From an uncultured Actinomycetota bacterium (GTDB lineage: Bacteria; Actinomycetota; Actinomycetes; JAHEKZ01): 64,000 nt of DNA. The position numbers and the translations under genes are program-made. How positions within the stretch are numbered: position 1 is the first letter of the stretch; the number at the start of each line of letters is the position of its first letter. Shown here in pieces: positions 1 through 64,000 of this stretch. The stretch spans positions 1,888,001 through 1,952,000 of the forward strand of contig CAVQYR010000001.1 of the NCBI GenBank assembly GCA_963718235.1. The letters run 5' to 3'. The notes beneath the pieces are model-generated. The model had not been told where the DNA came from and searched no databases. It saw nothing but the letters and a program-made list of their open reading frames with translations.

Positions 1-255
1 TCGCACCACCTCGATCGCCTCGCTCAGGGCGACGAAGAAGTCACCGCCGCGGACGTCGGCCACCGCCGCCACCCGGGGCACCCGACCCTGGCTGCGCGAC
101 GCAAGCTCCACGAGCGACGGCAGCAGCTCGGGCGGCATGTTGTCGACGACGAACCATCCGAGGTCCTCGAGGGCGTCGCCGGCAGTGGACCGACCGGCAC
201 CGGACATCCCGGTCACCACGACGACCTCAGGCCGGGTGTCGGACTGCTCGACCAC
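1..255 (-). CDS. rapZ: RNase adapter RapZ/YvcJ P-loop protein (5' part; runs off window)
   Basis: Manual translation from GTG at 255: VVEQSDTRPEVVVVTGMSGAGRSTAGDALEDLGWFVVDNMPP; GGAG RBS upstream; usual position after uvrC. Confidence 0.92.
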   Translation of the reverse strand, partial: MVEQSDTRPEVVVVTGMSGAGRSTAGDALEDLGWFVVDNMPPELLPSLVELASRSQGRVPRVAAVADVRGGDFFVALSEAIEVVR

Positions 256-307
256 ACGTGCTCCGTTCGGTCGGGGTCGTCGACGAGCCTAGTGTCGGTT
301 GCAGCGG

Positions 308-2282
308 TCAGTCGACGAGCTCTCCGGTGGCGGTGTTGACCGCGGGGCCGCTGACCTCCTGCCCGGCCAGGGCGTCGACCACCTGGGCGGCCACGACGGG
401 CCCGATCCCGGGTACGGCCGCGACCTCATCGGCGGTGGCCGTCCGAAGTCGCCTCAGCGACCCGAAGTGTTTCATGAGCGCCTTGCGTCGCACCTCCCCG
501 AGACCGGGCACGTCGTCGAGCGCGCTGGACGTCATGGTCTTCGACCGTCGCTGCCGGTGGAACCCGACGGCGAAGCGATGTGCCTCGTCGCGCAGCCGCT
601 GCAGGAGGTAGAGGGCCTCGCTGGACCGCGGCAGGATGACCGGGCTGTCGTCACCGGGCTGCCAGACCTCCTCGAGGCGCTTGGCCAGGCCGACCACCGT
701 CACGTCGACGACGCCGAGCTCGTCGAGGGCTCGCTGTGCGGCGTCGGCCTGCGCCGGCCCCCCGTCGACGACGACCAGCTGCGGGGGGTATGCGAAGCGC
801 CGGGGGCGCCCGTTCTCGTCGCGAGGACCGCTGGGCTCACCGGCCTCGAACGCCCGCGCCGGGTCGACGGCGGCCCCGGCCTCCAGCTGCTGTTCGCCCA
901 CCAGCCGACGGAACCGTCGGGTGATCACTTCGTGGATGGAGGCCACGTCGTTCTGGCCGACCACGTCGCGGATGGCGAAGCGACGGTACTCGGACTTGCG
1001 GGCCAGCCCGTCCTCGAACACGACCATGGAGGCCACGACCTCGTCGCCTGCATGGTGGGAGATGTCGTACCCCTCGATCCGTAGCGGGGCCTCCGGAAGG
1101 TCCAGGGCGGTCTGGAGCTCCTCGAGGGCCCGGGACCGGGTGGTGAGGTCGGAGGCCCTGCGGGTCTTGTGCAGGACCAGGGACTGCCGGGCGTTGGCGG
1201 CCACCGTCTCGAGCAGTGCTCGTTTGTCTCCCCGTTGTGGCACCCGAAGTCGCACCTGGCTCCCCCGGCGCTCGCTGAGCAGCTGCTCGAGGCTGGCGAC
1301 GTCGCTCGGGAGCGCGGGCACGAGGACCTCCCGAGGCACGTCGTCATGGTCGGCGTAGTACTGCAGGCAGAAGTGCTCGACGATCCCGGCGACGTCGAGG
1401 TCCTCGACCCGGTCGACGACGAAGCCCCGCTGTCCGCGCACCCGACCGCTGCGGACGGTGAAGACCTGCACCGCGGCCTCCAGAGGGTCCTCCGCCAGCG
1501 CCACGACGTCGGCGTCGGTCCCGTCCGGGAGCACCACGGCGGAGCGCTCGAGGGCCCGCTGCATGGCATGCAGGTCGTCGCGCAGCCGAGCCGCCCGCTC
1601 GTACTCCTGCTGAGCGGCGGCTTCGTGCATCTGGGTCTCGGTGCGGCGCAGAAAGGCTGCTGGGTCGCCACCGAGGAACGAGGCCAGGTCGTCGACGAGG
1701 ACCCGGTGCTGGTCGGCGGTCACCCGTCCGACGCAGGGCGCCGAGCACTTGCCGATGTATCCCAGCAGGCACGGTCGACCCATCTGGCCGGCCCGACGGA
1801 AGACCCCCTTGCTGCAGGAACGGATCGGGAAAGACCCGCAGCAGCTGGTCGAGCGTCTCGCGGATCGCCCAGGCGTGGGCGAACGGCCCGAAGTACCGCA
1901 CACCTGGCCGCTTTGCACCTCGCATGACCAGGGCCCGTGGGAACTCCTCGCCGACGGTGATCGCCAGGTAGGGGTAGGACTTGTCGTCGCGGTACTTGAC
2001 GTTGAACCGAGGGTCGAACTCCTTGATCCACTCGTACTCGACCTGCAGCGCCTCGACCTCGTTGCGCACCGTGGTCCACTGCACCGAGGCGGCCGCGTGG
2101 ACCATCGCGTGGGTCCGCGGGTGCAGTGTGGCCGGGTCGGCGAAGTAGGAGGCCAGCCGGCTGCGCAGGCTCTTCGCCTTGCCGACGTAGACGACCCGGC
2201 CCGCGGCGTCGGAGAAGCGGTACACCCCTGGGGAGTCGGGCACCTCACCGGCCGCGGGACGGTACGCGGCCGGGTCAGCCAT
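308..2282 (-). CDS. uvrC: Excinuclease ABC subunit C (one extra base near 1830 splits it into two frames; probable sequencing error)
   Basis: GIY-YIG N-terminus ([19 protein letters not shown]) in ORF 1344-2282; remainder ([23 protein letters not shown], HhH) in ORF 308-2248; frames join at RVFP/IRSC. Confidence 0.95.
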
Positions 2283-2320
2283 GGCGTCCCTCCCGACCGG
2301 TGCTCAGCACGGCACGCCCA

Positions 2321-2787
2321 TCAGGCCAGGAAGACCGATCCACCACGCACGGTGACCTGTTCGCCGGGCAAGGGGGCAGTGGCTGGACCCTGCAGCACCG
2401 AGCCGTCGGCGATCGAGAACTGCGACCCATGGCAGTTGCACACGATCGCCCCGTCGACGACCTCGGCCACGGGGCACCCCTGGTGGGTGCAGACCGAGCT
2501 GAAGCCGACCACGGTTCCCGCCTCCGGCTGGGTCACGACGACGTCGGCCTCACTGATGACCACGCCGCCGCCGACCGGCACGTCGGCGACCGCCACCAAC
2601 GGCTCGGGGGACCCAGTGCTCGGGGCGGGCGTCGTGCCGGCCGACGTCGGCTGAGGGGGCGATGAGGCGTCGGCCGGGGCCTCGGCGGCGTCGCTGCAGG
2701 CGGCGAGGGCACCCACGGCCAGGCCGCCCACGCCCAGTGCGGCAGCACCTCGGAGCATGGCACGTCGGTCGATCGGGTCGGTGGTCA

Positions 2788-2788
<1 letters not shown>
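2321..2788 (-). CDS. Rieske (2Fe-2S) protein, predicted Tat-exported lipoprotein
   Basis: DRRAML twin-Arg motif, LAAC lipobox, CTHQGC...CNCHGSQF Rieske ligands. Confidence 0.9.
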
Positions 2789-5736
<2,948 letters not shown>

Positions 5737-5787
5737 GTGGGGTCCTTCGGCGGGGTCGGTGGTCCAGGCGTTCGGCGGGTCTGTCCG

Positions 5788-5809
5788 AGCCTAACCGGCG
5801 GGACCGACA
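5788..5809 (-). promoter_or_regulatory. RecA-NDp (PafBC-dependent) DNA-damage promoter of uvrA
   Basis: Minus strand TGTCGG-N10-TAGGCT matches the actinobacterial TGTCGG-N10-TAnnnT consensus. Confidence 0.8.
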
Positions 5810-5910
5810 GCCTCGTTCCGGACCGGATACGGTCATCCATGACAGCCGAGCACCCCGACACCCACGACACCCAGGGGCCCGCCCAGGGCCCGACACCCGC
5901 AGGAGGGGTC

Positions 5911-6561
5911 ATGGCCTACACCGGAGACGTCCACGTCGGCGGACCGGCCGACGTCCACGAGCTGTCCGGACTGATCATCAGCAAGCTCGCCGTCGGACCC
6001 TACGACAACAACGTCTACCTGCTGCGCTGCCGCCGGACCGGTGACCAGGTGCTGGTCGACGCCGCCGCCGACGACGCGGCCGTCCTGGCGCTGATCGGTG
6101 ACGACGGCCTGGACGGCGTGGTGACCACCCACCGGCACGGTGACCACTGGCAGGCCCTGGCCGCCGTGGTGGCGGCCACCTCGGCTCGTACCTACGCCCA
6201 TGCCGAGGACGCCCCGGAGATCCCGGTCGAGACCGAGGTGTTCCTGGCCGACGGCGACACCCTGCTCGTGGGGGACGTTGCGCTCAACGTCATCCACCTG
6301 CCCGGGCACACCCCCGGGGGGCTCGCCCTGCTGTACGACGACCCTGACGGGTTCCCGCACCTGTTCACCGGCGACTCCCTGTTCCCCGGGGGGGTCGGGA
6401 AGACCACCGACGAGACGTTCGGACAGCTGCTCGAGGCGGTCACGACACGCCTGTTCGACCGGCTGCCGGACGAGACCTGGGTCTACCCCGGTCACGGCAA
6501 GGACACCACGCTGGGCGCCGAGCGCCCCCACCTGGCCGAGTGGCGCGACCGCGGCTGGTGA
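5911..6561 (+). CDS. MBL-fold metallo-hydrolase (glyoxalase II-like)
   Basis: THRHGDH, GHTPG, FTGD, PGHG motifs; AGGAGG RBS before ATG 5911 (alternative start 5839). Confidence 0.9.
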   Translation: MAYTGDVHVGGPADVHELSGLIISKLAVGPYDNNVYLLRCRRTGDQVLVDAAADDAAVLALIGDDGLDGVVTTHRHGDHWQALAAVVAATSARTYAHAEDAPEIPVETEVFLADGDTLLVGDVALNVIHLPGHTPGGLALLYDDPDGFPHLFTGDSLFPGGVGKTTDETFGQLLEAVTTRLFDRLPDETWVYPGHGKDTTLGAERPHLAEWRDRGW

Positions 6562-6567
6562 GGCCGG

Positions 6568-6595
6568 CACGGCCAGCCCTTTCGGGCTGCCGCGC
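6568..6595. terminator. Hairpin between convergent genes
   Basis: CGGCCAGCCC-TTTC-GGGCTGCCG stem-loop just after stop 6561. Confidence 0.55.
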
Positions 6596-6606
6596 GGTTC
6601 GGTCGG

Positions 6607-8286
6607 CTACCTGATCGTGATGGTCAGTGGGTTGGCGTTGGGGGCGCCCACGACCGCAGCGGCGTTCGGCACCACCACGAAGCGCGGCTTGGCGGCCGTA
6701 CCGACGTTCTGCGAGACCCGAAGCTGGTAGTCACCTGCCTTGCTGGGCAGCTTCAACCAGCACACGTACCCTCCCGACCCAGCCTTGCACGTGCATGAGG
6801 TGCTCCACGCCGAGGCCGTTGCGGTCGGCGATGCGGTCACCCGCACGGCGGCGCTGGCGGCCCGGGGCGCGCCCTGGTAGCTGCCGAGCGAGAACTTCAC
6901 CGGGATCGTCCACCCCCGTCCCAGCGCGGAGCCCGACGACGGAGAAGTGAAGCCGAGGAAGGCGTCGGTCACGTTGTACCAGCGAGTCACCGAGGTCGTG
7001 TTCCCGGCGTTGTCGGTCGCGGTGCAGGTGACCCGCCTCGTCCCGACCGTCGAGGTGTTCACCGGGGTGCACGACTGTGCGGCCACCCCAGAGGTCGCAT
7101 CCTGCGCCCCGGGGGTCACGACAGGAGCCGGCTGGCCCACCGCGAACGACGAGCCCGCGGGAAGGGAGGGAGACAGCGTGGGGGGCGTCGCGTCGTAGCC
7201 GATCGTGACCGTCCGCGGACCGGTCGACCCTCCGTCGCTGGTGGCGTTGCAGGAGTACGCGGTCTTGGCCTGGTCAGAGCTGATCGCCTGGTCGACGCAG
7301 CCGGTCTTGACGACCGAGCCCGGTGACTCGGCGTCGGTGACCGCCCACGACAGCGTGACCGGCGTGCGGTACCAGCCACCGTCCCCCGGGCTGGCCGGCG
7401 CGAGCACGCCGTCGATGGTCGGCGGTGTCGAGTCCCCCGTCGTCGAGCTGACCACCTGGGTGAGGGAGCCAGTACTCGTCGCGAAGTAGTACTGCTGGTA
7501 GCTCTGGGCTCCCAGGTAGTTGGCGGTGACGACGTGGTTGCCGGGGCTGAGCCAGGAGGCGTTGAACACCGCCTGGCCGGCCGCGTTCAAAGCCACGCTG
7601 GCGGTCACCTCGACGCCGTCCACGACGAACTGCACGCCACCCTGGGTCACGGCCGTGTCCCTGTCGGTCCGCACGGTGGCGGTGAAGCTGACCGACTCCC
7701 CCTCAACGGACGGGTTCGTGCTGGACGTGAGGCTGGTCGTGGTGCAGTCGGCCGCGATGGCGGTGAAGTACGCGGACCGGCCGACCTGGCGAACCACAAC
7801 GTTGGCGTAGGGGGGCGTCCCGCCGGGGATGCTGAACGCGAACGCGGCCGCCGAGTACTCCCAGATCGGGTTGCCCTGGAAGTCCTCGTACTCGTTGAGC
7901 AGCGGGTCGACGGGCTGCGGCGGCAACGTGGTCACCGCGTCGAGCGGGGGGACGAGCGTGGTGCCGTCGTTGAGCAGCAGCCCACCAGGGACGACGGTCG
8001 CCCCACCCACGTCCTGCCAGGCAGGAGTGATGTAGAGCTCGACCCCCAGCCCGGTCGCCGAGGGCGCCGGCGGAGGCGTCACGGCCGGGTCGACATCGGT
8101 TCCCTCGCCCGCGAGCCCGGTGATCGAGGTGCCACAGACCGCGCCCAGGGTGCCGGGTGCGAGGTCGACCGCGACGTCGGCCTGACCGTTGCCGTACGTC
8201 CATTTGACCTTGGCCGATGCCGACGGCACCCAGACCAGCAGCAGGGCGAGCACGGCGATGAGCGTGAGCAGCACCTTCGACTTCAT
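6607..8286 (-). CDS. Secreted multi-domain Ig-like protein (Big-type domain, Ig-like repeats, C-terminal PxKF-like domain)
   Basis: Signal peptide MKSKVLLTLIAVLALLLVWVPSASA; TTTSLTSSTNPSVEGESVSFTATV; DxTPP...ATDNAGN repeats; FLGF..TIPVKF; AAGGGGG RBS. Confidence 0.75.
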   Translation of the reverse strand: MKSKVLLTLIAVLALLLVWVPSASAKVKWTYGNGQADVAVDLAPGTLGAVCGTSITGLAGEGTDVDPAVTPPPAPSATGLGVELYITPAWQDVGGATVVPGGLLLNDGTTLVPPLDAVTTLPPQPVDPLLNEYEDFQGNPIWEYSAAAFAFSIPGGTPPYANVVVRQVGRSAYFTAIAADCTTTSLTSSTNPSVEGESVSFTATVRTDRDTAVTQGGVQFVVDGVEVTASVALNAAGQAVFNASWLSPGNHVVTANYLGAQSYQQYYFATSTGSLTQVVSSTTGDSTPPTIDGVLAPASPGDGGWYRTPVTLSWAVTDAESPGSVVKTGCVDQAISSDQAKTAYSCNATSDGGSTGPRTVTIGYDATPPTLSPSLPAGSSFAVGQPAPVVTPGAQDATSGVAAQSCTPVNTSTVGTRRVTCTATDNAGNTTSVTRWYNVTDAFLGFTSPSSGSALGRGWTIPVKFSLGSYQGAPRAASAAVRVTASPTATASAWSTSCTCKAGSGGYVCWLKLPSKAGDYQLRVSQNVGTAAKPRFVVVPNAAAVVGAPNANPLTITIR

Positions 8287-8340
8287 GGCGTCCCCCTTGA
8301 GAGCCTGGCTGCCACGGGACGCTAACAGCACAATGGCCCG

Positions 8341-11300
8341 ATGGACAGGGACAGCGCGCAAAGCTCCCGGTTCCAGCGTTACCTACCGGTCACAGCAAGT
8401 GACCCGACGGTCGCGGCCGGCAATCCCCTCACCAGGGACGCGGTCACCATGTTCGCCGACATCGCCGGCTTCACGGCCCTGTCCGAGCGGTTGTCCCACT
8501 TCGGCACGGCCGGCACCGAGCAGGTCGGTGGCATCGTCCGGTCCGCCATCGGCGGCGCTCTCGACGTCGTCGCTGCGCACGGAGGCGACGCTCTCGCCTT
8601 CGGCGGCGACGCGATCACCGTGGAGTTCGCCGGCGAGCACGGCTGGGACGACGCGCATCACGCCGCCGCGGAGATCGTCGAGCCTGTTCGAGGCGTCGCC
8701 GGAGCCCAGACGCTGGCGGGTCCGGTGGAGGCAACGGTGCGGATCGGTCTCTCGCACGGACGAGTCACCACCCTGCTCTGCCCGGGCGAGCGACGTGACG
8801 TGCTCGTGCAGCTCGGCCCCGGTCTCGATCGAGCGGCCGATGCGTCGGGTCGCGCCCCTCACAACAGCGTCCACGTCGTCCCGTTCGATGCGCTCGACGG
8901 TAGTACCGCCGAGGTGCCTGCCCGCGACGCGGACGGCCGCCCTCCACCGCGGGACGCCCGACTGGGCCCCGCGGCTGTTCCACCCCCTGACCGCCTCCCG
9001 GATCGCCGCGGCGGCCGAGCCCCCCGACGAGCACCGTCGGGTGTCGTGCGTCTTCCTGTCGCTGCCCCCGACGGACGACCGCGACCGCGTGGCACTGCGC
9101 GGGCTGTCCGACTTCGTGGCCACAGCAGCCGACGTCCTCGCCGACGCGGGGGGCGACGTGGTCCAGTGCTCGGGCGGGGACAAGGGCATCGTCCTGTTCG
9201 CCGTCTTCGGTGCGCCGGTCGCCCACCCCGACGACCCGCTGCGCGCGGTGCACGCAGTCGACCGGCTCCGCGCCACGACCCACACCCCTTTCGCGGCCGG
9301 GATCTCGACCGGTCTCGCGTTCTCCGCGGTCTTCGGCGGACGGCACAGGGGGTTCCCCAGCGCCATCGGGGACACCACCAACGTGGCGGCGCGGCTGATG
9401 TCGGCGGCCGAGCCGGGAACGACGCTGCTCGACGGCCCCACCACAGAGGCGGGTGGGGATCGACTCGTCGCCGACGAACGTCGCTCCTTGGCCGTCAAGA
9501 ACCGGGCCGAGCCGATCCAGGTAGCGCGGTTTCGCACACTCACCCGTTCCAGTCGCGACCTCGACGACGAGGGTGAGGGCCCCCTGGTCGGCCGAGAGAC
9601 CGAGCTCGCAGCCGGCGAGCGGCTGCTCGACCGCGCCGCACACCACGGCTCGGCCCTGCACCTCGCCGGCGAGGCGGGCTCGGGCAAGTCGAGACTGGCC
9701 GGCGAGCTGGCCCGGCGCGCCCGGATCCGTGGGATCTCGGTCCGGGTCGGCGGGTTCGAGGCCTTCGGTGTCAGCAGCCCGCTGGGTCCGTTCGCCGCCT
9801 TCGTCCGCGACCGACCCGGTCTTCCTCCGATCCGGGCCGCGGGCGACCTGCCTTCGGCGATCGGGGCTGTCCGCCCCGGCGACGAGCGGCTGTCTCCGCT
9901 GCTGGGGCCGCTGCTCGGACTCGACCTCGAGGAGACCACGGCCACCGTGGGTCTCTCCGACGACCAGCGCGCCGACCTGGGACGCCGACTGGTCGTCGAC
10001 CTGCTGTGCGCGACCCCGACGCCGACCCTGCTCGTGGTCGAGGACCTGCACTGGGCCGACGAGGCCTCGCGCAGCCTTCTCGCCGAGCTGGTGCCTCAGC
10101 TGCCCCACGGCCGACTGTCCATTGTCTCGACCCGCCGTCCCGGACCGCTTCCGGGCTGCGAACCCGTCGTCGAGCTCGCCGACCTGCCGCCCGAGCGCCT
10201 GGCCACGATCGTCCGCGACACCTGGAGCCGGCTAGGGGGTGGCGGCCTGCCCGAGGACTACGTGTCGACGCTGGTCGAGCGGGCTGCGGGCAGCCCGATG
10301 TTCGCGCAGACGGTCACCGAGCTCGTCCGTCGCCAGTACCAGCCCGGCGTGCCGCTGCCCGAGGTGCCCCTGCCCGACCAGCTGCTGCCCTTCCTGACCG
10401 CCCAGATCGACACGCTCGGCGACCAGGCCCAGGCCACCGCGCTGCAGGCGGCGATCTTCGGCCGGCCGGTCTCCGCACGCCAGCTCGCCAGCACCTTCGG
10501 CAGCACCGAGGCGCAGACGCGTCGGGACCTCGGTTGGCTCGCAGCCGCCGGGATCGTGCGATCCTCGGACACCGGTGACGCGGCCGAGGTGCAGCTTCGG
10601 CACGCGACAGTCGCCGAGGCGCTGGTGGCACGCGCATCGCACAGCGTCCGGGCACCCCTGCACGAGCAGGTCTGTCGGCACCTGATCGCAACCGGTGCCT
10701 CCGCCCGAGAGGTCGCCGGCCATCTCCAGCACGGCGACCTCCCGGAGCTGGAGCTGACCTGGTACCGCGCCGCCCGGCGTGAGGCGCTGGCAGCCTGGGC
10801 CCTGCACGAGGCGCGTCACTGGGCGGGTCTCGCTCTGGGTGCGGCACCACCAGCTGACTCGTCCGCGGACGCGGTTGCGCTCGCTGAGCTCGAGCAGCAG
10901 CTCGGCGACCTCGGCCAGGCGGGTGAGCGGCTCGTCGGACTCGATGGTCCCGCAGTCGAGCAGCTTCGAGGCCGGATCGCCCTGGAGACCGGGCGTCCTG
11001 CCGACGCGGTCGAGCATCTGCAGCAGGCGGAACGGCTGGGCGCCGACGGGTCCGGCGTCAGCTGGCCGCTGACGATGGCGCTGTGCGAGCTCGGTCGCTT
11101 CGCCGAGGCCGCCGAACGCGCACATCGGCAGCTCGAGTCGTCCGGCACCGACGGACCGACCCGGCTGGACGCGCTGGCCAACCTCGGGGTGATCGACGCG
11201 CGTCGGGGGGACTTCGCCGGGTCAGCGGCCAGACTGGAACAGGCGAGCGTCCTGGCGACCGAGCTCGGGGACGCCATGCGCCTGGCGACGGTCACTGGCG

Positions 11301-11947
11301 ACTTGGCGGGGACCCGCTACGCCTCGGACCGCACGGCCGAGGCAGCCGAGCTGCTCGGAAGGGCCGCCGACATCGCCGAGCGCCTCGGCAGCCGGCGGAT
11401 GGTGGCCTTCACCCTCGGCAACGCAGCAGCCCTCCGCCTGGAGGTCGGCGACCACGAGGGCGCACGGCGAGCGGCTGTGGCCAGCGTCCGAGCGTCCCTG
11501 CAGCTTGGTGACACCGCAGCGGCGCTCAACGCCCTCCAGGTACCGGTCGCCGTCACCGAGGCCGACGGAGCGCTCGAGACGGCCGCCGCCTGGTGGTGCG
11601 CACACGCTGAGCTCGAGGAGCGTCTGGGACGACCCAACGACTGCCTGGTGTCGCGGTTCCGGTACGCCACGGCGCTCGCCGGGCTGGGCCGGGTCGTCAC
11701 CGCTGCCGACGTCGTCGCCAGGACGGAGGCAGCGGGGGCGCTCGACGACGAGGACGTGCGAAACGAGCAGGACCGGGCGCACGCCGCCGTCCGCGGGCAC
11801 TACACGCCGCCGGTGGACACCGACGCAGTCCCAGTCGACCTCCCGACCCTGGACGAGAGCCTGCCGCAGGTGACTGCGGCCGACATCGACGAGCTGTTCG
11901 GCGCGATCGGGCAGCTGCTCACCGAGCGCGGGGCAACGGCGCGGTAG
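8341..11947 (+). CDS. Tandem class III adenylate cyclase - STAND/AAA ATPase - TPR protein, ~1200 aa (one extra base near 8952)
   Basis: C1: MFADIAGFT...FGGDA in ORF 8341; C2: GGDKG, IGDTTNVAARL; Walker A GEAGSGKS, Walker B VVEDLHWAD, GSPMF; TPR-like helices in ORF 8189-11947; CACAAT -10 before ATG 8341. Confidence 0.85.
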
Positions 11948-11976
11948 CCCACCCGACCACCCGGTGGCCCGCGTGT

Positions 11977-12975
11977 CTACCCGTCGCGGTCGGGCTGGTC
12001 GTGGGCGTGGCCGCGCAGGGCGCCGGAGTGGGCGTGGGCGGTGGGGTCCTTGCGTGCCTTCACCAGGCTGGCCACGGTCGTCACGGCCAGGATGCCGATG
12101 ATCACGGCGAGCGAGAACGTGGTCGGCACCTTCGGGACCTCGGGCACGACCTCGTGCACGAAGGTGAGGATCAGCTTGACCCCCACGAAGGCCAAGATGA
12201 GCGACAGGCCCACGGACAGGTAGATGAGCCGGTCGAGCAGGTTGCGCAGCACGAAGAAGAGCGCTCGCAGGCCGAGCAGGGCGAAGGCGTTGGCCGCGAA
12301 GACCAGATACGGCTCCGACGTCACGCCGAAGGTCGCCGGGATCGAGTCGAGGGCGAACAGCAGGTCGGTCGTCCCGATCGCCAGCAGCACCAGGAACATC
12401 GGGGTGAACAGCCGCCGGCCGGCGTCGCGCACCACGACCTTGCGCCCGACGTAGTCGTCGGTGAACGGCAGCCGTCGACGGGCGAAGGCGAGCACCGCGT
12501 TGTCCTCGAGGTCGGCGTCCTCGTTGCGGTGCCGGAACAGCTGGACCGCGGTCCAGATCAGGAAGACTCCGAAGATGACGAAGGTGAACGAGAACAGCTC
12601 GAGCGCTGCCGCACCCACGACGATGAAGACCGCACGCAGCACCAGGGCCAGGGCGACCCCGAACAGCAGCGCCATCTGCTGGTAGGCCGAGGGGACGGCG
12701 AACCGGGCGAAGATGATGACGAAGACGAACAGGTTGTCGACACTGAGGCTCTTCTCGACCAGCCAGGCTGCGAAGTACTCCTGCCCGAACACCGGCCCGC
12801 TCACCACCCAGACGCCGACGCCGAAGGCGAGCGCGATGCCCACGTAGAGCACCGACCACCAGGCCGCCTCGCGGATGCTCACGTCGTGGGGGTTGCGGCC
12901 CACCAGGAAGTCCACGGCGAGCAGCGCGACGATGAACCCGATCGTCGCGAGCCACACCCACAGCTCGACGTTCAC
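11977..12975 (-). CDS. TerC/Alx family membrane protein
   Basis: EKSLSVDNLFVF, DLLFALDSIPA, NAFALLGLRALFF. Confidence 0.95.
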   Translation of the reverse strand: MNVELWVWLATIGFIVALLAVDFLVGRNPHDVSIREAAWWSVLYVGIALAFGVGVWVVSGPVFGQEYFAAWLVEKSLSVDNLFVFVIIFARFAVPSAYQQMALLFGVALALVLRAVFIVVGAAALELFSFTFVIFGVFLIWTAVQLFRHRNEDADLEDNAVLAFARRRLPFTDDYVGRKVVVRDAGRRLFTPMFLVLLAIGTTDLLFALDSIPATFGVTSEPYLVFAANAFALLGLRALFFVLRNLLDRLIYLSVGLSLILAFVGVKLILTFVHEVVPEVPKVPTTFSLAVIIGILAVTTVASLVKARKDPTAHAHSGALRGHAHDQPDRDG

Positions 12976-13040
12976 TGACCCTCCCGATGCCCGAGCGCCC
13001 CAGCCTAGTCGGAACCAGTGAACCCCGCTTCCGGCGTTCG

Positions 13041-14021
13041 TCAGCCTGCGCGGCCGGTCCGGCGGGTGTGGGCCAGGCTGACCACCGTGGTGACGGCCAG
13101 GACGCTGACGATGACCGCGAGGCTCACCGGGGTGCTGATCTCCGGCACGCCCTCCAGCGGCTCTCCACCGTTGACGAAGGGCAGGGTGTTGGTGTGCAGC
13201 GCCTCGAAGATCAGCTTCACCCCGATGAACCCCAGGATCACCGCGAGCCCGTAGCTGAGGAAGACCAGGCGGTCGAGCAGCCCGCCGAGCAGGAAGTAGA
13301 GCTGCCGAAGTCCCATCAGGGCGAAGGCGTTGGCGGTGAAGACGAGGTACGGCTCCTGGGTGAGCCCGAAGATGGCCGGGATCGAGTCGAGGGCGAAGAG
13401 CAGGTCGGTGGTGCCGATGGCCACCATGACCAGCAGCAGCGGGGTGAACAGCCGTCGACCGTCGACCGTCGTCCGGAACCGGTTCCGGTCGTACTGGTCG
13501 GTCGTGGGCAGCGCCTTGCGTACCCAGCCGATCACCCGGTTCTCGCGGAACTCCTCCGACTCCTCCTCGGTGTGAGTGGCCAGCTTGACCGACGTGTAGA
13601 CCAGGAAGGCGCCGAACAGGTAGAAGACCCAGCTGAACCGCTCGATGGCGGAGGCGCCGATCACGATGAAGGCCGCCCGCATGACCAGCGCGAGGATGAT
13701 GCCGATCAGCAGCACGAACTGCTGGTTCTCACGCGGGACCCGAAACCGCGACATGATGATCACGAACACGAACAGGTTGTCGACGCTGAGGCTGTACTCG
13801 GTCAGGTAGCCGGCGTAGAACTGGCCGGCGATGTCAGCGCCGAACTGGGCCCAGAGCCAGACCCCGAAGGCCAGCGCCAAGGACACGTAGAAGGCGGTCC
13901 AGGTGGCCGCCTCGCGCATGGAGACCGCGTGCGGACGACGGACCGCCACGGCCAGGTCGAACCCGATCACCACCACCAGGGCGACCAGCGACACCAGCCA
14001 CAGGGTCGGCGTGGCGTCCAT
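13041..14021 (-). CDS. TerC/Alx family membrane protein (second paralog)
   Basis: EYSLSVDNLFVF, DLLFALDSIPA, NAFALMGLRQLYF. Confidence 0.95.
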   Translation of the reverse strand: MDATPTLWLVSLVALVVVIGFDLAVAVRRPHAVSMREAATWTAFYVSLALAFGVWLWAQFGADIAGQFYAGYLTEYSLSVDNLFVFVIIMSRFRVPRENQQFVLLIGIILALVMRAAFIVIGASAIERFSWVFYLFGAFLVYTSVKLATHTEEESEEFRENRVIGWVRKALPTTDQYDRNRFRTTVDGRRLFTPLLLVMVAIGTTDLLFALDSIPAIFGLTQEPYLVFTANAFALMGLRQLYFLLGGLLDRLVFLSYGLAVILGFIGVKLIFEALHTNTLPFVNGGEPLEGVPEISTPVSLAVIVSVLAVTTVVSLAHTRRTGRAG

Positions 14022-14103
14022 TCACACTGCCTTTCTGGTGCCCTTCTGGTCGCCGACGGGGTGCCCCATTCTGGGGCATGCACCCCCCGGACCGCTCGAC
14101 CGG

Positions 14104-16203
14104 TCAGCCGACTCCGGCGGCCCGCATGGCGCGCAGCTCCTTCTTGAGGCCGCCGATCTCGTCCCGGAGCCGGGCGGCCAGCTCGAACTGCAGCTCAGCC
14201 GCGGCGGCATGCATCTGGTCGGTGAGCTGCTGGACCAGGTCGGCCAGGTCGGCCGCCGGGATCTCGGCCAGGCGGTCGCTCCGCTCGCGGGAGACCACGA
14301 CGCCGGGCACCGGGGACCGGCCCCGCGACTGGGAGCGCCCGGTACCGCCGATGAGCGCCTCGGTGTCGGCGTCCTCGCGGGCCAGCAGCTCGGTGATGTC
14401 GGAGATCCGTTTGCGCAGGGGCTCGGGGTCGAGGCCGTGCTCGGTGTTGTAGGCCACCTGCTTGACCCGACGCCGGTTCGTCTCCTCGATCGCGTGCTCC
14501 ATCGACGGAGTGATGCTGTCGGCGTACATGTGGACCTGCCCCGACACGTTGCGCGCCGCGCGACCGATCGTCTGGATGAGTGACGTGGCCGAGCGGAGGA
14601 AGCCCTCCTTGTCGGCGTCCAGGATGCTGACCAACGAGACCTCCGGGAGGTCGAGCCCCTCGCGCAGCAGGTTGATCCCCACCAGGACGTCGAACTCGCC
14701 CATGCGCAGCTCGCGCAGCAGCTCGACCCGTCGCAGGGTGTCCACCTCGGAGTGCAGGTAGCGCACCCGGATCCCCAGCTCGAGCAGGTAGTCGGTGAGG
14801 TCCTCGGACATCTTCTTGGTCAGGGTCGTCACGAGGACCCGCTCGTGCTGGTCGGCGCGTTGCCGGATCTCGTGCACGAGGTCGTCGATCTGCCCCTTCG
14901 TCGGCTTCACCACGATCTCGGGGTCGATCAGGCCGGTGGGTCGGATGATCTGCTCGACGACGCCGTCGGCCCGGGACAGCTCGTACGGGCCCGGTGTGGC
15001 GGACAGGTACACCGTCTGGCCACGGCGCTCGGTGAACTCGTCCCACCGCAGCGGACGGTTGTCCATCGCGCTGGGCAGCCGGAAGCCGTGGTCGACCAGG
15101 GTTCGCTTGCGGGACATGTCCCCCTCGTACATGCCCCCGATCTGCGGGACGGTGACGTGTGACTCGTCGATCACCAGCAGGAAGTCCTCGGGGAAGTAGT
15201 CGAGCAGGCAGTTCGGCGGCGTGCCGGGGCCGCGACCGTCGATCGGCCGGGAGTAGTTCTCGATCCCTGAGCAGGTGCCGACCTGGCGCATCATCTCCAG
15301 GTCGTAGGTGGTGCGCATGCGCAGCCGCTGGGCCTCGAGCAGCTTGCCCTGCTGCTCCAGCTCGGCCAGTCGCTCGCCCAGCTCGGTCTCGATCTCGGTG
15401 ATCGCCCGCTCCATGCGCTCCGGCCCGGCCACGTAGTGCGAGGCCGGGAAGACGTACAGCTCGGTGTCGTCGGACAGGACCTCACCGGTCAGGGGGTGCA
15501 GCGTGGAGAGGCGCTCGACCTCGTCACCGAACATCTCGATCCGCACGGCCAGCTGCTCGTACACGGGGATCACCTCGATCGTGTCCCCGCGGACCCGGAA
15601 GGTGCCCCGGGTGAACGCCAGGTCGTTGCGGGTGTACTGGACGTCGACCAGCTTGCGCAGCAGCACGTTGCGGTCGATCTCGTCGCCCACCCGCAGCCGC
15701 ACCATGCGGTCGACGTACTCCTGCGGCGTGCCCAGGCCGTAGATCGCCGAGACGGTGGCGACCACCACGACGTCGCGGCGGGTGAGCAGGCTGTTCGTCG
15801 CCGAGTGGCGCAGCCGCTCGACCTCCTCGTTGATCGAGGAGTCCTTCTCGATGTAGGTGTCGGACTGCGGGATGTACGCCTCGGGCTGGTAGTAGTCGTA
15901 GTACGAGACGAAGTACTCGACCGCGTTGTCGGGCATGAGCTCGCGGAACTCGTTGGCCAGCTGCGCGGCCAGCGTCTTGTTCGGGGCCATGACCAGGGTC
16001 GGCCGCTGCAGCCGCTCGATCAGCCAGGCCGTCGTCGCGGACTTCCCGGTGCCCGTGGCCCCGAGCAGAACGACGTCGGGCTCCCCCGCCCTGATCCGTC
16101 GCTCCAGCTGCTCGATCGCCTGGGGCTGGTCCCCGGACGGGGAGTAGTCGGCGACGACCCGGAACGGTGCCACGCGGCGCTGCAGGTCGGTGACCGGTCT
16201 CAT
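14104..16203 (-). CDS. uvrB: Excinuclease ABC subunit B
   Basis: [22 protein letters not shown] beta-hairpin, [13 protein letters not shown]. Confidence 0.99.
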
Positions 16204-16209
16204 GGCACC

Positions 16210-16231
16210 ACCGTAGGCGCCACCACCGACA
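16210..16231 (-). promoter_or_regulatory. RecA-NDp (PafBC-dependent) promoter of uvrB, probably leaderless
   Basis: TGTCGG-N10-TACGGT, 6 nt before the ATG. Confidence 0.8.
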
Positions 16232-16234
16232 CCC

Positions 16235-16838
16235 TCATGGCGACGACCCCATCCGGTCCCGAAGCGACGACCACAGCGCGTCGACCTTCGTGCGCAGCTG
16301 GTCCAGGCCGCCGGAGTTGTCGATCAGGAAGTGGGCCACCGCCCGACGCTGCTCGTCGTCGGCCTGGGCCCTGATCCGACCGGTCGCGTCGTCGGAGGAG
16401 AGCCCCCGAGCGGCCAGCCGGCGCAGCCGGGTCGCTTCGTCGGCCAGCACGACCACGACGACGTCGAACAGCCCCGCCATGTCCTTCTCCACGAGCAGCG
16501 GCACGTCGTAGACGACGACCGTGCCCCGCGGGACACCGGCCATCGTCTCCGCGGCCCGGGCCGCCACCTCGGGGTGCACGATCGACTCCAGGCGTGCTCG
16601 CTGGTCCGGGTCGCCGAAGATGAGCGACGCGAGGGCCGCCCGGTCCAACGACCCGTCCGGCGCGAGGACGGCGTCGCCGAACGCCTCGACCACCCGGCTG
16701 ACCGCGGGCTCGCCCGGGAGCCAGCACCTCGCGGGCCAGCTCGTCCGCGTCGACGACCAGCGCCCCGTGTTCGGCGAGCAGAGCGGCGACCGTCGACTTC
16801 CCGGAGCCGATCCCCCCGGTCAACCCGACCTGCAGCAT
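16235..16838 (-). CDS. coaE: Dephospho-CoA kinase (one extra base near 16714; probable sequencing error)
   Basis: [13 protein letters not shown] in ORF 16200-16838; [23 protein letters not shown] in ORF 16235-16693. Confidence 0.93.
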
Positions 16839-16916
16839 GGGACCAGCATGCCCGACCGGTCCGGGCGCGCCGGGAACCGGCTGCGGCCGACCGACCGGGC
16901 CGACTACCGTGCTCCG

Positions 16917-17256
16917 GTGACCACTTCGGCCGACCCGGACGCCGCGGGCGCCGAGCTCGGGGCTGGCCCACCCGGTCGGCAGCTACGACGACCTGCCGGA
17001 CGTGGCCGTTCGCGTCGTGCTGACCGTGCCCCTGGCGGCCCCGCTCCCGGCACCTTTCGCCGCGGTGCCCGGCGCCCCCGTCACGGTGCTGCCGACCCCG
17101 GAGCCGGGTCGCTTCGGCGTGCCCGGTCGCACGGGCCGATCCCATCGCCGGCGGTCGCCCTTGCGCGACGCGCTCGTCGTGGGCCTGGCCGCCGCTGCCC
17201 TGGTCTTCGGGTCGGTGGCGGCGCTGCTCGTCGTCTTGGACGTGGTGCTCGGCTGA
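16917..17256 (+). CDS. Small hypothetical membrane protein with a C-terminal TM helix; the start at 16917 needs one base removed near 16960, otherwise start is 17002
   Basis: ORF 17002-17256 ends in hydrophobic [23 protein letters not shown]; TACCGT -10 sits 6 nt before GTG 16917. Confidence 0.45.
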
Positions 17257-17281
17257 CCCGCGGCGGGGACGGGATGCAGGC

Positions 17282-18898
17282 TCAGTACGCGCCGTCGCGG
17301 CGGATGACCGCCAGGACGGTCTTCATCATGATCGTGATGTCCAGCGCCAGGGACCAGTTCTCGACGTACAGCAGGTCGAGGCGCACCGAGTCGTCCCAGG
17401 ACAGGTTCGAGCGGCCGCTGACCTGCCAAAGGCCGGTGATCCCGGGCTTCACGATCAGGCGGCGTCGCACGTCCAGCGGGTAGCGCGCCACCTCGCTGGG
17501 CAGCGGGGGGCGAGGGCCGACCAAGGACATCCGGCCACGGATCACGTCGAGGAACTGCGGGAACTCGTCGATCGAGAACCGCCGGATGAAGGCTCCGACC
17601 GGTGTGACGCGTGGGTCGTCCTTCATCTTGAACAGCAGTCCGTCGGACTCGTTCTGGTCGCCGAGCTCAGCCAGACGTTCTTCTGCATCGACGTACATGC
17701 TGCGGAACTTGTGGATCACGAACGGTTCGCCGTGGCGACCGATCCGGACCTGCCGGAAGAACACCGGACCGCGCGAGGTCAGCTTCACAGCGAGGGCTGT
17801 GGCGACGAACACCGGCGAGAGGATCAGGACGGCGACCAGGCCGAGCACGCGGTCGAGCGTGCCCTTGACGATCCGTCGGACGCCGGAGAACTCCGGCTCC
17901 TCCACGTTCAGCAGCGGCAGTCCCGCAACGGGGCGGATGTGGATCCGCGGACCGGAGACGTCGGTCAGCCGGGGAGCCACGAGCAGGCTCACGCCGGTGC
18001 CCTCGAGATCCCAGGACAGGCGCCGTAGGTCAGTCTGTGACACGTCTGACCACGCCGTCACCGCCACCGTGTCGGCACCGGTGCGCATGAGCACCTCGAC
18101 GATGTTGTCGCTGTTGCCCAGCACCGGAACACCCTCAACGCTGTCACCACGCGGGGTGTCGATGCAGACGCCCACCATCTCCAGCCCCGCGTGCGGCTCG
18201 CGGCGGACCGTTCGGATCAGCTCGGCCACCGAGCGCTCGAGGCCGACCACGACGACCCGCTGCATGCACTGTCCTTGCCGGCGCACGCGGTGCAGCCCCT
18301 GGCGGCCGGCCCAGTGGGCCACGAGCGAGAGGACCATCGCGAGCGGGATGCCGAGCGCGATCAGGGTCTGTGGGTACATGCCTTCGAACGGATCCAGGTC
18401 GAGGCTCTGCGCGGGCGGGAAGGAGTTCGAGACGACGTAGGCGATGGTGCTGCTGAAGGCCAGGAAGATGACCCCGGCGTGGAACAGCCGCTTGTACTCG
18501 TCGCTGCCGTTGCCCACGAAGCGGTGCTCGTAGGTGCGGCCCAGAGCGAGGGCGAGGACCCACAGCAGCGGGAAGGCGACCAGGAGCGACGTCTTGGGGT
18601 GGGTGATCCCCGACCTGACATGACGATCAGCACCGACACGCAGGGCGGCCATGACGTCACCGGCCACTACGGCGACGGTGTACCGGCGCAGCCACGCCTG
18701 TCGCACCTCGACGAGCGGTTGGGGGCGGGCGTAGTCACGCTGGTCAGGGGTCGAGGGGCCGCCCGGGCGTGTGACGACCGCCAGGTCGTCGGCCGTGGAC
18801 GCACGGCGCACGAGGGCAAGGTCGTCGGAGGCCCGGTCCGTGACCGAGTCGGCCCGCAACGCGTCCGTACTCACCTGGTGCTCCGCCCCGAGTGTCAT
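17282..18898 (-). CDS. Polyprenyl-phosphate priming glycosyl(phospho)transferase (WcaJ/WbaP/CpsE family)
   Basis: TM N-terminus, Rossmann-like middle, then KFRSM, DPRVT, SIDEFPQ, MSLVGPRP, KPGITGLWQVSGR, DLLYVENWS. Confidence 0.93.
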   Translation of the reverse strand: MTLGAEHQVSTDALRADSVTDRASDDLALVRRASTADDLAVVTRPGGPSTPDQRDYARPQPLVEVRQAWLRRYTVAVVAGDVMAALRVGADRHVRSGITHPKTSLLVAFPLLWVLALALGRTYEHRFVGNGSDEYKRLFHAGVIFLAFSSTIAYVVSNSFPPAQSLDLDPFEGMYPQTLIALGIPLAMVLSLVAHWAGRQGLHRVRRQGQCMQRVVVVGLERSVAELIRTVRREPHAGLEMVGVCIDTPRGDSVEGVPVLGNSDNIVEVLMRTGADTVAVTAWSDVSQTDLRRLSWDLEGTGVSLLVAPRLTDVSGPRIHIRPVAGLPLLNVEEPEFSGVRRIVKGTLDRVLGLVAVLILSPVFVATALAVKLTSRGPVFFRQVRIGRHGEPFVIHKFRSMYVDAEERLAELGDQNESDGLLFKMKDDPRVTPVGAFIRRFSIDEFPQFLDVIRGRMSLVGPRPPLPSEVARYPLDVRRRLIVKPGITGLWQVSGRSNLSWDDSVRLDLLYVENWSLALDITIMMKTVLAVIRRDGAY

Positions 18899-19124
18899 GA
18901 CCCCCCTTTCGTCTCCGCCGAGTGTGTCCCTCCGCCGCGCGCACCGTCAGCGGATTGTCCAACTAGGGCCAGGGTTCACCCGGTTCGCGGCGCCCGGATC
19001 GCCCGGTGTGTCCGTCCAGTCACGGTGAGTGGTGTGACGGGTGGTCCCCACTCCCCCGGCCCGCGAGGTGCAGAATACGCTGCCGTCCGGGTGCGGGGAC
19101 GACCGGGCGCCGCCCCACGGAAGG

Positions 19125-20582
19125 ATGTCGGTGAACCGCACGCTGCACGCAGACGAGCTGGCCTGGCTGGAGCTCATGCTCCTCGGCGCCTACCCCCGCG
19201 GCTACGGCGTCGCGGGGCCCGAGCGGTCGGTCTCGCCCCGGCGCCCCGTCGTCCCCACCCTGACCGTCCCCGCGGCCTCGGTGGTCGTGGGCGACACGAT
19301 CGCGCTGCTCGACCCCGAAGGGGTTCGCCTGGCCGACCTCGTCGTCGAGTCGCTGGCGGCGTCACCGGACGGCGTCGACCTCGTCAGCGGCGTGCCCGTG
19401 GCGCACACCGCCTTCGCCCACGCCGACTACCCGGACCTGCGCGCCGCCCCCGACGAGGTCGCGGCAGGATGGGCCGGAGGGCCCGCAGTGGCGCTGTGGG
19501 GCGACCCACCGCTGACCCTGACCGTACGGGAGGCGGCGCGAGAACACGCGCGCGAGCTGGGGCGCCAGCTCCTCGAGGTGGTGCCGCTGCCGAGCGGGCG
19601 GGACACCGACCCGTCGGCCCACCTGCCGGCCCGGCTGGCCCGTCGGGAGTCCACCCGTGACCCCGGCGACCGCGCGGTGGTGGTCGCCGACCCCGGTCTG
19701 GGCTGGAGCACGGACGACGTCCTGGCCCGCGCGTCGATCGTCGCCGAGTACGGCGCGGCGACCCTTCTGGTGCCGCCCGGTCGCCTGGCTGACCTGGGGC
19801 GCCGGCGTGAGGAGGTGGAAGCGACCGCCCGCTCCCTGGGGGTGCAGGTCGGAGAGGTGCACGCCCATGCCGGTGAGACCCGTCTGGACCGGCGGGTGGT
19901 CGACCGGCTCGTCCTTACCGAGGAGCCTTTCCCCGACTGGTTCGCCGAGCCCCCGGTTGCCGACGAGCTCCGTCGCCTGCACCGGCCCCGCGTACGGGCC
20001 GGTTTCACCGTGCTGCTCAGCGGTCTGTCCGGGTCGGGCAAGTCGACGGTCGCCCGACACCTCGCGGCCCGCCTCCTCGAGGGGGACGCGCGCGCCGTGT
20101 CTCTTCTGGACGGCGACGTCGTGCGCCACCACCTCTCCAAGGGCCTCGGGTTCAGCCGTGACGACCGGGACACCAACGTCCGTCGGATCGGCTTCGTCGC
20201 CAGCGAGATCACCAAGGCGGGGGGCATCGCCGTCGCCTGCCCGATCGCGCCGTACGACGTCACACGCAAGGACGTCAGAGCCATGGTCGAGGCCCACGGC
20301 GGCTTCGTGCTCGTCCACGTCTCGACGCCCCTGGAGGAGTGCGAGCGACGCGACCGCAAGGGCCTGTACGCGAAGGCCAGGCGCGGCGAGATCCCCGAGT
20401 TCACGGGCATCTCCGACCCCTATGAGGAGCCGCTCGACGCCGAGCTAGCCGTCGACACCACACATCTGTCGGTCGGCGACGCGGTCGACCAGGTGATGGG
20501 CACCCTGCTGCGGCTCGGTTACCTGCCGGGCGACGACGGTGCCCTCGCCCCTGAGGTGCCGCCGTTCGCCGTTCGGCGCTGA
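19125..20582 (+). CDS. cysC: Adenylyl-sulfate kinase fused to a degenerate Sat-type ATP-sulfurylase domain
   Basis: C-terminal [36 protein letters not shown]; N-terminal Sat-like scaffold (LELMLLGAYP, LLDPEG) lacks catalytic motifs; start uncertain. Confidence 0.85.
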   Translation: MSVNRTLHADELAWLELMLLGAYPRGYGVAGPERSVSPRRPVVPTLTVPAASVVVGDTIALLDPEGVRLADLVVESLAASPDGVDLVSGVPVAHTAFAHADYPDLRAAPDEVAAGWAGGPAVALWGDPPLTLTVREAAREHARELGRQLLEVVPLPSGRDTDPSAHLPARLARRESTRDPGDRAVVVADPGLGWSTDDVLARASIVAEYGAATLLVPPGRLADLGRRREEVEATARSLGVQVGEVHAHAGETRLDRRVVDRLVLTEEPFPDWFAEPPVADELRRLHRPRVRAGFTVLLSGLSGSGKSTVARHLAARLLEGDARAVSLLDGDVVRHHLSKGLGFSRDDRDTNVRRIGFVASEITKAGGIAVACPIAPYDVTRKDVRAMVEAHGGFVLVHVSTPLEECERRDRKGLYAKARRGEIPEFTGISDPYEEPLDAELAVDTTHLSVGDAVDQVMGTLLRLGYLPGDDGALAPEVPPFAVRR

Positions 20583-20620
20583 CTCGCCCACCGTCCGCGT
20601 CCACACTGGCACGGCTGCGG

Positions 20621-21880
20621 TCACTGGCTGTGCGAGCCGACCACCATTCCTGCTGCGGCAGTTGCGCCGGTGTGCTCGTCGATCAGGATGAACGACCCAG
20701 TGGTGCGGTTGCGCCGGTACTCGTCGACGAACATCGGCTGAGTGACGCGCAGGGTGACCCGACCGATCTCGTTGAGCCCCAGTGACTGGGCCTTCTCGTC
20801 TCGGTGCAGGTCGTTGACGTCGAGCCGGTACTGGAGGTCCTTCACCACGCCCTTGGCGGTCCGGGTCGTGTGCTTGATGATGTAGCGGTTGCCCGGCTGG
20901 ATTCGGGTGCCCTGCTGCATCCACACGATCGTCGCGTCGATGTCCTGCGTCGACTCAGGATGGTTGTGTGGACGGGCGATCATGTCTCCGCGGCTGATGT
21001 CGAGGTCGTCGGCCAGGCGCAGCGTCACTGCCATCGGCGGGTGAGCCTCCTGGAGGTCCTTCCCGTAGAGGTCGATCCCCGTGACCCGCGTGGTGAGCCC
21101 ACTGGGCTGGACCATGACCTCGTCGCCGATCTTGATCGTTCCACCTGCGACGGTGCCCGCATACCCGCGGTAGTCGTGGAACGCGTCGGACTGTGGCCGC
21201 ACGACGTACTGGACCGGGAACCGGACGTCGATCAGGTTCTGGTCCGAGCCGATGTGCACGTTCTCCAGGTGGTGCAGCAGCGACGTGCCCTCGTACCAGG
21301 GCATGCTGTCCGACCGGTTGACCACGTTGTCACCCTTGAGGGCCGACACCGGGATGATCGTCAGGTCGGGGATGTCCAGCTTCGCGGCGAACTGCCGGAA
21401 GTCGTCGGCGATCTCGTTGAACCGCTGCTCGTCATAGTCGACGAGGTCCATCTTGTTGACCAACAGCACGATGTGGGGCACGCGGAGCATGGTGGACAGG
21501 AACGCGTGCCTGCGGCTCTGCTCGACCACGCCGTTGCGCACGTCGACCAGGATCAGCGCGAGGTTCGCCGTCGAGGCGCCCGTCACCATGTTGCGGGTGT
21601 ACTGGATGTGCCCAGGGGTGTCCGCGATGATGAACTTGCGCTTCGGGGTCGCGAAGTAGCGGTAGGCCACGTCGATGGTGATGCCCTGCTCGCGCTCGGC
21701 GCGCAGGCCGTCGGTCAGCAGCGCCAGGTTCGTGTAGTCGGCGCCCTGGTCGCGCGAGGTGCGCTCGACCGCCTCGAGCTGGTCCTCGAAGATCGACTTG
21801 CTGTCGAACAGCAGCCGACCGATCAGGGTGCTCTTGCCGTCGTCGACCGAACCGGCGGTGGCCAGTCTCAGCAGTTCCAT
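20621..21880 (-). CDS. cysN: Sulfate adenylyltransferase subunit 1 (GTPase)
   Basis: MELLRLATAGSVDDGKST, EREQGITIDVAY, DTPGH, NKMD; no fused CysC. Confidence 0.97.
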   Translation of the reverse strand: MELLRLATAGSVDDGKSTLIGRLLFDSKSIFEDQLEAVERTSRDQGADYTNLALLTDGLRAEREQGITIDVAYRYFATPKRKFIIADTPGHIQYTRNMVTGASTANLALILVDVRNGVVEQSRRHAFLSTMLRVPHIVLLVNKMDLVDYDEQRFNEIADDFRQFAAKLDIPDLTIIPVSALKGDNVVNRSDSMPWYEGTSLLHHLENVHIGSDQNLIDVRFPVQYVVRPQSDAFHDYRGYAGTVAGGTIKIGDEVMVQPSGLTTRVTGIDLYGKDLQEAHPPMAVTLRLADDLDISRGDMIARPHNHPESTQDIDATIVWMQQGTRIQPGNRYIIKHTTRTAKGVVKDLQYRLDVNDLHRDEKAQSLGLNEIGRVTLRVTQPMFVDEYRRNRTTGSFILIDEHTGATAAAGMVVGSHSQ

Positions 21881-22794
21881 CAGAAGTATCCCTCGCGCTT
21901 GCGGTCCTCCATGGCGGCCTCCGACGCACGGTCGTCGGCCCGGGTGGCGCCTCGTTCGGTGATCCGACTCGCGGCGACGTCTTCGATGATCTTCTCCAGA
22001 CTGTCCGCGTCGGAGGCGACCGCTGCGGTGCAGGTCATGTCCCCAACGGTGCGGTAACGCACGAGCTCGTCGAAGACCTCCTCGCCCTCCTGCGGCGGGG
22101 TCACATGCGTGACGGCCATCAGCATCCCGTCGCGCAGGAAGACCTGGCGCCGGTGCGCGTAGTAGATCGACGGCAGCTCCAGCTGCTCGCGCTGGACGTA
22201 CTGCCAGATGTCGAGCTCGGTCCAGTTCGAAAGGGGGAAGATCCGGATGTGCTCGCCTGGCCGGTGACGGCCGTTGTACAGACTCCACAGCTCGGGGCGC
22301 TGGGCCTTGGGGTCCCACTGACCGAACTCGTCGCGGAAGCTGAACACCCGCTCCTTGGCGCGCGCCTTCTCCTCGTCGCGCCGTGCTCCTCCGAACACCG
22401 CGTCGAACTTGTTGTCGACGATGGCCTTGAGCAGCGGGACGGTCTGGATCTGGTTGCGCGAGGCCCTCGGTCCGGTCGGGTCCTGGACAAGCCCCTGCGC
22501 GATGGCGTCCTCGACGCTGGCGACGATCAGCCGTGCGTTCAGCTCGGCCACCCGGCGGTCGCGGTAGTCGATGACCTCGTCGAAGTTGTGCCCGGTGTCG
22601 ACGTGCATGAGGGGGAACGGGATCTTCGCCGGCCAGAAGGCCTTCTCGGCCAACCGGAGCATGACGATGGAGTCCTTGCCGCCGGAGAACAGCAGCACCG
22701 GCCGCTCGAACTCCGCGGCCACCTCGCGCATGATGTGGATGGACTCGGCCTCGAGCTGGTCGAGCTGAGTCAGCTGGTAGTCGATCGTGGTCAC
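21880..22794 (-). CDS. cysD: Sulfate adenylyltransferase subunit 2
   Basis: FSGGKDS, GARRDEEKARAKER, C-terminal MEDRKREGYF. Confidence 0.98.
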   Translation of the reverse strand: MTTIDYQLTQLDQLEAESIHIMREVAAEFERPVLLFSGGKDSIVMLRLAEKAFWPAKIPFPLMHVDTGHNFDEVIDYRDRRVAELNARLIVASVEDAIAQGLVQDPTGPRASRNQIQTVPLLKAIVDNKFDAVFGGARRDEEKARAKERVFSFRDEFGQWDPKAQRPELWSLYNGRHRPGEHIRIFPLSNWTELDIWQYVQREQLELPSIYYAHRRQVFLRDGMLMAVTHVTPPQEGEEVFDELVRYRTVGDMTCTAAVASDADSLEKIIEDVAASRITERGATRADDRASEAAMEDRKREGYF

Positions 22795-22864
22795 GCTTGC
22801 CTCTCCCGGTCGAGCATTGGTCTTCCTGGTCCCTTTGCCACTGACGCTGCCAGTGACAGCACGC

Positions 22865-23686
22865 TCAGCGGTCCGCCGCTGCAGCGAGCACTGCGTCAGC
22901 CAGCTCGGGCCTGCAGACGATCAGATCGGGCAGCGACACGTCGCGCTGGTTGTACTCCAGCGCCGACCCGTCGATCCGGCTGCAGAACAGCCCAGCCGCC
23001 CGGGCCACCGCGACCGGAGCCGCACTGTCCCATTCGTACTGCCCCCCTGAGTGCACGTAGACGTCGCCGTCTCCGAGCAGCACCGCCATGGCCTTCGCCC
23101 CGGCCGACCCCATGGGGACGAGCTCAGCCCCCAGGGCCTCGGCCACCCGCTGCGCCTCGACCGGTGGCCGGGTGCGACTCACGAGGACGCGTGGCCGGGC
23201 CGGAATCGGCGTGGTGGGCTGAGCAACAGAGTAGGTCGACAACGTGACTCCTCGCCCCGGCAACGCCACAGCACCCGCCGTGAGTTCGCCCGGACGGCCC
23301 AACGCGCCAGCCCCACGCACCCAGAGGGCGACATGGATCGCCCAGTCGTCGCGCGGCGGCTCGGAGAACTCGCGCGTGCCGTCGAGCGGGTCGACGATCC
23401 AGACCCGGTCCGCCTCGAGGCGGGCGAGGTCGTCAGCGCCCTCCTCGGACAGCACGGCGTCGAAGGGCCGGTAGTGGGCCAACGCCGCCATGAGCAGGTC
23501 GTGCGCGGTCTGGTCTCCGGCGTCCTTGAGCGCCTTGGGGTCGAAGTCACCCTGGGCGGCGAACTCCGCCCGCAGCTGCTCGAGAGCCACCCCAGCGGCG
23601 TCGGCCAACGCAGCCGCCAGCCGAGCGTCGTCGGCGGCGTCGGCCTCGTCGACGGTCGGCGGCGTGATGCCGTCGACGGGGGTCAC
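22865..23686 (-). CDS. cysQ: 3'(2'),5'-bisphosphate nucleotidase (PAP phosphatase)
   Basis: SEE, WIVDPLDGTREF, GSAG, WDSAA inositol-monophosphatase motifs; upstream of cysDN. Confidence 0.92.
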   Translation of the reverse strand: MTPVDGITPPTVDEADAADDARLAAALADAAGVALEQLRAEFAAQGDFDPKALKDAGDQTAHDLLMAALAHYRPFDAVLSEEGADDLARLEADRVWIVDPLDGTREFSEPPRDDWAIHVALWVRGAGALGRPGELTAGAVALPGRGVTLSTYSVAQPTTPIPARPRVLVSRTRPPVEAQRVAEALGAELVPMGSAGAKAMAVLLGDGDVYVHSGGQYEWDSAAPVAVARAAGLFCSRIDGSALEYNQRDVSLPDLIVCRPELADAVLAAAADR

Positions 23687-25212
23687 TCTCCGGCGCCTGT
23701 GAGCTTCTCGCGAAGCGCCGCGAGCGCCTCGTCAGAGGCCAGTGCACCCTCGACCTCGGCCGGAGCCTCGGTGCTGTAGGTGGACGGGGTGTCCCCCGCC
23801 TCCAGAGCCGCCGCCTGGTCGGCCTTGCGCGCCTCCTCGACCTGCTTCTTGTGCTGCTCGAAACGGGCCTGGGCGTCGGCGTACTGCTTCTCCCACTCCT
23901 CGCGCTGCTTCTCGTAGCCGGGCAGCCAGTCGTTGGTCTCCGGGTCGAAGCCCTCGGGGTAGACGTAGTTGCCCTGCTCGTCGTAGACCGCAGCCATGCC
24001 GTAGAGCGTGGGGTCGAACTCGACGGTCTCGCCGGCCCCCTCGTTGGCCTGCTTCAGCGACAGCGAGATGCGACGGCGGTCGAGGTCGATGTCGATGACC
24101 TTGACGAAGATCTCGGTGCCGACCTGGACGACCTGCTCGGGGATCTCCACGTGGCGCTCGGCCAGCTCGGAGATGTGCACCAGGCCCTCGATGCCCTCGT
24201 CGACCCGGACGAAGGCGCCGAACGGGACGAGCTTGGTGACCTTGCCGGGCACGACCTGCCCGATCTGGTGGGTGCGGGCGAAGTGCTGCCACGGGTCTTC
24301 CTGGGTGGCCTTCAGCGACAGGGACACGCGCTCGCGGTCCATGTCGACGTCGAGCACCTCGACGGTGACCTCCTGGCCCACCTCGACGACCTCGCTGGGG
24401 TGGTCGATGTGCTTCCAGGACAGCTCCGAGACGTGGACGAGCCCGTCGACCCCGCCGAGGTCGACGAACGCACCGAAGTTCACGATGCTGCTGACCACAC
24501 CGCTGCGGACCTGGCCCTTCTGCAGCGTGGTGAGGAAGTTCTGGCGGACCTCGGACTGGGTCTGCTCCAGCCAGGCGCGGCGGCTGAGCACCACGTTGTT
24601 GCGGTTCTTGTCGAGCTCGATGATCTTGGCCTCGATCTCCTTGCCCACGTAGGGCTGGAGGTCGCGCACACGGCGCATCTCGACCAGGGAGGCCGGCAGG
24701 AAGCCGCGCAGGCCGATGTCCAGGATGAGACCGCCCTTGACGACCTCGATGACGGTGCCCTTGACGACGCCGTCCTCCTCCTTGACCTGCTCGATCGTGC
24801 CCCACGCGCGCTCGTACTGGGCGCGCTTCTTGGACAGGATCAGGCGCCCCTCCTTGTCCTCCTTCTGCAGGACCAGGGCCTCGATCTGGTCGCCGACGGA
24901 GACCACCTGGGCGGGGTCGACGTCGTGCTTGATCGACAGCTCACGGGAGGGGATCACGCCCTCGGTCTTGTAGCCGATGTCGAGCAGGACCTCGTCGCGG
25001 TCGACCTTGACGATGGTTCCTTCGACGATGTCGCCGTCGTTGAAGTACTTGATGGTCGCGTCGATGGCAGCGAGGAAGTCCTCGGCCGTTCCGACGTCGT
25101 TGAGGGCCACCTGGGTGACCGTTGCGGCGGGTGTTCCCGCCGGCTCACCGACCGGCGCGCCGCTCGGGGGCTCGGTGGTGGGGCTGGGGGCGACCTCGGT
25201 GCTGCTCGTCAT
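23683..25212 (-). CDS. rpsA: 30S ribosomal protein S1
   Basis: Four S1 repeats, actinobacterial C-terminus ASDEALAALREKL; start taken at ATG 25212 after GGAG. Confidence 0.98.
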   Translation of the reverse strand: MTSSTEVAPSPTTEPPSGAPVGEPAGTPAATVTQVALNDVGTAEDFLAAIDATIKYFNDGDIVEGTIVKVDRDEVLLDIGYKTEGVIPSRELSIKHDVDPAQVVSVGDQIEALVLQKEDKEGRLILSKKRAQYERAWGTIEQVKEEDGVVKGTVIEVVKGGLILDIGLRGFLPASLVEMRRVRDLQPYVGKEIEAKIIELDKNRNNVVLSRRAWLEQTQSEVRQNFLTTLQKGQVRSGVVSSIVNFGAFVDLGGVDGLVHVSELSWKHIDHPSEVVEVGQEVTVEVLDVDMDRERVSLSLKATQEDPWQHFARTHQIGQVVPGKVTKLVPFGAFVRVDEGIEGLVHISELAERHVEIPEQVVQVGTEIFVKVIDIDLDRRRISLSLKQANEGAGETVEFDPTLYGMAAVYDEQGNYVYPEGFDPETNDWLPGYEKQREEWEKQYADAQARFEQHKKQVEEARKADQAAALEAGDTPSTYSTEAPAEVEGALASDEALAALREKLTGAGE

Positions 25213-25363
25213 GTAAAGGGACTCCGGATGCGGACAGGAACTCGTGCCGATGCGCGGAGGACCGTTTTCGCCGTGCCGAAACCCCCTGATGACGGGAAAC
25301 CGACAGAATGCGAGCGCGAGCCTGCTCGGTCTGAGGACGCACGGGCCCACTGCGCTTCCGGGG

Positions 25364-25393
25364 AGTCTACGGTGGCCGCCGTGACAGGGTCAA
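25364..25393 (-). promoter_or_regulatory. SigA-type promoter of rpsA with a ~145 nt 5' leader
   Basis: TTGACC-N18-TAGACT on the minus strand. Confidence 0.7.
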
Positions 25394-26256
25394 TCGAGGC
25401 GTCCCGACGCGCCGATGGGCGCGACGTGACGCAGGCCGAGGCCCGTCGGGCGGCCCGCAGCTGGTGGGACGCCCACGCCGACGAGTACCAGGCCGAGCAC
25501 GGGGACGCCCTGGGCGGGTCGTCGCTGGTCTGGGGCCCGGAGGGCCTGACCGAGGCGGTGGCCATGCTGCTCGGCCCCATCGACGGGGCCCGGGTGCTCG
25601 AGGTCGGCTGCGGAGCCGGCCAGGGCAGCCGTTGGGTGACCGCCTCCGGGGGCCTCGCCCTCGGGGTCGACCTCTCCCTCGGCCAGCTGCGCCACGCCAG
25701 GGGCTTGGACCTGACCGGCCGGGACCGCGGAAGGTGGGTGTGCGCCGACGCGACGGCCCTCCCGCTGGGGCCGGACACCGTCGACGTGGCCTTCTCGGCC
25801 TACGGCGCCCTGCAGTTCGTGGCCGACCCGGAGTCCGTGCACCGTGAGGTCGCTCGGGTGCTGCGCCCCGGTGGACGGTGGGTCTTCTCGGTCACCCATC
25901 CGATCCGGTGGGCCTTCCCGGACGACCCGGGGCCGGCCGGACTCACCGTCGTCCGGTCGTACTTCGACCGCGCTGCGTACCTGGAGCAGGACGACGGCGT
26001 CGTCACCTACCTCGAGACCCACCGAACCCTCGGCGACCAGGTCCGGATGCTCAGCCGGCACGGGTTCGTCATCGAGGACCTGGTCGAGCCGCAGTGGCCC
26101 GAGGGCCATGACCGCACCTGGGGCGGCTGGAGCCCTCTGCGCGGTCGGCTCATCCCGGGGACCGTCGTCTTCGTGACCCACCTGCTCGGGCCGCCGAGCC
26201 TCAGCGGTACCCAGGCTCGGTCCGCACGGGGCCAGGCGCCCGGGGCCCGAGGATGA
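25381..26256 (+). CDS. Class I SAM-dependent methyltransferase
   Basis: WWDAHADEY, VLEVGCGAG, RVLRPGG; commonly divergent from rpsA in actinobacteria; start approximate. Confidence 0.88.
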   Translation: MTGSIEASRRADGRDVTQAEARRAARSWWDAHADEYQAEHGDALGGSSLVWGPEGLTEAVAMLLGPIDGARVLEVGCGAGQGSRWVTASGGLALGVDLSLGQLRHARGLDLTGRDRGRWVCADATALPLGPDTVDVAFSAYGALQFVADPESVHREVARVLRPGGRWVFSVTHPIRWAFPDDPGPAGLTVVRSYFDRAAYLEQDDGVVTYLETHRTLGDQVRMLSRHGFVIEDLVEPQWPEGHDRTWGGWSPLRGRLIPGTVVFVTHLLGPPSLSGTQARSARGQAPGARG

Positions 26257-26825
26257 ACGGACCGTCCCTCTCGACCTCGGTCCGCACGATGCGGCCCCAC
26301 GAGTTCGCCGAGGTCCGCGACCTCGCCGCGGCGGCGTTCGGTGACGACCCCCAGATCAGCCGTCTGTTCGACCTGCTCCAGGCGTCCTGGGCGTGGGAGT
26401 GCGACCTCTCGTTCGTCGCCGAGAGCGCCGGGCAGATCGTCGGCCAGGTGCTCTACACGCACGCCTTCCTCGACGCCGACCGGAGCCTCGTGGGGGTGCT
26501 TGTCCTCGGCCCCCTCGCGGTGCGCTCCGACCTGCACCGCCGAGGGGTGGGAACACAGCTGGTCACCCAGACACTGACCCGGCTCCAGGAGCGTGCGGAG
26601 CCGCTGGTCCTCCTGGAGGGTCATCCGGGCTACTACCCGCGGTTCGGCTTCGAGCGCGGTCGGGACCTCGGTCTCCTCGCCCCGTCCAGCCGCACCCCCG
26701 ACGAAGCCTTCATGGCCTACCGGCTGCCGGCCTACCGATCCTGGATGCGTGGACGGCTGGTCTACCCCGACCCGTTCTGGCGCGCTGACGCCGTGGGGCT
26801 GCGGGGCCAGACGCCGCCTCAGTGA
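26253..26825 (+). CDS. GNAT N-acetyltransferase (YhbS-like)
   Basis: LGPLAV..HRRGVG, LEGHPGYYPRFGF; ATGA overlap with upstream gene. Confidence 0.88.
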   Translation: MNGPSLSTSVRTMRPHEFAEVRDLAAAAFGDDPQISRLFDLLQASWAWECDLSFVAESAGQIVGQVLYTHAFLDADRSLVGVLVLGPLAVRSDLHRRGVGTQLVTQTLTRLQERAEPLVLLEGHPGYYPRFGFERGRDLGLLAPSSRTPDEAFMAYRLPAYRSWMRGRLVYPDPFWRADAVGLRGQTPPQ

Positions 26826-29491
26826 GCCGCTGAGTCCCAGGTCCTGCCGAGCCCGACGCTGACCTCGAGCGGTGCCCGGAGGGGGTAGGCCTCGCGCATG
26901 TGGTGGCGCACGAGGGCCTCGAGGGCCTCGGTCTCCCCTGGCGCCACCTCGAGCACCAGCTCGTCATGGACCTGCAGCAGCAGTCTCGACCGCAGACCCG
27001 ACGCACGCAGGGCCGCGTCGACATCGAGCATGGCCACCTTGATGATGTCGGCCGCCGAGCCCTGGATCGGCGCGTTCAGCGCCATCCGCTCGGCCATCTC
27101 CCGGCGCTGACGGTTGTCGCTCGTGAGGTCCGGGAGGTACCGGCGACGGCCCATCACGGTCTCGGTGTAGCCCGACATCCGAGCCTCCTCGACGATCCCG
27201 GCGAGGTAGTCGCGCACACCCCCGAACCGGGCGAAGTACTCATCCATCAGCGCCCGGGCCTCGTCGGGGGCGATCCCGAGCTGCTGAGCCAGCCCGTAGG
27301 CGGACAGCCCGTAGGCCAGCCCGTAGGACATGGCCTTGATCTTCGACCGCATCGCCGGGTCCACGGCGTCCGGCTCGACCGCGAAGACCGACGACGCGAC
27401 GGTGGTGTGGAGGTCCTCCCCCGAGGCGAACGCCTCGATCAGCGCCTCGTCAGCGGACAGGTGGGCCATGATCCGCATCTCGACCTGGCTGTAGTCGGCG
27501 GTCATGAGCGTCTCGAACTCGGGTCCGACCACGAACGCCGCCCGGATCCGCCGCCCCTCGTCGGTGCGGATGGGGATGTTCTGCATGTTGGGGTCGGTGG
27601 ACGACAGCCGACCGGTCGCGGCGACGGTCTGGTTGTACGTCGTGTGGATCCGGCCGTCGTCGGCCACCGACCGCTGGAGCCCCTCGACGGTCACCAGCAG
27701 CTTGGAGACGTCCCGGTGGCGCAGGAGATGCTCCAGGAACGGGTGGTCGGTGCTCGCGTAGAGCCCGGTGAGCGCCTCGGCGTCGGTGGTGTACCCCGTC
27801 TTGATCCGCTTGGTCTTGGGCAGGCCGAGCTCGTCGAACAGCACGCCCTGCAGCTGCTTGGGTGACCCGAGGTTCACCTCGTGCCCGATCACGGCGTACG
27901 CCAGGTCGGCCGCCCGCTTGACCTCCTCGGCGAAGTGCTGCCGCAGCCCGTCCAGGTACTCCTGGTCGACGCCGACCCCCACCTGCTCCATGGCCACGAG
28001 CACGGCGGTCAGCGGCAGCTCGACCTCCTGCAGCAGCCGGGTACCCCCGTGCGCCTCGACCGCGCCGTCGAGCACCACGGCGAGGTCGCGGACGGCTGCC
28101 GCCTGCGCGCCGCTGGCCGCGGCCGCCTCAGCCTCGGGGTCGCCGCCCAGCATCAGCTGACCGTCTCCCGCGTCGCTGCCCAGGTCGCGACCGAGGTAGC
28201 GCACCGTGAGGTCGACCAGGTCGTAGCTGCGCTGGTCCGGACGGACGAGGTAGGCCGCCAGCGCGGTGTCGGCCGTCAGCCCCTCGACCCCCCAGCCGTG
28301 AGCCGCCAGTGCCAGGAGTGGCCCGTTGGCGTCGTGCATCGCCTTCTCGACGGCGGGGTCGGACAGCCATGAGGCCCAGGCCCGCTCACTGTCCGTGTCC
28401 AGCCCGGCCGGCTCGAACCAGCACACCGGCCCGTCCGCGGCCGCCACGGCGACGGAGTCGACCCGTCCGGTGCCGCGTCCCCATGCCCCTGAGACGACCA
28501 GGGCGTGGCGCGACCCAGCGGGTGCGTGCTCGGCGAGCCAGTGCCCGAGGGCGGCCGCCTCGACCCGCTCGACGTCCGGCTCGACCGCGGGTGCGGCGAT
28601 CGGCTCGTCGCTGTCCAGGGTCGCGTAGAGGCGGTCGCGCAGCACCCGGAACTGCAGGGCGTCGAAGACCTCGTGCACGGCCTCTCGGTCCCAGGCTTCA
28701 CGCTGGAGGGCGTCAGGGGTCACGTCGAGCGGGACGTCGCGGACCAGCTCGGTCAGTCGCCGGTTCGTGACCACCTGGGCCAGGTGCAGACGCAGCGCCT
28801 CACCCACCTTCCCCTTCACCTCGTCGGCGCGGTCCACCAACGCGTCCAGCGAACCGAACTCCCGCACCCATTTGGCCGCCGTCTTGTCACCGACCCCGGG
28901 GATTCCCGGCAGGTTGTCGCTCGGGTCTCCGCGCAGCGCTGCGTAGTCGGGGTATTGGGCGGGGGTGAGCCCGTACTTGTCCTCCACTGCCGCAGGAGTC
29001 ATCCGGGCCAGGTCGGAGACGCCCTTGCGCGGGTAGAGGACGGTGACGTCCGGGTCGACCAGCTGGAAGGCGTCGCGGTCGCCGGTGATCACCGCCACCT
29101 CGTATCCCAGGGCCTCGGCCTGCGTGGTCAGCGTCGCGATGATGTCGTCGGCCTCGTACCCGTCGACGGCCAGCCAGGGGATGTGCAGGGCCTGCAGCAC
29201 TTCCTGGATCAGGCTGACCTGCCCCTTGAACGGCTCAGGCGTCGCGCTGCGGTTGGCCTTGTAGTCGGCGAACTCCGCTGTGCGAAACGTCGTCCGGGAC
29301 ACGTCGAAGGCGACCGCCAGGTGGCTCGGCTCCTCGTCCCGCAGCGCGTTGATCAACATCGACGTGAAGCCGTAGACCGCATTGGTCGGCTGGCCGGTCG
29401 ACGTCGAGAAGTTCTCGACCGGCAGGGCGTAGAACGCCCGGTAGGCCAGGGAGTGTCCGTCGAGCAGCAGCAGGCGCGGTCGGGAGGTCAC
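26819..29491 (-). CDS. polA: DNA polymerase I
   Basis: LLLDGHSLAYRAF 5'-exonuclease, TGRLSS, DYSQVEMR, QVHDEL. Confidence 0.99.
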   Translation of the reverse strand: MTSRPRLLLLDGHSLAYRAFYALPVENFSTSTGQPTNAVYGFTSMLINALRDEEPSHLAVAFDVSRTTFRTAEFADYKANRSATPEPFKGQVSLIQEVLQALHIPWLAVDGYEADDIIATLTTQAEALGYEVAVITGDRDAFQLVDPDVTVLYPRKGVSDLARMTPAAVEDKYGLTPAQYPDYAALRGDPSDNLPGIPGVGDKTAAKWVREFGSLDALVDRADEVKGKVGEALRLHLAQVVTNRRLTELVRDVPLDVTPDALQREAWDREAVHEVFDALQFRVLRDRLYATLDSDEPIAAPAVEPDVERVEAAALGHWLAEHAPAGSRHALVVSGAWGRGTGRVDSVAVAAADGPVCWFEPAGLDTDSERAWASWLSDPAVEKAMHDANGPLLALAAHGWGVEGLTADTALAAYLVRPDQRSYDLVDLTVRYLGRDLGSDAGDGQLMLGGDPEAEAAAASGAQAAAVRDLAVVLDGAVEAHGGTRLLQEVELPLTAVLVAMEQVGVGVDQEYLDGLRQHFAEEVKRAADLAYAVIGHEVNLGSPKQLQGVLFDELGLPKTKRIKTGYTTDAEALTGLYASTDHPFLEHLLRHRDVSKLLVTVEGLQRSVADDGRIHTTYNQTVAATGRLSSTDPNMQNIPIRTDEGRRIRAAFVVGPEFETLMTADYSQVEMRIMAHLSADEALIEAFASGEDLHTTVASSVFAVEPDAVDPAMRSKIKAMSYGLAYGLSAYGLAQQLGIAPDEARALMDEYFARFGGVRDYLAGIVEEARMSGYTETVMGRRRYLPDLTSDNRQRREMAERMALNAPIQGSAADIIKVAMLDVDAALRASGLRSRLLLQVHDELVLEVAPGETEALEALVRHHMREAYPLRAPLEVSVGLGRTWDSAAH

Positions 29492-29539
29492 CGGTCGATC
29501 CTAGGGAGGTCGCACGGGCGCGGTCTCTAGTCTGAGGTC

Positions 29540-29965
29540 ATGCCCGGACCCGACCATGACGACCGCACGCACGACTACCGGGACCGGCTGCCGGACGCCG
29601 CGATCCATGAGCGGCTCGGGATCGAGGTGCTCGAGGCCACGATGGACCGGGTGGTCGGCCGGATGCCGGTCGAGGGGAACACCCAGCCCACGGGTCTGCT
29701 GCACGGCGGCGCGTCCTTGGTCCTGGCCGAGAGCCTCGGCTCGATCGGCGCCGCACTGCACGCCTACCCGACCGCTGTGCCAGTGGGGATCGAGATCAGC
29801 GCCTCACATCTACGCTCGGCGTGTCAGGGCATGGTCACCGGGACGGCGCTGCCCCTGCGGATCGGGCGAACCCTGAGCACCTGGCAGATCACCGTCGTCG
29901 ATGACGACGGCCGCGACCTCTGCACCGTTCGCCTGACTTGCCTGCTACGACCGAGCAGCGCGTGA
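29540..29965 (+). CDS. PaaI/hotdog-fold thioesterase
   Basis: NTQPTGLLHGGASLVLAE; TAGTCT -10 6 nt before ATG (leaderless). Confidence 0.9.
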   Translation: MPGPDHDDRTHDYRDRLPDAAIHERLGIEVLEATMDRVVGRMPVEGNTQPTGLLHGGASLVLAESLGSIGAALHAYPTAVPVGIEISASHLRSACQGMVTGTALPLRIGRTLSTWQITVVDDDGRDLCTVRLTCLLRPSSA

Positions 29966-30505
29966 CCGGGCGCGCCGACTGACCAGTAGGGTCCGTCGCG
30001 CGTGCGGCTCGGCGCCGAGCTTGCGCTGGAGCGTGGCCAGGGGCACTGCCCGGCGTACCGAGAACGGGCTGAACCCGAGTCGGGCGAAGAACCGGTTGCT
30101 CTCCCTGGCGTTGGGGAGGACCGAGACGGTCACGTAGTCCAGACGTGACTCCTGCGCCCGCTGAGCGGCGGCGGCGACCAGTGCCCGACCCACGCCGCGA
30201 CGTCGACGGTCGTCTCGCACATGCATGAACGAGATCTGCATCGTGCGCTCGTCGGTCAGCGGGTTCATCGGCAGGACGCTGAGTACGGCGAGCCCCACGG
30301 GCTCGCCGTCAGACTCGACCACGACCAGCTCGTGGTCCGGCGAGTCGGCGATGGCCGACAGCCGCTCGCCCAGTCCGGCGAGCGTGCTCGGGGGCGCATA
30401 GGGTCCCCAGCGAGCCCCGGAGTCGCGCAGCTCGCCCCACAGGGTCGCCACCGCTTCGAGGTCGGAGCTGCGGGCCGGGCGGACCACGGGTGGGGTACGG
30501 GGCAC
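29945..30505 (-). CDS. GNAT N-acetyltransferase
   Basis: VRPA..DL, HVRDDRRRRGVG, NRFFARLGF; GAGAGGAG RBS before GTG 30505. Confidence 0.85.
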   Translation of the reverse strand: MPRTPPVVRPARSSDLEAVATLWGELRDSGARWGPYAPPSTLAGLGERLSAIADSPDHELVVVESDGEPVGLAVLSVLPMNPLTDERTMQISFMHVRDDRRRRGVGRALVAAAAQRAQESRLDYVTVSVLPNARESNRFFARLGFSPFSVRRAVPLATLQRKLGAEPHARRTLLVSRRARSRAARS

Positions 30506-30650
30506 GTCGTCTCCTCTCACCACCGCCCACGGCCGCGGATGTGGTGTCCACCTAGGCTCCCCCGTGCAGCTGCAGCCTACGTCGCCCGGCCACTCGGGGT
30601 CGGCATCCCACTCGCCCGGCTGGCGGCATGAGACGGAGGTGCACGGCCAG

Positions 30651-31412
30651 GTGGTCATCGGCGCCGGAACGGCTCTCAACGTCGCCACCGTCCTCGTGGG
30701 CGGGTCGCTGGGCCTGCTCCTGGGCGGCCGGATGGCGGCGCGCACTCGTGAGGTGGTTACCGACGGGCTGGGGCTGGTGACCCTCGTCGTCGCGGGTCTC
30801 AACGCGCTGGCAGTCACCGACCCGGCCCTCAGCGAGGCCCTGGGAGACGGCTGGCCCCTGCTCGTCGTGCTGGCAGCCGTGGTCGTGGGTGGGGTCGTCG
30901 GCTCGCTGCTGCGCCTCGAGTCCCGCCTCGAGTCGCTGGGCGACGTGCTCGTGCGCCGGTTCGGCGGCGCCTCGGTCGCCGGCGTCGACGCAGCGTCCGA
31001 CCGACGACGCCTCGTCGAAGGCTTCGTCACGACGAGCCTGATCTTCTGTGTGGGCCCCCTCACCGTGCTCGGGTCGCTCCAGGACGGCCTGGGGCGGGGC
31101 ATCGACCTGCTCGCCCTCAAGGCGACCCTCGACGGCTTCGCGGCACTGGCCTTCGCCGCCTCGCTGGGCTGGGGGGTCCTGCTCTCGGCGTTCACCGTGC
31201 TGATCGTCCAGGGCGGGCTCACGCTCGCCGGCGCCGCGCTGGGAGACGTGCTGACCGACGCGCAGGTCGAGGCCCTGACGGCAACGGGCGGAGTCCTGCT
31301 GCTGGGAGTGGGCCTTCGCCTGCTACGGCTCAAGGCCGTCCCCGTGGCGGACCTCCTCCCAGCGCTTCTGGTCGCCCCCCTCCTGGTCTCCCTGCTCGTC
31401 GCCTTCCGCTGA
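30651..31412 (+). CDS. DUF554 family membrane protein
   Basis: GTALNV, EGFVTTSLIFCVGPLTVLGS, KATLDGF; start approximate. Confidence 0.88.
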   Translation: MVIGAGTALNVATVLVGGSLGLLLGGRMAARTREVVTDGLGLVTLVVAGLNALAVTDPALSEALGDGWPLLVVLAAVVVGGVVGSLLRLESRLESLGDVLVRRFGGASVAGVDAASDRRRLVEGFVTTSLIFCVGPLTVLGSLQDGLGRGIDLLALKATLDGFAALAFAASLGWGVLLSAFTVLIVQGGLTLAGAALGDVLTDAQVEALTATGGVLLLGVGLRLLRLKAVPVADLLPALLVAPLLVSLLVAFR

Positions 31413-31568
31413 CCGCGGCCACTCGGAGGCCGCAGAGCGTGGGCCTGGGCAATGAGGGGCATTTCGTGACCCGCGAAGCCACCCGCTGGGCCGCCGACCT
31501 GGCTATGCTCCGGCGCACGACGGACCGATCGCCAGGTCGGGACACCCCAACCACGAGGGGACGATCGG

Positions 31569-32858
31569 GTGCGCACACGGCTGCTTCAGGGCCTTCTCGT
31601 CGTCGTGATCGGGCTCATCGGCGCCGTAGGGTTCGCGGGCGTCGCACTGGCCGGCGTCGTACTGGCAGAGGACGAGCCGACTGGCACCATCCAGGGGTTC
31701 CTCCGCGACCTCGGAGGCAACCCGGTCCCGGGGGTCGACGTCACTGCCTCCGGTGCCGAAGACTTCTCGGGCACTGGAACCAGTGACCAGTCCGGACGCT
31801 GGGAGATCGCGGTACCGGGCCCGGGCACGTACACCGTCGAGCTGAATGTCGACACCCTTCCTGAGGGGGTGGCGGAGCCCACCAAGAACCCGATCGAGAA
31901 CGTCGTCGTGACCGGGTCGGCGCGTACGGTTCTGTTCACTCTGGGCGAGCGCGAGCGAGACCTCACGAGCAAGTGGGACCAGGCCGCCCAGCTCACCGTC
32001 GAGGGAATTCGCTTCGGACTGGTCATCGCGTTGGCCGCAGTCGGGCTGTCCCTCATCTACGGGACGACCGGACTCACCAACTTCGCCCACGGTGAGATCG
32101 TCACCTTCGGCGCCATCATCACCTGGTGGCTCAACATCACTGTGGGCCTACCGTTCCTGGTTGCCGCTCTGTTGGGCGTCGTTCTTTCCGGCGGATTCGG
32201 GTTCCTGAACGACCGGGGTCTGTGGAAACCTCTGCGCAAACGCCAGACAGGCTTGATCGCGATGATGATCGTGTCGATCGGACTGGCTCTGGCGCTGCAG
32301 AACATCTACCTGATCTTCTTCGGCGGCGCGAGCCGACCCTTCGCTGCCTATGAGACCCAGGCGGGCATCGAGCTCGGCCCGGTGAGCCTCACCCCCAAGG
32401 ACATGGCCGCCATGGTGATCGCCGTCGTCGTACTGACGCTGGCCGGTCTGGCCCTGCTCAAGACGAGGCTGGGCAAGGCGACCAGGGCCGTCTCCGACAA
32501 CCCGGCGCTCGCCGCATCCAGCGGCATCGACGTCGAGCGGGTGATCCTGGTCGTCTGGATCGTCGGGGCAGCGCTCGCCGGTCTGGGCGGGATCCTGCAG
32601 GGCCTCACGCAGCAGGTCTTTCCGCTGCTCGGGGCCCAGAGCCTGCTGCTGATCTTTGCTGCGGTCACCCTCGGTGGACTGGGAACAGCCTTCGGCGCAC
32701 TTGTCGGGAGCCTCCTGGTCGGCCTGTTCATCAACCTTTCGACGCTCATACCCGGCATGACGCCAGAACTGAAGAACGTCGGAGCCCTGCTCCTGCTCAT
32801 CGTCGTGCTCATGGTTCGGCCACAGGGGATCCTGGGTCGACGAAGCCGGGTCGGCTGA
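31569..32858 (+). CDS. livH: Branched-chain amino acid ABC permease (LivH-like) with an extracellular N-terminal beta domain
   Basis: GLSLIYGTTGLTNFAHGE, RAVSDN, RPQGILG. Confidence 0.9.
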   Translation: MRTRLLQGLLVVVIGLIGAVGFAGVALAGVVLAEDEPTGTIQGFLRDLGGNPVPGVDVTASGAEDFSGTGTSDQSGRWEIAVPGPGTYTVELNVDTLPEGVAEPTKNPIENVVVTGSARTVLFTLGERERDLTSKWDQAAQLTVEGIRFGLVIALAAVGLSLIYGTTGLTNFAHGEIVTFGAIITWWLNITVGLPFLVAALLGVVLSGGFGFLNDRGLWKPLRKRQTGLIAMMIVSIGLALALQNIYLIFFGGASRPFAAYETQAGIELGPVSLTPKDMAAMVIAVVVLTLAGLALLKTRLGKATRAVSDNPALAASSGIDVERVILVVWIVGAALAGLGGILQGLTQQVFPLLGAQSLLLIFAAVTLGGLGTAFGALVGSLLVGLFINLSTLIPGMTPELKNVGALLLLIVVLMVRPQGILGRRSRVG

Positions 32859-32868
32859 GGAGACCACC

Positions 32869-33858
32869 ATGGACTGGGATTTCATCTTCACCGCATCGGT
32901 CTCGTACGCGTTGGGGGCCGTGACCGTGGCCTACTGCCTCGCCGCCATCGGTCTCAACATGCAGTTCGGCTACACCGGACTCCTCAACTTCGGACAGGCA
33001 GCCTTCCTGGCTGCTGCCGGGTACGGCATGGCTGTCATCGTCACCACATTCGAGCTGCCGTTCTGGGTTGGTCTGTTCGTCGGTCTGCTCGCCACGCTCG
33101 GCCTCGCCCTGCTGCTCGGGCTCCCGACCCTGCGACTGCGCGCGGACTACCTCGCGATCGTCACGATCGCCGCCGCCGAAGTCGTCCGGCTCATCGTGCG
33201 ATCGGTGAAGTTCAAGGAGACTTTCGGCGGCTCGGACGGCCTGCAGCAGTTCGCCGACCAGTTCTACGACCTGAGCCCGCTGCCCGACACGTTCCGGATC
33301 AACTTCGGACCGTTTCTCTTCAGCAACCAAGAGCTCTGGGTCATGATCGTCGGCTGGTCCCTGGTCGGGGTCTTCTCGTTGGTCAGCTTCCTGCTGGTCC
33401 GCAGTCCCTGGGGGCGCATCCTCAAGGGCATCCGTGAGGACGAGGACGCTGTGCGCAGCCTCGGCAAGAACGTCTACTGGTACAAGATGCAGGCGCTCAT
33501 GCTCGGAGCGGCGATGGCCGGGTTCGGTGGGTTCATCATCGGGATCTTCTTCAACGCCGTTTCACCTGACATCTACGCCACTGCCCTCACCTTCGCCATC
33601 TACACGATCTTGATCCTGGGCGGCGCCGCGCGCATTGCTGGGCCAATCCTGGGAGCCATCCTGTTCGGGTTCATCTTCCAGTTCGTGTCGGTGGTCCTGA
33701 ACGAGGCTGTCGCCGCCGACTACATCCAGTTCCTCGACAGCAGCCAGACAGCGCAGGTACGACTCGTGCTCGTCGGGGTGGGACTCATGGTCCTGATGAT
33801 CTTCCGTCCACAAGGGATCCTCGGAGACCGGAGGGAGATCGCACTCGATGCCCGCTGA
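32869..33858 (+). CDS. livM: Branched-chain amino acid ABC permease (LivM-like)
   Basis: GYTGLLNFGQ, LRLRADYLAIVT, IREDEDA. Confidence 0.92.
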   Translation: MDWDFIFTASVSYALGAVTVAYCLAAIGLNMQFGYTGLLNFGQAAFLAAAGYGMAVIVTTFELPFWVGLFVGLLATLGLALLLGLPTLRLRADYLAIVTIAAAEVVRLIVRSVKFKETFGGSDGLQQFADQFYDLSPLPDTFRINFGPFLFSNQELWVMIVGWSLVGVFSLVSFLLVRSPWGRILKGIREDEDAVRSLGKNVYWYKMQALMLGAAMAGFGGFIIGIFFNAVSPDIYATALTFAIYTILILGGAARIAGPILGAILFGFIFQFVSVVLNEAVAADYIQFLDSSQTAQVRLVLVGVGLMVLMIFRPQGILGDRREIALDAR

Positions 33859-34807
33859 AACCCCCACGCCGCCTGACGTGATGACGACGCGCAAGGAGGC
33901 GGCCACGGCTGCCCTCGCCGACGTCGCCCGAGAACCCGGCGCCGCGAAGCCCGACCCGGTGCTCGTCGCCGACGGCGTCGTCCGCCGCTTCGGCGGTCTG
34001 ACCGCTGTCAACGTCGACCACGTAGAGATCCAGCGTGGCGCCATCACCGCACTGATCGGACCCAACGGTGCCGGCAAGACCACGTTCTTCAACCTGCTGA
34101 CTGGATTCGACAAGACCGACAAGGGCTCCTGGTGGTTCAACAACACGTCCTTGAACGGTGTCCCACCCTTCAAGGTCGCACGGATGGGCATGGTGCGCAC
34201 GTTCCAGCTCACCAAAGTCCTCTCCAAGCTCACGGTGATCGAGAACATGCGCCTTGGGGCCACCGGTCAACGGGGCGAGCGGCTCTTCTTCGGCCTCATC
34301 CCCCCGCTGTGGCGCAGTCAGGAACGCTCGATCACACAGCGGGCTGACGACCTCCTCGCTCGCTTCCAGCTCGACACCAAGCGCGAGGACTTCGCGGGCT
34401 CGCTGTCAGGGGGTCAGCGCAAGTTGCTCGAGATGGCCCGCGCACTCATGGTCGAGCCGGAGCTGGTGATGCTGGACGAGCCCATGGCCGGCGTCAACCC
34501 CGCGCTCACCCAGTCGCTGCTCGGACACGTCAAGGACCTCCGCGAGCAGGGCATGACGGTCCTGTTCGTCGAGCACGACATGGACATGGTGCGGGACATC
34601 TCCGACTGGGTCATCGTCATGGCGCAGGGTGCCGTGATCGCCGAGGGACCGCCCCTGGAGGTCATGGCCGACCAGCGGGTCATCGACGCCTACCTCGGCG
34701 CCCATCACGACCTCTCACTGGCCGAGATCGTCCAGGAGGAGGGGATCGATGCCCCTGAGATCCTCAGCAGCGAGAGCCCGCCCTCGAGCTCGAAGGATGC
34801 GACGTGA
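33848..34807 (+). CDS. livG: ABC ATP-binding protein (LivG-like)
   Basis: FGGLTAV, GPNGAGKTT, LSGGQ, LDEPMAG, VEHDM. Confidence 0.93.
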   Translation: MPAETPTPPDVMTTRKEAATAALADVAREPGAAKPDPVLVADGVVRRFGGLTAVNVDHVEIQRGAITALIGPNGAGKTTFFNLLTGFDKTDKGSWWFNNTSLNGVPPFKVARMGMVRTFQLTKVLSKLTVIENMRLGATGQRGERLFFGLIPPLWRSQERSITQRADDLLARFQLDTKREDFAGSLSGGQRKLLEMARALMVEPELVMLDEPMAGVNPALTQSLLGHVKDLREQGMTVLFVEHDMDMVRDISDWVIVMAQGAVIAEGPPLEVMADQRVIDAYLGAHHDLSLAEIVQEEGIDAPEILSSESPPSSSKDAT

Positions 34808-35640
34808 GCGAACTCACTCCCACCCCCGGCGAGAAGAACCGCGAGGAGTCCGGGCTGCTTCAGGACCGTGACGCCCCTCGCGAGATCGTCGACCGCTCAG
34901 CCCACCTGTCCGGTGCCAGCGACTCGCTGGTAGTCGCTGACGACCTCATCGCCGGCTACCTCCCAGGGGTCAACATCCTCAACGGGTGCGACCTCTACGC
35001 CAAGCGCGGCGAGCTGGTGGGCATCATCGGACCGAACGGGGCCGGGAAGTCCACACTGCTCAAGGCGCTCTTCGGCCTGGTGGACGTCCGGTCCGGCATG
35101 GTGACGCTGGACGGCCAGGACATCACCAACGTGAAGCCGAACAAGCTGGTCAGCCAGGGCATTGGGTTCGTCCCCCAGACGAACAACGTCTTCCCGAGCC
35201 TGACCATCGAGGAGAACCTGCAGATGGGAGCGTTCCAGGCTCCGTCGAAGTTCAAGGAGCGCTTCGAGTTCGTCTCCTCGCTGTTCCCGGCACTCGCCGA
35301 CCGTCGCAAGCAGCCCGCCGGCTCACTGTCCGGAGGCGAACGTCAGATGGTCGCCATGAGCCGAGCACTGATGATGGACCCTTCGGTGATCCTGCTCGAC
35401 GAGCCGTCTGCCGGCCTCTCCCCCGTCCTCCAGGACGACGTTTTCATCCGCACCAAGCAGATCAACGCCGCGGGCGTCACTGTCATCATGGTGGAGCAGA
35501 ATGCGAGCCGCTGCCTGCAGATCTGCGACCGCGGGTACGTGCTCGACCAGGGCCGCAACGCCTACACCGGCACAGGTGCCGCGCTGCTCAAGGATCCCAA
35601 GGTGATCGAGCTGTACCTCGGCACCCTCACCCAGGTCTGA
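34804..35640 (+). CDS. livF: ABC ATP-binding protein (LivF-like)
   Basis: GPNGAGKST, LSGGERQM, LLDEPSAGL, VEQN. Confidence 0.93.
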   Translation: MSELTPTPGEKNREESGLLQDRDAPREIVDRSAHLSGASDSLVVADDLIAGYLPGVNILNGCDLYAKRGELVGIIGPNGAGKSTLLKALFGLVDVRSGMVTLDGQDITNVKPNKLVSQGIGFVPQTNNVFPSLTIEENLQMGAFQAPSKFKERFEFVSSLFPALADRRKQPAGSLSGGERQMVAMSRALMMDPSVILLDEPSAGLSPVLQDDVFIRTKQINAAGVTVIMVEQNASRCLQICDRGYVLDQGRNAYTGTGAALLKDPKVIELYLGTLTQV

Positions 35641-35694
35641 CGACCAGACCGAGGCCCAGCCGCGCTCGCGCTCCCGTCTCCCCAGCTGATCGTG

Positions 35695-35729
35695 CAGAAG
35701 GGGCCCGGCATCACGCCGGGCCCCTTCTG
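35695..35729. terminator. Bidirectional terminator hairpin between livF and the SBP gene
   Basis: Perfect 15-bp stem CAGAAGGGGCCCGGC-ATCAC-GCCGGGCCCCTTCTG. Confidence 0.85.
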
Positions 35730-35744
35730 TCAGCACCTACTTGA

Positions 35745-37112
35745 TCACTCGCTGTTCGGGCCGATGCCCTGCTTGACCAGCTCGTCGACCACCTTCGCCG
35801 ACTCGTCAAAGCCGATGAGGACGATCGCGTCCGGGTCGAGGGCCTTGATCTTGCTGACCTCGGCGCTGAACGACTGCGCAGTCGGGTCGTAGAAGATCGC
35901 CTGCTCCTCGGTGTCCTCCTCGGTCACCATGTTGCCGCCGCCCTCTTCGAACGGGAGGGTGGTGTACTTCGCCAGGCCCTCACCATAGGCATCCTGCAAC
36001 GACAGGATCGCGACGTTGGTGCGACCGTCCTCGAGCATGAGGTTCGCGAGGATGCGCCCCTGCAGCACGTCCGAGGGCGCCACGCGCCACAACAGTCCGC
36101 CGTCCTTGACGGTGGTCAGGTCCGGAGATGTCGCCGCGGGCGACATCTGCAGAATGCCCGCATCAGTCACCAGCTTCACGGTGTTCAGGGTCACGCTGGA
36201 GGATGCCGCGCCGACAATCGCATCGACGCCCTTGGCAATGTGCCCCTGAATGGTCTGCGTCCCCTTCTCGAAGTTGGAGGAGTCGCTGGAGTCACCCGGG
36301 AACCACTTGACGTCCTTACCGAGCACCCCGCCCGCTGCGTTGATCTCCTGGATCGCCAGCTCGACACCCGCCACCTCGGGCGCATAGAGGGAGGCAAGCG
36401 AACCCGTCAGAGGAAGGTAGCCACCGATCTGCAGCTGGCCGTCCGCACCGTCGTTGATCTTGTCGGTGAACGCGGGGGGTGTCCCTTCGGTCGGGGGAAT
36501 GCTGTCATCGATGTAGGTGATCGCCTCGCCCTCGGTGTTGTATCCAGGCACCGTGTTGTTGGCGTCGTACTGGTAGATGCCGATGGAGGCCGATGTCGGG
36601 TCACCGAAGGCGTCGTGCTCGATCGGGCCGGACACGCCGTCGTAGTCGATGTCCTCGCCTTGGGCGATCAGCTCGTTGCACTCGGCGAAGGTCGTGCACT
36701 TGGTGCCGTTGAGCGTGGTCTCCTGCATCTGCTTCGCCATGTCGGAGCCAGCGTCGGACTTCGCCGCTTGGGCGGCCAGTGCGATGGTGATCACGGAGTC
36801 ATACGACTCGGGTCCGTACGAGTAGCCGATCGTGGGAAGCTCCGGGTCTACCTCGTTGAGCCGCTCCTTGAAGTCCGCGTCGATCTCCGCACCGGGGAGG
36901 GTTCCCTTGACGCCTTCCATGGTGCCGGGCTGCAGCTCACCCAGGGGGCCGTTGCCGATGTTGCCATCGACGACGTAGAGCGCCGTTCCGGACTCAGCGG
37001 CGGCGGACGGGCTGTCGCCGCCGTCACCTGAGTCACTGCCGCAGGCGGCCAGCGCGACGCCGGCCACTCCGGCCACGGCGACCAGGCGCCATGTGGGGTT
37101 GGGTCGAATCAT
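35745..37112 (-). CDS. ABC substrate-binding lipoprotein (LivJ/LivK family), apparently circularly permuted
   Basis: LAAC lipobox; family motifs present, but the usual N-terminal segment (IGGYLPLTG..EINAAGGVLG) lies after the usual C-terminal segment (YDGVSGPI..). Confidence 0.88.
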   Translation of the reverse strand: MIRPNPTWRLVAVAGVAGVALAACGSDSGDGGDSPSAAAESGTALYVVDGNIGNGPLGELQPGTMEGVKGTLPGAEIDADFKERLNEVDPELPTIGYSYGPESYDSVITIALAAQAAKSDAGSDMAKQMQETTLNGTKCTTFAECNELIAQGEDIDYDGVSGPIEHDAFGDPTSASIGIYQYDANNTVPGYNTEGEAITYIDDSIPPTEGTPPAFTDKINDGADGQLQIGGYLPLTGSLASLYAPEVAGVELAIQEINAAGGVLGKDVKWFPGDSSDSSNFEKGTQTIQGHIAKGVDAIVGAASSSVTLNTVKLVTDAGILQMSPAATSPDLTTVKDGGLLWRVAPSDVLQGRILANLMLEDGRTNVAILSLQDAYGEGLAKYTTLPFEEGGGNMVTEEDTEEQAIFYDPTAQSFSAEVSKIKALDPDAIVLIGFDESAKVVDELVKQGIGPNSE

Positions 37113-37290
37113 GCATCTCTCCTTGGTACCAGGACGGTTCGCCGCGGCGTCCCGCGACGATCGGATGCCCTGAAACCTAGCCAGGATCTGGGGCCCGTAC
37201 GGCACCTCCAGGCCGAGTCGCACTCAGGTCGTTGTGGCTTCGTGACCTAGGTTCCCTGCCACTGAGGCGCCGCCCTAGACTTCTGGACCT

Positions 37291-37375
37291 GCCCCGGTGT
37301 CGGAACAGGTAGACGAGGCGGTCTCAAACACCGCTGCTGAAAGGCATGAGGGTTCGAGTCCCTCCCGGGGCACCA
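37291..37375 (+). tRNA. tRNA-Leu(CAA)
   Basis: Acceptor stem GCCCCGG/CCGGGGC, anticodon arm GCGGT-CTCAAAC-ACCGC, long variable arm, GGTTCGAGTCC T arm, encoded CCA; TAGACT -10 at 37276. Confidence 0.97.
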
Positions 37376-37440
37376 ACCGTTGTCACCGCATCTGGTGGTC
37401 CATCTACCGCGCTGAGCGCGGGAACGTGACCACGAGACGA

Positions 37441-37851
37441 TCAGGAGGCCAGGGTCGGCTTGACCTCCAGGATGCGCCCGAGCAGCCCGTTGACGAACCC
37501 CGGTGACTCATCGGTCGACAGCTCCTTGACGATCTCGACCGCCTCGTCGACCACCACCGCATCGGGGACGTCGTCGCAGTAGAGCAGCTCGAAGACGCCG
37601 AGGCGAAGGACTGCGCGGTCCACTGCGGGCATCCGGTCCAGTGGCCAGTCGACGGCGTAGGTGCTGATCAGCTCGTCGATCCGCTCCTGCGATGCCACCA
37701 CTCCTTCGACCAGCTCGGCCGTGTAGGGGTTGGTGGGGCCACTCGCCCGAGAGGTTCGTTCGGTGAGCACCTGGAGTGGTGGAACCTGGCGTTGGTCGGC
37801 CTCGAACAGGACGTCCACCGCCCGCTTGCGTGCCTTGCTGCGGGCCCCCAC
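37441..37851 (-). CDS. nusB: Transcription antitermination factor NusB
   Basis: ARSKARKRA, RMPAVDRAVLR, FVNGLL. Confidence 0.97.
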   Translation of the reverse strand: MGARSKARKRAVDVLFEADQRQVPPLQVLTERTSRASGPTNPYTAELVEGVVASQERIDELISTYAVDWPLDRMPAVDRAVLRLGVFELLYCDDVPDAVVVDEAVEIVKELSTDESPGFVNGLLGRILEVKPTLAS

Positions 37852-37852
37852 G

Positions 37853-38413
37853 TCAGTTCGCGCGACCCAGGTAGCTGCCGTCGCGGGTGTCGACCTTGAC
37901 CTTCTCGCCCTGGGTGATGAACAGCGGGACGGCGATCTCGTATCCGGTCTCCAGGGTGGCCGGTTTGGTTCCGCCGGTCGACCGGTCGCCCTGCAGCCCT
38001 GGCTCGGTGTAGGTGATGGTCAGCTCGACCGAGGCCGGGAGCTCCACGTACAGCGGAACACCCTCGTGGACGGCGATGACGGCGTCCTGGTTCTCCAGCA
38101 TGAAGTTCTTCGCGTCCCCGACGGTCTGCTGTGGCACGTTGATCTGGTCGTAGGTCTGGGTGTCCATGAACACCAGGTCGGTGCCGTCGGAGTACAGGTA
38201 CTGCATCTCGCGCTTGTCCACGTTGGCGGTCTCGACCTTGACGCCGGCGTTGAAGGTGCGGTCGACGACCTTGCCCGAGAGGACGTTCTTCAGCTTGGTG
38301 CGCACGAAGGCGCCGCCCTTGCCGGGCTTCACGTGCTGGAACTCCACGACGGTCCACAGCTGACCGTCGATGTTGAGGACCAAGCCGTTCTTCAGGTCGT
38401 TCGTGGTGGCCAC
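37853..38413 (-). CDS. efp: Elongation factor P
   Basis: [29 protein letters not shown]; GTG start 38413. Confidence 0.98.
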
Positions 38414-38450
38414 GGCGTCTGTCTCCTGGTCGTGGTGCCGGCGCCGGCCC

Positions 38451-39529
38451 TCAGCCGAGGACCAGCAGCTCGCGGGTGGTGGTCGTGAGCAGCTCCGGTG
38501 TCCGGCGCCGCACGACGAGGGTGTCCTCGATGCGGATACCACCACGTCCGGGGAGGTACACCCCCGGCTCGACGGTGACCGGAACGCTCTCCGCGAGTCT
38601 ATCCGCGCTGGTGGGGCCGAGGAACGGTGCCTCGTGGATCTCCAGACCGACGCCGTGCCCCAAGCCGTGCGTGAAGTGCTCGGCGAGCCCCGCCTCCTGG
38701 AGCACGGCGCGGGCGGCTTCGTCCACCTCCACCGCGCTGGCTCCCGGTGCGAGAGCCTCGCGCCCTGCCCGCTGGGCCGCGGCGACCGCCAGGTAGATCT
38801 CCTGCTGCCAGTCGGTCGGGGGTCCGCCGAGCACGAAGCTCCGGGTCATGTCTGCGTGGTACCCCCCGTAGAGAGCGCCGAAGTCGATCTTCAGCAGGTC
38901 GCCCTTGCCCAGAGGACGATCGGTCGGGCTGTGGTGCGGGATGGCGCTGTTCGGGCCGGATGCGACGATCGTCTCGAAGCTGACCGACTCCGCACCGGCC
39001 TCCAGCATGAGCCAGTCGAGTCGACGGGCCACCTCCCGCTCGGTCTGCCCCACGGCGATGTCGGGCAGCAGCTCGGCCAGGGCGCGGTCTGAGATCGCGC
39101 ACGCCTCCCTCAGCAGCGCGAGCTCACCGTCGTCCTTGACCTGCCTGAGGTCGCGCAGGGCGTCGCCGAGCCGGGCCAGCCGGGCAGCCGTCGCCTCCCT
39201 CAGCCGGTCGTGCAGCGCGACCGAGACGTCGTCGGCCTGGAAGCCGAGGCTCGAGCTCGGTGCGACCGACGACGCGAGGTCGAGCGCGACCTCTCGGGTG
39301 ATCACGGCCGGCAGGTCCGGCACCTGCTCGCCGACCTGGTCGCGGTAGCGGCCGTCGGTGGCCACGGTCGCCGCCCCGTCGGACCGGACCAGCACGGCAC
39401 CGTTCGACCCGGTGAAGCCGGTGAGGTAGCGGACGTCGACGAGCCGGGTCACCAGCGCGGCGTCCAGGTCGTGATCGGCGAGCCAGGCGGCCAGCCGTCG
39501 CCGTCGTGCCTCCGGTCCCGCCTCGATCG

Positions 39530-39533
<4 letters not shown>
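38451..39533 (-). CDS. pepQ: Xaa-Pro peptidase (M24 family)
   Basis: [37 protein letters not shown]; TTG start overlapping the aroQ stop. Confidence 0.92.
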
Positions 39534-41610
<2,077 letters not shown>

Positions 41611-41614
<4 letters not shown>

Positions 41615-42789
41615 CGCACGGTCAGCCGGTCGAGGTACCCGTTGACGTTGTGACGGCTCTCCGCGACGGAGTCTCCGCCGAACTTCTCCAGCATCGCGTC
41701 GGCCAGGACGAGCGCGACCATCGCCTCGGCGACGATGCCGGCCGCGGGTACGGCACACACGTCGGAGCGCTGGTTGATGGCTTTGGCCGGCTCCCCCGTG
41801 CTGACGTCGACCGTGGCCAGGGCTCTGGGGACGGTGGAGATCGGCTTCATCGCCGCCCTGACCCGCAGCTGCTCCCCGGTCGACATCCCGCCCTCGATGC
41901 CCCCCGAACGTCCGCTCGCTCGCCGGATGCCGTCCGCAGTGTTCACGATCTCGTCGTGGGCCACCGAGCCGGTCACTGCCGCCAGCTCGAAACCGTCACC
42001 CACCTCGACCCCCTTGATGGCCTGGATCCCCATCAGCGCGGCGGCCATCCGTGCGTCGAGGCGCCGGTCCCAGTGAACATGGCTGCCCAGACCCGGTGGC
42101 AGCCCGTCGACCACGACCTCCACGACCCCGCCCAGGGTGTCGCCGGCCCGACGTGCCTGCTCGATGGCCTCGACCATGGCCGCGCTCGCCGCACCGTCGA
42201 GGCAGCGGACCGGGTCGGCGTCCAGAGCAGCGACATCGGACTGCGCCGGGACGACGCCGCTGGGGGCCGACGCGGCACCGATCCGCACCACGTGGCTGAC
42301 GACGCCGATGTCGGCGACCTGGCGCAGGAAGGCCGTGGCCACCGCGCCGAGGGCCACTCGAGCCGCCGTCTCTCGTGCGCTGGCCCGCTCGAGCACCGGC
42401 CGCGCATCGTCGAAGCCGTACTTCTGCATGCCCACCAGGTCGGCGTGTCCTGGGCGTGGGCGGGTCAGCGGGGCGTTGCGGGCCTGGTCGGCGAGCACCT
42501 CTTCGGGCACGGGGTCGGCGGACATCACCGTCTCCCACTTGGGCCACTCGCTGTTGCCGACCTCGATCGCCACCGGTGAGCCGATCGTCAGGCCGTGGCG
42601 CACGCCGCCGAGGATGCGGACCTCGTCGCGCTCGAAGGACATCCGGGCCCCGCGCCCATGCCCGAGCCGACGTCGGGCCAGCGCCTCGGCCACACCGTCG
42701 GTCGTGACCTCGACCCCCGCGGGCAGGCCCTCGAGGACCGCCACGAGAGCGGGTCCGTGCGACTCACCTGCCGTCAGCCAACGAAGCAT
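41611..42789 (-). CDS. aroC: Chorismate synthase
   Basis: [36 protein letters not shown]. Confidence 0.99.
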
Positions 42790-42818
42790 GGGGTGCAGTC
42801 TCCCAAATGCCCCGGACG

Positions 42819-42858
42819 CGCCGGTGCCCGCTCCCCCTCAGGGGAGCGGGCACCGGCG
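42819..42858 (-). terminator. Terminator hairpin at the end of the pilM operon
   Basis: 17-18 bp perfect stem GCCGGTGCCCGCTCCCC-CTCA-GGGGAGCGGGCACCGGC. Confidence 0.85.
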
Positions 42859-42881
42859 TCCGTGCGATGGTCGGTGCGGGG

Positions 42882-43535
42882 TCAGCTCCAGTACAGCGTG
42901 ACCGAGTCGCCCTCGATCAGATCGACGATCGAGCCGCTGCCCAGCCGGATCGAGACGTACGCGCCGCTCTTGTCACTGCCGATCCCGACGACCTCGAACT
43001 GGACGACGGCACCCTTCGGGAGCAGGTCACCCTTCTTGACTCCGCGGAACACGTCGCCGTTCACCGTCAGCGTGGCCGTCTTCTTGGCTGTGTCCACCGA
43101 GGTGGCCGTGACCTTGTAGCTGGTGACGGCCGTGTCGGTCGGAGCTGGTGTCGGCGTGGGTGTCGGGTTGGTCGACGTGTCGGTCGGCTGAGTCGTGGGG
43201 AGGGGTGACTCCTCCACGACCGGTACCTCCTCGGCCGCCAGCGGCTCGAACGGGTCGGTACCGACCTCGTCGTCGAACGTCGCCGGAAGCGTCTGCGCCT
43301 TCTTGGGCCCGGGGGTGGGCTCGGCCGAGGTGGTCGGCCGAGGGGTGACCACGAGGGCAGCTCCCTCGTCGTCCCCACCACCGGAGAAGAACAGCACGTA
43401 GGCGACCCCGAGCACGACCACGGCGGCCACGGCGGCTGCCACGATCACGAGCACACGGCGGTTCGAGCTGCCGCTGCCGGCGTCATCAGCGCTGAAGTCC
43501 GGCGGAGTCTCCACCGTCTGGTTGGTGTCGGACAT
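42882..43535 (-). CDS. Membrane-anchored pilus accessory protein (PilP position)
   Basis: One TM helix, DPFEPL motif, Pro/Thr linker, small beta-rich C-terminal domain; follows pilO. Confidence 0.65.
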   Translation of the reverse strand: MSDTNQTVETPPDFSADDAGSGSSNRRVLVIVAAAVAAVVVLGVAYVLFFSGGGDDEGAALVVTPRPTTSAEPTPGPKKAQTLPATFDDEVGTDPFEPLAAEEVPVVEESPLPTTQPTDTSTNPTPTPTPAPTDTAVTSYKVTATSVDTAKKTATLTVNGDVFRGVKKGDLLPKGAVVQFEVVGIGSDKSGAYVSIRLGSGSIVDLIEGDSVTLYWS

Positions 43536-43545
43536 CGCAGATCTC

Positions 43546-44217
43546 CTACTGGGCCGGGGTGGTCGTCGGGGTGGTGGCTGCGGTCGCGTCGGTCGGAGTG
43601 ACGACCTCAGCCGGCGGCACGAGGAACACCTGGGCGGTGATCGTCGCGCTGAGGACGGACGCGTCAGCGCTGTCCTCCGTGGTCGTGGTCGTCGCCGAAC
43701 CGTCGGTCGGCGTGTCGGTCAGGTCGGACTTGTTGACCAGAAGCGCCCGAGGCATGTTCTCGACCTCGTTGAAGAACTGCTGCAGCTCGAAGTAGCCGCC
43801 AGTGGCGACGATCCCCAGCGTGATGGCGTTGAGCGCGCCGGCGGTGTCCGTCACTGTCGTTCCAGGCGTCACCCCGACCACCGCGGGGGCTGACGGCGTC
43901 AGGGAGACGAGGTTCACCCCAGCCTGGTCAGCGGCCTCGGAGAGCTGCCGGATGAGCGTGGGCAGCTGCGGGTCGGAGGGGATCTTGGTCTCCAGCCGAG
44001 CCAGCTTCGCCTGCATCTCCGGAAGGTCCTTGCTCTGTGCCTTCAGCACCGAGATCTGGGTCTCCAGCTGAGCGTTCGCCGCGATCTGGGCATCGGTCTG
44101 GGTAGTGAGGTCTGCCGCGGCCGCCTTCTTGGGCGACACCAGCAGGAACCACGATCCGATGAGCAGGGCGGCCACGAGAACGGCCGTGCCCAGAGCCCAC
44201 TTTCGGGTCTCGGTCAT
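43546..44217 (-). CDS. pilO: Type IV pilus assembly protein PilO
   Basis: N-terminal TM, coiled coil, IP..P.LP.LI, GGYFELQQF..E.MPR. Confidence 0.88.
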   Translation of the reverse strand: MTETRKWALGTAVLVAALLIGSWFLLVSPKKAAAADLTTQTDAQIAANAQLETQISVLKAQSKDLPEMQAKLARLETKIPSDPQLPTLIRQLSEAADQAGVNLVSLTPSAPAVVGVTPGTTVTDTAGALNAITLGIVATGGYFELQQFFNEVENMPRALLVNKSDLTDTPTDGSATTTTTEDSADASVLSATITAQVFLVPPAEVVTPTDATAATTPTTTPAQ

Positions 44218-44218
44218 G

Positions 44219-44896
44219 TCACTTACCTTCCTTCAGGCCGAAGCGGTTGGACTTCGCGGCCTCGGTCAGCTGAGCGCTGGATGCCCACGAGTAGACGGTG
44301 TCCACCGTGTTGTCCTCGTCCTCGGTGATGCTCTGGGCGTAGGGGTTCTCGTACGAGGGCTGCTTGCGGAAGGACTGCAGCCAGGACGCCACGGCGTCGT
44401 AGCTGACGGCCTTGCCCGTGTACGTGACGGTGCCGGTCGGCGGGATGTACGGAACGCCGGTGGCCGCTGCCGCTGCGGCTGCGGCCGGGTCGCTCGGGGC
44501 GACGACGATCGACATCGTGGTCAGCCGGACCGACTGCGGGATGGTGAGGCTCAGGTCGTTCATCAGGAACGACACGCGCACCTCAGGAGCCATCGCCGTG
44601 GCGAGGTTCGTCTCCGCGGTGGCCACCTGCTGTGCGACGAGGGGAACCTCGGCGTACTGAGCTGCCTCGGCCTGCAGAGCCGCGTTCTCGGCCTGAGCGG
44701 CTTCCAGCTCGGACTGTGCCGACGAGACCTGCCCGCTGGCCCAGAAGTAGAGCAGGCCAGCCAGGACGAGGGCTCCGACCACGATCACGGCCAGGACCTT
44801 CTTCAGCCGGGCCAGCTGCTCGGCCTGCTCGATCTCCGGGGGCAGGAGGTTCACCCGCGGGAGCGCGGCAGCACGAGTGACAGTCAACGTGGTCAT
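44219..44896 (-). CDS. pilN: Type IV pilus assembly protein PilN
   Basis: VNLLP PilM-binding motif, TM, coiled coil. Confidence 0.9.
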   Translation of the reverse strand: MTTLTVTRAAALPRVNLLPPEIEQAEQLARLKKVLAVIVVGALVLAGLLYFWASGQVSSAQSELEAAQAENAALQAEAAQYAEVPLVAQQVATAETNLATAMAPEVRVSFLMNDLSLTIPQSVRLTTMSIVVAPSDPAAAAAAAATGVPYIPPTGTVTYTGKAVSYDAVASWLQSFRKQPSYENPYAQSITEDEDNTVDTVYSWASSAQLTEAAKSNRFGLKEGK

Positions 44897-45960
44897 GCGG
44901 CACCGCCCAGGGCAAGACCGACCGGCACGGTGGCCAGCGGTTCGACGAACTGCATCTGCTCTGCGGAGAGCCCGGTCTTGCCGACGGTGATGTCAGCGAA
45001 CGGGTTGCCGCGCACGACCTCGATCCGGGTCGCGGACTGCAGCCGCTCGGCCAGTCCTCCGAGCCTTGATCCGCCACCAGTCAGGAGGATCCGCTCGATC
45101 GGCTGTGAGCCGCTGGACGACGAGTAGTAGTCGAGCGAGCCCCGGACCTGGTCGGCGAACGCCTGCCCGGCCGCGTCCATGACCCGCCCGGCGGCCTGCT
45201 CGTCGGCGTCCTCGCCGGAGGCCTGCATGCCCTGCTCGTGCTTCATGGCCTCGGCCTGTGCGGCGCTCACGCCGATCCGCTCGATGACTGCGTCGGTGAC
45301 GTCCTGGCCGCCCATGAGCAGGATTCGGACGAACCGCGGCACGCCGGACTCGTGGATGATGATGTTGGTGACTCGGGCGCCGACGTCGACGAGTGCCTCG
45401 AGTCGCGAACCGCCCATCCCGAGCTCGTCGGTGTCTGCGAGGGACCGCAGCACCGCAAACGCAGTGAGGTCGACCATCACCGGCTTCAGACCGGCCCGCT
45501 GCACTGCCTCCAGCTGGGCGGAGACCATGTCCCTGCTCGCCGCGACCAGCAGGCCACGCAGCAGGCGTGCCCCGCCGTCGCCGGTCAGCTCCTCGAGAGG
45601 GTAGAAGTCCAGCAGTGCCTGCTCGACCGGCATCGGGATGGTCTCTTGGACTTGGTAGCCAAGAGTCTCCTTCAGCTCGTCGAGCGGGGCCCATGGCAGG
45701 TCGACCTGGCGGACGATGACCTTCTGGTTGGCCACGCCGACCACGACGTCCTTGCCGGTGAACTTGGTGTGGGCCCACAGCTGCTTGAGTGCTGCGGTGA
45801 CCGCGGCGGGGTCGTGTACCTCCCCGTCACGTACCGCACCCTCGGGCAGCGCAACCTGCCCGAACTTTTCGAGCGTGATTCCGGACTTGCCGAATGTCAG
45901 CTCTGCTGCGCGTACGCCCGAGGTCCCGATGTCGAGTCCGATGGCGGTTCGTCCTGCCAC
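44893..45960 (-). CDS. pilM: Type IV pilus assembly protein PilM (actin-like)
   Basis: IGLDIG, VDVGA, LTGGGS. Confidence 0.95.
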   Translation of the reverse strand: MAGRTAIGLDIGTSGVRAAELTFGKSGITLEKFGQVALPEGAVRDGEVHDPAAVTAALKQLWAHTKFTGKDVVVGVANQKVIVRQVDLPWAPLDELKETLGYQVQETIPMPVEQALLDFYPLEELTGDGGARLLRGLLVAASRDMVSAQLEAVQRAGLKPVMVDLTAFAVLRSLADTDELGMGGSRLEALVDVGARVTNIIIHESGVPRFVRILLMGGQDVTDAVIERIGVSAAQAEAMKHEQGMQASGEDADEQAAGRVMDAAGQAFADQVRGSLDYYSSSSGSQPIERILLTGGGSRLGGLAERLQSATRIEVVRGNPFADITVGKTGLSAEQMQFVEPLATVPVGLALGGAA

Positions 45961-46029
45961 GTCGCTTCCCTTTCACCGTGCGGTGTTACTCCGCGTGGGT
46001 GAGCCCTTTTGGGCCATTCCGAGCAGGTC

Positions 46030-46056
46030 ATCGGCGCACAACGGGGTGGGCTTGAG
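46030..46056 (-). promoter_or_regulatory. Sigma28/FliA-WhiG-type promoter of pilM
   Basis: CTCA-N17-GCCGAT. Confidence 0.8.
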
Positions 46057-46121
46057 CGTTCGGTGGGCGATTGGTGGCCAGTGGCCACAGGTGCTGCAGG
46101 GACGGGTGTGTCGAGCGGCCG

Positions 46122-46919
46122 TCAGCCGAGGACTCCCAGGTAGGCGTCCCACACCCCATCACCGAAGAGCACGGCGAGCCAGGCACCCAGAAGCATGAAC
46201 GGCCCGAACGGGATCTTGGACTTCCGGCCGGCCCGGTGGGACAGCATGAGGGCGCCGCCGACCACGGCCCCGAGCAGGAAGCCCAGGAACCCCCCCACGG
46301 CCAGCACACCCCAGCCCAGCCAGCCCAGGACAAGCCCCAGGACTCCCGCGAGCTTGACGTCCCCGAACCCCATCCCCGACGGGTACACCAGCACCAGGAC
46401 GAAGTAGAGGCCGAACAGAGCGGCTGCGGCGAGCCAGGCCCGCAGGTAGTCCCCCCACGATCCGTCCGCCACCGTTGGGAGCAGCAGCAGTGCCCCGAGA
46501 ACGGGGTACGACGGCAGCGTGAGGGCATCGGGGAGCCGGTGGACATCCAGGTCGATGAGGGCCAGTGCCACGCCAACGGCCCCGAAGTACAGGTAGGCAG
46601 GCAGGACCCAGTCGAACCCGAACCGAAGGGCCATGGACACGAACACCAGGCCGGTGAGCAGCTCGACGAGCGGGTACCGGATGCTGATCGGCGCCCGACA
46701 CTGTCGACAACTTCCGCGCAGCAGCAGCCACGACAGGACCGGGATGTTGTCCAGCGCCCCGATCTCGTAGCCGCACCGAGGGCAGCGGGAGCGTGGGGAG
46801 ACGACCGACTCCCCGCGCGGGACCCGATAGATCACGACGTTAAGGAACGACCCGACGATCAGCCCGAGGACGGCGCACAGGACAGTCAGCACGGCCGTAC
46901 CGTAGTCGCCAAGCACCAC
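46122..46919 (-). CDS. pilD: Prepilin peptidase (A24)
   Basis: GSFLNVVIYRVP, two CxxC pairs, IDLDVHRLP, MGFGDVKL, PFGPF; start approximate. Confidence 0.95.
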   Translation of the reverse strand: MVLGDYGTAVLTVLCAVLGLIVGSFLNVVIYRVPRGESVVSPRSRCPRCGYEIGALDNIPVLSWLLLRGSCRQCRAPISIRYPLVELLTGLVFVSMALRFGFDWVLPAYLYFGAVGVALALIDLDVHRLPDALTLPSYPVLGALLLLPTVADGSWGDYLRAWLAAAALFGLYFVLVLVYPSGMGFGDVKLAGVLGLVLGWLGWGVLAVGGFLGFLLGAVVGGALMLSHRAGRKSKIPFGPFMLLGAWLAVLFGDGVWDAYLGVLG

Positions 46920-46924
46920 CGAAC

Positions 46925-48574
46925 TCAGTACTGAGGACTCAGCTCGGCCGTGGTCTTGGCCCCCCAGACCGCGTTCGTCCACTGCGGGAAGTACGGCGGA
47001 GAGGTGAACTTCAGCCGCGAGTCGTACCCGTAGTCCTTCAGGTACCCGGTACCGCTGCCGCCACTGGTACCCACGATCCCGCGCCAGCGCTGGGCGATGG
47101 ATCCCCGGACGTGCAGGGTGCCCATCTTGGCGCCGTCGTTGTAGGACTGGACCCAGAAGCTGTGCTGCAGCGTCTGCAGCGACGCGTAGATCCACCGGTC
47201 GCCGACCGCGGTCAGGTTGTTGCCGCTGGCGTCGACGGGGTGGTAGACCACGACCGAGTTGGCAGCCACGAGCCCCAGCATGTCGGGACCGCTCGGGGCG
47301 GACCCCACTGGCGCGCCGGCGATCAGCATGTCACCCGTCACGACGATGTTGTTCTGGGCAGCCACGGTGACCCGGCCCAGGAGCGTCCCCTGGATGTAGG
47401 CGTTGCCGTTGCCGCAGTAGAACGTCGGGGTGTTCATGTTGTCGTCGTTGGCGATCGGTAGCCCGTCACCGATCTGGCCCGTGGTGCACTTGGCCTGGGT
47501 CGACGCGTTCTTGACGTAGATGACCTTGTCGTTGGGTACTGGCACCGTTACCGGGGAGGCCCCGGTGAAGGTTCCGCATCCCGCTCCGGTCGAGGTACCC
47601 GCGCTTCGGGTGCTCCAAACTGTCATCGTTCCGTTGCTGTTGAACTTGATCCGGGTGTCGCCGGTGTACTGGCAGCCGGGGTAGCCGCTGAACGCGCTGC
47701 TGTTGTCCGGCAGGTACAGCAGCGGTGCGTAGCGGGGCTGCCCGCCGTTCAGGTTGGGCGTGCCGCTGCCGCGACGGCAGTTGGCGATGCTCGGCGTCTT
47801 GCACTTCGGGTCGGCGGTCTCGTACTGCTTGAGGAACGTCGTCGAGCCGTTGATCAGCGGAGTGTCGTTGAAGTGCACCGCGCCGTCGAGGACGTCACCC
47901 GAGACGAACTGGATCTCGGTGCATCCGCGTGAGCTGTTCTCCCACCAGTAGTCGGCGCTGGCCGGCCCGGACTTGCCGCACGCGTTCGTCGAAGGTCCGG
48001 TCGGGTAGACCTGGGTGTTGCCGGGGTCGGCGTCCTCGAAGTCGGTGTAGTAGAGGAAGTCGGTCGATCCACCGCGCGAGACGAGCACCTGGATCGAGCG
48101 TGAGCTGGTCCGCACCTTGCCGGTCACCGTGACGCGCACCGCGCCCTGGCTGTAGATGCCGCTCGCGTCCACGTCGTAGTGGAAGAGCCCGGCGTCGCTG
48201 TTGCCCGGCTGGACGTACTGCCAGCCCGGGGTGGTCGACGCGTTCCAGCCACAGCTGTTCGTACCGGCCTTGGGCCCCTTGAGCGCCGGGTTCGTGCAGT
48301 CGACCGAGGTCCAGTAGGTGTCGCTCTGGTTGAGCCGGGCAATGTAGTCGTCGACCCCTGCCTGGGCCGCCGCAAGGGCCGCGTTCCAGTCCTGGCTGCG
48401 CCGAGCGCCCGGCTGCGCCTGCAGAGCCATCGTGAAGGCTGCCGCGAGGAGCATGCTGAGGACCGTGATCGACGCCATCACCAAGATCATGGCGATGCCC
48501 TGGTCCTCGCCCGGGTCAGGGGCTCGACCGCTGAGGCGGTTGGCGACGTTTCGGTACATGTCTGCTCCTGTCAC
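46925..48574 (-). CDS. Large PilX-like minor pilin / putative tip adhesin
   Basis: Class III signal G|IAMILV without Glu5, A..AA.AG motif, Cys-rich beta-rich body, C-terminal GY.KDY.YD.RL..PPYFP. Confidence 0.75.
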   Translation of the reverse strand: MTGADMYRNVANRLSGRAPDPGEDQGIAMILVMASITVLSMLLAAAFTMALQAQPGARRSQDWNAALAAAQAGVDDYIARLNQSDTYWTSVDCTNPALKGPKAGTNSCGWNASTTPGWQYVQPGNSDAGLFHYDVDASGIYSQGAVRVTVTGKVRTSSRSIQVLVSRGGSTDFLYYTDFEDADPGNTQVYPTGPSTNACGKSGPASADYWWENSSRGCTEIQFVSGDVLDGAVHFNDTPLINGSTTFLKQYETADPKCKTPSIANCRRGSGTPNLNGGQPRYAPLLYLPDNSSAFSGYPGCQYTGDTRIKFNSNGTMTVWSTRSAGTSTGAGCGTFTGASPVTVPVPNDKVIYVKNASTQAKCTTGQIGDGLPIANDDNMNTPTFYCGNGNAYIQGTLLGRVTVAAQNNIVVTGDMLIAGAPVGSAPSGPDMLGLVAANSVVVYHPVDASGNNLTAVGDRWIYASLQTLQHSFWVQSYNDGAKMGTLHVRGSIAQRWRGIVGTSGGSGTGYLKDYGYDSRLKFTSPPYFPQWTNAVWGAKTTAELSPQY

Positions 48575-49287
48575 GGACTCGGAGTCGTCTGGGCGATGGC
48601 GTCGGCGTTAGGCAGGGTCACCCTGGACGCGAAGGTCGTCGCGGGCACCCGCGTGCCGTTGCCGACCCGCGTCGAGACCACCACGTCGACGCTGTCGACC
48701 AGCGACAGCGCAGTGGCGTTCAGCGTTGCCGTGCCGAGTGACGTCCCCGTGTTGTCGTAGTAGGTGAACACGGTCTGTCCGGGCACCATGTTGCGGGCCA
48801 GGACCCGGCTCTTGACGACGCAGCCTGGACCTGGGGTGCAGTACTGGTAGTTGTAGTCGTTCGCGGCGTGGGCGTTGGGTGCCTGCACGGTCTCGACCAG
48901 CTCGTTCGCGGCGTTCACCGCGTAGCTGACCCGGCTGGGCCCAATGACGTTGTTGTCGTTGTTGATGTTCGCGTAGAACTGCACCGAGGTCGGTGTCCCC
49001 TGGATGAAGGCAGCAAGGTTGCTGCAGCCGGTACAGGTGGCGTTCAGCTGCGAGGGCAACACCGCTGTGCGCAGGTTCTTGGTCACCGACTCGATGGCCT
49101 GGCGGCCCTGCTGGGTCTGGTCGACGCGGTTCGACTGGTCGCTGACGGTGCGCTGCGTCATGATCAGGGCGGTCTGGACCCCGGCCAGCACGACTCCGAG
49201 GATGAAGATCGTGATGATCACCTCGGTGAGGGTGAAGCCGCCGTCGCCGCTGGCGGCCCTGTTGCGGCGTCGAAGGAACTCGGTCAC
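48571..49287 (-). CDS. Minor pilin (PilW-like)
   Basis: G|FTLTEV prepilin N-methylation motif. Confidence 0.85.
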   Translation of the reverse strand: MTEFLRRRNRAASGDGGFTLTEVIITIFILGVVLAGVQTALIMTQRTVSDQSNRVDQTQQGRQAIESVTKNLRTAVLPSQLNATCTGCSNLAAFIQGTPTSVQFYANINNDNNVIGPSRVSYAVNAANELVETVQAPNAHAANDYNYQYCTPGPGCVVKSRVLARNMVPGQTVFTYYDNTGTSLGTATLNATALSLVDSVDVVVSTRVGNGTRVPATTFASRVTLPNADAIAQTTPSP

Positions 49288-50636
49288 GTCGTCACCGCCG
49301 TCACGGTCGAGGGAGTGGAGGTCGGGAGCAGCCCGGAGATCGTGGGCCAGCTCCCGGAGGGGCTTCGGCCCTGGACCTGGATGACCCAGCTGCCTGCCGG
49401 CAGAGAAGTCAGGAGGTCACCGGACCCGTTGGTGACGCCGAGGTTCAGTGAGGTGTCCGTGGTCAGGCAGCCAGTCGTCGATGAGGGAACCGCGACCACC
49501 GTGGCGTTGGAGAGCCACACCCCGGCTGCGGTCCGGACCCGCACCCGGACAGGTGCCAGCCGGGTCGTGGTCGAGGCCGAGGCGCCCGGCGCTACTACGA
49601 CCGCTGCCGAGCGGGTTCCGCCTGCCGTGGCCGGGTCGGACTGGGAGCAGGTGCCGGCCCAGACCGAGTAGCCGTCGGGGAAGGGCCACAGGGTCGGGAT
49701 CGTCGTGGTGGCGCCGGACGACGCCAGCAGCCGGGTCCCGGTCGGCTGGAGCCCCGTGTTCGCCAGGGTGACGCCAGGCAGGGTCGCGGGCAGGGCATAG
49801 CCGCCCTCGGTCGTGAACGTGACCGCGAGCGTCGAGGCCCGGTCGTAGTTGAAGGTCAGCTGCGAGAGGGTCCCGGAGCTGACGACGACGTTCTTCGAAG
49901 GGCTCTGTGTGCCGTAGAAGTCCACGTAGCCGGCCGTGTTCATCGAGGCGGCGTAGGTACCGAAGCTCGTCACGGAGAAGACCGCGCAGCCGTCGTCTGC
50001 GGTTGTGTCGGTGGAGGTGCCGCCTGGTCCGGACAGCTGAACGAGCTGGCCGATGCGCGGCTGACCGGCGCTGTCCAGGACCTTGACCCCGACGAAGGCC
50101 AGCGTCGAGGACAGGATGCCCTTCTTGGGGGTGAGGATCGTGCTCGTCTCGACCGGCGGCACGTTACCCATCCCCGGCCAGGTCACCTCGACCTTGACCG
50201 ACAGGGTCGGGTACGTGATGGCCGCGCCGCCGTCGCAGGCGCTCTTGCCGGACCCGGCCGGCAGCCACTCCACGTTTCGGGTCACGGTGTATGGCACGCT
50301 GTCGACGTACAGAGGGTTGCCTACCGTTCCCCCGGGCAACGGGTGGGGATTGACCACGAAGTTCGTCGCGGCCAGGGTCGTGGGTCCGGTCAGCGAGGCG
50401 TTGAACTCGTTCCGGACGATCTCCGCCTCACGCGACGCGAGGTTGGCCGCCGCCACCCGGTTCTTGTCCAGCCTCGCCGTCTTCATGACCGCCGCCAGGC
50501 CGGCCACGGTCGCGGCGGCCACGACGGCGAAGATCACCATCGCGATGACCACTTCGATCAGGGTGAGTCCGGCCTCGTCAGAACGAGGTCCGCCACGCGC
50601 GTTGGGGTACCTGGGCACCCGGAAGGCCTTCCGCAT
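49284..50636 (-). CDS. Minor pilin (PilV-like) with C-terminal Ig/carboxypeptidase-regulatory-like domains
   Basis: G|LTLIEV motif; V.V.D..G.P...T..DG repeats; ATG 50636 lies 9 nt after a promoter -10. Confidence 0.82.
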   Translation of the reverse strand: MRKAFRVPRYPNARGGPRSDEAGLTLIEVVIAMVIFAVVAAATVAGLAAVMKTARLDKNRVAAANLASREAEIVRNEFNASLTGPTTLAATNFVVNPHPLPGGTVGNPLYVDSVPYTVTRNVEWLPAGSGKSACDGGAAITYPTLSVKVEVTWPGMGNVPPVETSTILTPKKGILSSTLAFVGVKVLDSAGQPRIGQLVQLSGPGGTSTDTTADDGCAVFSVTSFGTYAASMNTAGYVDFYGTQSPSKNVVVSSGTLSQLTFNYDRASTLAVTFTTEGGYALPATLPGVTLANTGLQPTGTRLLASSGATTTIPTLWPFPDGYSVWAGTCSQSDPATAGGTRSAAVVVAPGASASTTTRLAPVRVRVRTAAGVWLSNATVVAVPSSTTGCLTTDTSLNLGVTNGSGDLLTSLPAGSWVIQVQGRSPSGSWPTISGLLPTSTPSTVTAVTT

Positions 50637-50645
50637 GCCAGATGG

Positions 50646-50672
50646 GTCGGCATCGCCAAACCCCGTCTTGAG
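50646..50672 (-). promoter_or_regulatory. Sigma28/FliA-WhiG-type promoter of the minor-pilin/pilD unit
   Basis: CTCA-N17-GCCGAC. Confidence 0.75.
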
Positions 50673-50723
50673 CGCCGGATCGGTTGATTTGTGCCGTCCT
50701 GGGGCACTCGACCCCCTGGAACG

Positions 50724-50765
50724 CCCGTGGGCCCCGTCCGGCGTGTGACGGACGGGGCCCACGGG
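50724..50765 (-). terminator. Hairpin after major pilin copy 2
   Basis: 17-bp stem CCCGTGGGCCCCGTCCG/CGGACGGGGCCCACGGG. Confidence 0.8.
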
Positions 50766-50774
50766 GTTCGTCGA

Positions 50775-51161
50775 TCAGGTGCAGACGGTCTTGGACAGGC
50801 CGCCTGCGTCGCTGTCGTAGTACCAACGGGTGATCGAGGCATCCACGTTGGCGGCCCGCAGGCAGAATGCTGAGTTGCCACCGGAGATCACCGTGATCGT
50901 GTTGCCGGTCGACGTCTTCAGAGTCGCCGGGAGAGCGGCCAGCGAAGCCGGGTACACGTTGAAGTCGGTGTAGTAGGTCTCCATCTCGTTCGCCACGGTA
51001 CGGAGGTCGGACTTCATCGACGACTCAGTCGCCTTCTTGCGCTGGTTGAGGAAGACCGGGATCGCAATCGCGGCCAGAATACCGATGATGATGATCACGA
51101 CGAGGAGCTCGATCAGCGTGAAGCCGCTGTCGTCCCTCGACGCTCGGATCCGAGCAAACAT
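50775..51161 (-). CDS. pilA: Type IV major pilin, copy 2
   Basis: G|FTLIELLVVIIIIGILAAIAIP; C-terminal Cys pair; GGAAGGAAG RBS. Confidence 0.9.
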   Translation of the reverse strand: MFARIRASRDDSGFTLIELLVVIIIIGILAAIAIPVFLNQRKKATESSMKSDLRTVANEMETYYTDFNVYPASLAALPATLKTSTGNTITVISGGNSAFCLRAANVDASITRWYYDSDAGGLSKTVCT

Positions 51162-51237
51162 GACACTTCCTTCCGCAGCTCGCTCGCCGATTTGCCGGAG
51201 GAGCCACAACTCCACGGATTGCTATGACCCTGGATAC

Positions 51238-51265
51238 TTCGGACCGCCGACCCACCGAACTTGAG
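51238..51265 (-). promoter_or_regulatory. Imperfect sigma28-type promoter of pilin copy 2
   Basis: CTCA-N18-TCCGAA (one mismatch, spacer one base longer). Confidence 0.5.
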
Positions 51266-51307
51266 CCGGAAGTTGTGTTCGTGTGTTGCACGTGCGGGCC
51301 GCGGACG

Positions 51308-51345
51308 CCAGAAGGTGGGCCGACTCTCGTCGACCCACCTTCTGG
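51308..51345 (-). terminator. Hairpin after the middle pilin
   Basis: CCAGAAGGTGGG...CCCACCTTCTGG stem. Confidence 0.75.
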
Positions 51346-51359
51346 TGCAACTGCAACGA

Positions 51360-51807
51360 TCAGCCAGTCACGGATCCCCCGAAGCTGCCCCCGACGGAGA
51401 TGGGACAACCTGGAGAGTTCCGGGGCTGGAGGCCGCCGGCCCTGCTGTCGTAGTACCACTTCGAGCCTGCATCGGCGTGCTGGCCCTCGATGCAGTACCC
51501 GAGCGTGTCGTACGAGGTGATGGTCACCGTGACTCCCGGCGAGGCGACGATGATTTGAGCCGTCCGCAGCGAGGTCGGTGACTGTTCCATAGGTGAAGCT
51601 CGACGTGAAGTAGGTCTCCTGGAACTTCGCGGCAACTTCGATGTCGCTCTTGATGGATGCCTCACGAGCTCGCTGCCTCTGTGACAAGAGGTAGGGGATG
51701 GCGATCGCGGCGAGGATTCCGATGATGATGATGACGACGAGCAACTCGATGAGCGTGAAGCCCTGGTCCTGTCTGTCACGGCGAACCGTCGGTGCGCTGT
51801 GATCCAT
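51360..51807 (-). CDS. Type IV pilin, divergent middle paralog (one extra base near 51555)
   Basis: G|FTLIELL motif in ORF 51025-51807; C-terminal YCI..WYYDS..GG..C in ORF 51360-51866. Confidence 0.85.
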
Positions 51808-51826
51808 GACATTTCCCCTTGAGACG

Positions 51827-51870
51827 CCTCATGGGTCCCGCCCGAAGTGTGACGGACGGGACCCATGAGG
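51827..51870 (-). terminator. Hairpin after major pilin copy 1
   Basis: Minus-strand stem CCTCATGGGTCCCGTCCG/CGGGCGGGACCCATGAGG. Confidence 0.8.
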
Positions 51871-51877
51871 TTGTCGA

Positions 51878-52270
51878 TCAGGTGCAGACGGTCTTGGACA
51901 GGCCGCCGCCGTCGCTGTCGTAGTACCAGACGGCGATGGACGCGTCCACGTTGTTGGCACGCAGGCAGAATGCCGACGCCCCACCGGACACGACGGTCAG
52001 GGTGTTGCCGGTCGACGTCTTGAGTGTCGCCGGGAGTGCAGCCAGCGAAGCCGGGTACAGGTTGAAGTCGGTGTAGTAGGTCTCCATCTCGTTCGCCACG
52101 GTACGGAGGTCGGACTTCATCGACGACTCAGTCGCCTTCTTGCGCTGGTTGAGGAAGACCGGGATCGCAATCGCGGCCAGAATACCGATGATGATGATCA
52201 CGACGAGGAGCTCGATCAGCGTGAAGCCGCCGTCTCGCTCTTCCATCGCCTTGCGGATACGAGCGTGCAT
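51878..52270 (-). CDS. pilA: Type IV major pilin, copy 1
   Basis: G|FTLIELLVVIIIIGILAAIAIP; GGAAAGGGA RBS. Confidence 0.92.
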   Translation of the reverse strand: MHARIRKAMEERDGGFTLIELLVVIIIIGILAAIAIPVFLNQRKKATESSMKSDLRTVANEMETYYTDFNLYPASLAALPATLKTSTGNTLTVVSGGASAFCLRANNVDASIAVWYYDSDGGGLSKTVCT

Positions 52271-52339
52271 CTGATGTCCCTTTCCGGACGAGAATCGTCG
52301 AGCCTTCGACATTCAGCCCTCAAGGACTCTTGTGGAGTC

Positions 52340-52419
52340 CGACCGAGGTAGCTGGGCTGACCCGAGGGTCCCCTGGCTTTGCGTCCCCGCCTCTCGGCGG
52401 GTTTGCCCGTTCTGGCCGT
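52340..52419 (-). ncRNA. c-di-GMP-I (GEMM) riboswitch in the pilin 5' UTR
   Basis: Minus strand GGGCAAACCCGCC-GAGA-GGCGGGGACGCAAAGCCAGGGGACCCUCGGGUCAGCCCAGCUACC has the GGCAAACC / GNRA / GGACGCAAAGC / CAGC..UACC hallmarks; P1 CGGCC/GGUCG. Confidence 0.92.
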
Positions 52420-52440
52420 TGGCTCTCTTACGTCTGGGTT

Positions 52441-52467
52441 TTCGGCTCTCCGCTCGCCCATCTTGAG
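52441..52467 (-). promoter_or_regulatory. Sigma28/FliA-WhiG-type promoter of the riboswitch-pilin transcript
   Basis: CTCA-N17-GCCGAA, about 20 nt upstream of the aptamer. Confidence 0.82.
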
Positions 52468-52515
52468 GGCAATCGGGGTCGACTTCGGGGCGACCCCGCG
52501 AAGGTCGAGTGCTGC

Positions 52516-53739
52516 CTACTTGATGAGGTCGAAGACCTTGAAGATCGGGAGGTACAGGGCGATGATCATCGACCCGACCATGCCACCCAGGACGGCGATC
52601 ATCAGCGGCTCGATCAGCGAGGTGAGCGCCTCAGTGGTGGCCTCGACCTCCTGGTCGTAGAAGTCGCTGATCTTGTGCAGCATCGCGTCCAGCGCGCCCG
52701 TGTCCTCGCCGACGGCGAGCATCTGGACGACCATGGGCGGGAAGACCGAGTGGTTGGCCAGGGGCTGCGTGAGCGACTCACCGTTGCGCACACTCTCCTG
52801 GACGTCCCTGACGGCTCGCGCCACCACGACGTTGCCCGAGGTGTCGGCCACGATGTCCAGGCTCTGCAGGATCGGCACGCCGGCGTGCAGCAGCGTTCCG
52901 AAGTTACGGGTGAAGCGGCTCAGCGCGATCTTCTGGAAGAGGTTGCCGAAGACCGGCAGCTTGAGCTTCAGCGGGTCGACGAAGTTGCGAACCCGCTCGT
53001 CGCGCTTGATCTTCTTCCAGACGACGAGGCTCACGATGCCCAGGATCAGGATGATCGGGAAGAACGTCTTGAGCAGGTTGCTGAGGTTCACCAGGATCAG
53101 CGTGGGCGTCGGGAGCGTCGCTCCGAGACCGTCGAACATCTTGGCGAACACAGGCACGATGAACAGCAGCATGCCCGTGACGGCCAGGAGGGCGATGACG
53201 AAGACCACGACCGGGTACGTCATGGCCGACTTGATCTTGCCCCGCAGCTTCACCTCGGCCTCGTAGTTGGCGGCGATCTGCAGCAGCACCTGGTCCAGGA
53301 AGCCGCCGACCTCACCCGCTCGCACCATGTTCACCATGAGTGGCGGGAAGACATCCTCGTGCGAAGCGAGGGCGTTCGACAGCGACTGACCGGTCTCGAC
53401 CTCGTTGCGGACCTCGCCGAGGACCTCAGCCAGCTTCTTGTTCGGAGTCTGCTCGGACAGGATGTTCAGCGCCCGCAGCAGGGAGAGACCAGAGTTGATC
53501 ATCGTCGCGAACTGCCGAGACATGACCGCCAGGTCCTTGAGCTTGACCTTGGCCCCCATGCCGGGGAGCGTCAGGTCCCGCTTCATCCCAGCCTTGTGCT
53601 CGGAGATCGACATGGGTGCATAGCCCATGCTCTTCAGCTTGCTGGCCACCGCAGACGGTGACTCCGCGTCGAGGGTGCCGGAGACCACGTTCCCGCTGCG
53701 GTCCCGGACGGAGTACTCGTAGGTCGTCGTCGATGCCAT
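52516..53739 (-). CDS. pilC: Type IV pilus platform protein PilC (GspF family)
   Basis: RQFATMI.SG, AGEVGG, AMTYP, VGEDTG, LIEP. Confidence 0.96.
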   Translation of the reverse strand: MASTTTYEYSVRDRSGNVVSGTLDAESPSAVASKLKSMGYAPMSISEHKAGMKRDLTLPGMGAKVKLKDLAVMSRQFATMINSGLSLLRALNILSEQTPNKKLAEVLGEVRNEVETGQSLSNALASHEDVFPPLMVNMVRAGEVGGFLDQVLLQIAANYEAEVKLRGKIKSAMTYPVVVFVIALLAVTGMLLFIVPVFAKMFDGLGATLPTPTLILVNLSNLLKTFFPIILILGIVSLVVWKKIKRDERVRNFVDPLKLKLPVFGNLFQKIALSRFTRNFGTLLHAGVPILQSLDIVADTSGNVVVARAVRDVQESVRNGESLTQPLANHSVFPPMVVQMLAVGEDTGALDAMLHKISDFYDQEVEATTEALTSLIEPLMIAVLGGMVGSMIIALYLPIFKVFDLIK

Positions 53740-53749
53740 GGCTAGCCTC

Positions 53750-55812
53750 TCAGCCCCGTCCGGTGAGTCGGTTGAAGTCCTCGATGTGGTGGCACTTCTC
53801 CATGCCCACCTCGTGGGTGATCCGACCCTTGTTCACCAGGTCGGCGAGGTGCTGGTCCATCGTCTGCATGCCGAACTTGGAGCCGGCCTGCATCGCGCTG
53901 TAGATCTGGTGCGTCTTGCCCTCGCGGATGAGGTTGCGCACCGCAGGAGTGGCGACCATGACCTCTACGGCCACCTGTCGTCCCCGCCCGTCCGCCGTGC
54001 GGCACAGGGTCTGGCAGACCACGCCCTGAAGGGCGCCCGCCAGCTGGGTCCGCACCTGCTGCTGCTGGTGGGGCGGGAAGGCGTCGATCATGCGGTCGAT
54101 CGTCTGGGCGGCGTCCTGGGTGTGCAGGGTGGCGAAGACGAGGTGGCCGGTCTCGGCCGCGGTGAGCGCGATCGAGATCGTCTCCAGGTCACGCATCTCA
54201 CCGACCAGGATGATGTCGGGGTCCTGCCGCAGCACGTGCTTCAGGGCGTTGGCGAACGAACGGGTGTCCTCGCCCACCTCGCGCTGGTTCACGATGCACG
54301 ACTGGTGACGGTGGAGGAACTCGATCGGGTCCTCACACGTCATGATGTGGTCTTTGCGGGTCCGGTTGGCGAGGTCGACGATCGATGCGAGCGTGGTCGA
54401 CTTGCCCGAACCGGTCGGCCCCGTGACGAGCACCATGCCACGGGGGATGTTCGCGAAGTTGGCCACCTGGGGCGGGACGCCGAGCTCCTCCAGCCGCTTG
54501 ATCTCGAACGGGATGAGCCGGAACGCCGCTCCCAGCGAGTCGCGCTGACGGTAGAGGTTGACCCGGAACCGGGCTCGGCCAGGGACCGAGTACGCGAAGT
54601 CCAGCTCGAGCTCCTCCTCGAACTTCTCGCGCTGCTTCTGGGTGATCGCGGCGTACATGATCCGCTGGATCACCGGCGGCGTGAGGACCGGGTAGTCCTC
54701 CATCTGGGCGAGGTGTCCGTTCAGGCGCACCGCTGGGCGGGCTCCGGTCGTGAGGTGGAGGTCGGAGGCGCCGGTCTCCAGCACGTGGATCAGCAGGTCG
54801 GACAGCGAGATCTCCTCGTCGCCCACGGTCTGCTCGGTGCTGCTGCGCTGGTACGCCGACCCGTCCGCCTCGGCGTCCATCAGACCGACCGTCGGCTCGC
54901 CGTAGGGGTCCTCGTAGGTCCCGTCGCCGTCGTGGGCGTCCACCGATGCCAAGGAGCCGGCGAAGTCCTCCGGGCTCGCGCCCGGGTGGACGTGGTCCGC
55001 CACCGGCTCCGGGGCCGCGGGCAGGACCTCGACTGGTTCCGGGGCCACCACCTCGAGGTCAGCGGACTCCTCGGGGGCGGGCTCGGCACTGGACTCCCCC
55101 GCCTGCTCGTAGAAGGCCTGGTAGTCCGTTCGCGAAGGCACCTCGGGGACCAGCTCCACCTGAGCGGCCTCCTCGGCGGCGATCGCCAGCGACATCGGCA
55201 GCGAGCCGCCCAGGGGGGACTCGGGGGCCGACGGCTGGGTCACCGGCTCGACGAGCAACGTCGGGGCAGGCTCGGACTCGCTAACGTCGGCCTGGACCTC
55301 GGGCTGGGCCTGCACCTGCGGCTGCGGCTCGGGCTGGGCCTGGGCCTGGGGCTCGGGCTGGGGCTCGGGCTGGGCCTGGGCCTGGGCTCGGGCTGGGGCT
55401 CGGGCTGGGCCTGGGCCTGGGGCTCGGGCTGCGGCTCGGGCTGGGCCTGGGCCTGGGGCTCGGGCTGCGGCTCGGGCTGGGCCTGGGCCTGGGGCTCGGG
55501 CTGGGGCTCGGGCTGGGCCTGGGCCTGGGGCTCGGGCTGGGCCTGGGCCTGGGGCTCGGGCTGGGCCTGGGGCTCGGGCTGGGCCTGGGGCTCGGGCTGG
55601 GCCTGGGGCTCGGCGTCGACGAAGGCCGACGACGGCTCCGGGGTCGGTGCCGGCTCCGGTGCCGGCTCCGGTGCCGGTTCCGGTGCGTGCGCGGTCGGCG
55701 GCTCGGCCGGCGTCACCGGCGGTGCCTGGGTGAAGAATTCATAGATCGGCGTCGACGTGCGCTCGTCCTCTGACGGCGTGGTTGACGGTCCGCTGTAGCC
55801 CGAGGTCTCCAC
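53750..55812 (-). CDS. pilT: Retraction ATPase PilT with a long Pro/Glu/Gln-rich N-terminal extension (one base missing near 55385)
   Basis: ASDLHL, GPTGSGKST, EDPIE, GEMRD, TLHT, AVRNLIRE motif; GTG 55812 with GAAGGAGG RBS. Confidence 0.92.
55303..55612 (-). repeat. Hexanucleotide-based tandem repeat encoding (QA/QP/EP)n
   Basis: About 50 units of CAGGCC/CAGCCC/GAGCCC on the coding strand. Confidence 0.95.
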
Positions 55813-55879
55813 GAGACGGGCCTCCTTCGACGCGCGCGGTTGGGTGCGGGCGGTTGCTCGCACGTCCTTCTGGCAGGGC

Positions 55880-55906
55880 ATCGGCGTACCGGCGTCACCC
55901 CTTGAG
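55880..55906 (-). promoter_or_regulatory. Sigma28/FliA-WhiG-type promoter of pilT-pilC
   Basis: CTCA-N17-GCCGAT. Confidence 0.8.
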
Positions 55907-55947
55907 CCCCCGCCGTACGGACTAGCCCGGCCGTGGTCGGGCCGTCG

Positions 55948-57630
55948 TCACACGACGACGCGCAGGATCTCCTCCATCGAGGTGATCCCCCGGGCGACCT
56001 TGTCCATGCCGTCCAGGCGAAGCGTGATCATTCCCTCGTTGCGCGCGGTCTCGCCGATGACCGTGGCCGAGGAGTGCTCGACCGCATGGCGTTCCACGGC
56101 CTCGGAGACGGCCATCACCTCATGCAGGGCCAGACGGCCCTTGTATCCCGTCTTGGAGCACGAGCTGCAGCCCTTCGGCCGGTGCAGGGTCGGGATCGGC
56201 TCACCGTCCTGCCACGGGTACCTCCCGGCGACGAGCTCCGCGGGGGAGGGCTGGTAGGGCTCCTTGCACTTGCTGCACAGTCTGCGGGCCAGACGCTGGG
56301 CCAGCACGCAGTCCAGCGCCGACCCGACGAGGAACGGCTCGAGCCCCATCTCGGTGAGCCGGGTCACCGCCGAAGGAGCGTCGTTGGTGTGCAGGGTGGA
56401 CAGCACGAGGTGGCCGGTGAGCGCCGCCTCGACAGCGATCTGGGCCGTCTCGTGGTCGCGGATCTCACCGATCAGCACGATGTCGGGGTCACAGCGCAGG
56501 ATCGAGCGCAGGGCCGCGGCGAAGGAGAGACCAGCCTTCGCGTTGGTCTGTACCTGGTTGATCCCGGGGATCCGGTACTCGACCGGGTCCTCCACCGTGA
56601 TCACGTTGACCTCAGGACGCGCGATCTGGTTGAGCGTGGCGTAGAGGGTCGTCGACTTCCCGGAACCGGTCGGTCCGGTCACCAGGATCATCCCGTAGGG
56701 CTTGCTGAAGCTCTGGTGGAAGACGTCGAAGTTGTGCTGGGAGAACCCCAGGTCGGCCAGGTCCAGCCGGGTGTTGGAGTTGTCCAACACACGCATGACC
56801 ACCTTCTCGCCCCACACGGTGGGCAGCGTGGCCACGCGGAGGTCGATCTTGCGGCCCTGGTGGGTCACTGAGAGGCGACCGTCCTGCGGAACACGTCGCT
56901 CGGCGATGTTGATGTCGGCCATGATCTTCAGCCGGCTCGTGACACCGGACTGGATCGTCTTGGGAGACTTCATGACCTCGTGCAGCACCCCGTCGATGCG
57001 GTAGCGCACGATCAGGTGGTGCTCCGTGGGCTCGATGTGGATGTCGGAGGCTCGGTCCTGGATCCCCTGGGTGATGAGCAGGTTGACGTACTTGACGATC
57101 GGGGCGTCCTCGACGACCTCCTTGATCTTGGAGAGGTCGTCCTCCTCGTTGTTGTCCTCGAGCACCGCCTGAAGGTCGTCCAGGGCGTCGTCGGCCCGGA
57201 AGTACCGGTCGATGGCGGCCGCGACGTCGGCCCGCGTCGCCACGACCGGCTTGATGTCGACGAAGATGTTCGCCGACGCCAGCGTCGCCTTGACGTCGTC
57301 GATGGCGAAGACGTTCGCCGGGTCGGCCATCGCCAGCAGCAGCTTGCCGTCGTCGTCGATCCGGATCGGCATGGCGCTGTGCTTGCGGCACATGTTGCCA
57401 GGAACGCGGGCGACGATGCTCGCGTCCACCGGGTAGTCCCCCAGGTCCACGAACTCCAGGCCGATCTGCTGGGCCAGGGCCGCGACCAGCTGGGACTCGG
57501 TCAGCACCCCTTGGTCGACCAGGACCCGGCCGAGTGCCCGCCCCGCCTTCTGGTGCTCGCTGTGGGCGGTGATCAGCTGGTCCTCAGAGACCAGCCCACG
57601 CTCCAGCAGGATGTCCCCCAGCTGCTTCAC
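55948..57630 (-). CDS. pilB: Type IV pilus extension ATPase PilB with an N-terminal MshEN-like domain
   Basis: ASDIHIEP, PQDGR, GPTGSGKST, EDPVEY, tetra-Cys motif, GYKGR; N-terminal QLG.ILL..GLV / ALG.VLV..GVL repeats. Confidence 0.97.
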   Translation of the reverse strand: MKQLGDILLERGLVSEDQLITAHSEHQKAGRALGRVLVDQGVLTESQLVAALAQQIGLEFVDLGDYPVDASIVARVPGNMCRKHSAMPIRIDDDGKLLLAMADPANVFAIDDVKATLASANIFVDIKPVVATRADVAAAIDRYFRADDALDDLQAVLEDNNEEDDLSKIKEVVEDAPIVKYVNLLITQGIQDRASDIHIEPTEHHLIVRYRIDGVLHEVMKSPKTIQSGVTSRLKIMADINIAERRVPQDGRLSVTHQGRKIDLRVATLPTVWGEKVVMRVLDNSNTRLDLADLGFSQHNFDVFHQSFSKPYGMILVTGPTGSGKSTTLYATLNQIARPEVNVITVEDPVEYRIPGINQVQTNAKAGLSFAAALRSILRCDPDIVLIGEIRDHETAQIAVEAALTGHLVLSTLHTNDAPSAVTRLTEMGLEPFLVGSALDCVLAQRLARRLCSKCKEPYQPSPAELVAGRYPWQDGEPIPTLHRPKGCSSCSKTGYKGRLALHEVMAVSEAVERHAVEHSSATVIGETARNEGMITLRLDGMDKVARGITSMEEILRVVV

Positions 57631-59456
57631 TGCGCTTCCTCTCCAGGAACGTCGTCGCCTGACCCCTCCGGGGTCTCATCGGTCGTCTCCCCCTTCTGCT
57701 GGAGCCAGGTGAGCAGTGCGCTCGTCCCCGGGACGGCCTCTTGGGTCGCCGAGCGGACGAGTGCCACGGCGGCCGGGCGCTGGCCCGCAGCCACCAGGAC
57801 GTCGGCCCGCCCCTCGACGGTCGACGGTCGCGGCTGGTCCGGGAAGGCCGCCTCCGACACCTGCAGCCCTTCGGGGACCCGTCCCAGACGGACCAGGGCG
57901 AGGGCACGCGCCTGGGCCAGCACCGGGTCGTCGGCAGCGGCCCGTGCGGTCCGGTCGAACGCCTCTTCGAGCCGGGCCCGGTCCGCGGCGTCGGCCGGGA
58001 CCAACCTGCGCATCGTGGCCAGGTCGACCCGGTCCGTCGGCAGCCCTGCGGCCCATCCCTGGACCAGTCCCGTCGTGCCCAGCAGCCTGCCGACCGGGCC
58101 CAGCATCGACAGCGGCGCCTGCTGGGCTGCGCCGAGCACACTGCTGCCGAGCGCCAGGACGACGGCGACCCCGGTGAGCACGGCCACGGCCCGCGCTGGG
58201 CCGGCGGACGATTCGGGCGTCGGCGACCGCTCGGGGGCCACGAGCACGGCCCCGACGATGGCGAAGGCCGCCAGCAGGGCGGGGTAGTCCCAGTCGAAGT
58301 CGAACAGCGCATGGGCACCCAGGGTGAGGACCGCGGCGGCAGCGGCTGTCCTGGTCACGTCGAGCCGAGCCCGGGTCAGGACGAGCCGAGCCGCGGCCCA
58401 CAGGAGCCAGCCGGTGACCAGCACCACCGGGACGGCGAGCAGCAGTCCGCCGTCGGTCAGCGCCTGCAGCCACCCGTTGTGCACCAGTGCGCTCGCGGAT
58501 GACTCAGCGGGCATCAGGTGCTGACCAGCCGACTCGAACGACCCGAAACCGGCCCCCTGGACCGGGTGCCGCAGCCACAGCTGCCAAGCCGCCGTGAAGT
58601 AGTCGATCCGGATCCCGAGGCTGGACCCGGCGGACTCGACCCGGGAGCCGAGCGCTCCCGAGCCGCTGCCCGAGCCCACCGACAGCGTCAGCACCCGTGC
58701 GACCAGCGGGACGGCGGCGGCCACCGCTGCCAGCCGAACGGCCGCACCCCAGTTGCGCACCGTCGCCGCGGCGACGACCACGGCGATCGCGACCAGCAGC
58801 AAGGTGGCCGCCCGGCTCCCGGACAGCACGATCGCCGCACCGAGGACGGGCGCGAGAACGACACCGAGCGCCCGGGGGCGGCCGGACGCCGACCCGGCGA
58901 GGACCAGCGCGATCGAGGCGGGGGCGAGCATGAAGCCGGCGAAGGAGTTGTGCCAGAAGTACGTGCCGACCCACGGTGCCGTGGCGGTCCCGCCGCCGAA
59001 CCAGGCCCACCAGGCCTGGAACGCCTGGTCCAACCCGACCGCCACGACGACCAGGAGGACCGCCATCCGCCTCTGGGCGGTCGATCCGGCCGCGGCCACG
59101 GCCAGGCCCAGCAGCCCCGCGTACAGCCACGACGCAGCGTCATCCAGGCCCTGCCACCCCGTCGCGCTGATCGCGTTCGAGGCGAGCGCGCACAGGCCCG
59201 GACCGAGAGCGGCAACGAGCGACCACGTCGGGAGCACACGCCAGGGACGGGAGACGACCAGCAAGGGCACCAGGCAGGCCAGGGCCGAGGCGAGAGACAG
59301 CCCGGCCCGTCCCCCTGAGGCGTGACTGAGCCACAGCCCCCATCCCGCGGCCGCCAGCAGCCCGGCTGCTGCCAGGGCCCAGGGGACGTCCGCGGACGGC
59401 GACGCGGTCGCCTCGGCGGGGTCGGTCCTTGCGGGACCGGTCAGGCGCACCGTCAC
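57627..59456 (-). CDS. O-antigen ligase (Wzy_C) family membrane protein; candidate pilin oligosaccharyltransferase
   Basis: Many TM helices, SGSRAA, R..Y..AW..W..HPVQGAGFGSF, HNGWLQ, H.LFDFDW; C-terminal helical/TPR-like tail. Confidence 0.8.
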   Translation of the reverse strand: MTVRLTGPARTDPAEATASPSADVPWALAAAGLLAAAGWGLWLSHASGGRAGLSLASALACLVPLLVVSRPWRVLPTWSLVAALGPGLCALASNAISATGWQGLDDAASWLYAGLLGLAVAAAGSTAQRRMAVLLVVVAVGLDQAFQAWWAWFGGGTATAPWVGTYFWHNSFAGFMLAPASIALVLAGSASGRPRALGVVLAPVLGAAIVLSGSRAATLLLVAIAVVVAAATVRNWGAAVRLAAVAAAVPLVARVLTLSVGSGSGSGALGSRVESAGSSLGIRIDYFTAAWQLWLRHPVQGAGFGSFESAGQHLMPAESSASALVHNGWLQALTDGGLLLAVPVVLVTGWLLWAAARLVLTRARLDVTRTAAAAAVLTLGAHALFDFDWDYPALLAAFAIVGAVLVAPERSPTPESSAGPARAVAVLTGVAVVLALGSSVLGAAQQAPLSMLGPVGRLLGTTGLVQGWAAGLPTDRVDLATMRRLVPADAADRARLEEAFDRTARAAADDPVLAQARALALVRLGRVPEGLQVSEAAFPDQPRPSTVEGRADVLVAAGQRPAAVALVRSATQEAVPGTSALLTWLQQKGETTDETPEGSGDDVPGEEAQ

Positions 59457-59824
59457 CTCGGGGTGATCGGCCGAACGAGTGACGGCCTTGACCTGTTCGC
59501 CGGGTCGGACCCGCCGGCAGGACCGCGAGTCGACCCACGGTCGGTCGGCTGAGGCGGCCGATCGCCGATGAGCGCCGCAGCGACGAGCCGGAAGGCGTGC
59601 GAGCGGGGGTCGTCGCGCAGCAGCTGCACCTGGGTACCGTCACTGAAGCCCAGCGCCACGTCGGCGTCGGGAACCGGGTCCGTGCCTCCTCGAGGCCATC
59701 GGTCGGGGACGGGTCCCACCTCGGAGCTCGCGGGGGCGACCGGGGAGTCGACTGGCCGCACACCCGTGCCGATGCGGTTTCCCGACGCGTGACGGCCACG
59801 AGGCTGTCGCCGGAACCAGCTCAT
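59453..59824 (-). CDS. Small hypothetical protein in the pil operon
   Basis: Fills the gap between the GTPase and ligase genes, stop overlaps the next start; compact motif VALGFSDGTQVQL..DDPR..AF. Confidence 0.6.
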   Translation of the reverse strand: MSWFRRQPRGRHASGNRIGTGVRPVDSPVAPASSEVGPVPDRWPRGGTDPVPDADVALGFSDGTQVQLLRDDPRSHAFRLVAAALIGDRPPQPTDRGSTRGPAGGSDPANRSRPSLVRPITPR

Positions 59825-59842
59825 GGTCTCGCCCGGGACGGG

Positions 59843-60430
59843 CTACACCCCTGCCGGCTGGGCTTCGACGTCGTCCAGCACGGCGTACAGCAGGGCGAGC
59901 AGCACCGACTTGACCGAGTCCTTGTCGGTCGCGTCGCAGGGTACGAGCGGCACGGAGGCGTCGACCCCGACCGCCTGGCGCAGGCGCGCCGACTCGACGT
60001 CGTCCAGCTGCTCCAGCCGGTTGACCGCGACGACGAACGGCACCCGGGCCATCCGCTGGAACGCCTCGCGAATCCCCGACGCCTCGGCAAGGGAGTCGGC
60101 CCGGGTCGGGTCGACGAGCAGGATGTACCCGAGCATCCCCTCGCCGAGGATCTCCCACATGAAGTCGAACCGTTCCTGCCCGGGCGTCCCGAACAGGTAG
60201 AGCACGAGGTCGCGGTCGATCGTGATCCGCCCGAAGTCCATCGCCACCGTCGTCTCGTTCTTGCGGGACTTGGTGTGGTCGGTGATGCCGCGCTCGGTGG
60301 ACAGCACGGTGATCTCCGACACGGTCCGGATGAGCGTCGTCTTGCCCGCGGCGAACGGACCCGTGATGACGATCTTCACCGCCTGGCCGCCGTGGCGACG
60401 CCGCTTGTTGGCGGATTTCGTGGTCATCAC
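59843..60430 (-). CDS. Small Ras-like GTPase (MglA/CvnD family)
   Basis: G1 GPFAAGKTT, TTVAMDFG, LFGTPGQERF, VAVNR, CDA. Confidence 0.92.
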   Translation of the reverse strand: MMTTKSANKRRRHGGQAVKIVITGPFAAGKTTLIRTVSEITVLSTERGITDHTKSRKNETTVAMDFGRITIDRDLVLYLFGTPGQERFDFMWEILGEGMLGYILLVDPTRADSLAEASGIREAFQRMARVPFVVAVNRLEQLDDVESARLRQAVGVDASVPLVPCDATDKDSVKSVLLALLYAVLDDVEAQPAGV

Positions 60431-61870
60431 AGCCCCCGGACGCCGGCGATGAGCCTCAGCAGGAGGCTGCGGTTGACCGAAGGGTCACGCTCGATCGCGC
60501 TGTGCCCGATCGGTTGGGCAGCAGCGGCGGCCCCACCCATCGAGCCGCCCATGGAGACCGGTGCGCTCATCGGACGGGTGCATCGGGTGGGCCATCGGCT
60601 GGGCCATCGGCTGGGCCATCGGCTGGGCCACGGGACCACTCGGGGGTGCCGCAGCGTGGTGCGCCACGACGTGCTGGGCGGCCGGCTGCTCGACCGCACC
60701 GGGCTGGATGACGGGGGGGCCGGGCACGTTCCTGGGCTGCACCGGTGCGACCGGTGTCCCCGGGGCCGGGAAGCCGGCCCGGGAGGGTGTGGACTCCGGC
60801 TCGGGGTGATCGACGGACCGCTTGGGCAGGAACGGCTCGGGGCGCGGCGGAACCACGTCCTCCGGCTGGTGTGCGCCGCCGAGCCGAGCGGCCGGGGCTT
60901 GCGGGTGCCCCGGGGGCAGGGCCGGCGACGAGGTCGGCTGACCGGGTGGGTACTGCTGGGCCGGCGCCTGGACCGACAGCTGGGCCGACTGCTGGACTGA
61001 CTGCTGGGGGTACGACGAGGGGTCCGCCACCAGCGGGGCCACGATCGACGTGCCGTTCGGCACCGCTTCCGGTGCAGCGTCCGGTCCGGCGTCCGGTGCC
61101 TGCTGGTACCTGCCCTCCAGTACGCCGAGCAGGGCCTGGCGACGCAGGACGACGGTCACATGGTCCGCCGCGTCCTCGTCACGCAGCAGGAGCAGTCCCC
61201 GCTGCACCAGGGAAGCGAGGGCAGCCACGACCCCGTACTGCCCGGCACCACTCAGGGCGACCAGGTCGCCGACGCTTCGGGAGCCGTCGATCAACGACAG
61301 CAGGGCCCACTCGTCGCGGCTGACGCTCGGGTCGTCGTCCAGCACCACCGGCATGGTCAGGACGACGTCGGGCGAGGGGATGACCTTGGAGACCCCGTCC
61401 CAGGTGTCGCGACGGGCCGTCGCCTCGGTCACGACCTCCTCGGAGGACACCGAGATCCCGACCTCGTCGGGGTTGGCCTCGTCGACGGTGAACGAGAAGT
61501 CGCCGTTGGGCCAGCGCAACAGGTCGAAGACGGCGTCGATCGTGTGCTCGGTGGCCAGGGTGCGCAGGACGTCCGCGTCTGCGGAGCCGGACTCAAGAAC
61601 GGCCCGGGCCACCCCGATCGACTCCGCCGCACAGCGATCGACGGCGCGACGCAGCGCGGCGTCGTCGACCACGCCCAGGCCGACGAGGCGACGGGCCAGA
61701 CCCTGCCGGGCCTCGTCGCTCACCGCTCCGGTGATCTCGCCCTGGGCGAAGTAGACCGCGCCGGAGACCTGGCCGTTGGCCAGGTGCAGTCCCCCGGACT
61801 TCTTCGTCAGGCTCAACAGCTGGAAGACGTCCGGGAGGCTGAACGCGTCGAGTGAACCCTCGAGCTTCAC
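60427..61870 (-). CDS. DUF4388/PATAN-domain protein (one extra base near 60575)
   Basis: MKLEGSLDAFSLPDVFQLL..KSGGL..G.VYF..GEI, W..GDFSF, winged-helix-like W.LLSLIDGSRSV; C-terminal RDPSVNRSLLLRLIAGVRGL is coupled to the GTPase start. Confidence 0.85.
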
Positions 61871-61951
61871 GTCTCGTCCCGTCTCTGGGTCTGGTGGGTG
61901 GGTCTGGTGGGTGGGTCTAGGAGCCGGAGCCGTCGGGTCGAGACGCCGGCC

Positions 61952-62689
61952 TCACGACCACGACGCCGGCCCGGTTCGGGGACCTGAGCCGTTGCTGCGG
62001 GTGTCCGGCCCCTGCGGCGGCTCGGGCTGGTAGGTCACCGGCGCAGGGCGCGGGACCTGCTGGGCGACCGGCTCGGCGAGCGGCTGGGCAAGGGGCTGGA
62101 CCACGGGCTGGCGCAGTGGGTCCGGCTGCACCGGGTACTGCGGCTCCGAGCGCTGCGGCGGGTACGGCGCGTCCTCGACCCTCTGCTCGACCGGTCGTTG
62201 GGGAGCCGGGTAGCGGTCGTCGTGGTGCGACGGCGCGACCTGCGGGGGGAACGACGCCGGCTGCTCGGCCGGTCGGTCGTCGACCCGCAGGACGGCTGCG
62301 ACGGCCTGCGCCGCCCGCCTCACCTCGAACAGGAGCAGTCCGACCTTGGCGCCACGGGCACCGACGGCCACGAGCACCGCCTCGTCGTCCGCCGACACCA
62401 GGAAGACCGTGCCGGACTCGCCCTCGACGTAGACCTGGGACAGGTCCCCGCGGCCCAGTCCCTGCGCGGCGCGCTCACCCAGGGACAACAGGGCAGCGCT
62501 CATGGCGGCCACCCGGTCCTCGTCCATGCCCGGCGGCAACGCCGAGGCCATGGGCAGGCCGTCGAAGGAGACCACTGCTGCGGCCTCCATCTCGGGAGCC
62601 TGGCTGAGCAAGGTGGTCAGCACCGCGTCGAGCTGGCCGGATCGGCTGGCAGGACCCGTGCTGAGCAGGTCGGAGTAACGGTCGGTCAT
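61952..62689 (-). CDS. Roadblock/LC7 (MglB-like) protein with a Pro/Gln-rich tail
   Basis: AAAVVSFDGLPMAS, DRVAAMSAALLSLGER, VYVEGESG, KVGLL. Confidence 0.92.
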   Translation of the reverse strand: MTDRYSDLLSTGPASRSGQLDAVLTTLLSQAPEMEAAAVVSFDGLPMASALPPGMDEDRVAAMSAALLSLGERAAQGLGRGDLSQVYVEGESGTVFLVSADDEAVLVAVGARGAKVGLLLFEVRRAAQAVAAVLRVDDRPAEQPASFPPQVAPSHHDDRYPAPQRPVEQRVEDAPYPPQRSEPQYPVQPDPLRQPVVQPLAQPLAEPVAQQVPRPAPVTYQPEPPQGPDTRSNGSGPRTGPASWS

Positions 62690-62736
62690 GGCGGACCCTC
62701 TCGCGCTGGCTGCGAGCGGTCGACCACCGCTCACCG

Positions 62737-63660
62737 CTACTGCTTCGGCGGCCCCGCTGCTCCCCTTGAGCGACCGCCGTCCGCGTGACGTCGCTCCCGC
62801 AGCTCGGCCAGACCGGCGTCGCGCAGGACCGAGGCCGAGACGTCGCGCCCGGTCATCAGGGTGACCTGCCCGCGGGCCTGGTGGACCAGCATCTCCAGGC
62901 CACCGGCGACCGCGCCCCCGGCGCTCGCCCACGCGGCGCCCAGCGCGGTCGGCCAGGGCTCGTAAACCACGTCGACGAGCAGTCCCAGCGGGGAGCGACC
63001 TGCGCCCACCGCGTCGACCAGGTGGTCGGCCGCGCCGGTCGGGACGGTGGACACCACGACGTCGGCGTCCAGCCCGGCACCGGCGTCGGACCACGGGCAA
63101 ACCGACACGGCGGGGCCGCCGGCGGGGTCGGGGCCGACCGTGCCGAGCGCGGCCACCTGCTGCACCCATGACGCAAGGTCGGGCAGCGCGTCAGGTCGAC
63201 GCGCACACACGGTGACCTGCTCCGCGCCCACGTCCACGAGCGCGGCGATCGCCGACCGGGCGGTCGCCCCGGATCCCAGCACCGTCGCCGTCCGCGGGCG
63301 GACCACCCCGTGCTCGCCGAGCACGGTGACCAGGCCGGGCACATCGGTGTTGTGACCCACTCGCCCGGCCGGGGTCAGCAGCACCGTGTTCACCGAACGC
63401 AACGTGCGCGCCAGCGGGTCGATGGCGTTGAGCAGCGGGACCACCGACTCCTTCAACGGCATGGTCAGGGAGAGCCCGACCCAGTCGTCGTCCAGTCCGT
63501 CGAGAAAGGCGCCGAGACCGTCCGGGCCCAGGTCGACGGCCTCGTAGGTCCACGGAAGACCGAGCGACCGGTACGCGGCCCGGTGCAGGGCCGGAGACAG
63601 CGAGTGCGTGATCGGACGCCCCAGGACGGCGGCTCGCCGGACGCCGGGCCCGCCCACCAC
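62737..63660 (-). CDS. aroE: Shikimate dehydrogenase
   Basis: HSLSP, SLTMPLK, VNT, NTD, GSGATA, DVVY, GLEML. Confidence 0.95.
   Translation of the reverse strand: MVGGPGVRRAAVLGRPITHSLSPALHRAAYRSLGLPWTYEAVDLGPDGLGAFLDGLDDDWVGLSLTMPLKESVVPLLNAIDPLARTLRSVNTVLLTPAGRVGHNTDVPGLVTVLGEHGVVRPRTATVLGSGATARSAIAALVDVGAEQVTVCARRPDALPDLASWVQQVAALGTVGPDPAGGPAVSVCPWSDAGAGLDADVVVSTVPTGAADHLVDAVGAGRSPLGLLVDVVYEPWPTALGAAWASAGGAVAGGLEMLVHQARGQVTLMTGRDVSASVLRDAGLAELRERRHADGGRSRGAAGPPKQ
62744..62770 (-). promoter_or_regulatory. Sigma28/FliA-WhiG-type promoter of the Roadblock...pilB operon (inside the aroE 3' end)
   Basis: CTCA-N17-GCCGAA. Confidence 0.8.
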
Positions 63661-64000
63661 TAGGGAACCGCCGCGTAGAACTCGTCCTTCCACACCAGGA
63701 ACTGGTCGTAGTCGGCGGTGAACCGGGTGGCGTCACTTCCCGGGGCCACGGCGACGAAGTAGACCCAGTCCCCGTCCGGTGGGTGGAGCGCGGCGTCGAG
63801 GGCCGCCTCCCCAGGAGAGTTGATCGGTCCGGGCGGGAGTCCGCCGTTGGCATAGGTGTTGTACGGCGAGTCGACCCCGAGCTGGTCGTTGTCCAAGGTG
63901 AGGTCGTCGGTGCCGAGCGCGTAGTTCACCGTCGAGTCGAGCTGCAGGGGCATCCCCGCGTTGAGCCGGTTGTAGACGACCCGGGCCGCCCTCCCGAAGT
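63660..64000 (-). CDS. mltG: Endolytic transglycosylase MltG (3' part only)
   Basis: ARVVYNRL..MPLQLDST, SPYNTY, GLPPGPINSPG, YFV. Confidence 0.93.
   Translation of the reverse strand, partial: FGRAARVVYNRLNAGMPLQLDSTVNYALGTDDLTLDNDQLGVDSPYNTYANGGLPPGPINSPGEAALDAALHPPDGDWVYFVAVAPGSDATRFTADYDQFLVWKDEFYAAVP

Follow-up and report, generated by a model that had tools for sequence, protein, structure and literature searches.

Few bacterial regulators are small Ras-like GTPases and, to our knowledge, studies have been confined to MglA of the Myxococcus type and the conservons. In Myxococcus xanthus and Thermus thermophilus, a small GTPase (MglA, Group 1) and a Roadblock GAP (MglB) are tied to type IV pili. 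The hallmarks of Group 1 MglA are the sequence TVPGQ in G3 and an intrinsic arginine finger (PMC4316618). The conservons, or AGPS (CvnA-D; MfpB-E), belong to Actinomycetota. In the Mfp system the Roadblock protein is a GAP and the winged-helix DUF742 protein is a GEF (PMC9769811; PMC11343762); MglB and MfpD are both Roadblock proteins with GAP function (PMC9769811). Neither PATAN nor a link to pili is mentioned in the available text of the AGPS survey paper (PMC13343842). PATAN proteins are themselves connected to pili in Synechocystis, where binding to the N-terminal part of PilB1 and PilC, as well as reversal of phototaxis, needs no domain other than PATAN (bioRxiv 10.1101/2021.06.11.447907). 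The PATAN domain of the PatA-type PATAN-REC regulators PixE, PixG and LsiR acts on the pilus motor in this manner, binding the N-terminal part of PilB1 and the N-terminal domain of PilC.

Like the Group 1 systems, the locus described here combines a small GTPase and a Roadblock gene with type IV pili. Unlike them, it lacks TVPGQ and the arginine finger, and its genes, a PATAN gene included, lie inside the pilus operon. With the conservons it shares its phylum, a Roadblock protein and a GTPGQ-type GTPase (44-49% identical). It differs from them in having no CvnA kinase and no DUF742 match, in a G4 motif that reads NRLE where conservons have NxFD, and in a GTPase that falls in a separate clade. 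As with PixE, PixG and LsiR, a PATAN protein is encoded with the type IV pilus motor; unlike those regulators, it carries no receiver (REC) domain, a winged-helix region follows PATAN, and the input would be a GTPase, not phosphorylation. The Group 5 MglA proteins of Wuichet and Sogaard-Andersen (2014; PMC4316618) have in common with the locus GTPGQ, a Thr in place of the arginine finger, and Roadblock and PATAN neighbours, and they are found in Actinobacteria, Chloroflexi and Aquificae. The available text of that paper calls the PATAN link occasional and describes no pilus operon, mini-protein or sigma-28 promoter. An earlier, sequence-only reading of this DNA had considered the module the best candidate in the window for an undescribed system. 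However, PATAN beside MglA/MglB homologues was published in 2006 (Makarova et al., cited in PMC4316618) and again in 2014 (PMC4316618), so the module type is not undescribed. No paper describing its pilus-linked form was found in the literature.

The locus and its promoters

The window is a 64,000-nucleotide stretch of DNA from an uncultured Actinomycetota bacterium. By ORFs and GC3 frame analysis all six operon genes are on the minus strand, the first five filling the interval from aroE to pilB. The relevant features are:

62742-62769, minus strand: sigma-28/WhiG-type promoter-like site TCAAG-N15-GCCGAAGC, 8 of 12 consensus positions
61952-62689, minus strand: Robl_LC7 (Roadblock/LC7, MglB/CvnB-type), 245 aa; PF03259, E 1.8e-17
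60485-61870, minus strand: DUF4388/PATAN, 461 aa; PF14332, E 2.9e-24
59843-60430, minus strand: small Ras-superfamily GTPase, 195 aa; ATP_bind_1 7.5e-19, Ras 7e-7
59453-59824, minus strand: mini-protein (small ORF), 123 aa; no Pfam or NCBIfam family
59464-59491, minus strand: second sigma-28-type site TCAAG-N15-GCCGATCA, 10 of 12 consensus positions
57627-59456, minus strand: Wzy_C (O-antigen-ligase-like) membrane protein, 609 aa; PF04932, E 5e-13
55948-57630, minus strand: PilB, type IV pilus extension ATPase, 560 aa; T2SSE 5e-138, MshEN 9e-20
42882-55905, minus strand: remaining pilus cluster (pilT, pilC, pilins, minor pilins, pilD, pilM, pilN, pilO), from Pfam and NCBIfam
46122-47195, minus strand: pilD-like ORF within the pilus cluster
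-35 elements at 55905, 52466, 50671 and 46055, minus strand: other sigma-28-type sites in the pilus cluster, from a motif scan
41611-42789: aroC, after the pilus cluster

The gene order proposed in the sequence-only reading (Roadblock/LC7, DUF4388, GTPase, small ORF, Wzy_C, pilB) is borne out by ORFs and Pfam, and its assignments to Robl_LC7, DUF4388 and ATP_bind_1 hold by HMM. The intergenic gaps from ORF coordinates are, in order, 47, 81, 54, 18, -4 and -4 nt. Three junctions with overlapping stop and start codons had been counted, but only two overlap in this range. Both are GTGA, at 59453-59456 between the small ORF and Wzy_C and at 57627-57630 between Wzy_C and pilB. PilB scores 634 bits against TIGR02538, under the 675-bit cut-off, and its N-terminus carries an MshEN-type c-di-GMP-binding motif (NF053729, 1.1e-15 at aa 3-55).

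Promoter-like sites were scored against the sigma-28 consensus TAAA-N15-GCCGATAA (spacing N15/16). The site at 62742-62769 overlaps the aroE stop, and the ATG of the Roadblock gene follows about 50 nt downstream; that at 59464-59491 falls within the mini-ORF at its 3' end and immediately precedes the start of Wzy_C. The window has seven copies of the motif TCAA-N16-GCCGA, where shuffled sequence gives an expectation of 0.30; genome-wide there are 69 in 3.17 Mb, or about 1.4 per 64 kb. Six of the seven are on the coding strand inside the ~17-kb pilus cluster. The genome encodes a FliA/WhiG sigma factor (TIGR02479, 283 bits against a cut-off of 190), and no flagellin was found in it. The promoter scan yielded no sigma-70-like promoter, and terminator-like sites were not above chance (1 found, 0.9 expected).

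A single sigma-28-type promoter had been proposed to precede the operon. Such a site does stand before the Roadblock gene, and the same motif is found within 100 nt upstream of that gene in 18 of 33 related loci. However, the promoter is not single in this range, as a second site with a better match lies ahead of Wzy_C-pilB. With a sigma-28-type site of its own, pilB could be expressed independently of the upstream promoter. Module and pilus genes are predicted to use one class of promoter, the sigma-28/WhiG type. In Rubrobacter and Actinoplanes, type IV pilus clusters are WhiG/sigma-28-controlled (PMC8325347; preprint PMC12871210), and the present locus resembles them in having sigma-28-type promoters in a pilus cluster of a genome with WhiG and without flagella. 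In contrast, Roadblock, GTPase, MglA and DUF4388 are absent from the texts of both papers, and PATAN is also absent from that of PMC12871210.

Conservation of the gene order beside pilB

Thirty-three related loci were compared, 13 from other families of the class and 20 from other classes. Upstream of pilB and on the same strand, the PATAN and GTPase genes are present in all 33 and the Roadblock gene in 32, being missing in L021 only. The distance from module to pilB is at most 3.2 kb in 31 loci. These comprise all 20 from other classes and 11 of the 13 from the class, in which pilB is within 2.2 kb downstream of the GTPase; in the remaining two class loci it is 10.6 and 14 kb downstream, again on the same strand. 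The five actinobacterial MAG loci with enough flanking sequence have the same gene order, and the module has mltG and aroE as flanking genes in almost every locus. No locus of the 33 has the GTPase without PATAN, the gap from PATAN to GTPase is at most 5 nt in 21, and Roadblock and PATAN are fused as one ORF in L030. The sequence-only reading was to be refuted if the trio proved unlinked to pil genes in other genomes. The trio is linked to pilB tightly and widely, and this first test therefore fails to refute it.

Within a 400-genome sample of the phylum, 60 of the 62 GTPase-positive genomes are also PilB-positive, and in the other two the GTPase is at a contig end. By subtraction, 221 of 281 PilB-positive genomes lack a GTPase match at the threshold used (E 1e-45 or better), which misses some GTPases, such as that of L066. 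Among 15 PilB-positive loci inspected from genomes without a match, six have PATAN alone by pilB, one has PATAN and GTPase, and eight have no module. Given these eight, pili do not need the module. The loci that keep PATAN alone, together with the close spacing of PATAN and GTPase, mark PATAN as the pilB-proximal part of the module, as judged from gene arrangement.

The PATAN-GTPase pair extends beyond this phylum. PATAN adjoins the GTPase in 29 of 29 Chloroflexota-labelled loci and in one Aquificales, one Aquifex and one Caldisericum locus. These pairs of Chloroflexota, Aquificota and Caldisericota have no pilus genes alongside, and the basic job of the core pair may therefore not be pilus-specific.

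The module proteins

The GTPase is encoded by a single-copy gene and has intact catalytic motifs: G1 GPFAAGKT, G2 ETTV, G3 GTPGQ and G4 NRLE. The P-loop, the Thr-Thr of G2 (T60, T61) and the GTPGQ of G3 are invariant in 32 of 32 orthologues, and G4 is N[KR]x[DE] in most. Across the 32 orthologues no arginine finger is present beside the G2 threonine, a Thr being in its place. Thus, "MglA-like", as the GTPase had been called, does not apply in the strict sense. Of the Group 1 features it has the coupled MglB (Roadblock) gene, two genes upstream, and lacks the other two, TVPGQ and the arginine finger. Its G3 sequence GTPGQ and the Thr that replaces the G2 arginine are features of MglA Groups 2-5. 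In a search of PDB sequences, MglA (3t12, E 1.4e-3) is a weaker match than Rab23 (1.4e-5). The comparison with CvnD that had been called for separates four conservon GTPases from the 32 pilus-linked ones with 100/100 support. The GTPase is, by motifs and tree, an MglA-family protein of the 'GTPGQ' type, and neither MglA proper nor conservon CvnD. The locus fits the "Group 5 MglA plus PATAN" neighbourhoods, as matched by motifs and neighbours, with Group 2 the only MglA reference group in the tree. We know of no function for this GTPase family, though it is spread over several phyla.

It had also been argued that CvnA kinase and DUF742 are absent here and that a PATAN protein takes their place. 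No operon ORF has a histidine kinase domain and no operon protein a DUF742 match in Pfam. The locus is nevertheless not a conservon that lost CvnA and CvnC: the GTPase is of a separate family whose PATAN-GTPase core is also present in Chloroflexota, Aquificota and Caldisericota. A kinase-less conservon was rejected on the same tree and the same pairs.

The Roadblock protein has its domain at about aa 20-135, followed by a P/Q-rich tail, and the genome has no other Robl_LC7 gene. Its PDB relatives include 7f8m (6e-21) and cvnB5 3leq (7e-10), and a D-G pair is conserved in the consensus of 28 orthologues. By analogy with MglB and MfpD, it is predicted to be the GAP of the GTPase.

In the PATAN protein, the PATAN domain takes up aa 1-160 and includes a helical insert; a winged-helix region (about aa 185-232) and a P/Q-rich tail follow. 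DUF4388 is its sole Pfam match (PF14332, 85.9 bits against a gathering cut-off of 25), and a search of PDB sequences gave no match. The alignment comprises 32 orthologues. Of 31 members, 22 match MarR_2 in the winged-helix part, which also aligns to the winged helix of CvnC/DUF742 with 86% hhalign probability (E 4.8e-6). The DUF742 model itself (PF05331) is touched by only four of 31 members, and the RPYxxTGGR motif of CvnC was not seen on inspection of the alignment. The winged-helix domain could bind nucleic acid. An MshE-type c-di-GMP motif (NF053729) is present in the PATAN insert of 18 of 32 orthologues (best 6e-15); within the window's class, two of 13 PATAN proteins match it, weakly, and the window's own does not at E 1 or better. 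A c-di-GMP sensor role for the window's PATAN protein is not supported, its insert lacking the motif residues that many orthologues keep. From its domains and position, the protein is predicted to be a coupling factor between the GTPase and PilB.

The mini-protein has a basic N-terminus and a core V-x-L-x-F-x-D-G-[ST]...L...DPR...F...A..L. Although its GC3 signal is weak, the possibility that the small ORF is spurious was rejected on the recurrence of this core downstream of the GTPase. An HMM of the core has matches in 18 loci, of which 11 were used in training and 7 are independent; in these the match follows the GTPase gene on the same strand after 16-577 nt. The model has no significant match elsewhere in 1.74 million six-frame residues. 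By this recurrence, the small ORF is a real and conserved fourth gene.

Proposed action of the module and alternatives

The best explanation, to which we give a probability of roughly 0.6, is that the four genes heading this type IVa pilus cluster encode a G-protein switch that acts on PilB through the PATAN protein. The switch consists of Roadblock, PATAN-winged-helix, small GTPase and mini-protein. The GTPase would alternate between GTP- and GDP-bound forms, and a Roadblock dimer would be the off-switch, accelerating GTP hydrolysis. The PATAN protein, whose gene shows translational coupling with that of the GTPase in most relatives, would be the direct partner of the GTPase, and its PATAN domain would contact the N-terminal region of PilB and possibly PilC. 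In this way the nucleotide state of the GTPase may gate the place or time of extension-motor work, with the mini-protein as a putative accessory subunit. What the sequences establish is the genes with their intact catalytic motifs, the conserved order beside pilB, the common promoter motif and the family relationships. We infer all of the protein contacts, GAP activity of the Roadblock protein, the direction in which the module regulates, and a part in polarity, if any. The same holds for 'polar placement or reversal' and 'PATAN as GEF', both put forward in the sequence-only reading. The genes lie between aroE and pilB and have a promoter type in common with the pilus genes, and therefore provide a direct, testable hypothesis for the target. 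As a post-translational regulator of type IV pili, the module would be the first to be proposed in the Gram-positive Actinomycetota.

A switch of this kind could instead be a polarity or reversal oscillator. The GTPase and its Roadblock GAP would mark opposite poles, as do Myxococcus MglA and MglB, sort PilB/PilT to one pole, and switch on a chemosensory signal. The MglA/MglB/SofG precedent (PMC4316618) favors such a role. CheW-domain genes are also present in the genome, and two MCP genes have sigma-28-like sites upstream; since flagellin is absent, a chemosensory pathway could feed the pili. Coiled-coil proteins are partners of MglA in Myxococcus, and the long coiled-coil region of the genome's second PATAN protein recalls them. 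The oscillator is nonetheless unlikely for a GTPase that is without both TVPGQ and the arginine finger. It is equally improbable that the module controls pil transcription or translation, in the manner of conservons/AGPS, by PATAN winged helices binding DNA or RNA and not by action on the machine. The MarR-type HTH matches and the alignment to the CvnC winged helix would suit this role, as would the reports that MfpC (DUF742) works on mfpA at the level of translation (PMC11343762) and that the Cvn8 system controls gene expression (PMC13343842). However, few members touch the DUF742 model and RPYxxTGGR was not seen, MglA-type systems act on protein complexes, not genes (PMC13343842), and the documented role of the PATAN domain, on PilB1 and PilC, is one of protein-protein contact.

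The pairs found in other phyla raise a further alternative, a general PATAN-GTPase switch with another target, such as the cell envelope or division. The adjacency to pilB would then be a frozen accident of the mltG-aroE/aroC locus. In Chloroflexota and Caldisericota the pairs sit among unrelated housekeeping genes, and the near-constant mltG and aroE flanks are likewise consistent with an accident of position. Yet the order Roadblock-PATAN-GTPase-pilB is kept on one strand phylum-wide with a promoter type in common, PATAN alone still adjoins pilB where the GTPase is gone, and nearly all GTPase-positive genomes have PilB. This alternative appears very improbable.

A broader proposal, which is less likely than not, can also be offered. 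The monoderm Actinomycetota may ancestrally gate the pilus extension motor by a G protein. A GTPase of the Group 5 type, once bound to GTP, would bring the PATAN-winged-helix protein, as an adaptor, to the N-terminus of PilB, where c-di-GMP is sensed. Roadblock would reset the switch and the mini-protein tune it, a WhiG-type sigma factor would co-express the unit with the pili, and a flagellum-independent chemosensory pathway may steer it. If true, ancestral gating would provide a first concrete target both for the widespread 'Group 5' MglA GTPases, to which no function is assigned, and for PATAN proteins outside the cyanobacteria. The natural variants provide a ready-made deletion series for finding the part that contacts the motor: the full module, PATAN and GTPase, PATAN alone, nothing, giant PATAN fusions, and the Roadblock-PATAN fusion.

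Wzy_C is not considered a member of the module because only L023 of the 33 related loci has it in this position. It is a lineage-specific insert, perhaps a pilin O-glycosylase; its match to TfpM is weak (6.5e-5). In the remaining pilus cluster, the N-terminal extension of pilT is repeat-rich.

The module at the head of the pilus operon

The window has a G+C content of about 72%, and GC3 analysis places the genes of the region on the minus strand. Four genes, encoding a Roadblock/LC7 protein, a DUF4388/PATAN protein, a small GTPase and a mini-protein, form a module between aroE and pilB. All HMM assignments proposed in the sequence-only reading were borne out. In the direction of transcription the features are:

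truncated by the window end, minus strand: mltG-like gene, first in the series
62737-63693, minus strand: aroE, after the mltG-like gene
61952-62689, minus strand: Roadblock/LC7 (HMM)
60485-61870, minus strand: DUF4388/PATAN (HMM)
59843-60430, minus strand: small GTPase (HMM)
59453-59824, minus strand: 123-aa ORF (mini-protein)
57627-59456, minus strand: Wzy_C (HMM)
55948-57630, minus strand: pilB (HMM)
3' of pilB, minus strand: pilT, pilC, three pilin-like genes, minor pilins, a pilD-like ORF, pilM, pilN and pilO, then aroC and aroB
46122-47195, minus strand: the pilD (prepilin-peptidase-like) ORF, identified by eye from its translation

The pilD-like ORF, absent from the sequence-only reading, completes the pilus cluster. 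Gaps along the operon are 47, 81, 54, 18, -4 and -4 nt; two junctions overlap, both at GTGA, rather than the three originally counted. Proline/glutamine-rich low-complexity tails end the Roadblock protein (~110 aa; 61952-62290, minus strand) and the PATAN protein (~200 aa; 60485-61100, minus strand). The Wzy_C gene, between the mini-protein ORF and pilB, is preceded by a separate sigma-28-like site; its product matches TfpM weakly and is a candidate pilin O-glycosylase; among 33 related loci (13 from the window's class, 20 from other classes) only L023 has Wzy_C at this position. PilT has an apparent N-terminal P/E/Q-rich extension of ~330 aa with PEPQAQ repeats (55240-55881 and 53750-55738, minus strand). 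The frame starting from GTG 55812, behind GAAGGAGG, is not that of the PilT core, and both frames are open through the repeats. Two overlapping genes may explain this conflict, as may an indel in the repeat that arose in assembly or through natural variation in length.

Linkage to pilB and the core of the module

The window's genome encodes one copy of the GTPase. An orthologue (66-96% identity) is found in 26 of 40 related genomes, and four others have conservon-type paralogues alone (44-49%). Thirteen of the 26 were fetched, comprising all nine from other families and four of the 17 from the same family. PATAN and GTPase lie behind mltG-aroE in all 13 loci, with a Roadblock match in 12 (the exception is L021). 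The pilB-pilT-pilC genes follow within 2.2 kb downstream in 11; the remaining two carry their pilB orthologue on that strand as well, at the greater distances of 10.6 and 14 kb. Of 400 genomes sampled evenly across the phylum, 62 were GTPase-positive at E 1e-45 or better, every one outside the window's class. Twenty of these, from 12 families and chosen to avoid unpublished genomes, were fetched, and in all 20 Roadblock, PATAN and GTPase adjoin pilB-pilT-pilC. PilB is far commoner than the GTPase (281 of 400) and occurs in 60 of the 62 positive genomes; in the other two the GTPase lies at the end of a contig. The 40-genome and 400-genome tallies (GTPase, PilB) take in unpublished genomes (G033; G418, G087, G262, G212, G274, G057, G041; and others). 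Given the arrangement in the 13 class loci and the 20 other-class loci, the trio is clearly linked to pil genes in other genomes, contrary to the first refuting condition set in the sequence-only reading.

Several variants were observed. In one, two pilB copies flank the module. One other-class group (L035, L036, L045-L048) has two Roadblock genes, a PATAN protein of 790-1465 aa and aroE between GTPase and pilB. At L030 (10247-12277, minus strand) one uninterrupted ORF of 676 aa covers both Roadblock and PATAN, a natural fusion that argues for physical association of the two proteins, if it is not a sequencing artefact.

A core HMM of the mini-protein (35-40 residues), built from 11 sequences found by pattern, picks up seven further loci. 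All 18 significant matches lie on the same strand, 16-577 nt downstream of the GTPase, and no significant match occurs elsewhere in 1.74 million six-frame residues. By eye, the N-terminus is membrane-helix-like in three other-class loci (L033, L037, L039) and basic in the window's class. Four loci lack the gene; there the GTPase and pilB genes overlap at their stop and start codons.

In genomes that gave no GTPase hit, fifteen PilB loci were inspected using HMMs from our own alignments: PATAN stands alone between aroE and pilB at six, PATAN accompanies a GTPase missed by the first threshold at one, and no module part was detected at eight. Among species-representative genomes, 29 loci labelled Chloroflexota, and others in Aquificales, Aquifex and Caldisericum, carry a GTPase of this family (52-60% identity, higher than for the conservon paralogues). 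Every one of these loci has PATAN directly upstream of the GTPase and three have an adjacent Roadblock gene, with no pilB or other pilus genes in flanks of up to 6 kb on each side (several contigs are shorter). Neighbours of these pairs (L072-L104, L110; Chloroflexota, Aquificota, Caldisericota) are unrelated and include an alpha/beta hydrolase, a hexapeptide transferase and one GAF-GGDEF protein. At 21 of the 33 actinobacterial loci no more than 5 nt separate PATAN from the GTPase; in the window the DUF4388 stop is 54 nt before the GTPase start, whereas in most relatives the two genes overlap or nearly touch. In our reading of these gene orders, PATAN-GTPase would be the ancient core pair and PATAN the component that belongs with pilB; the actinobacterial feature would be that the entire unit became joined to the pilus operon.

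Sigma-28-type promoters

The promoter-like site preceding the Roadblock gene, TCAAG-N15-GCCGAAGC at 62742-62769, matches the flagellar/WhiG consensus (TAAA ... GCCGATAA, as used in PMC8325347) at 8 of 12 positions. TCAA-N16-GCCGA occurs seven times in the window versus 0.30 expected from shuffles, and six of the seven fall within the pilus cluster, on its coding strand, ahead of the Roadblock gene, Wzy_C/pilB, pilT, the first pilin, the minor pilins and pilM. Genome-wide density also exceeds shuffle expectation (69 sites per 3.17 Mb); by our own count from the genome-wide list, the stricter TCAAG...GCCGA[AT] occurs 11 times, five of these in the pilus cluster. In 18 of 33 related loci, T[CA]AA-N15-17-GCCGA stands no more than 100 nt before the start of the Roadblock gene; the window's class accounts for 11 of these (from 13 loci) and other classes for 7 (from 20). 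Summed over those loci, sites number 84 on the operon strand versus 15 on the opposite strand. A FliA/WhiG-family sigma factor exceeding the curated cut-off is present in the genome, and no flagellin match was found at 95% completeness. Within 55700-62900, no sigma-70-like promoter was found, and one terminator-like site was found versus 0.9 expected. Local enrichment, conservation in related loci and a FliA/WhiG factor in a genome with no flagellin match make a sigma-28-type promoter of the module a well-supported prediction. Contrary to the sequence-only reading, it is not the sole such site, since pilB has its own, better one at 59464-59491.

Protein families and a proposed switch

The window GTPase has the motifs GPFAAGKT (G1), ETTV (G2), GTPGQ (G3) and NRLE (G4), of which G1-G3 are invariant in 32 of 32 orthologues. 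As the motif descriptions in the MglA survey have it (Wuichet and Sogaard-Andersen 2014, PMC4316618), Group 1 MglA has TVPGQ and an arginine finger beside the G2 threonine, whereas Groups 2-5 have GTPGQ and threonine instead of the finger. The MglA-type assignment therefore stands in the broad sense of Groups 2-5, but not in that of Group 1. Group 2 (conservon) GTPases have NxFD in G4, unlike the NRLE of the window. In an ML tree without Group 1, 3, 4 or 5 references, four conservon GTPases split from the 32 pilus-linked ones with support 100/100. By sequence match to solved structures, Rab23 is best (1.4e-5), and Thermus MglA follows at 1.4e-3. The Roadblock protein matches 7f8m (6e-21) and CvnB5 (7e-10) and keeps the Asp-Gly pair noted for Groups 2-5 in the survey.

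The survey places Group 5, the candidate group of the window GTPase, in Actinobacteria, Chloroflexi and Aquificae. It also notes PATAN genes in the vicinity of certain Group 1 and 5 genes, an arrangement that Makarova et al. 2006, cited there, saw for MglB; on these statements, the module type is already catalogued in print. A full-text search, with most subscription journals outside its coverage, found no paper combining DUF4388, Roadblock and GTPase. Within the same coverage, literature on PATAN-MglA, DUF4388, Roadblock-pilB, MshEN-PATAN and conservon-pilus yielded no paper describing the module on an actinobacterial pilus operon, and a term search of two WhiG papers (PMC8325347 and the preprint PMC12871210) and the 2026 AGPS paper (PMC13343842) returned no mention of it.

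The conserved part of the PATAN protein in the orthologue alignment (aa 1-232) comprises a PATAN domain with a helical insert, then a winged-helix domain. The insert matches the NCBIfam MshE-type c-di-GMP-binding motif in 18 of 32 orthologues (best 6e-15), weakly in 2 of 13 from the window's class, and the window's PATAN has no match to this model. By our reading of the alignment, window-type inserts have Leu-Ala or Val-Ala for Leu-Gly and have lost the closing Gln. The N-terminus of the window's PilB retains the motif (1.1e-15). The winged helix aligns to that of CvnC/DUF742 from four conservon loci (hhalign probability 86%, E 4.8e-6), and its members match MarR-type models in 22 of 31 cases versus DUF742 in 4 of 31. 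One of the five rows of that alignment (A4) is L027 from the unpublished genome G033, which also served as a conservon example and is the sole unpublished sequence that was fetched. A possible kinship with CvnC matters because PMC11343762 and PMC9769811 describe a DUF742 protein, MfpC, and a Roadblock protein, MfpD, as respectively GEF and GAP for the conservon GTPase of mycobacteria.

The best-supported model from these comparisons is a G-protein switch that would act on the extension motor. The Roadblock protein would be the GAP of the GTPase; PATAN would partner the GTPase and connect it to PilB or PilC, with the mini-protein as an accessory. The proposed PATAN-PilB step leans on Synechocystis yeast two-hybrid and localisation work, as outlined in a preprint (10.1101/2021.06.11.447907). 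Alternatively, the module may control polarity. Consistent with this possibility, two genes for methyl-accepting chemotaxis proteins lie behind sigma-28-like sites in the genome (contigs C1:333647-335173 and C2:275223-277361), which also gives three CheW-domain matches, yet no flagellin match; together with the FliA/WhiG sigma factor, these suggest a chemosensory pathway serving pili. A second PATAN-winged-helix protein of 894 aa (C2:36841-39525, minus strand; L147:342-3026) also points this way, its gene lying behind a sigma-28-like TCAAC-N15-GCCGAAGG and a Shine-Dalgarno sequence. It scores 35.8 bits for DUF4388, has a near-canonical MshE-type c-di-GMP motif (34 bits versus a cut-off of 38), ~600 aa of EAWxxHxxWL-type repeats and a Glu/Ala/Arg-rich region, and shares 25% identity over 197 aa with the operon PATAN. 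Sigma-28-like sites are also found ahead of genes for GH18, SLT transglycosylase and M15 peptidase proteins.
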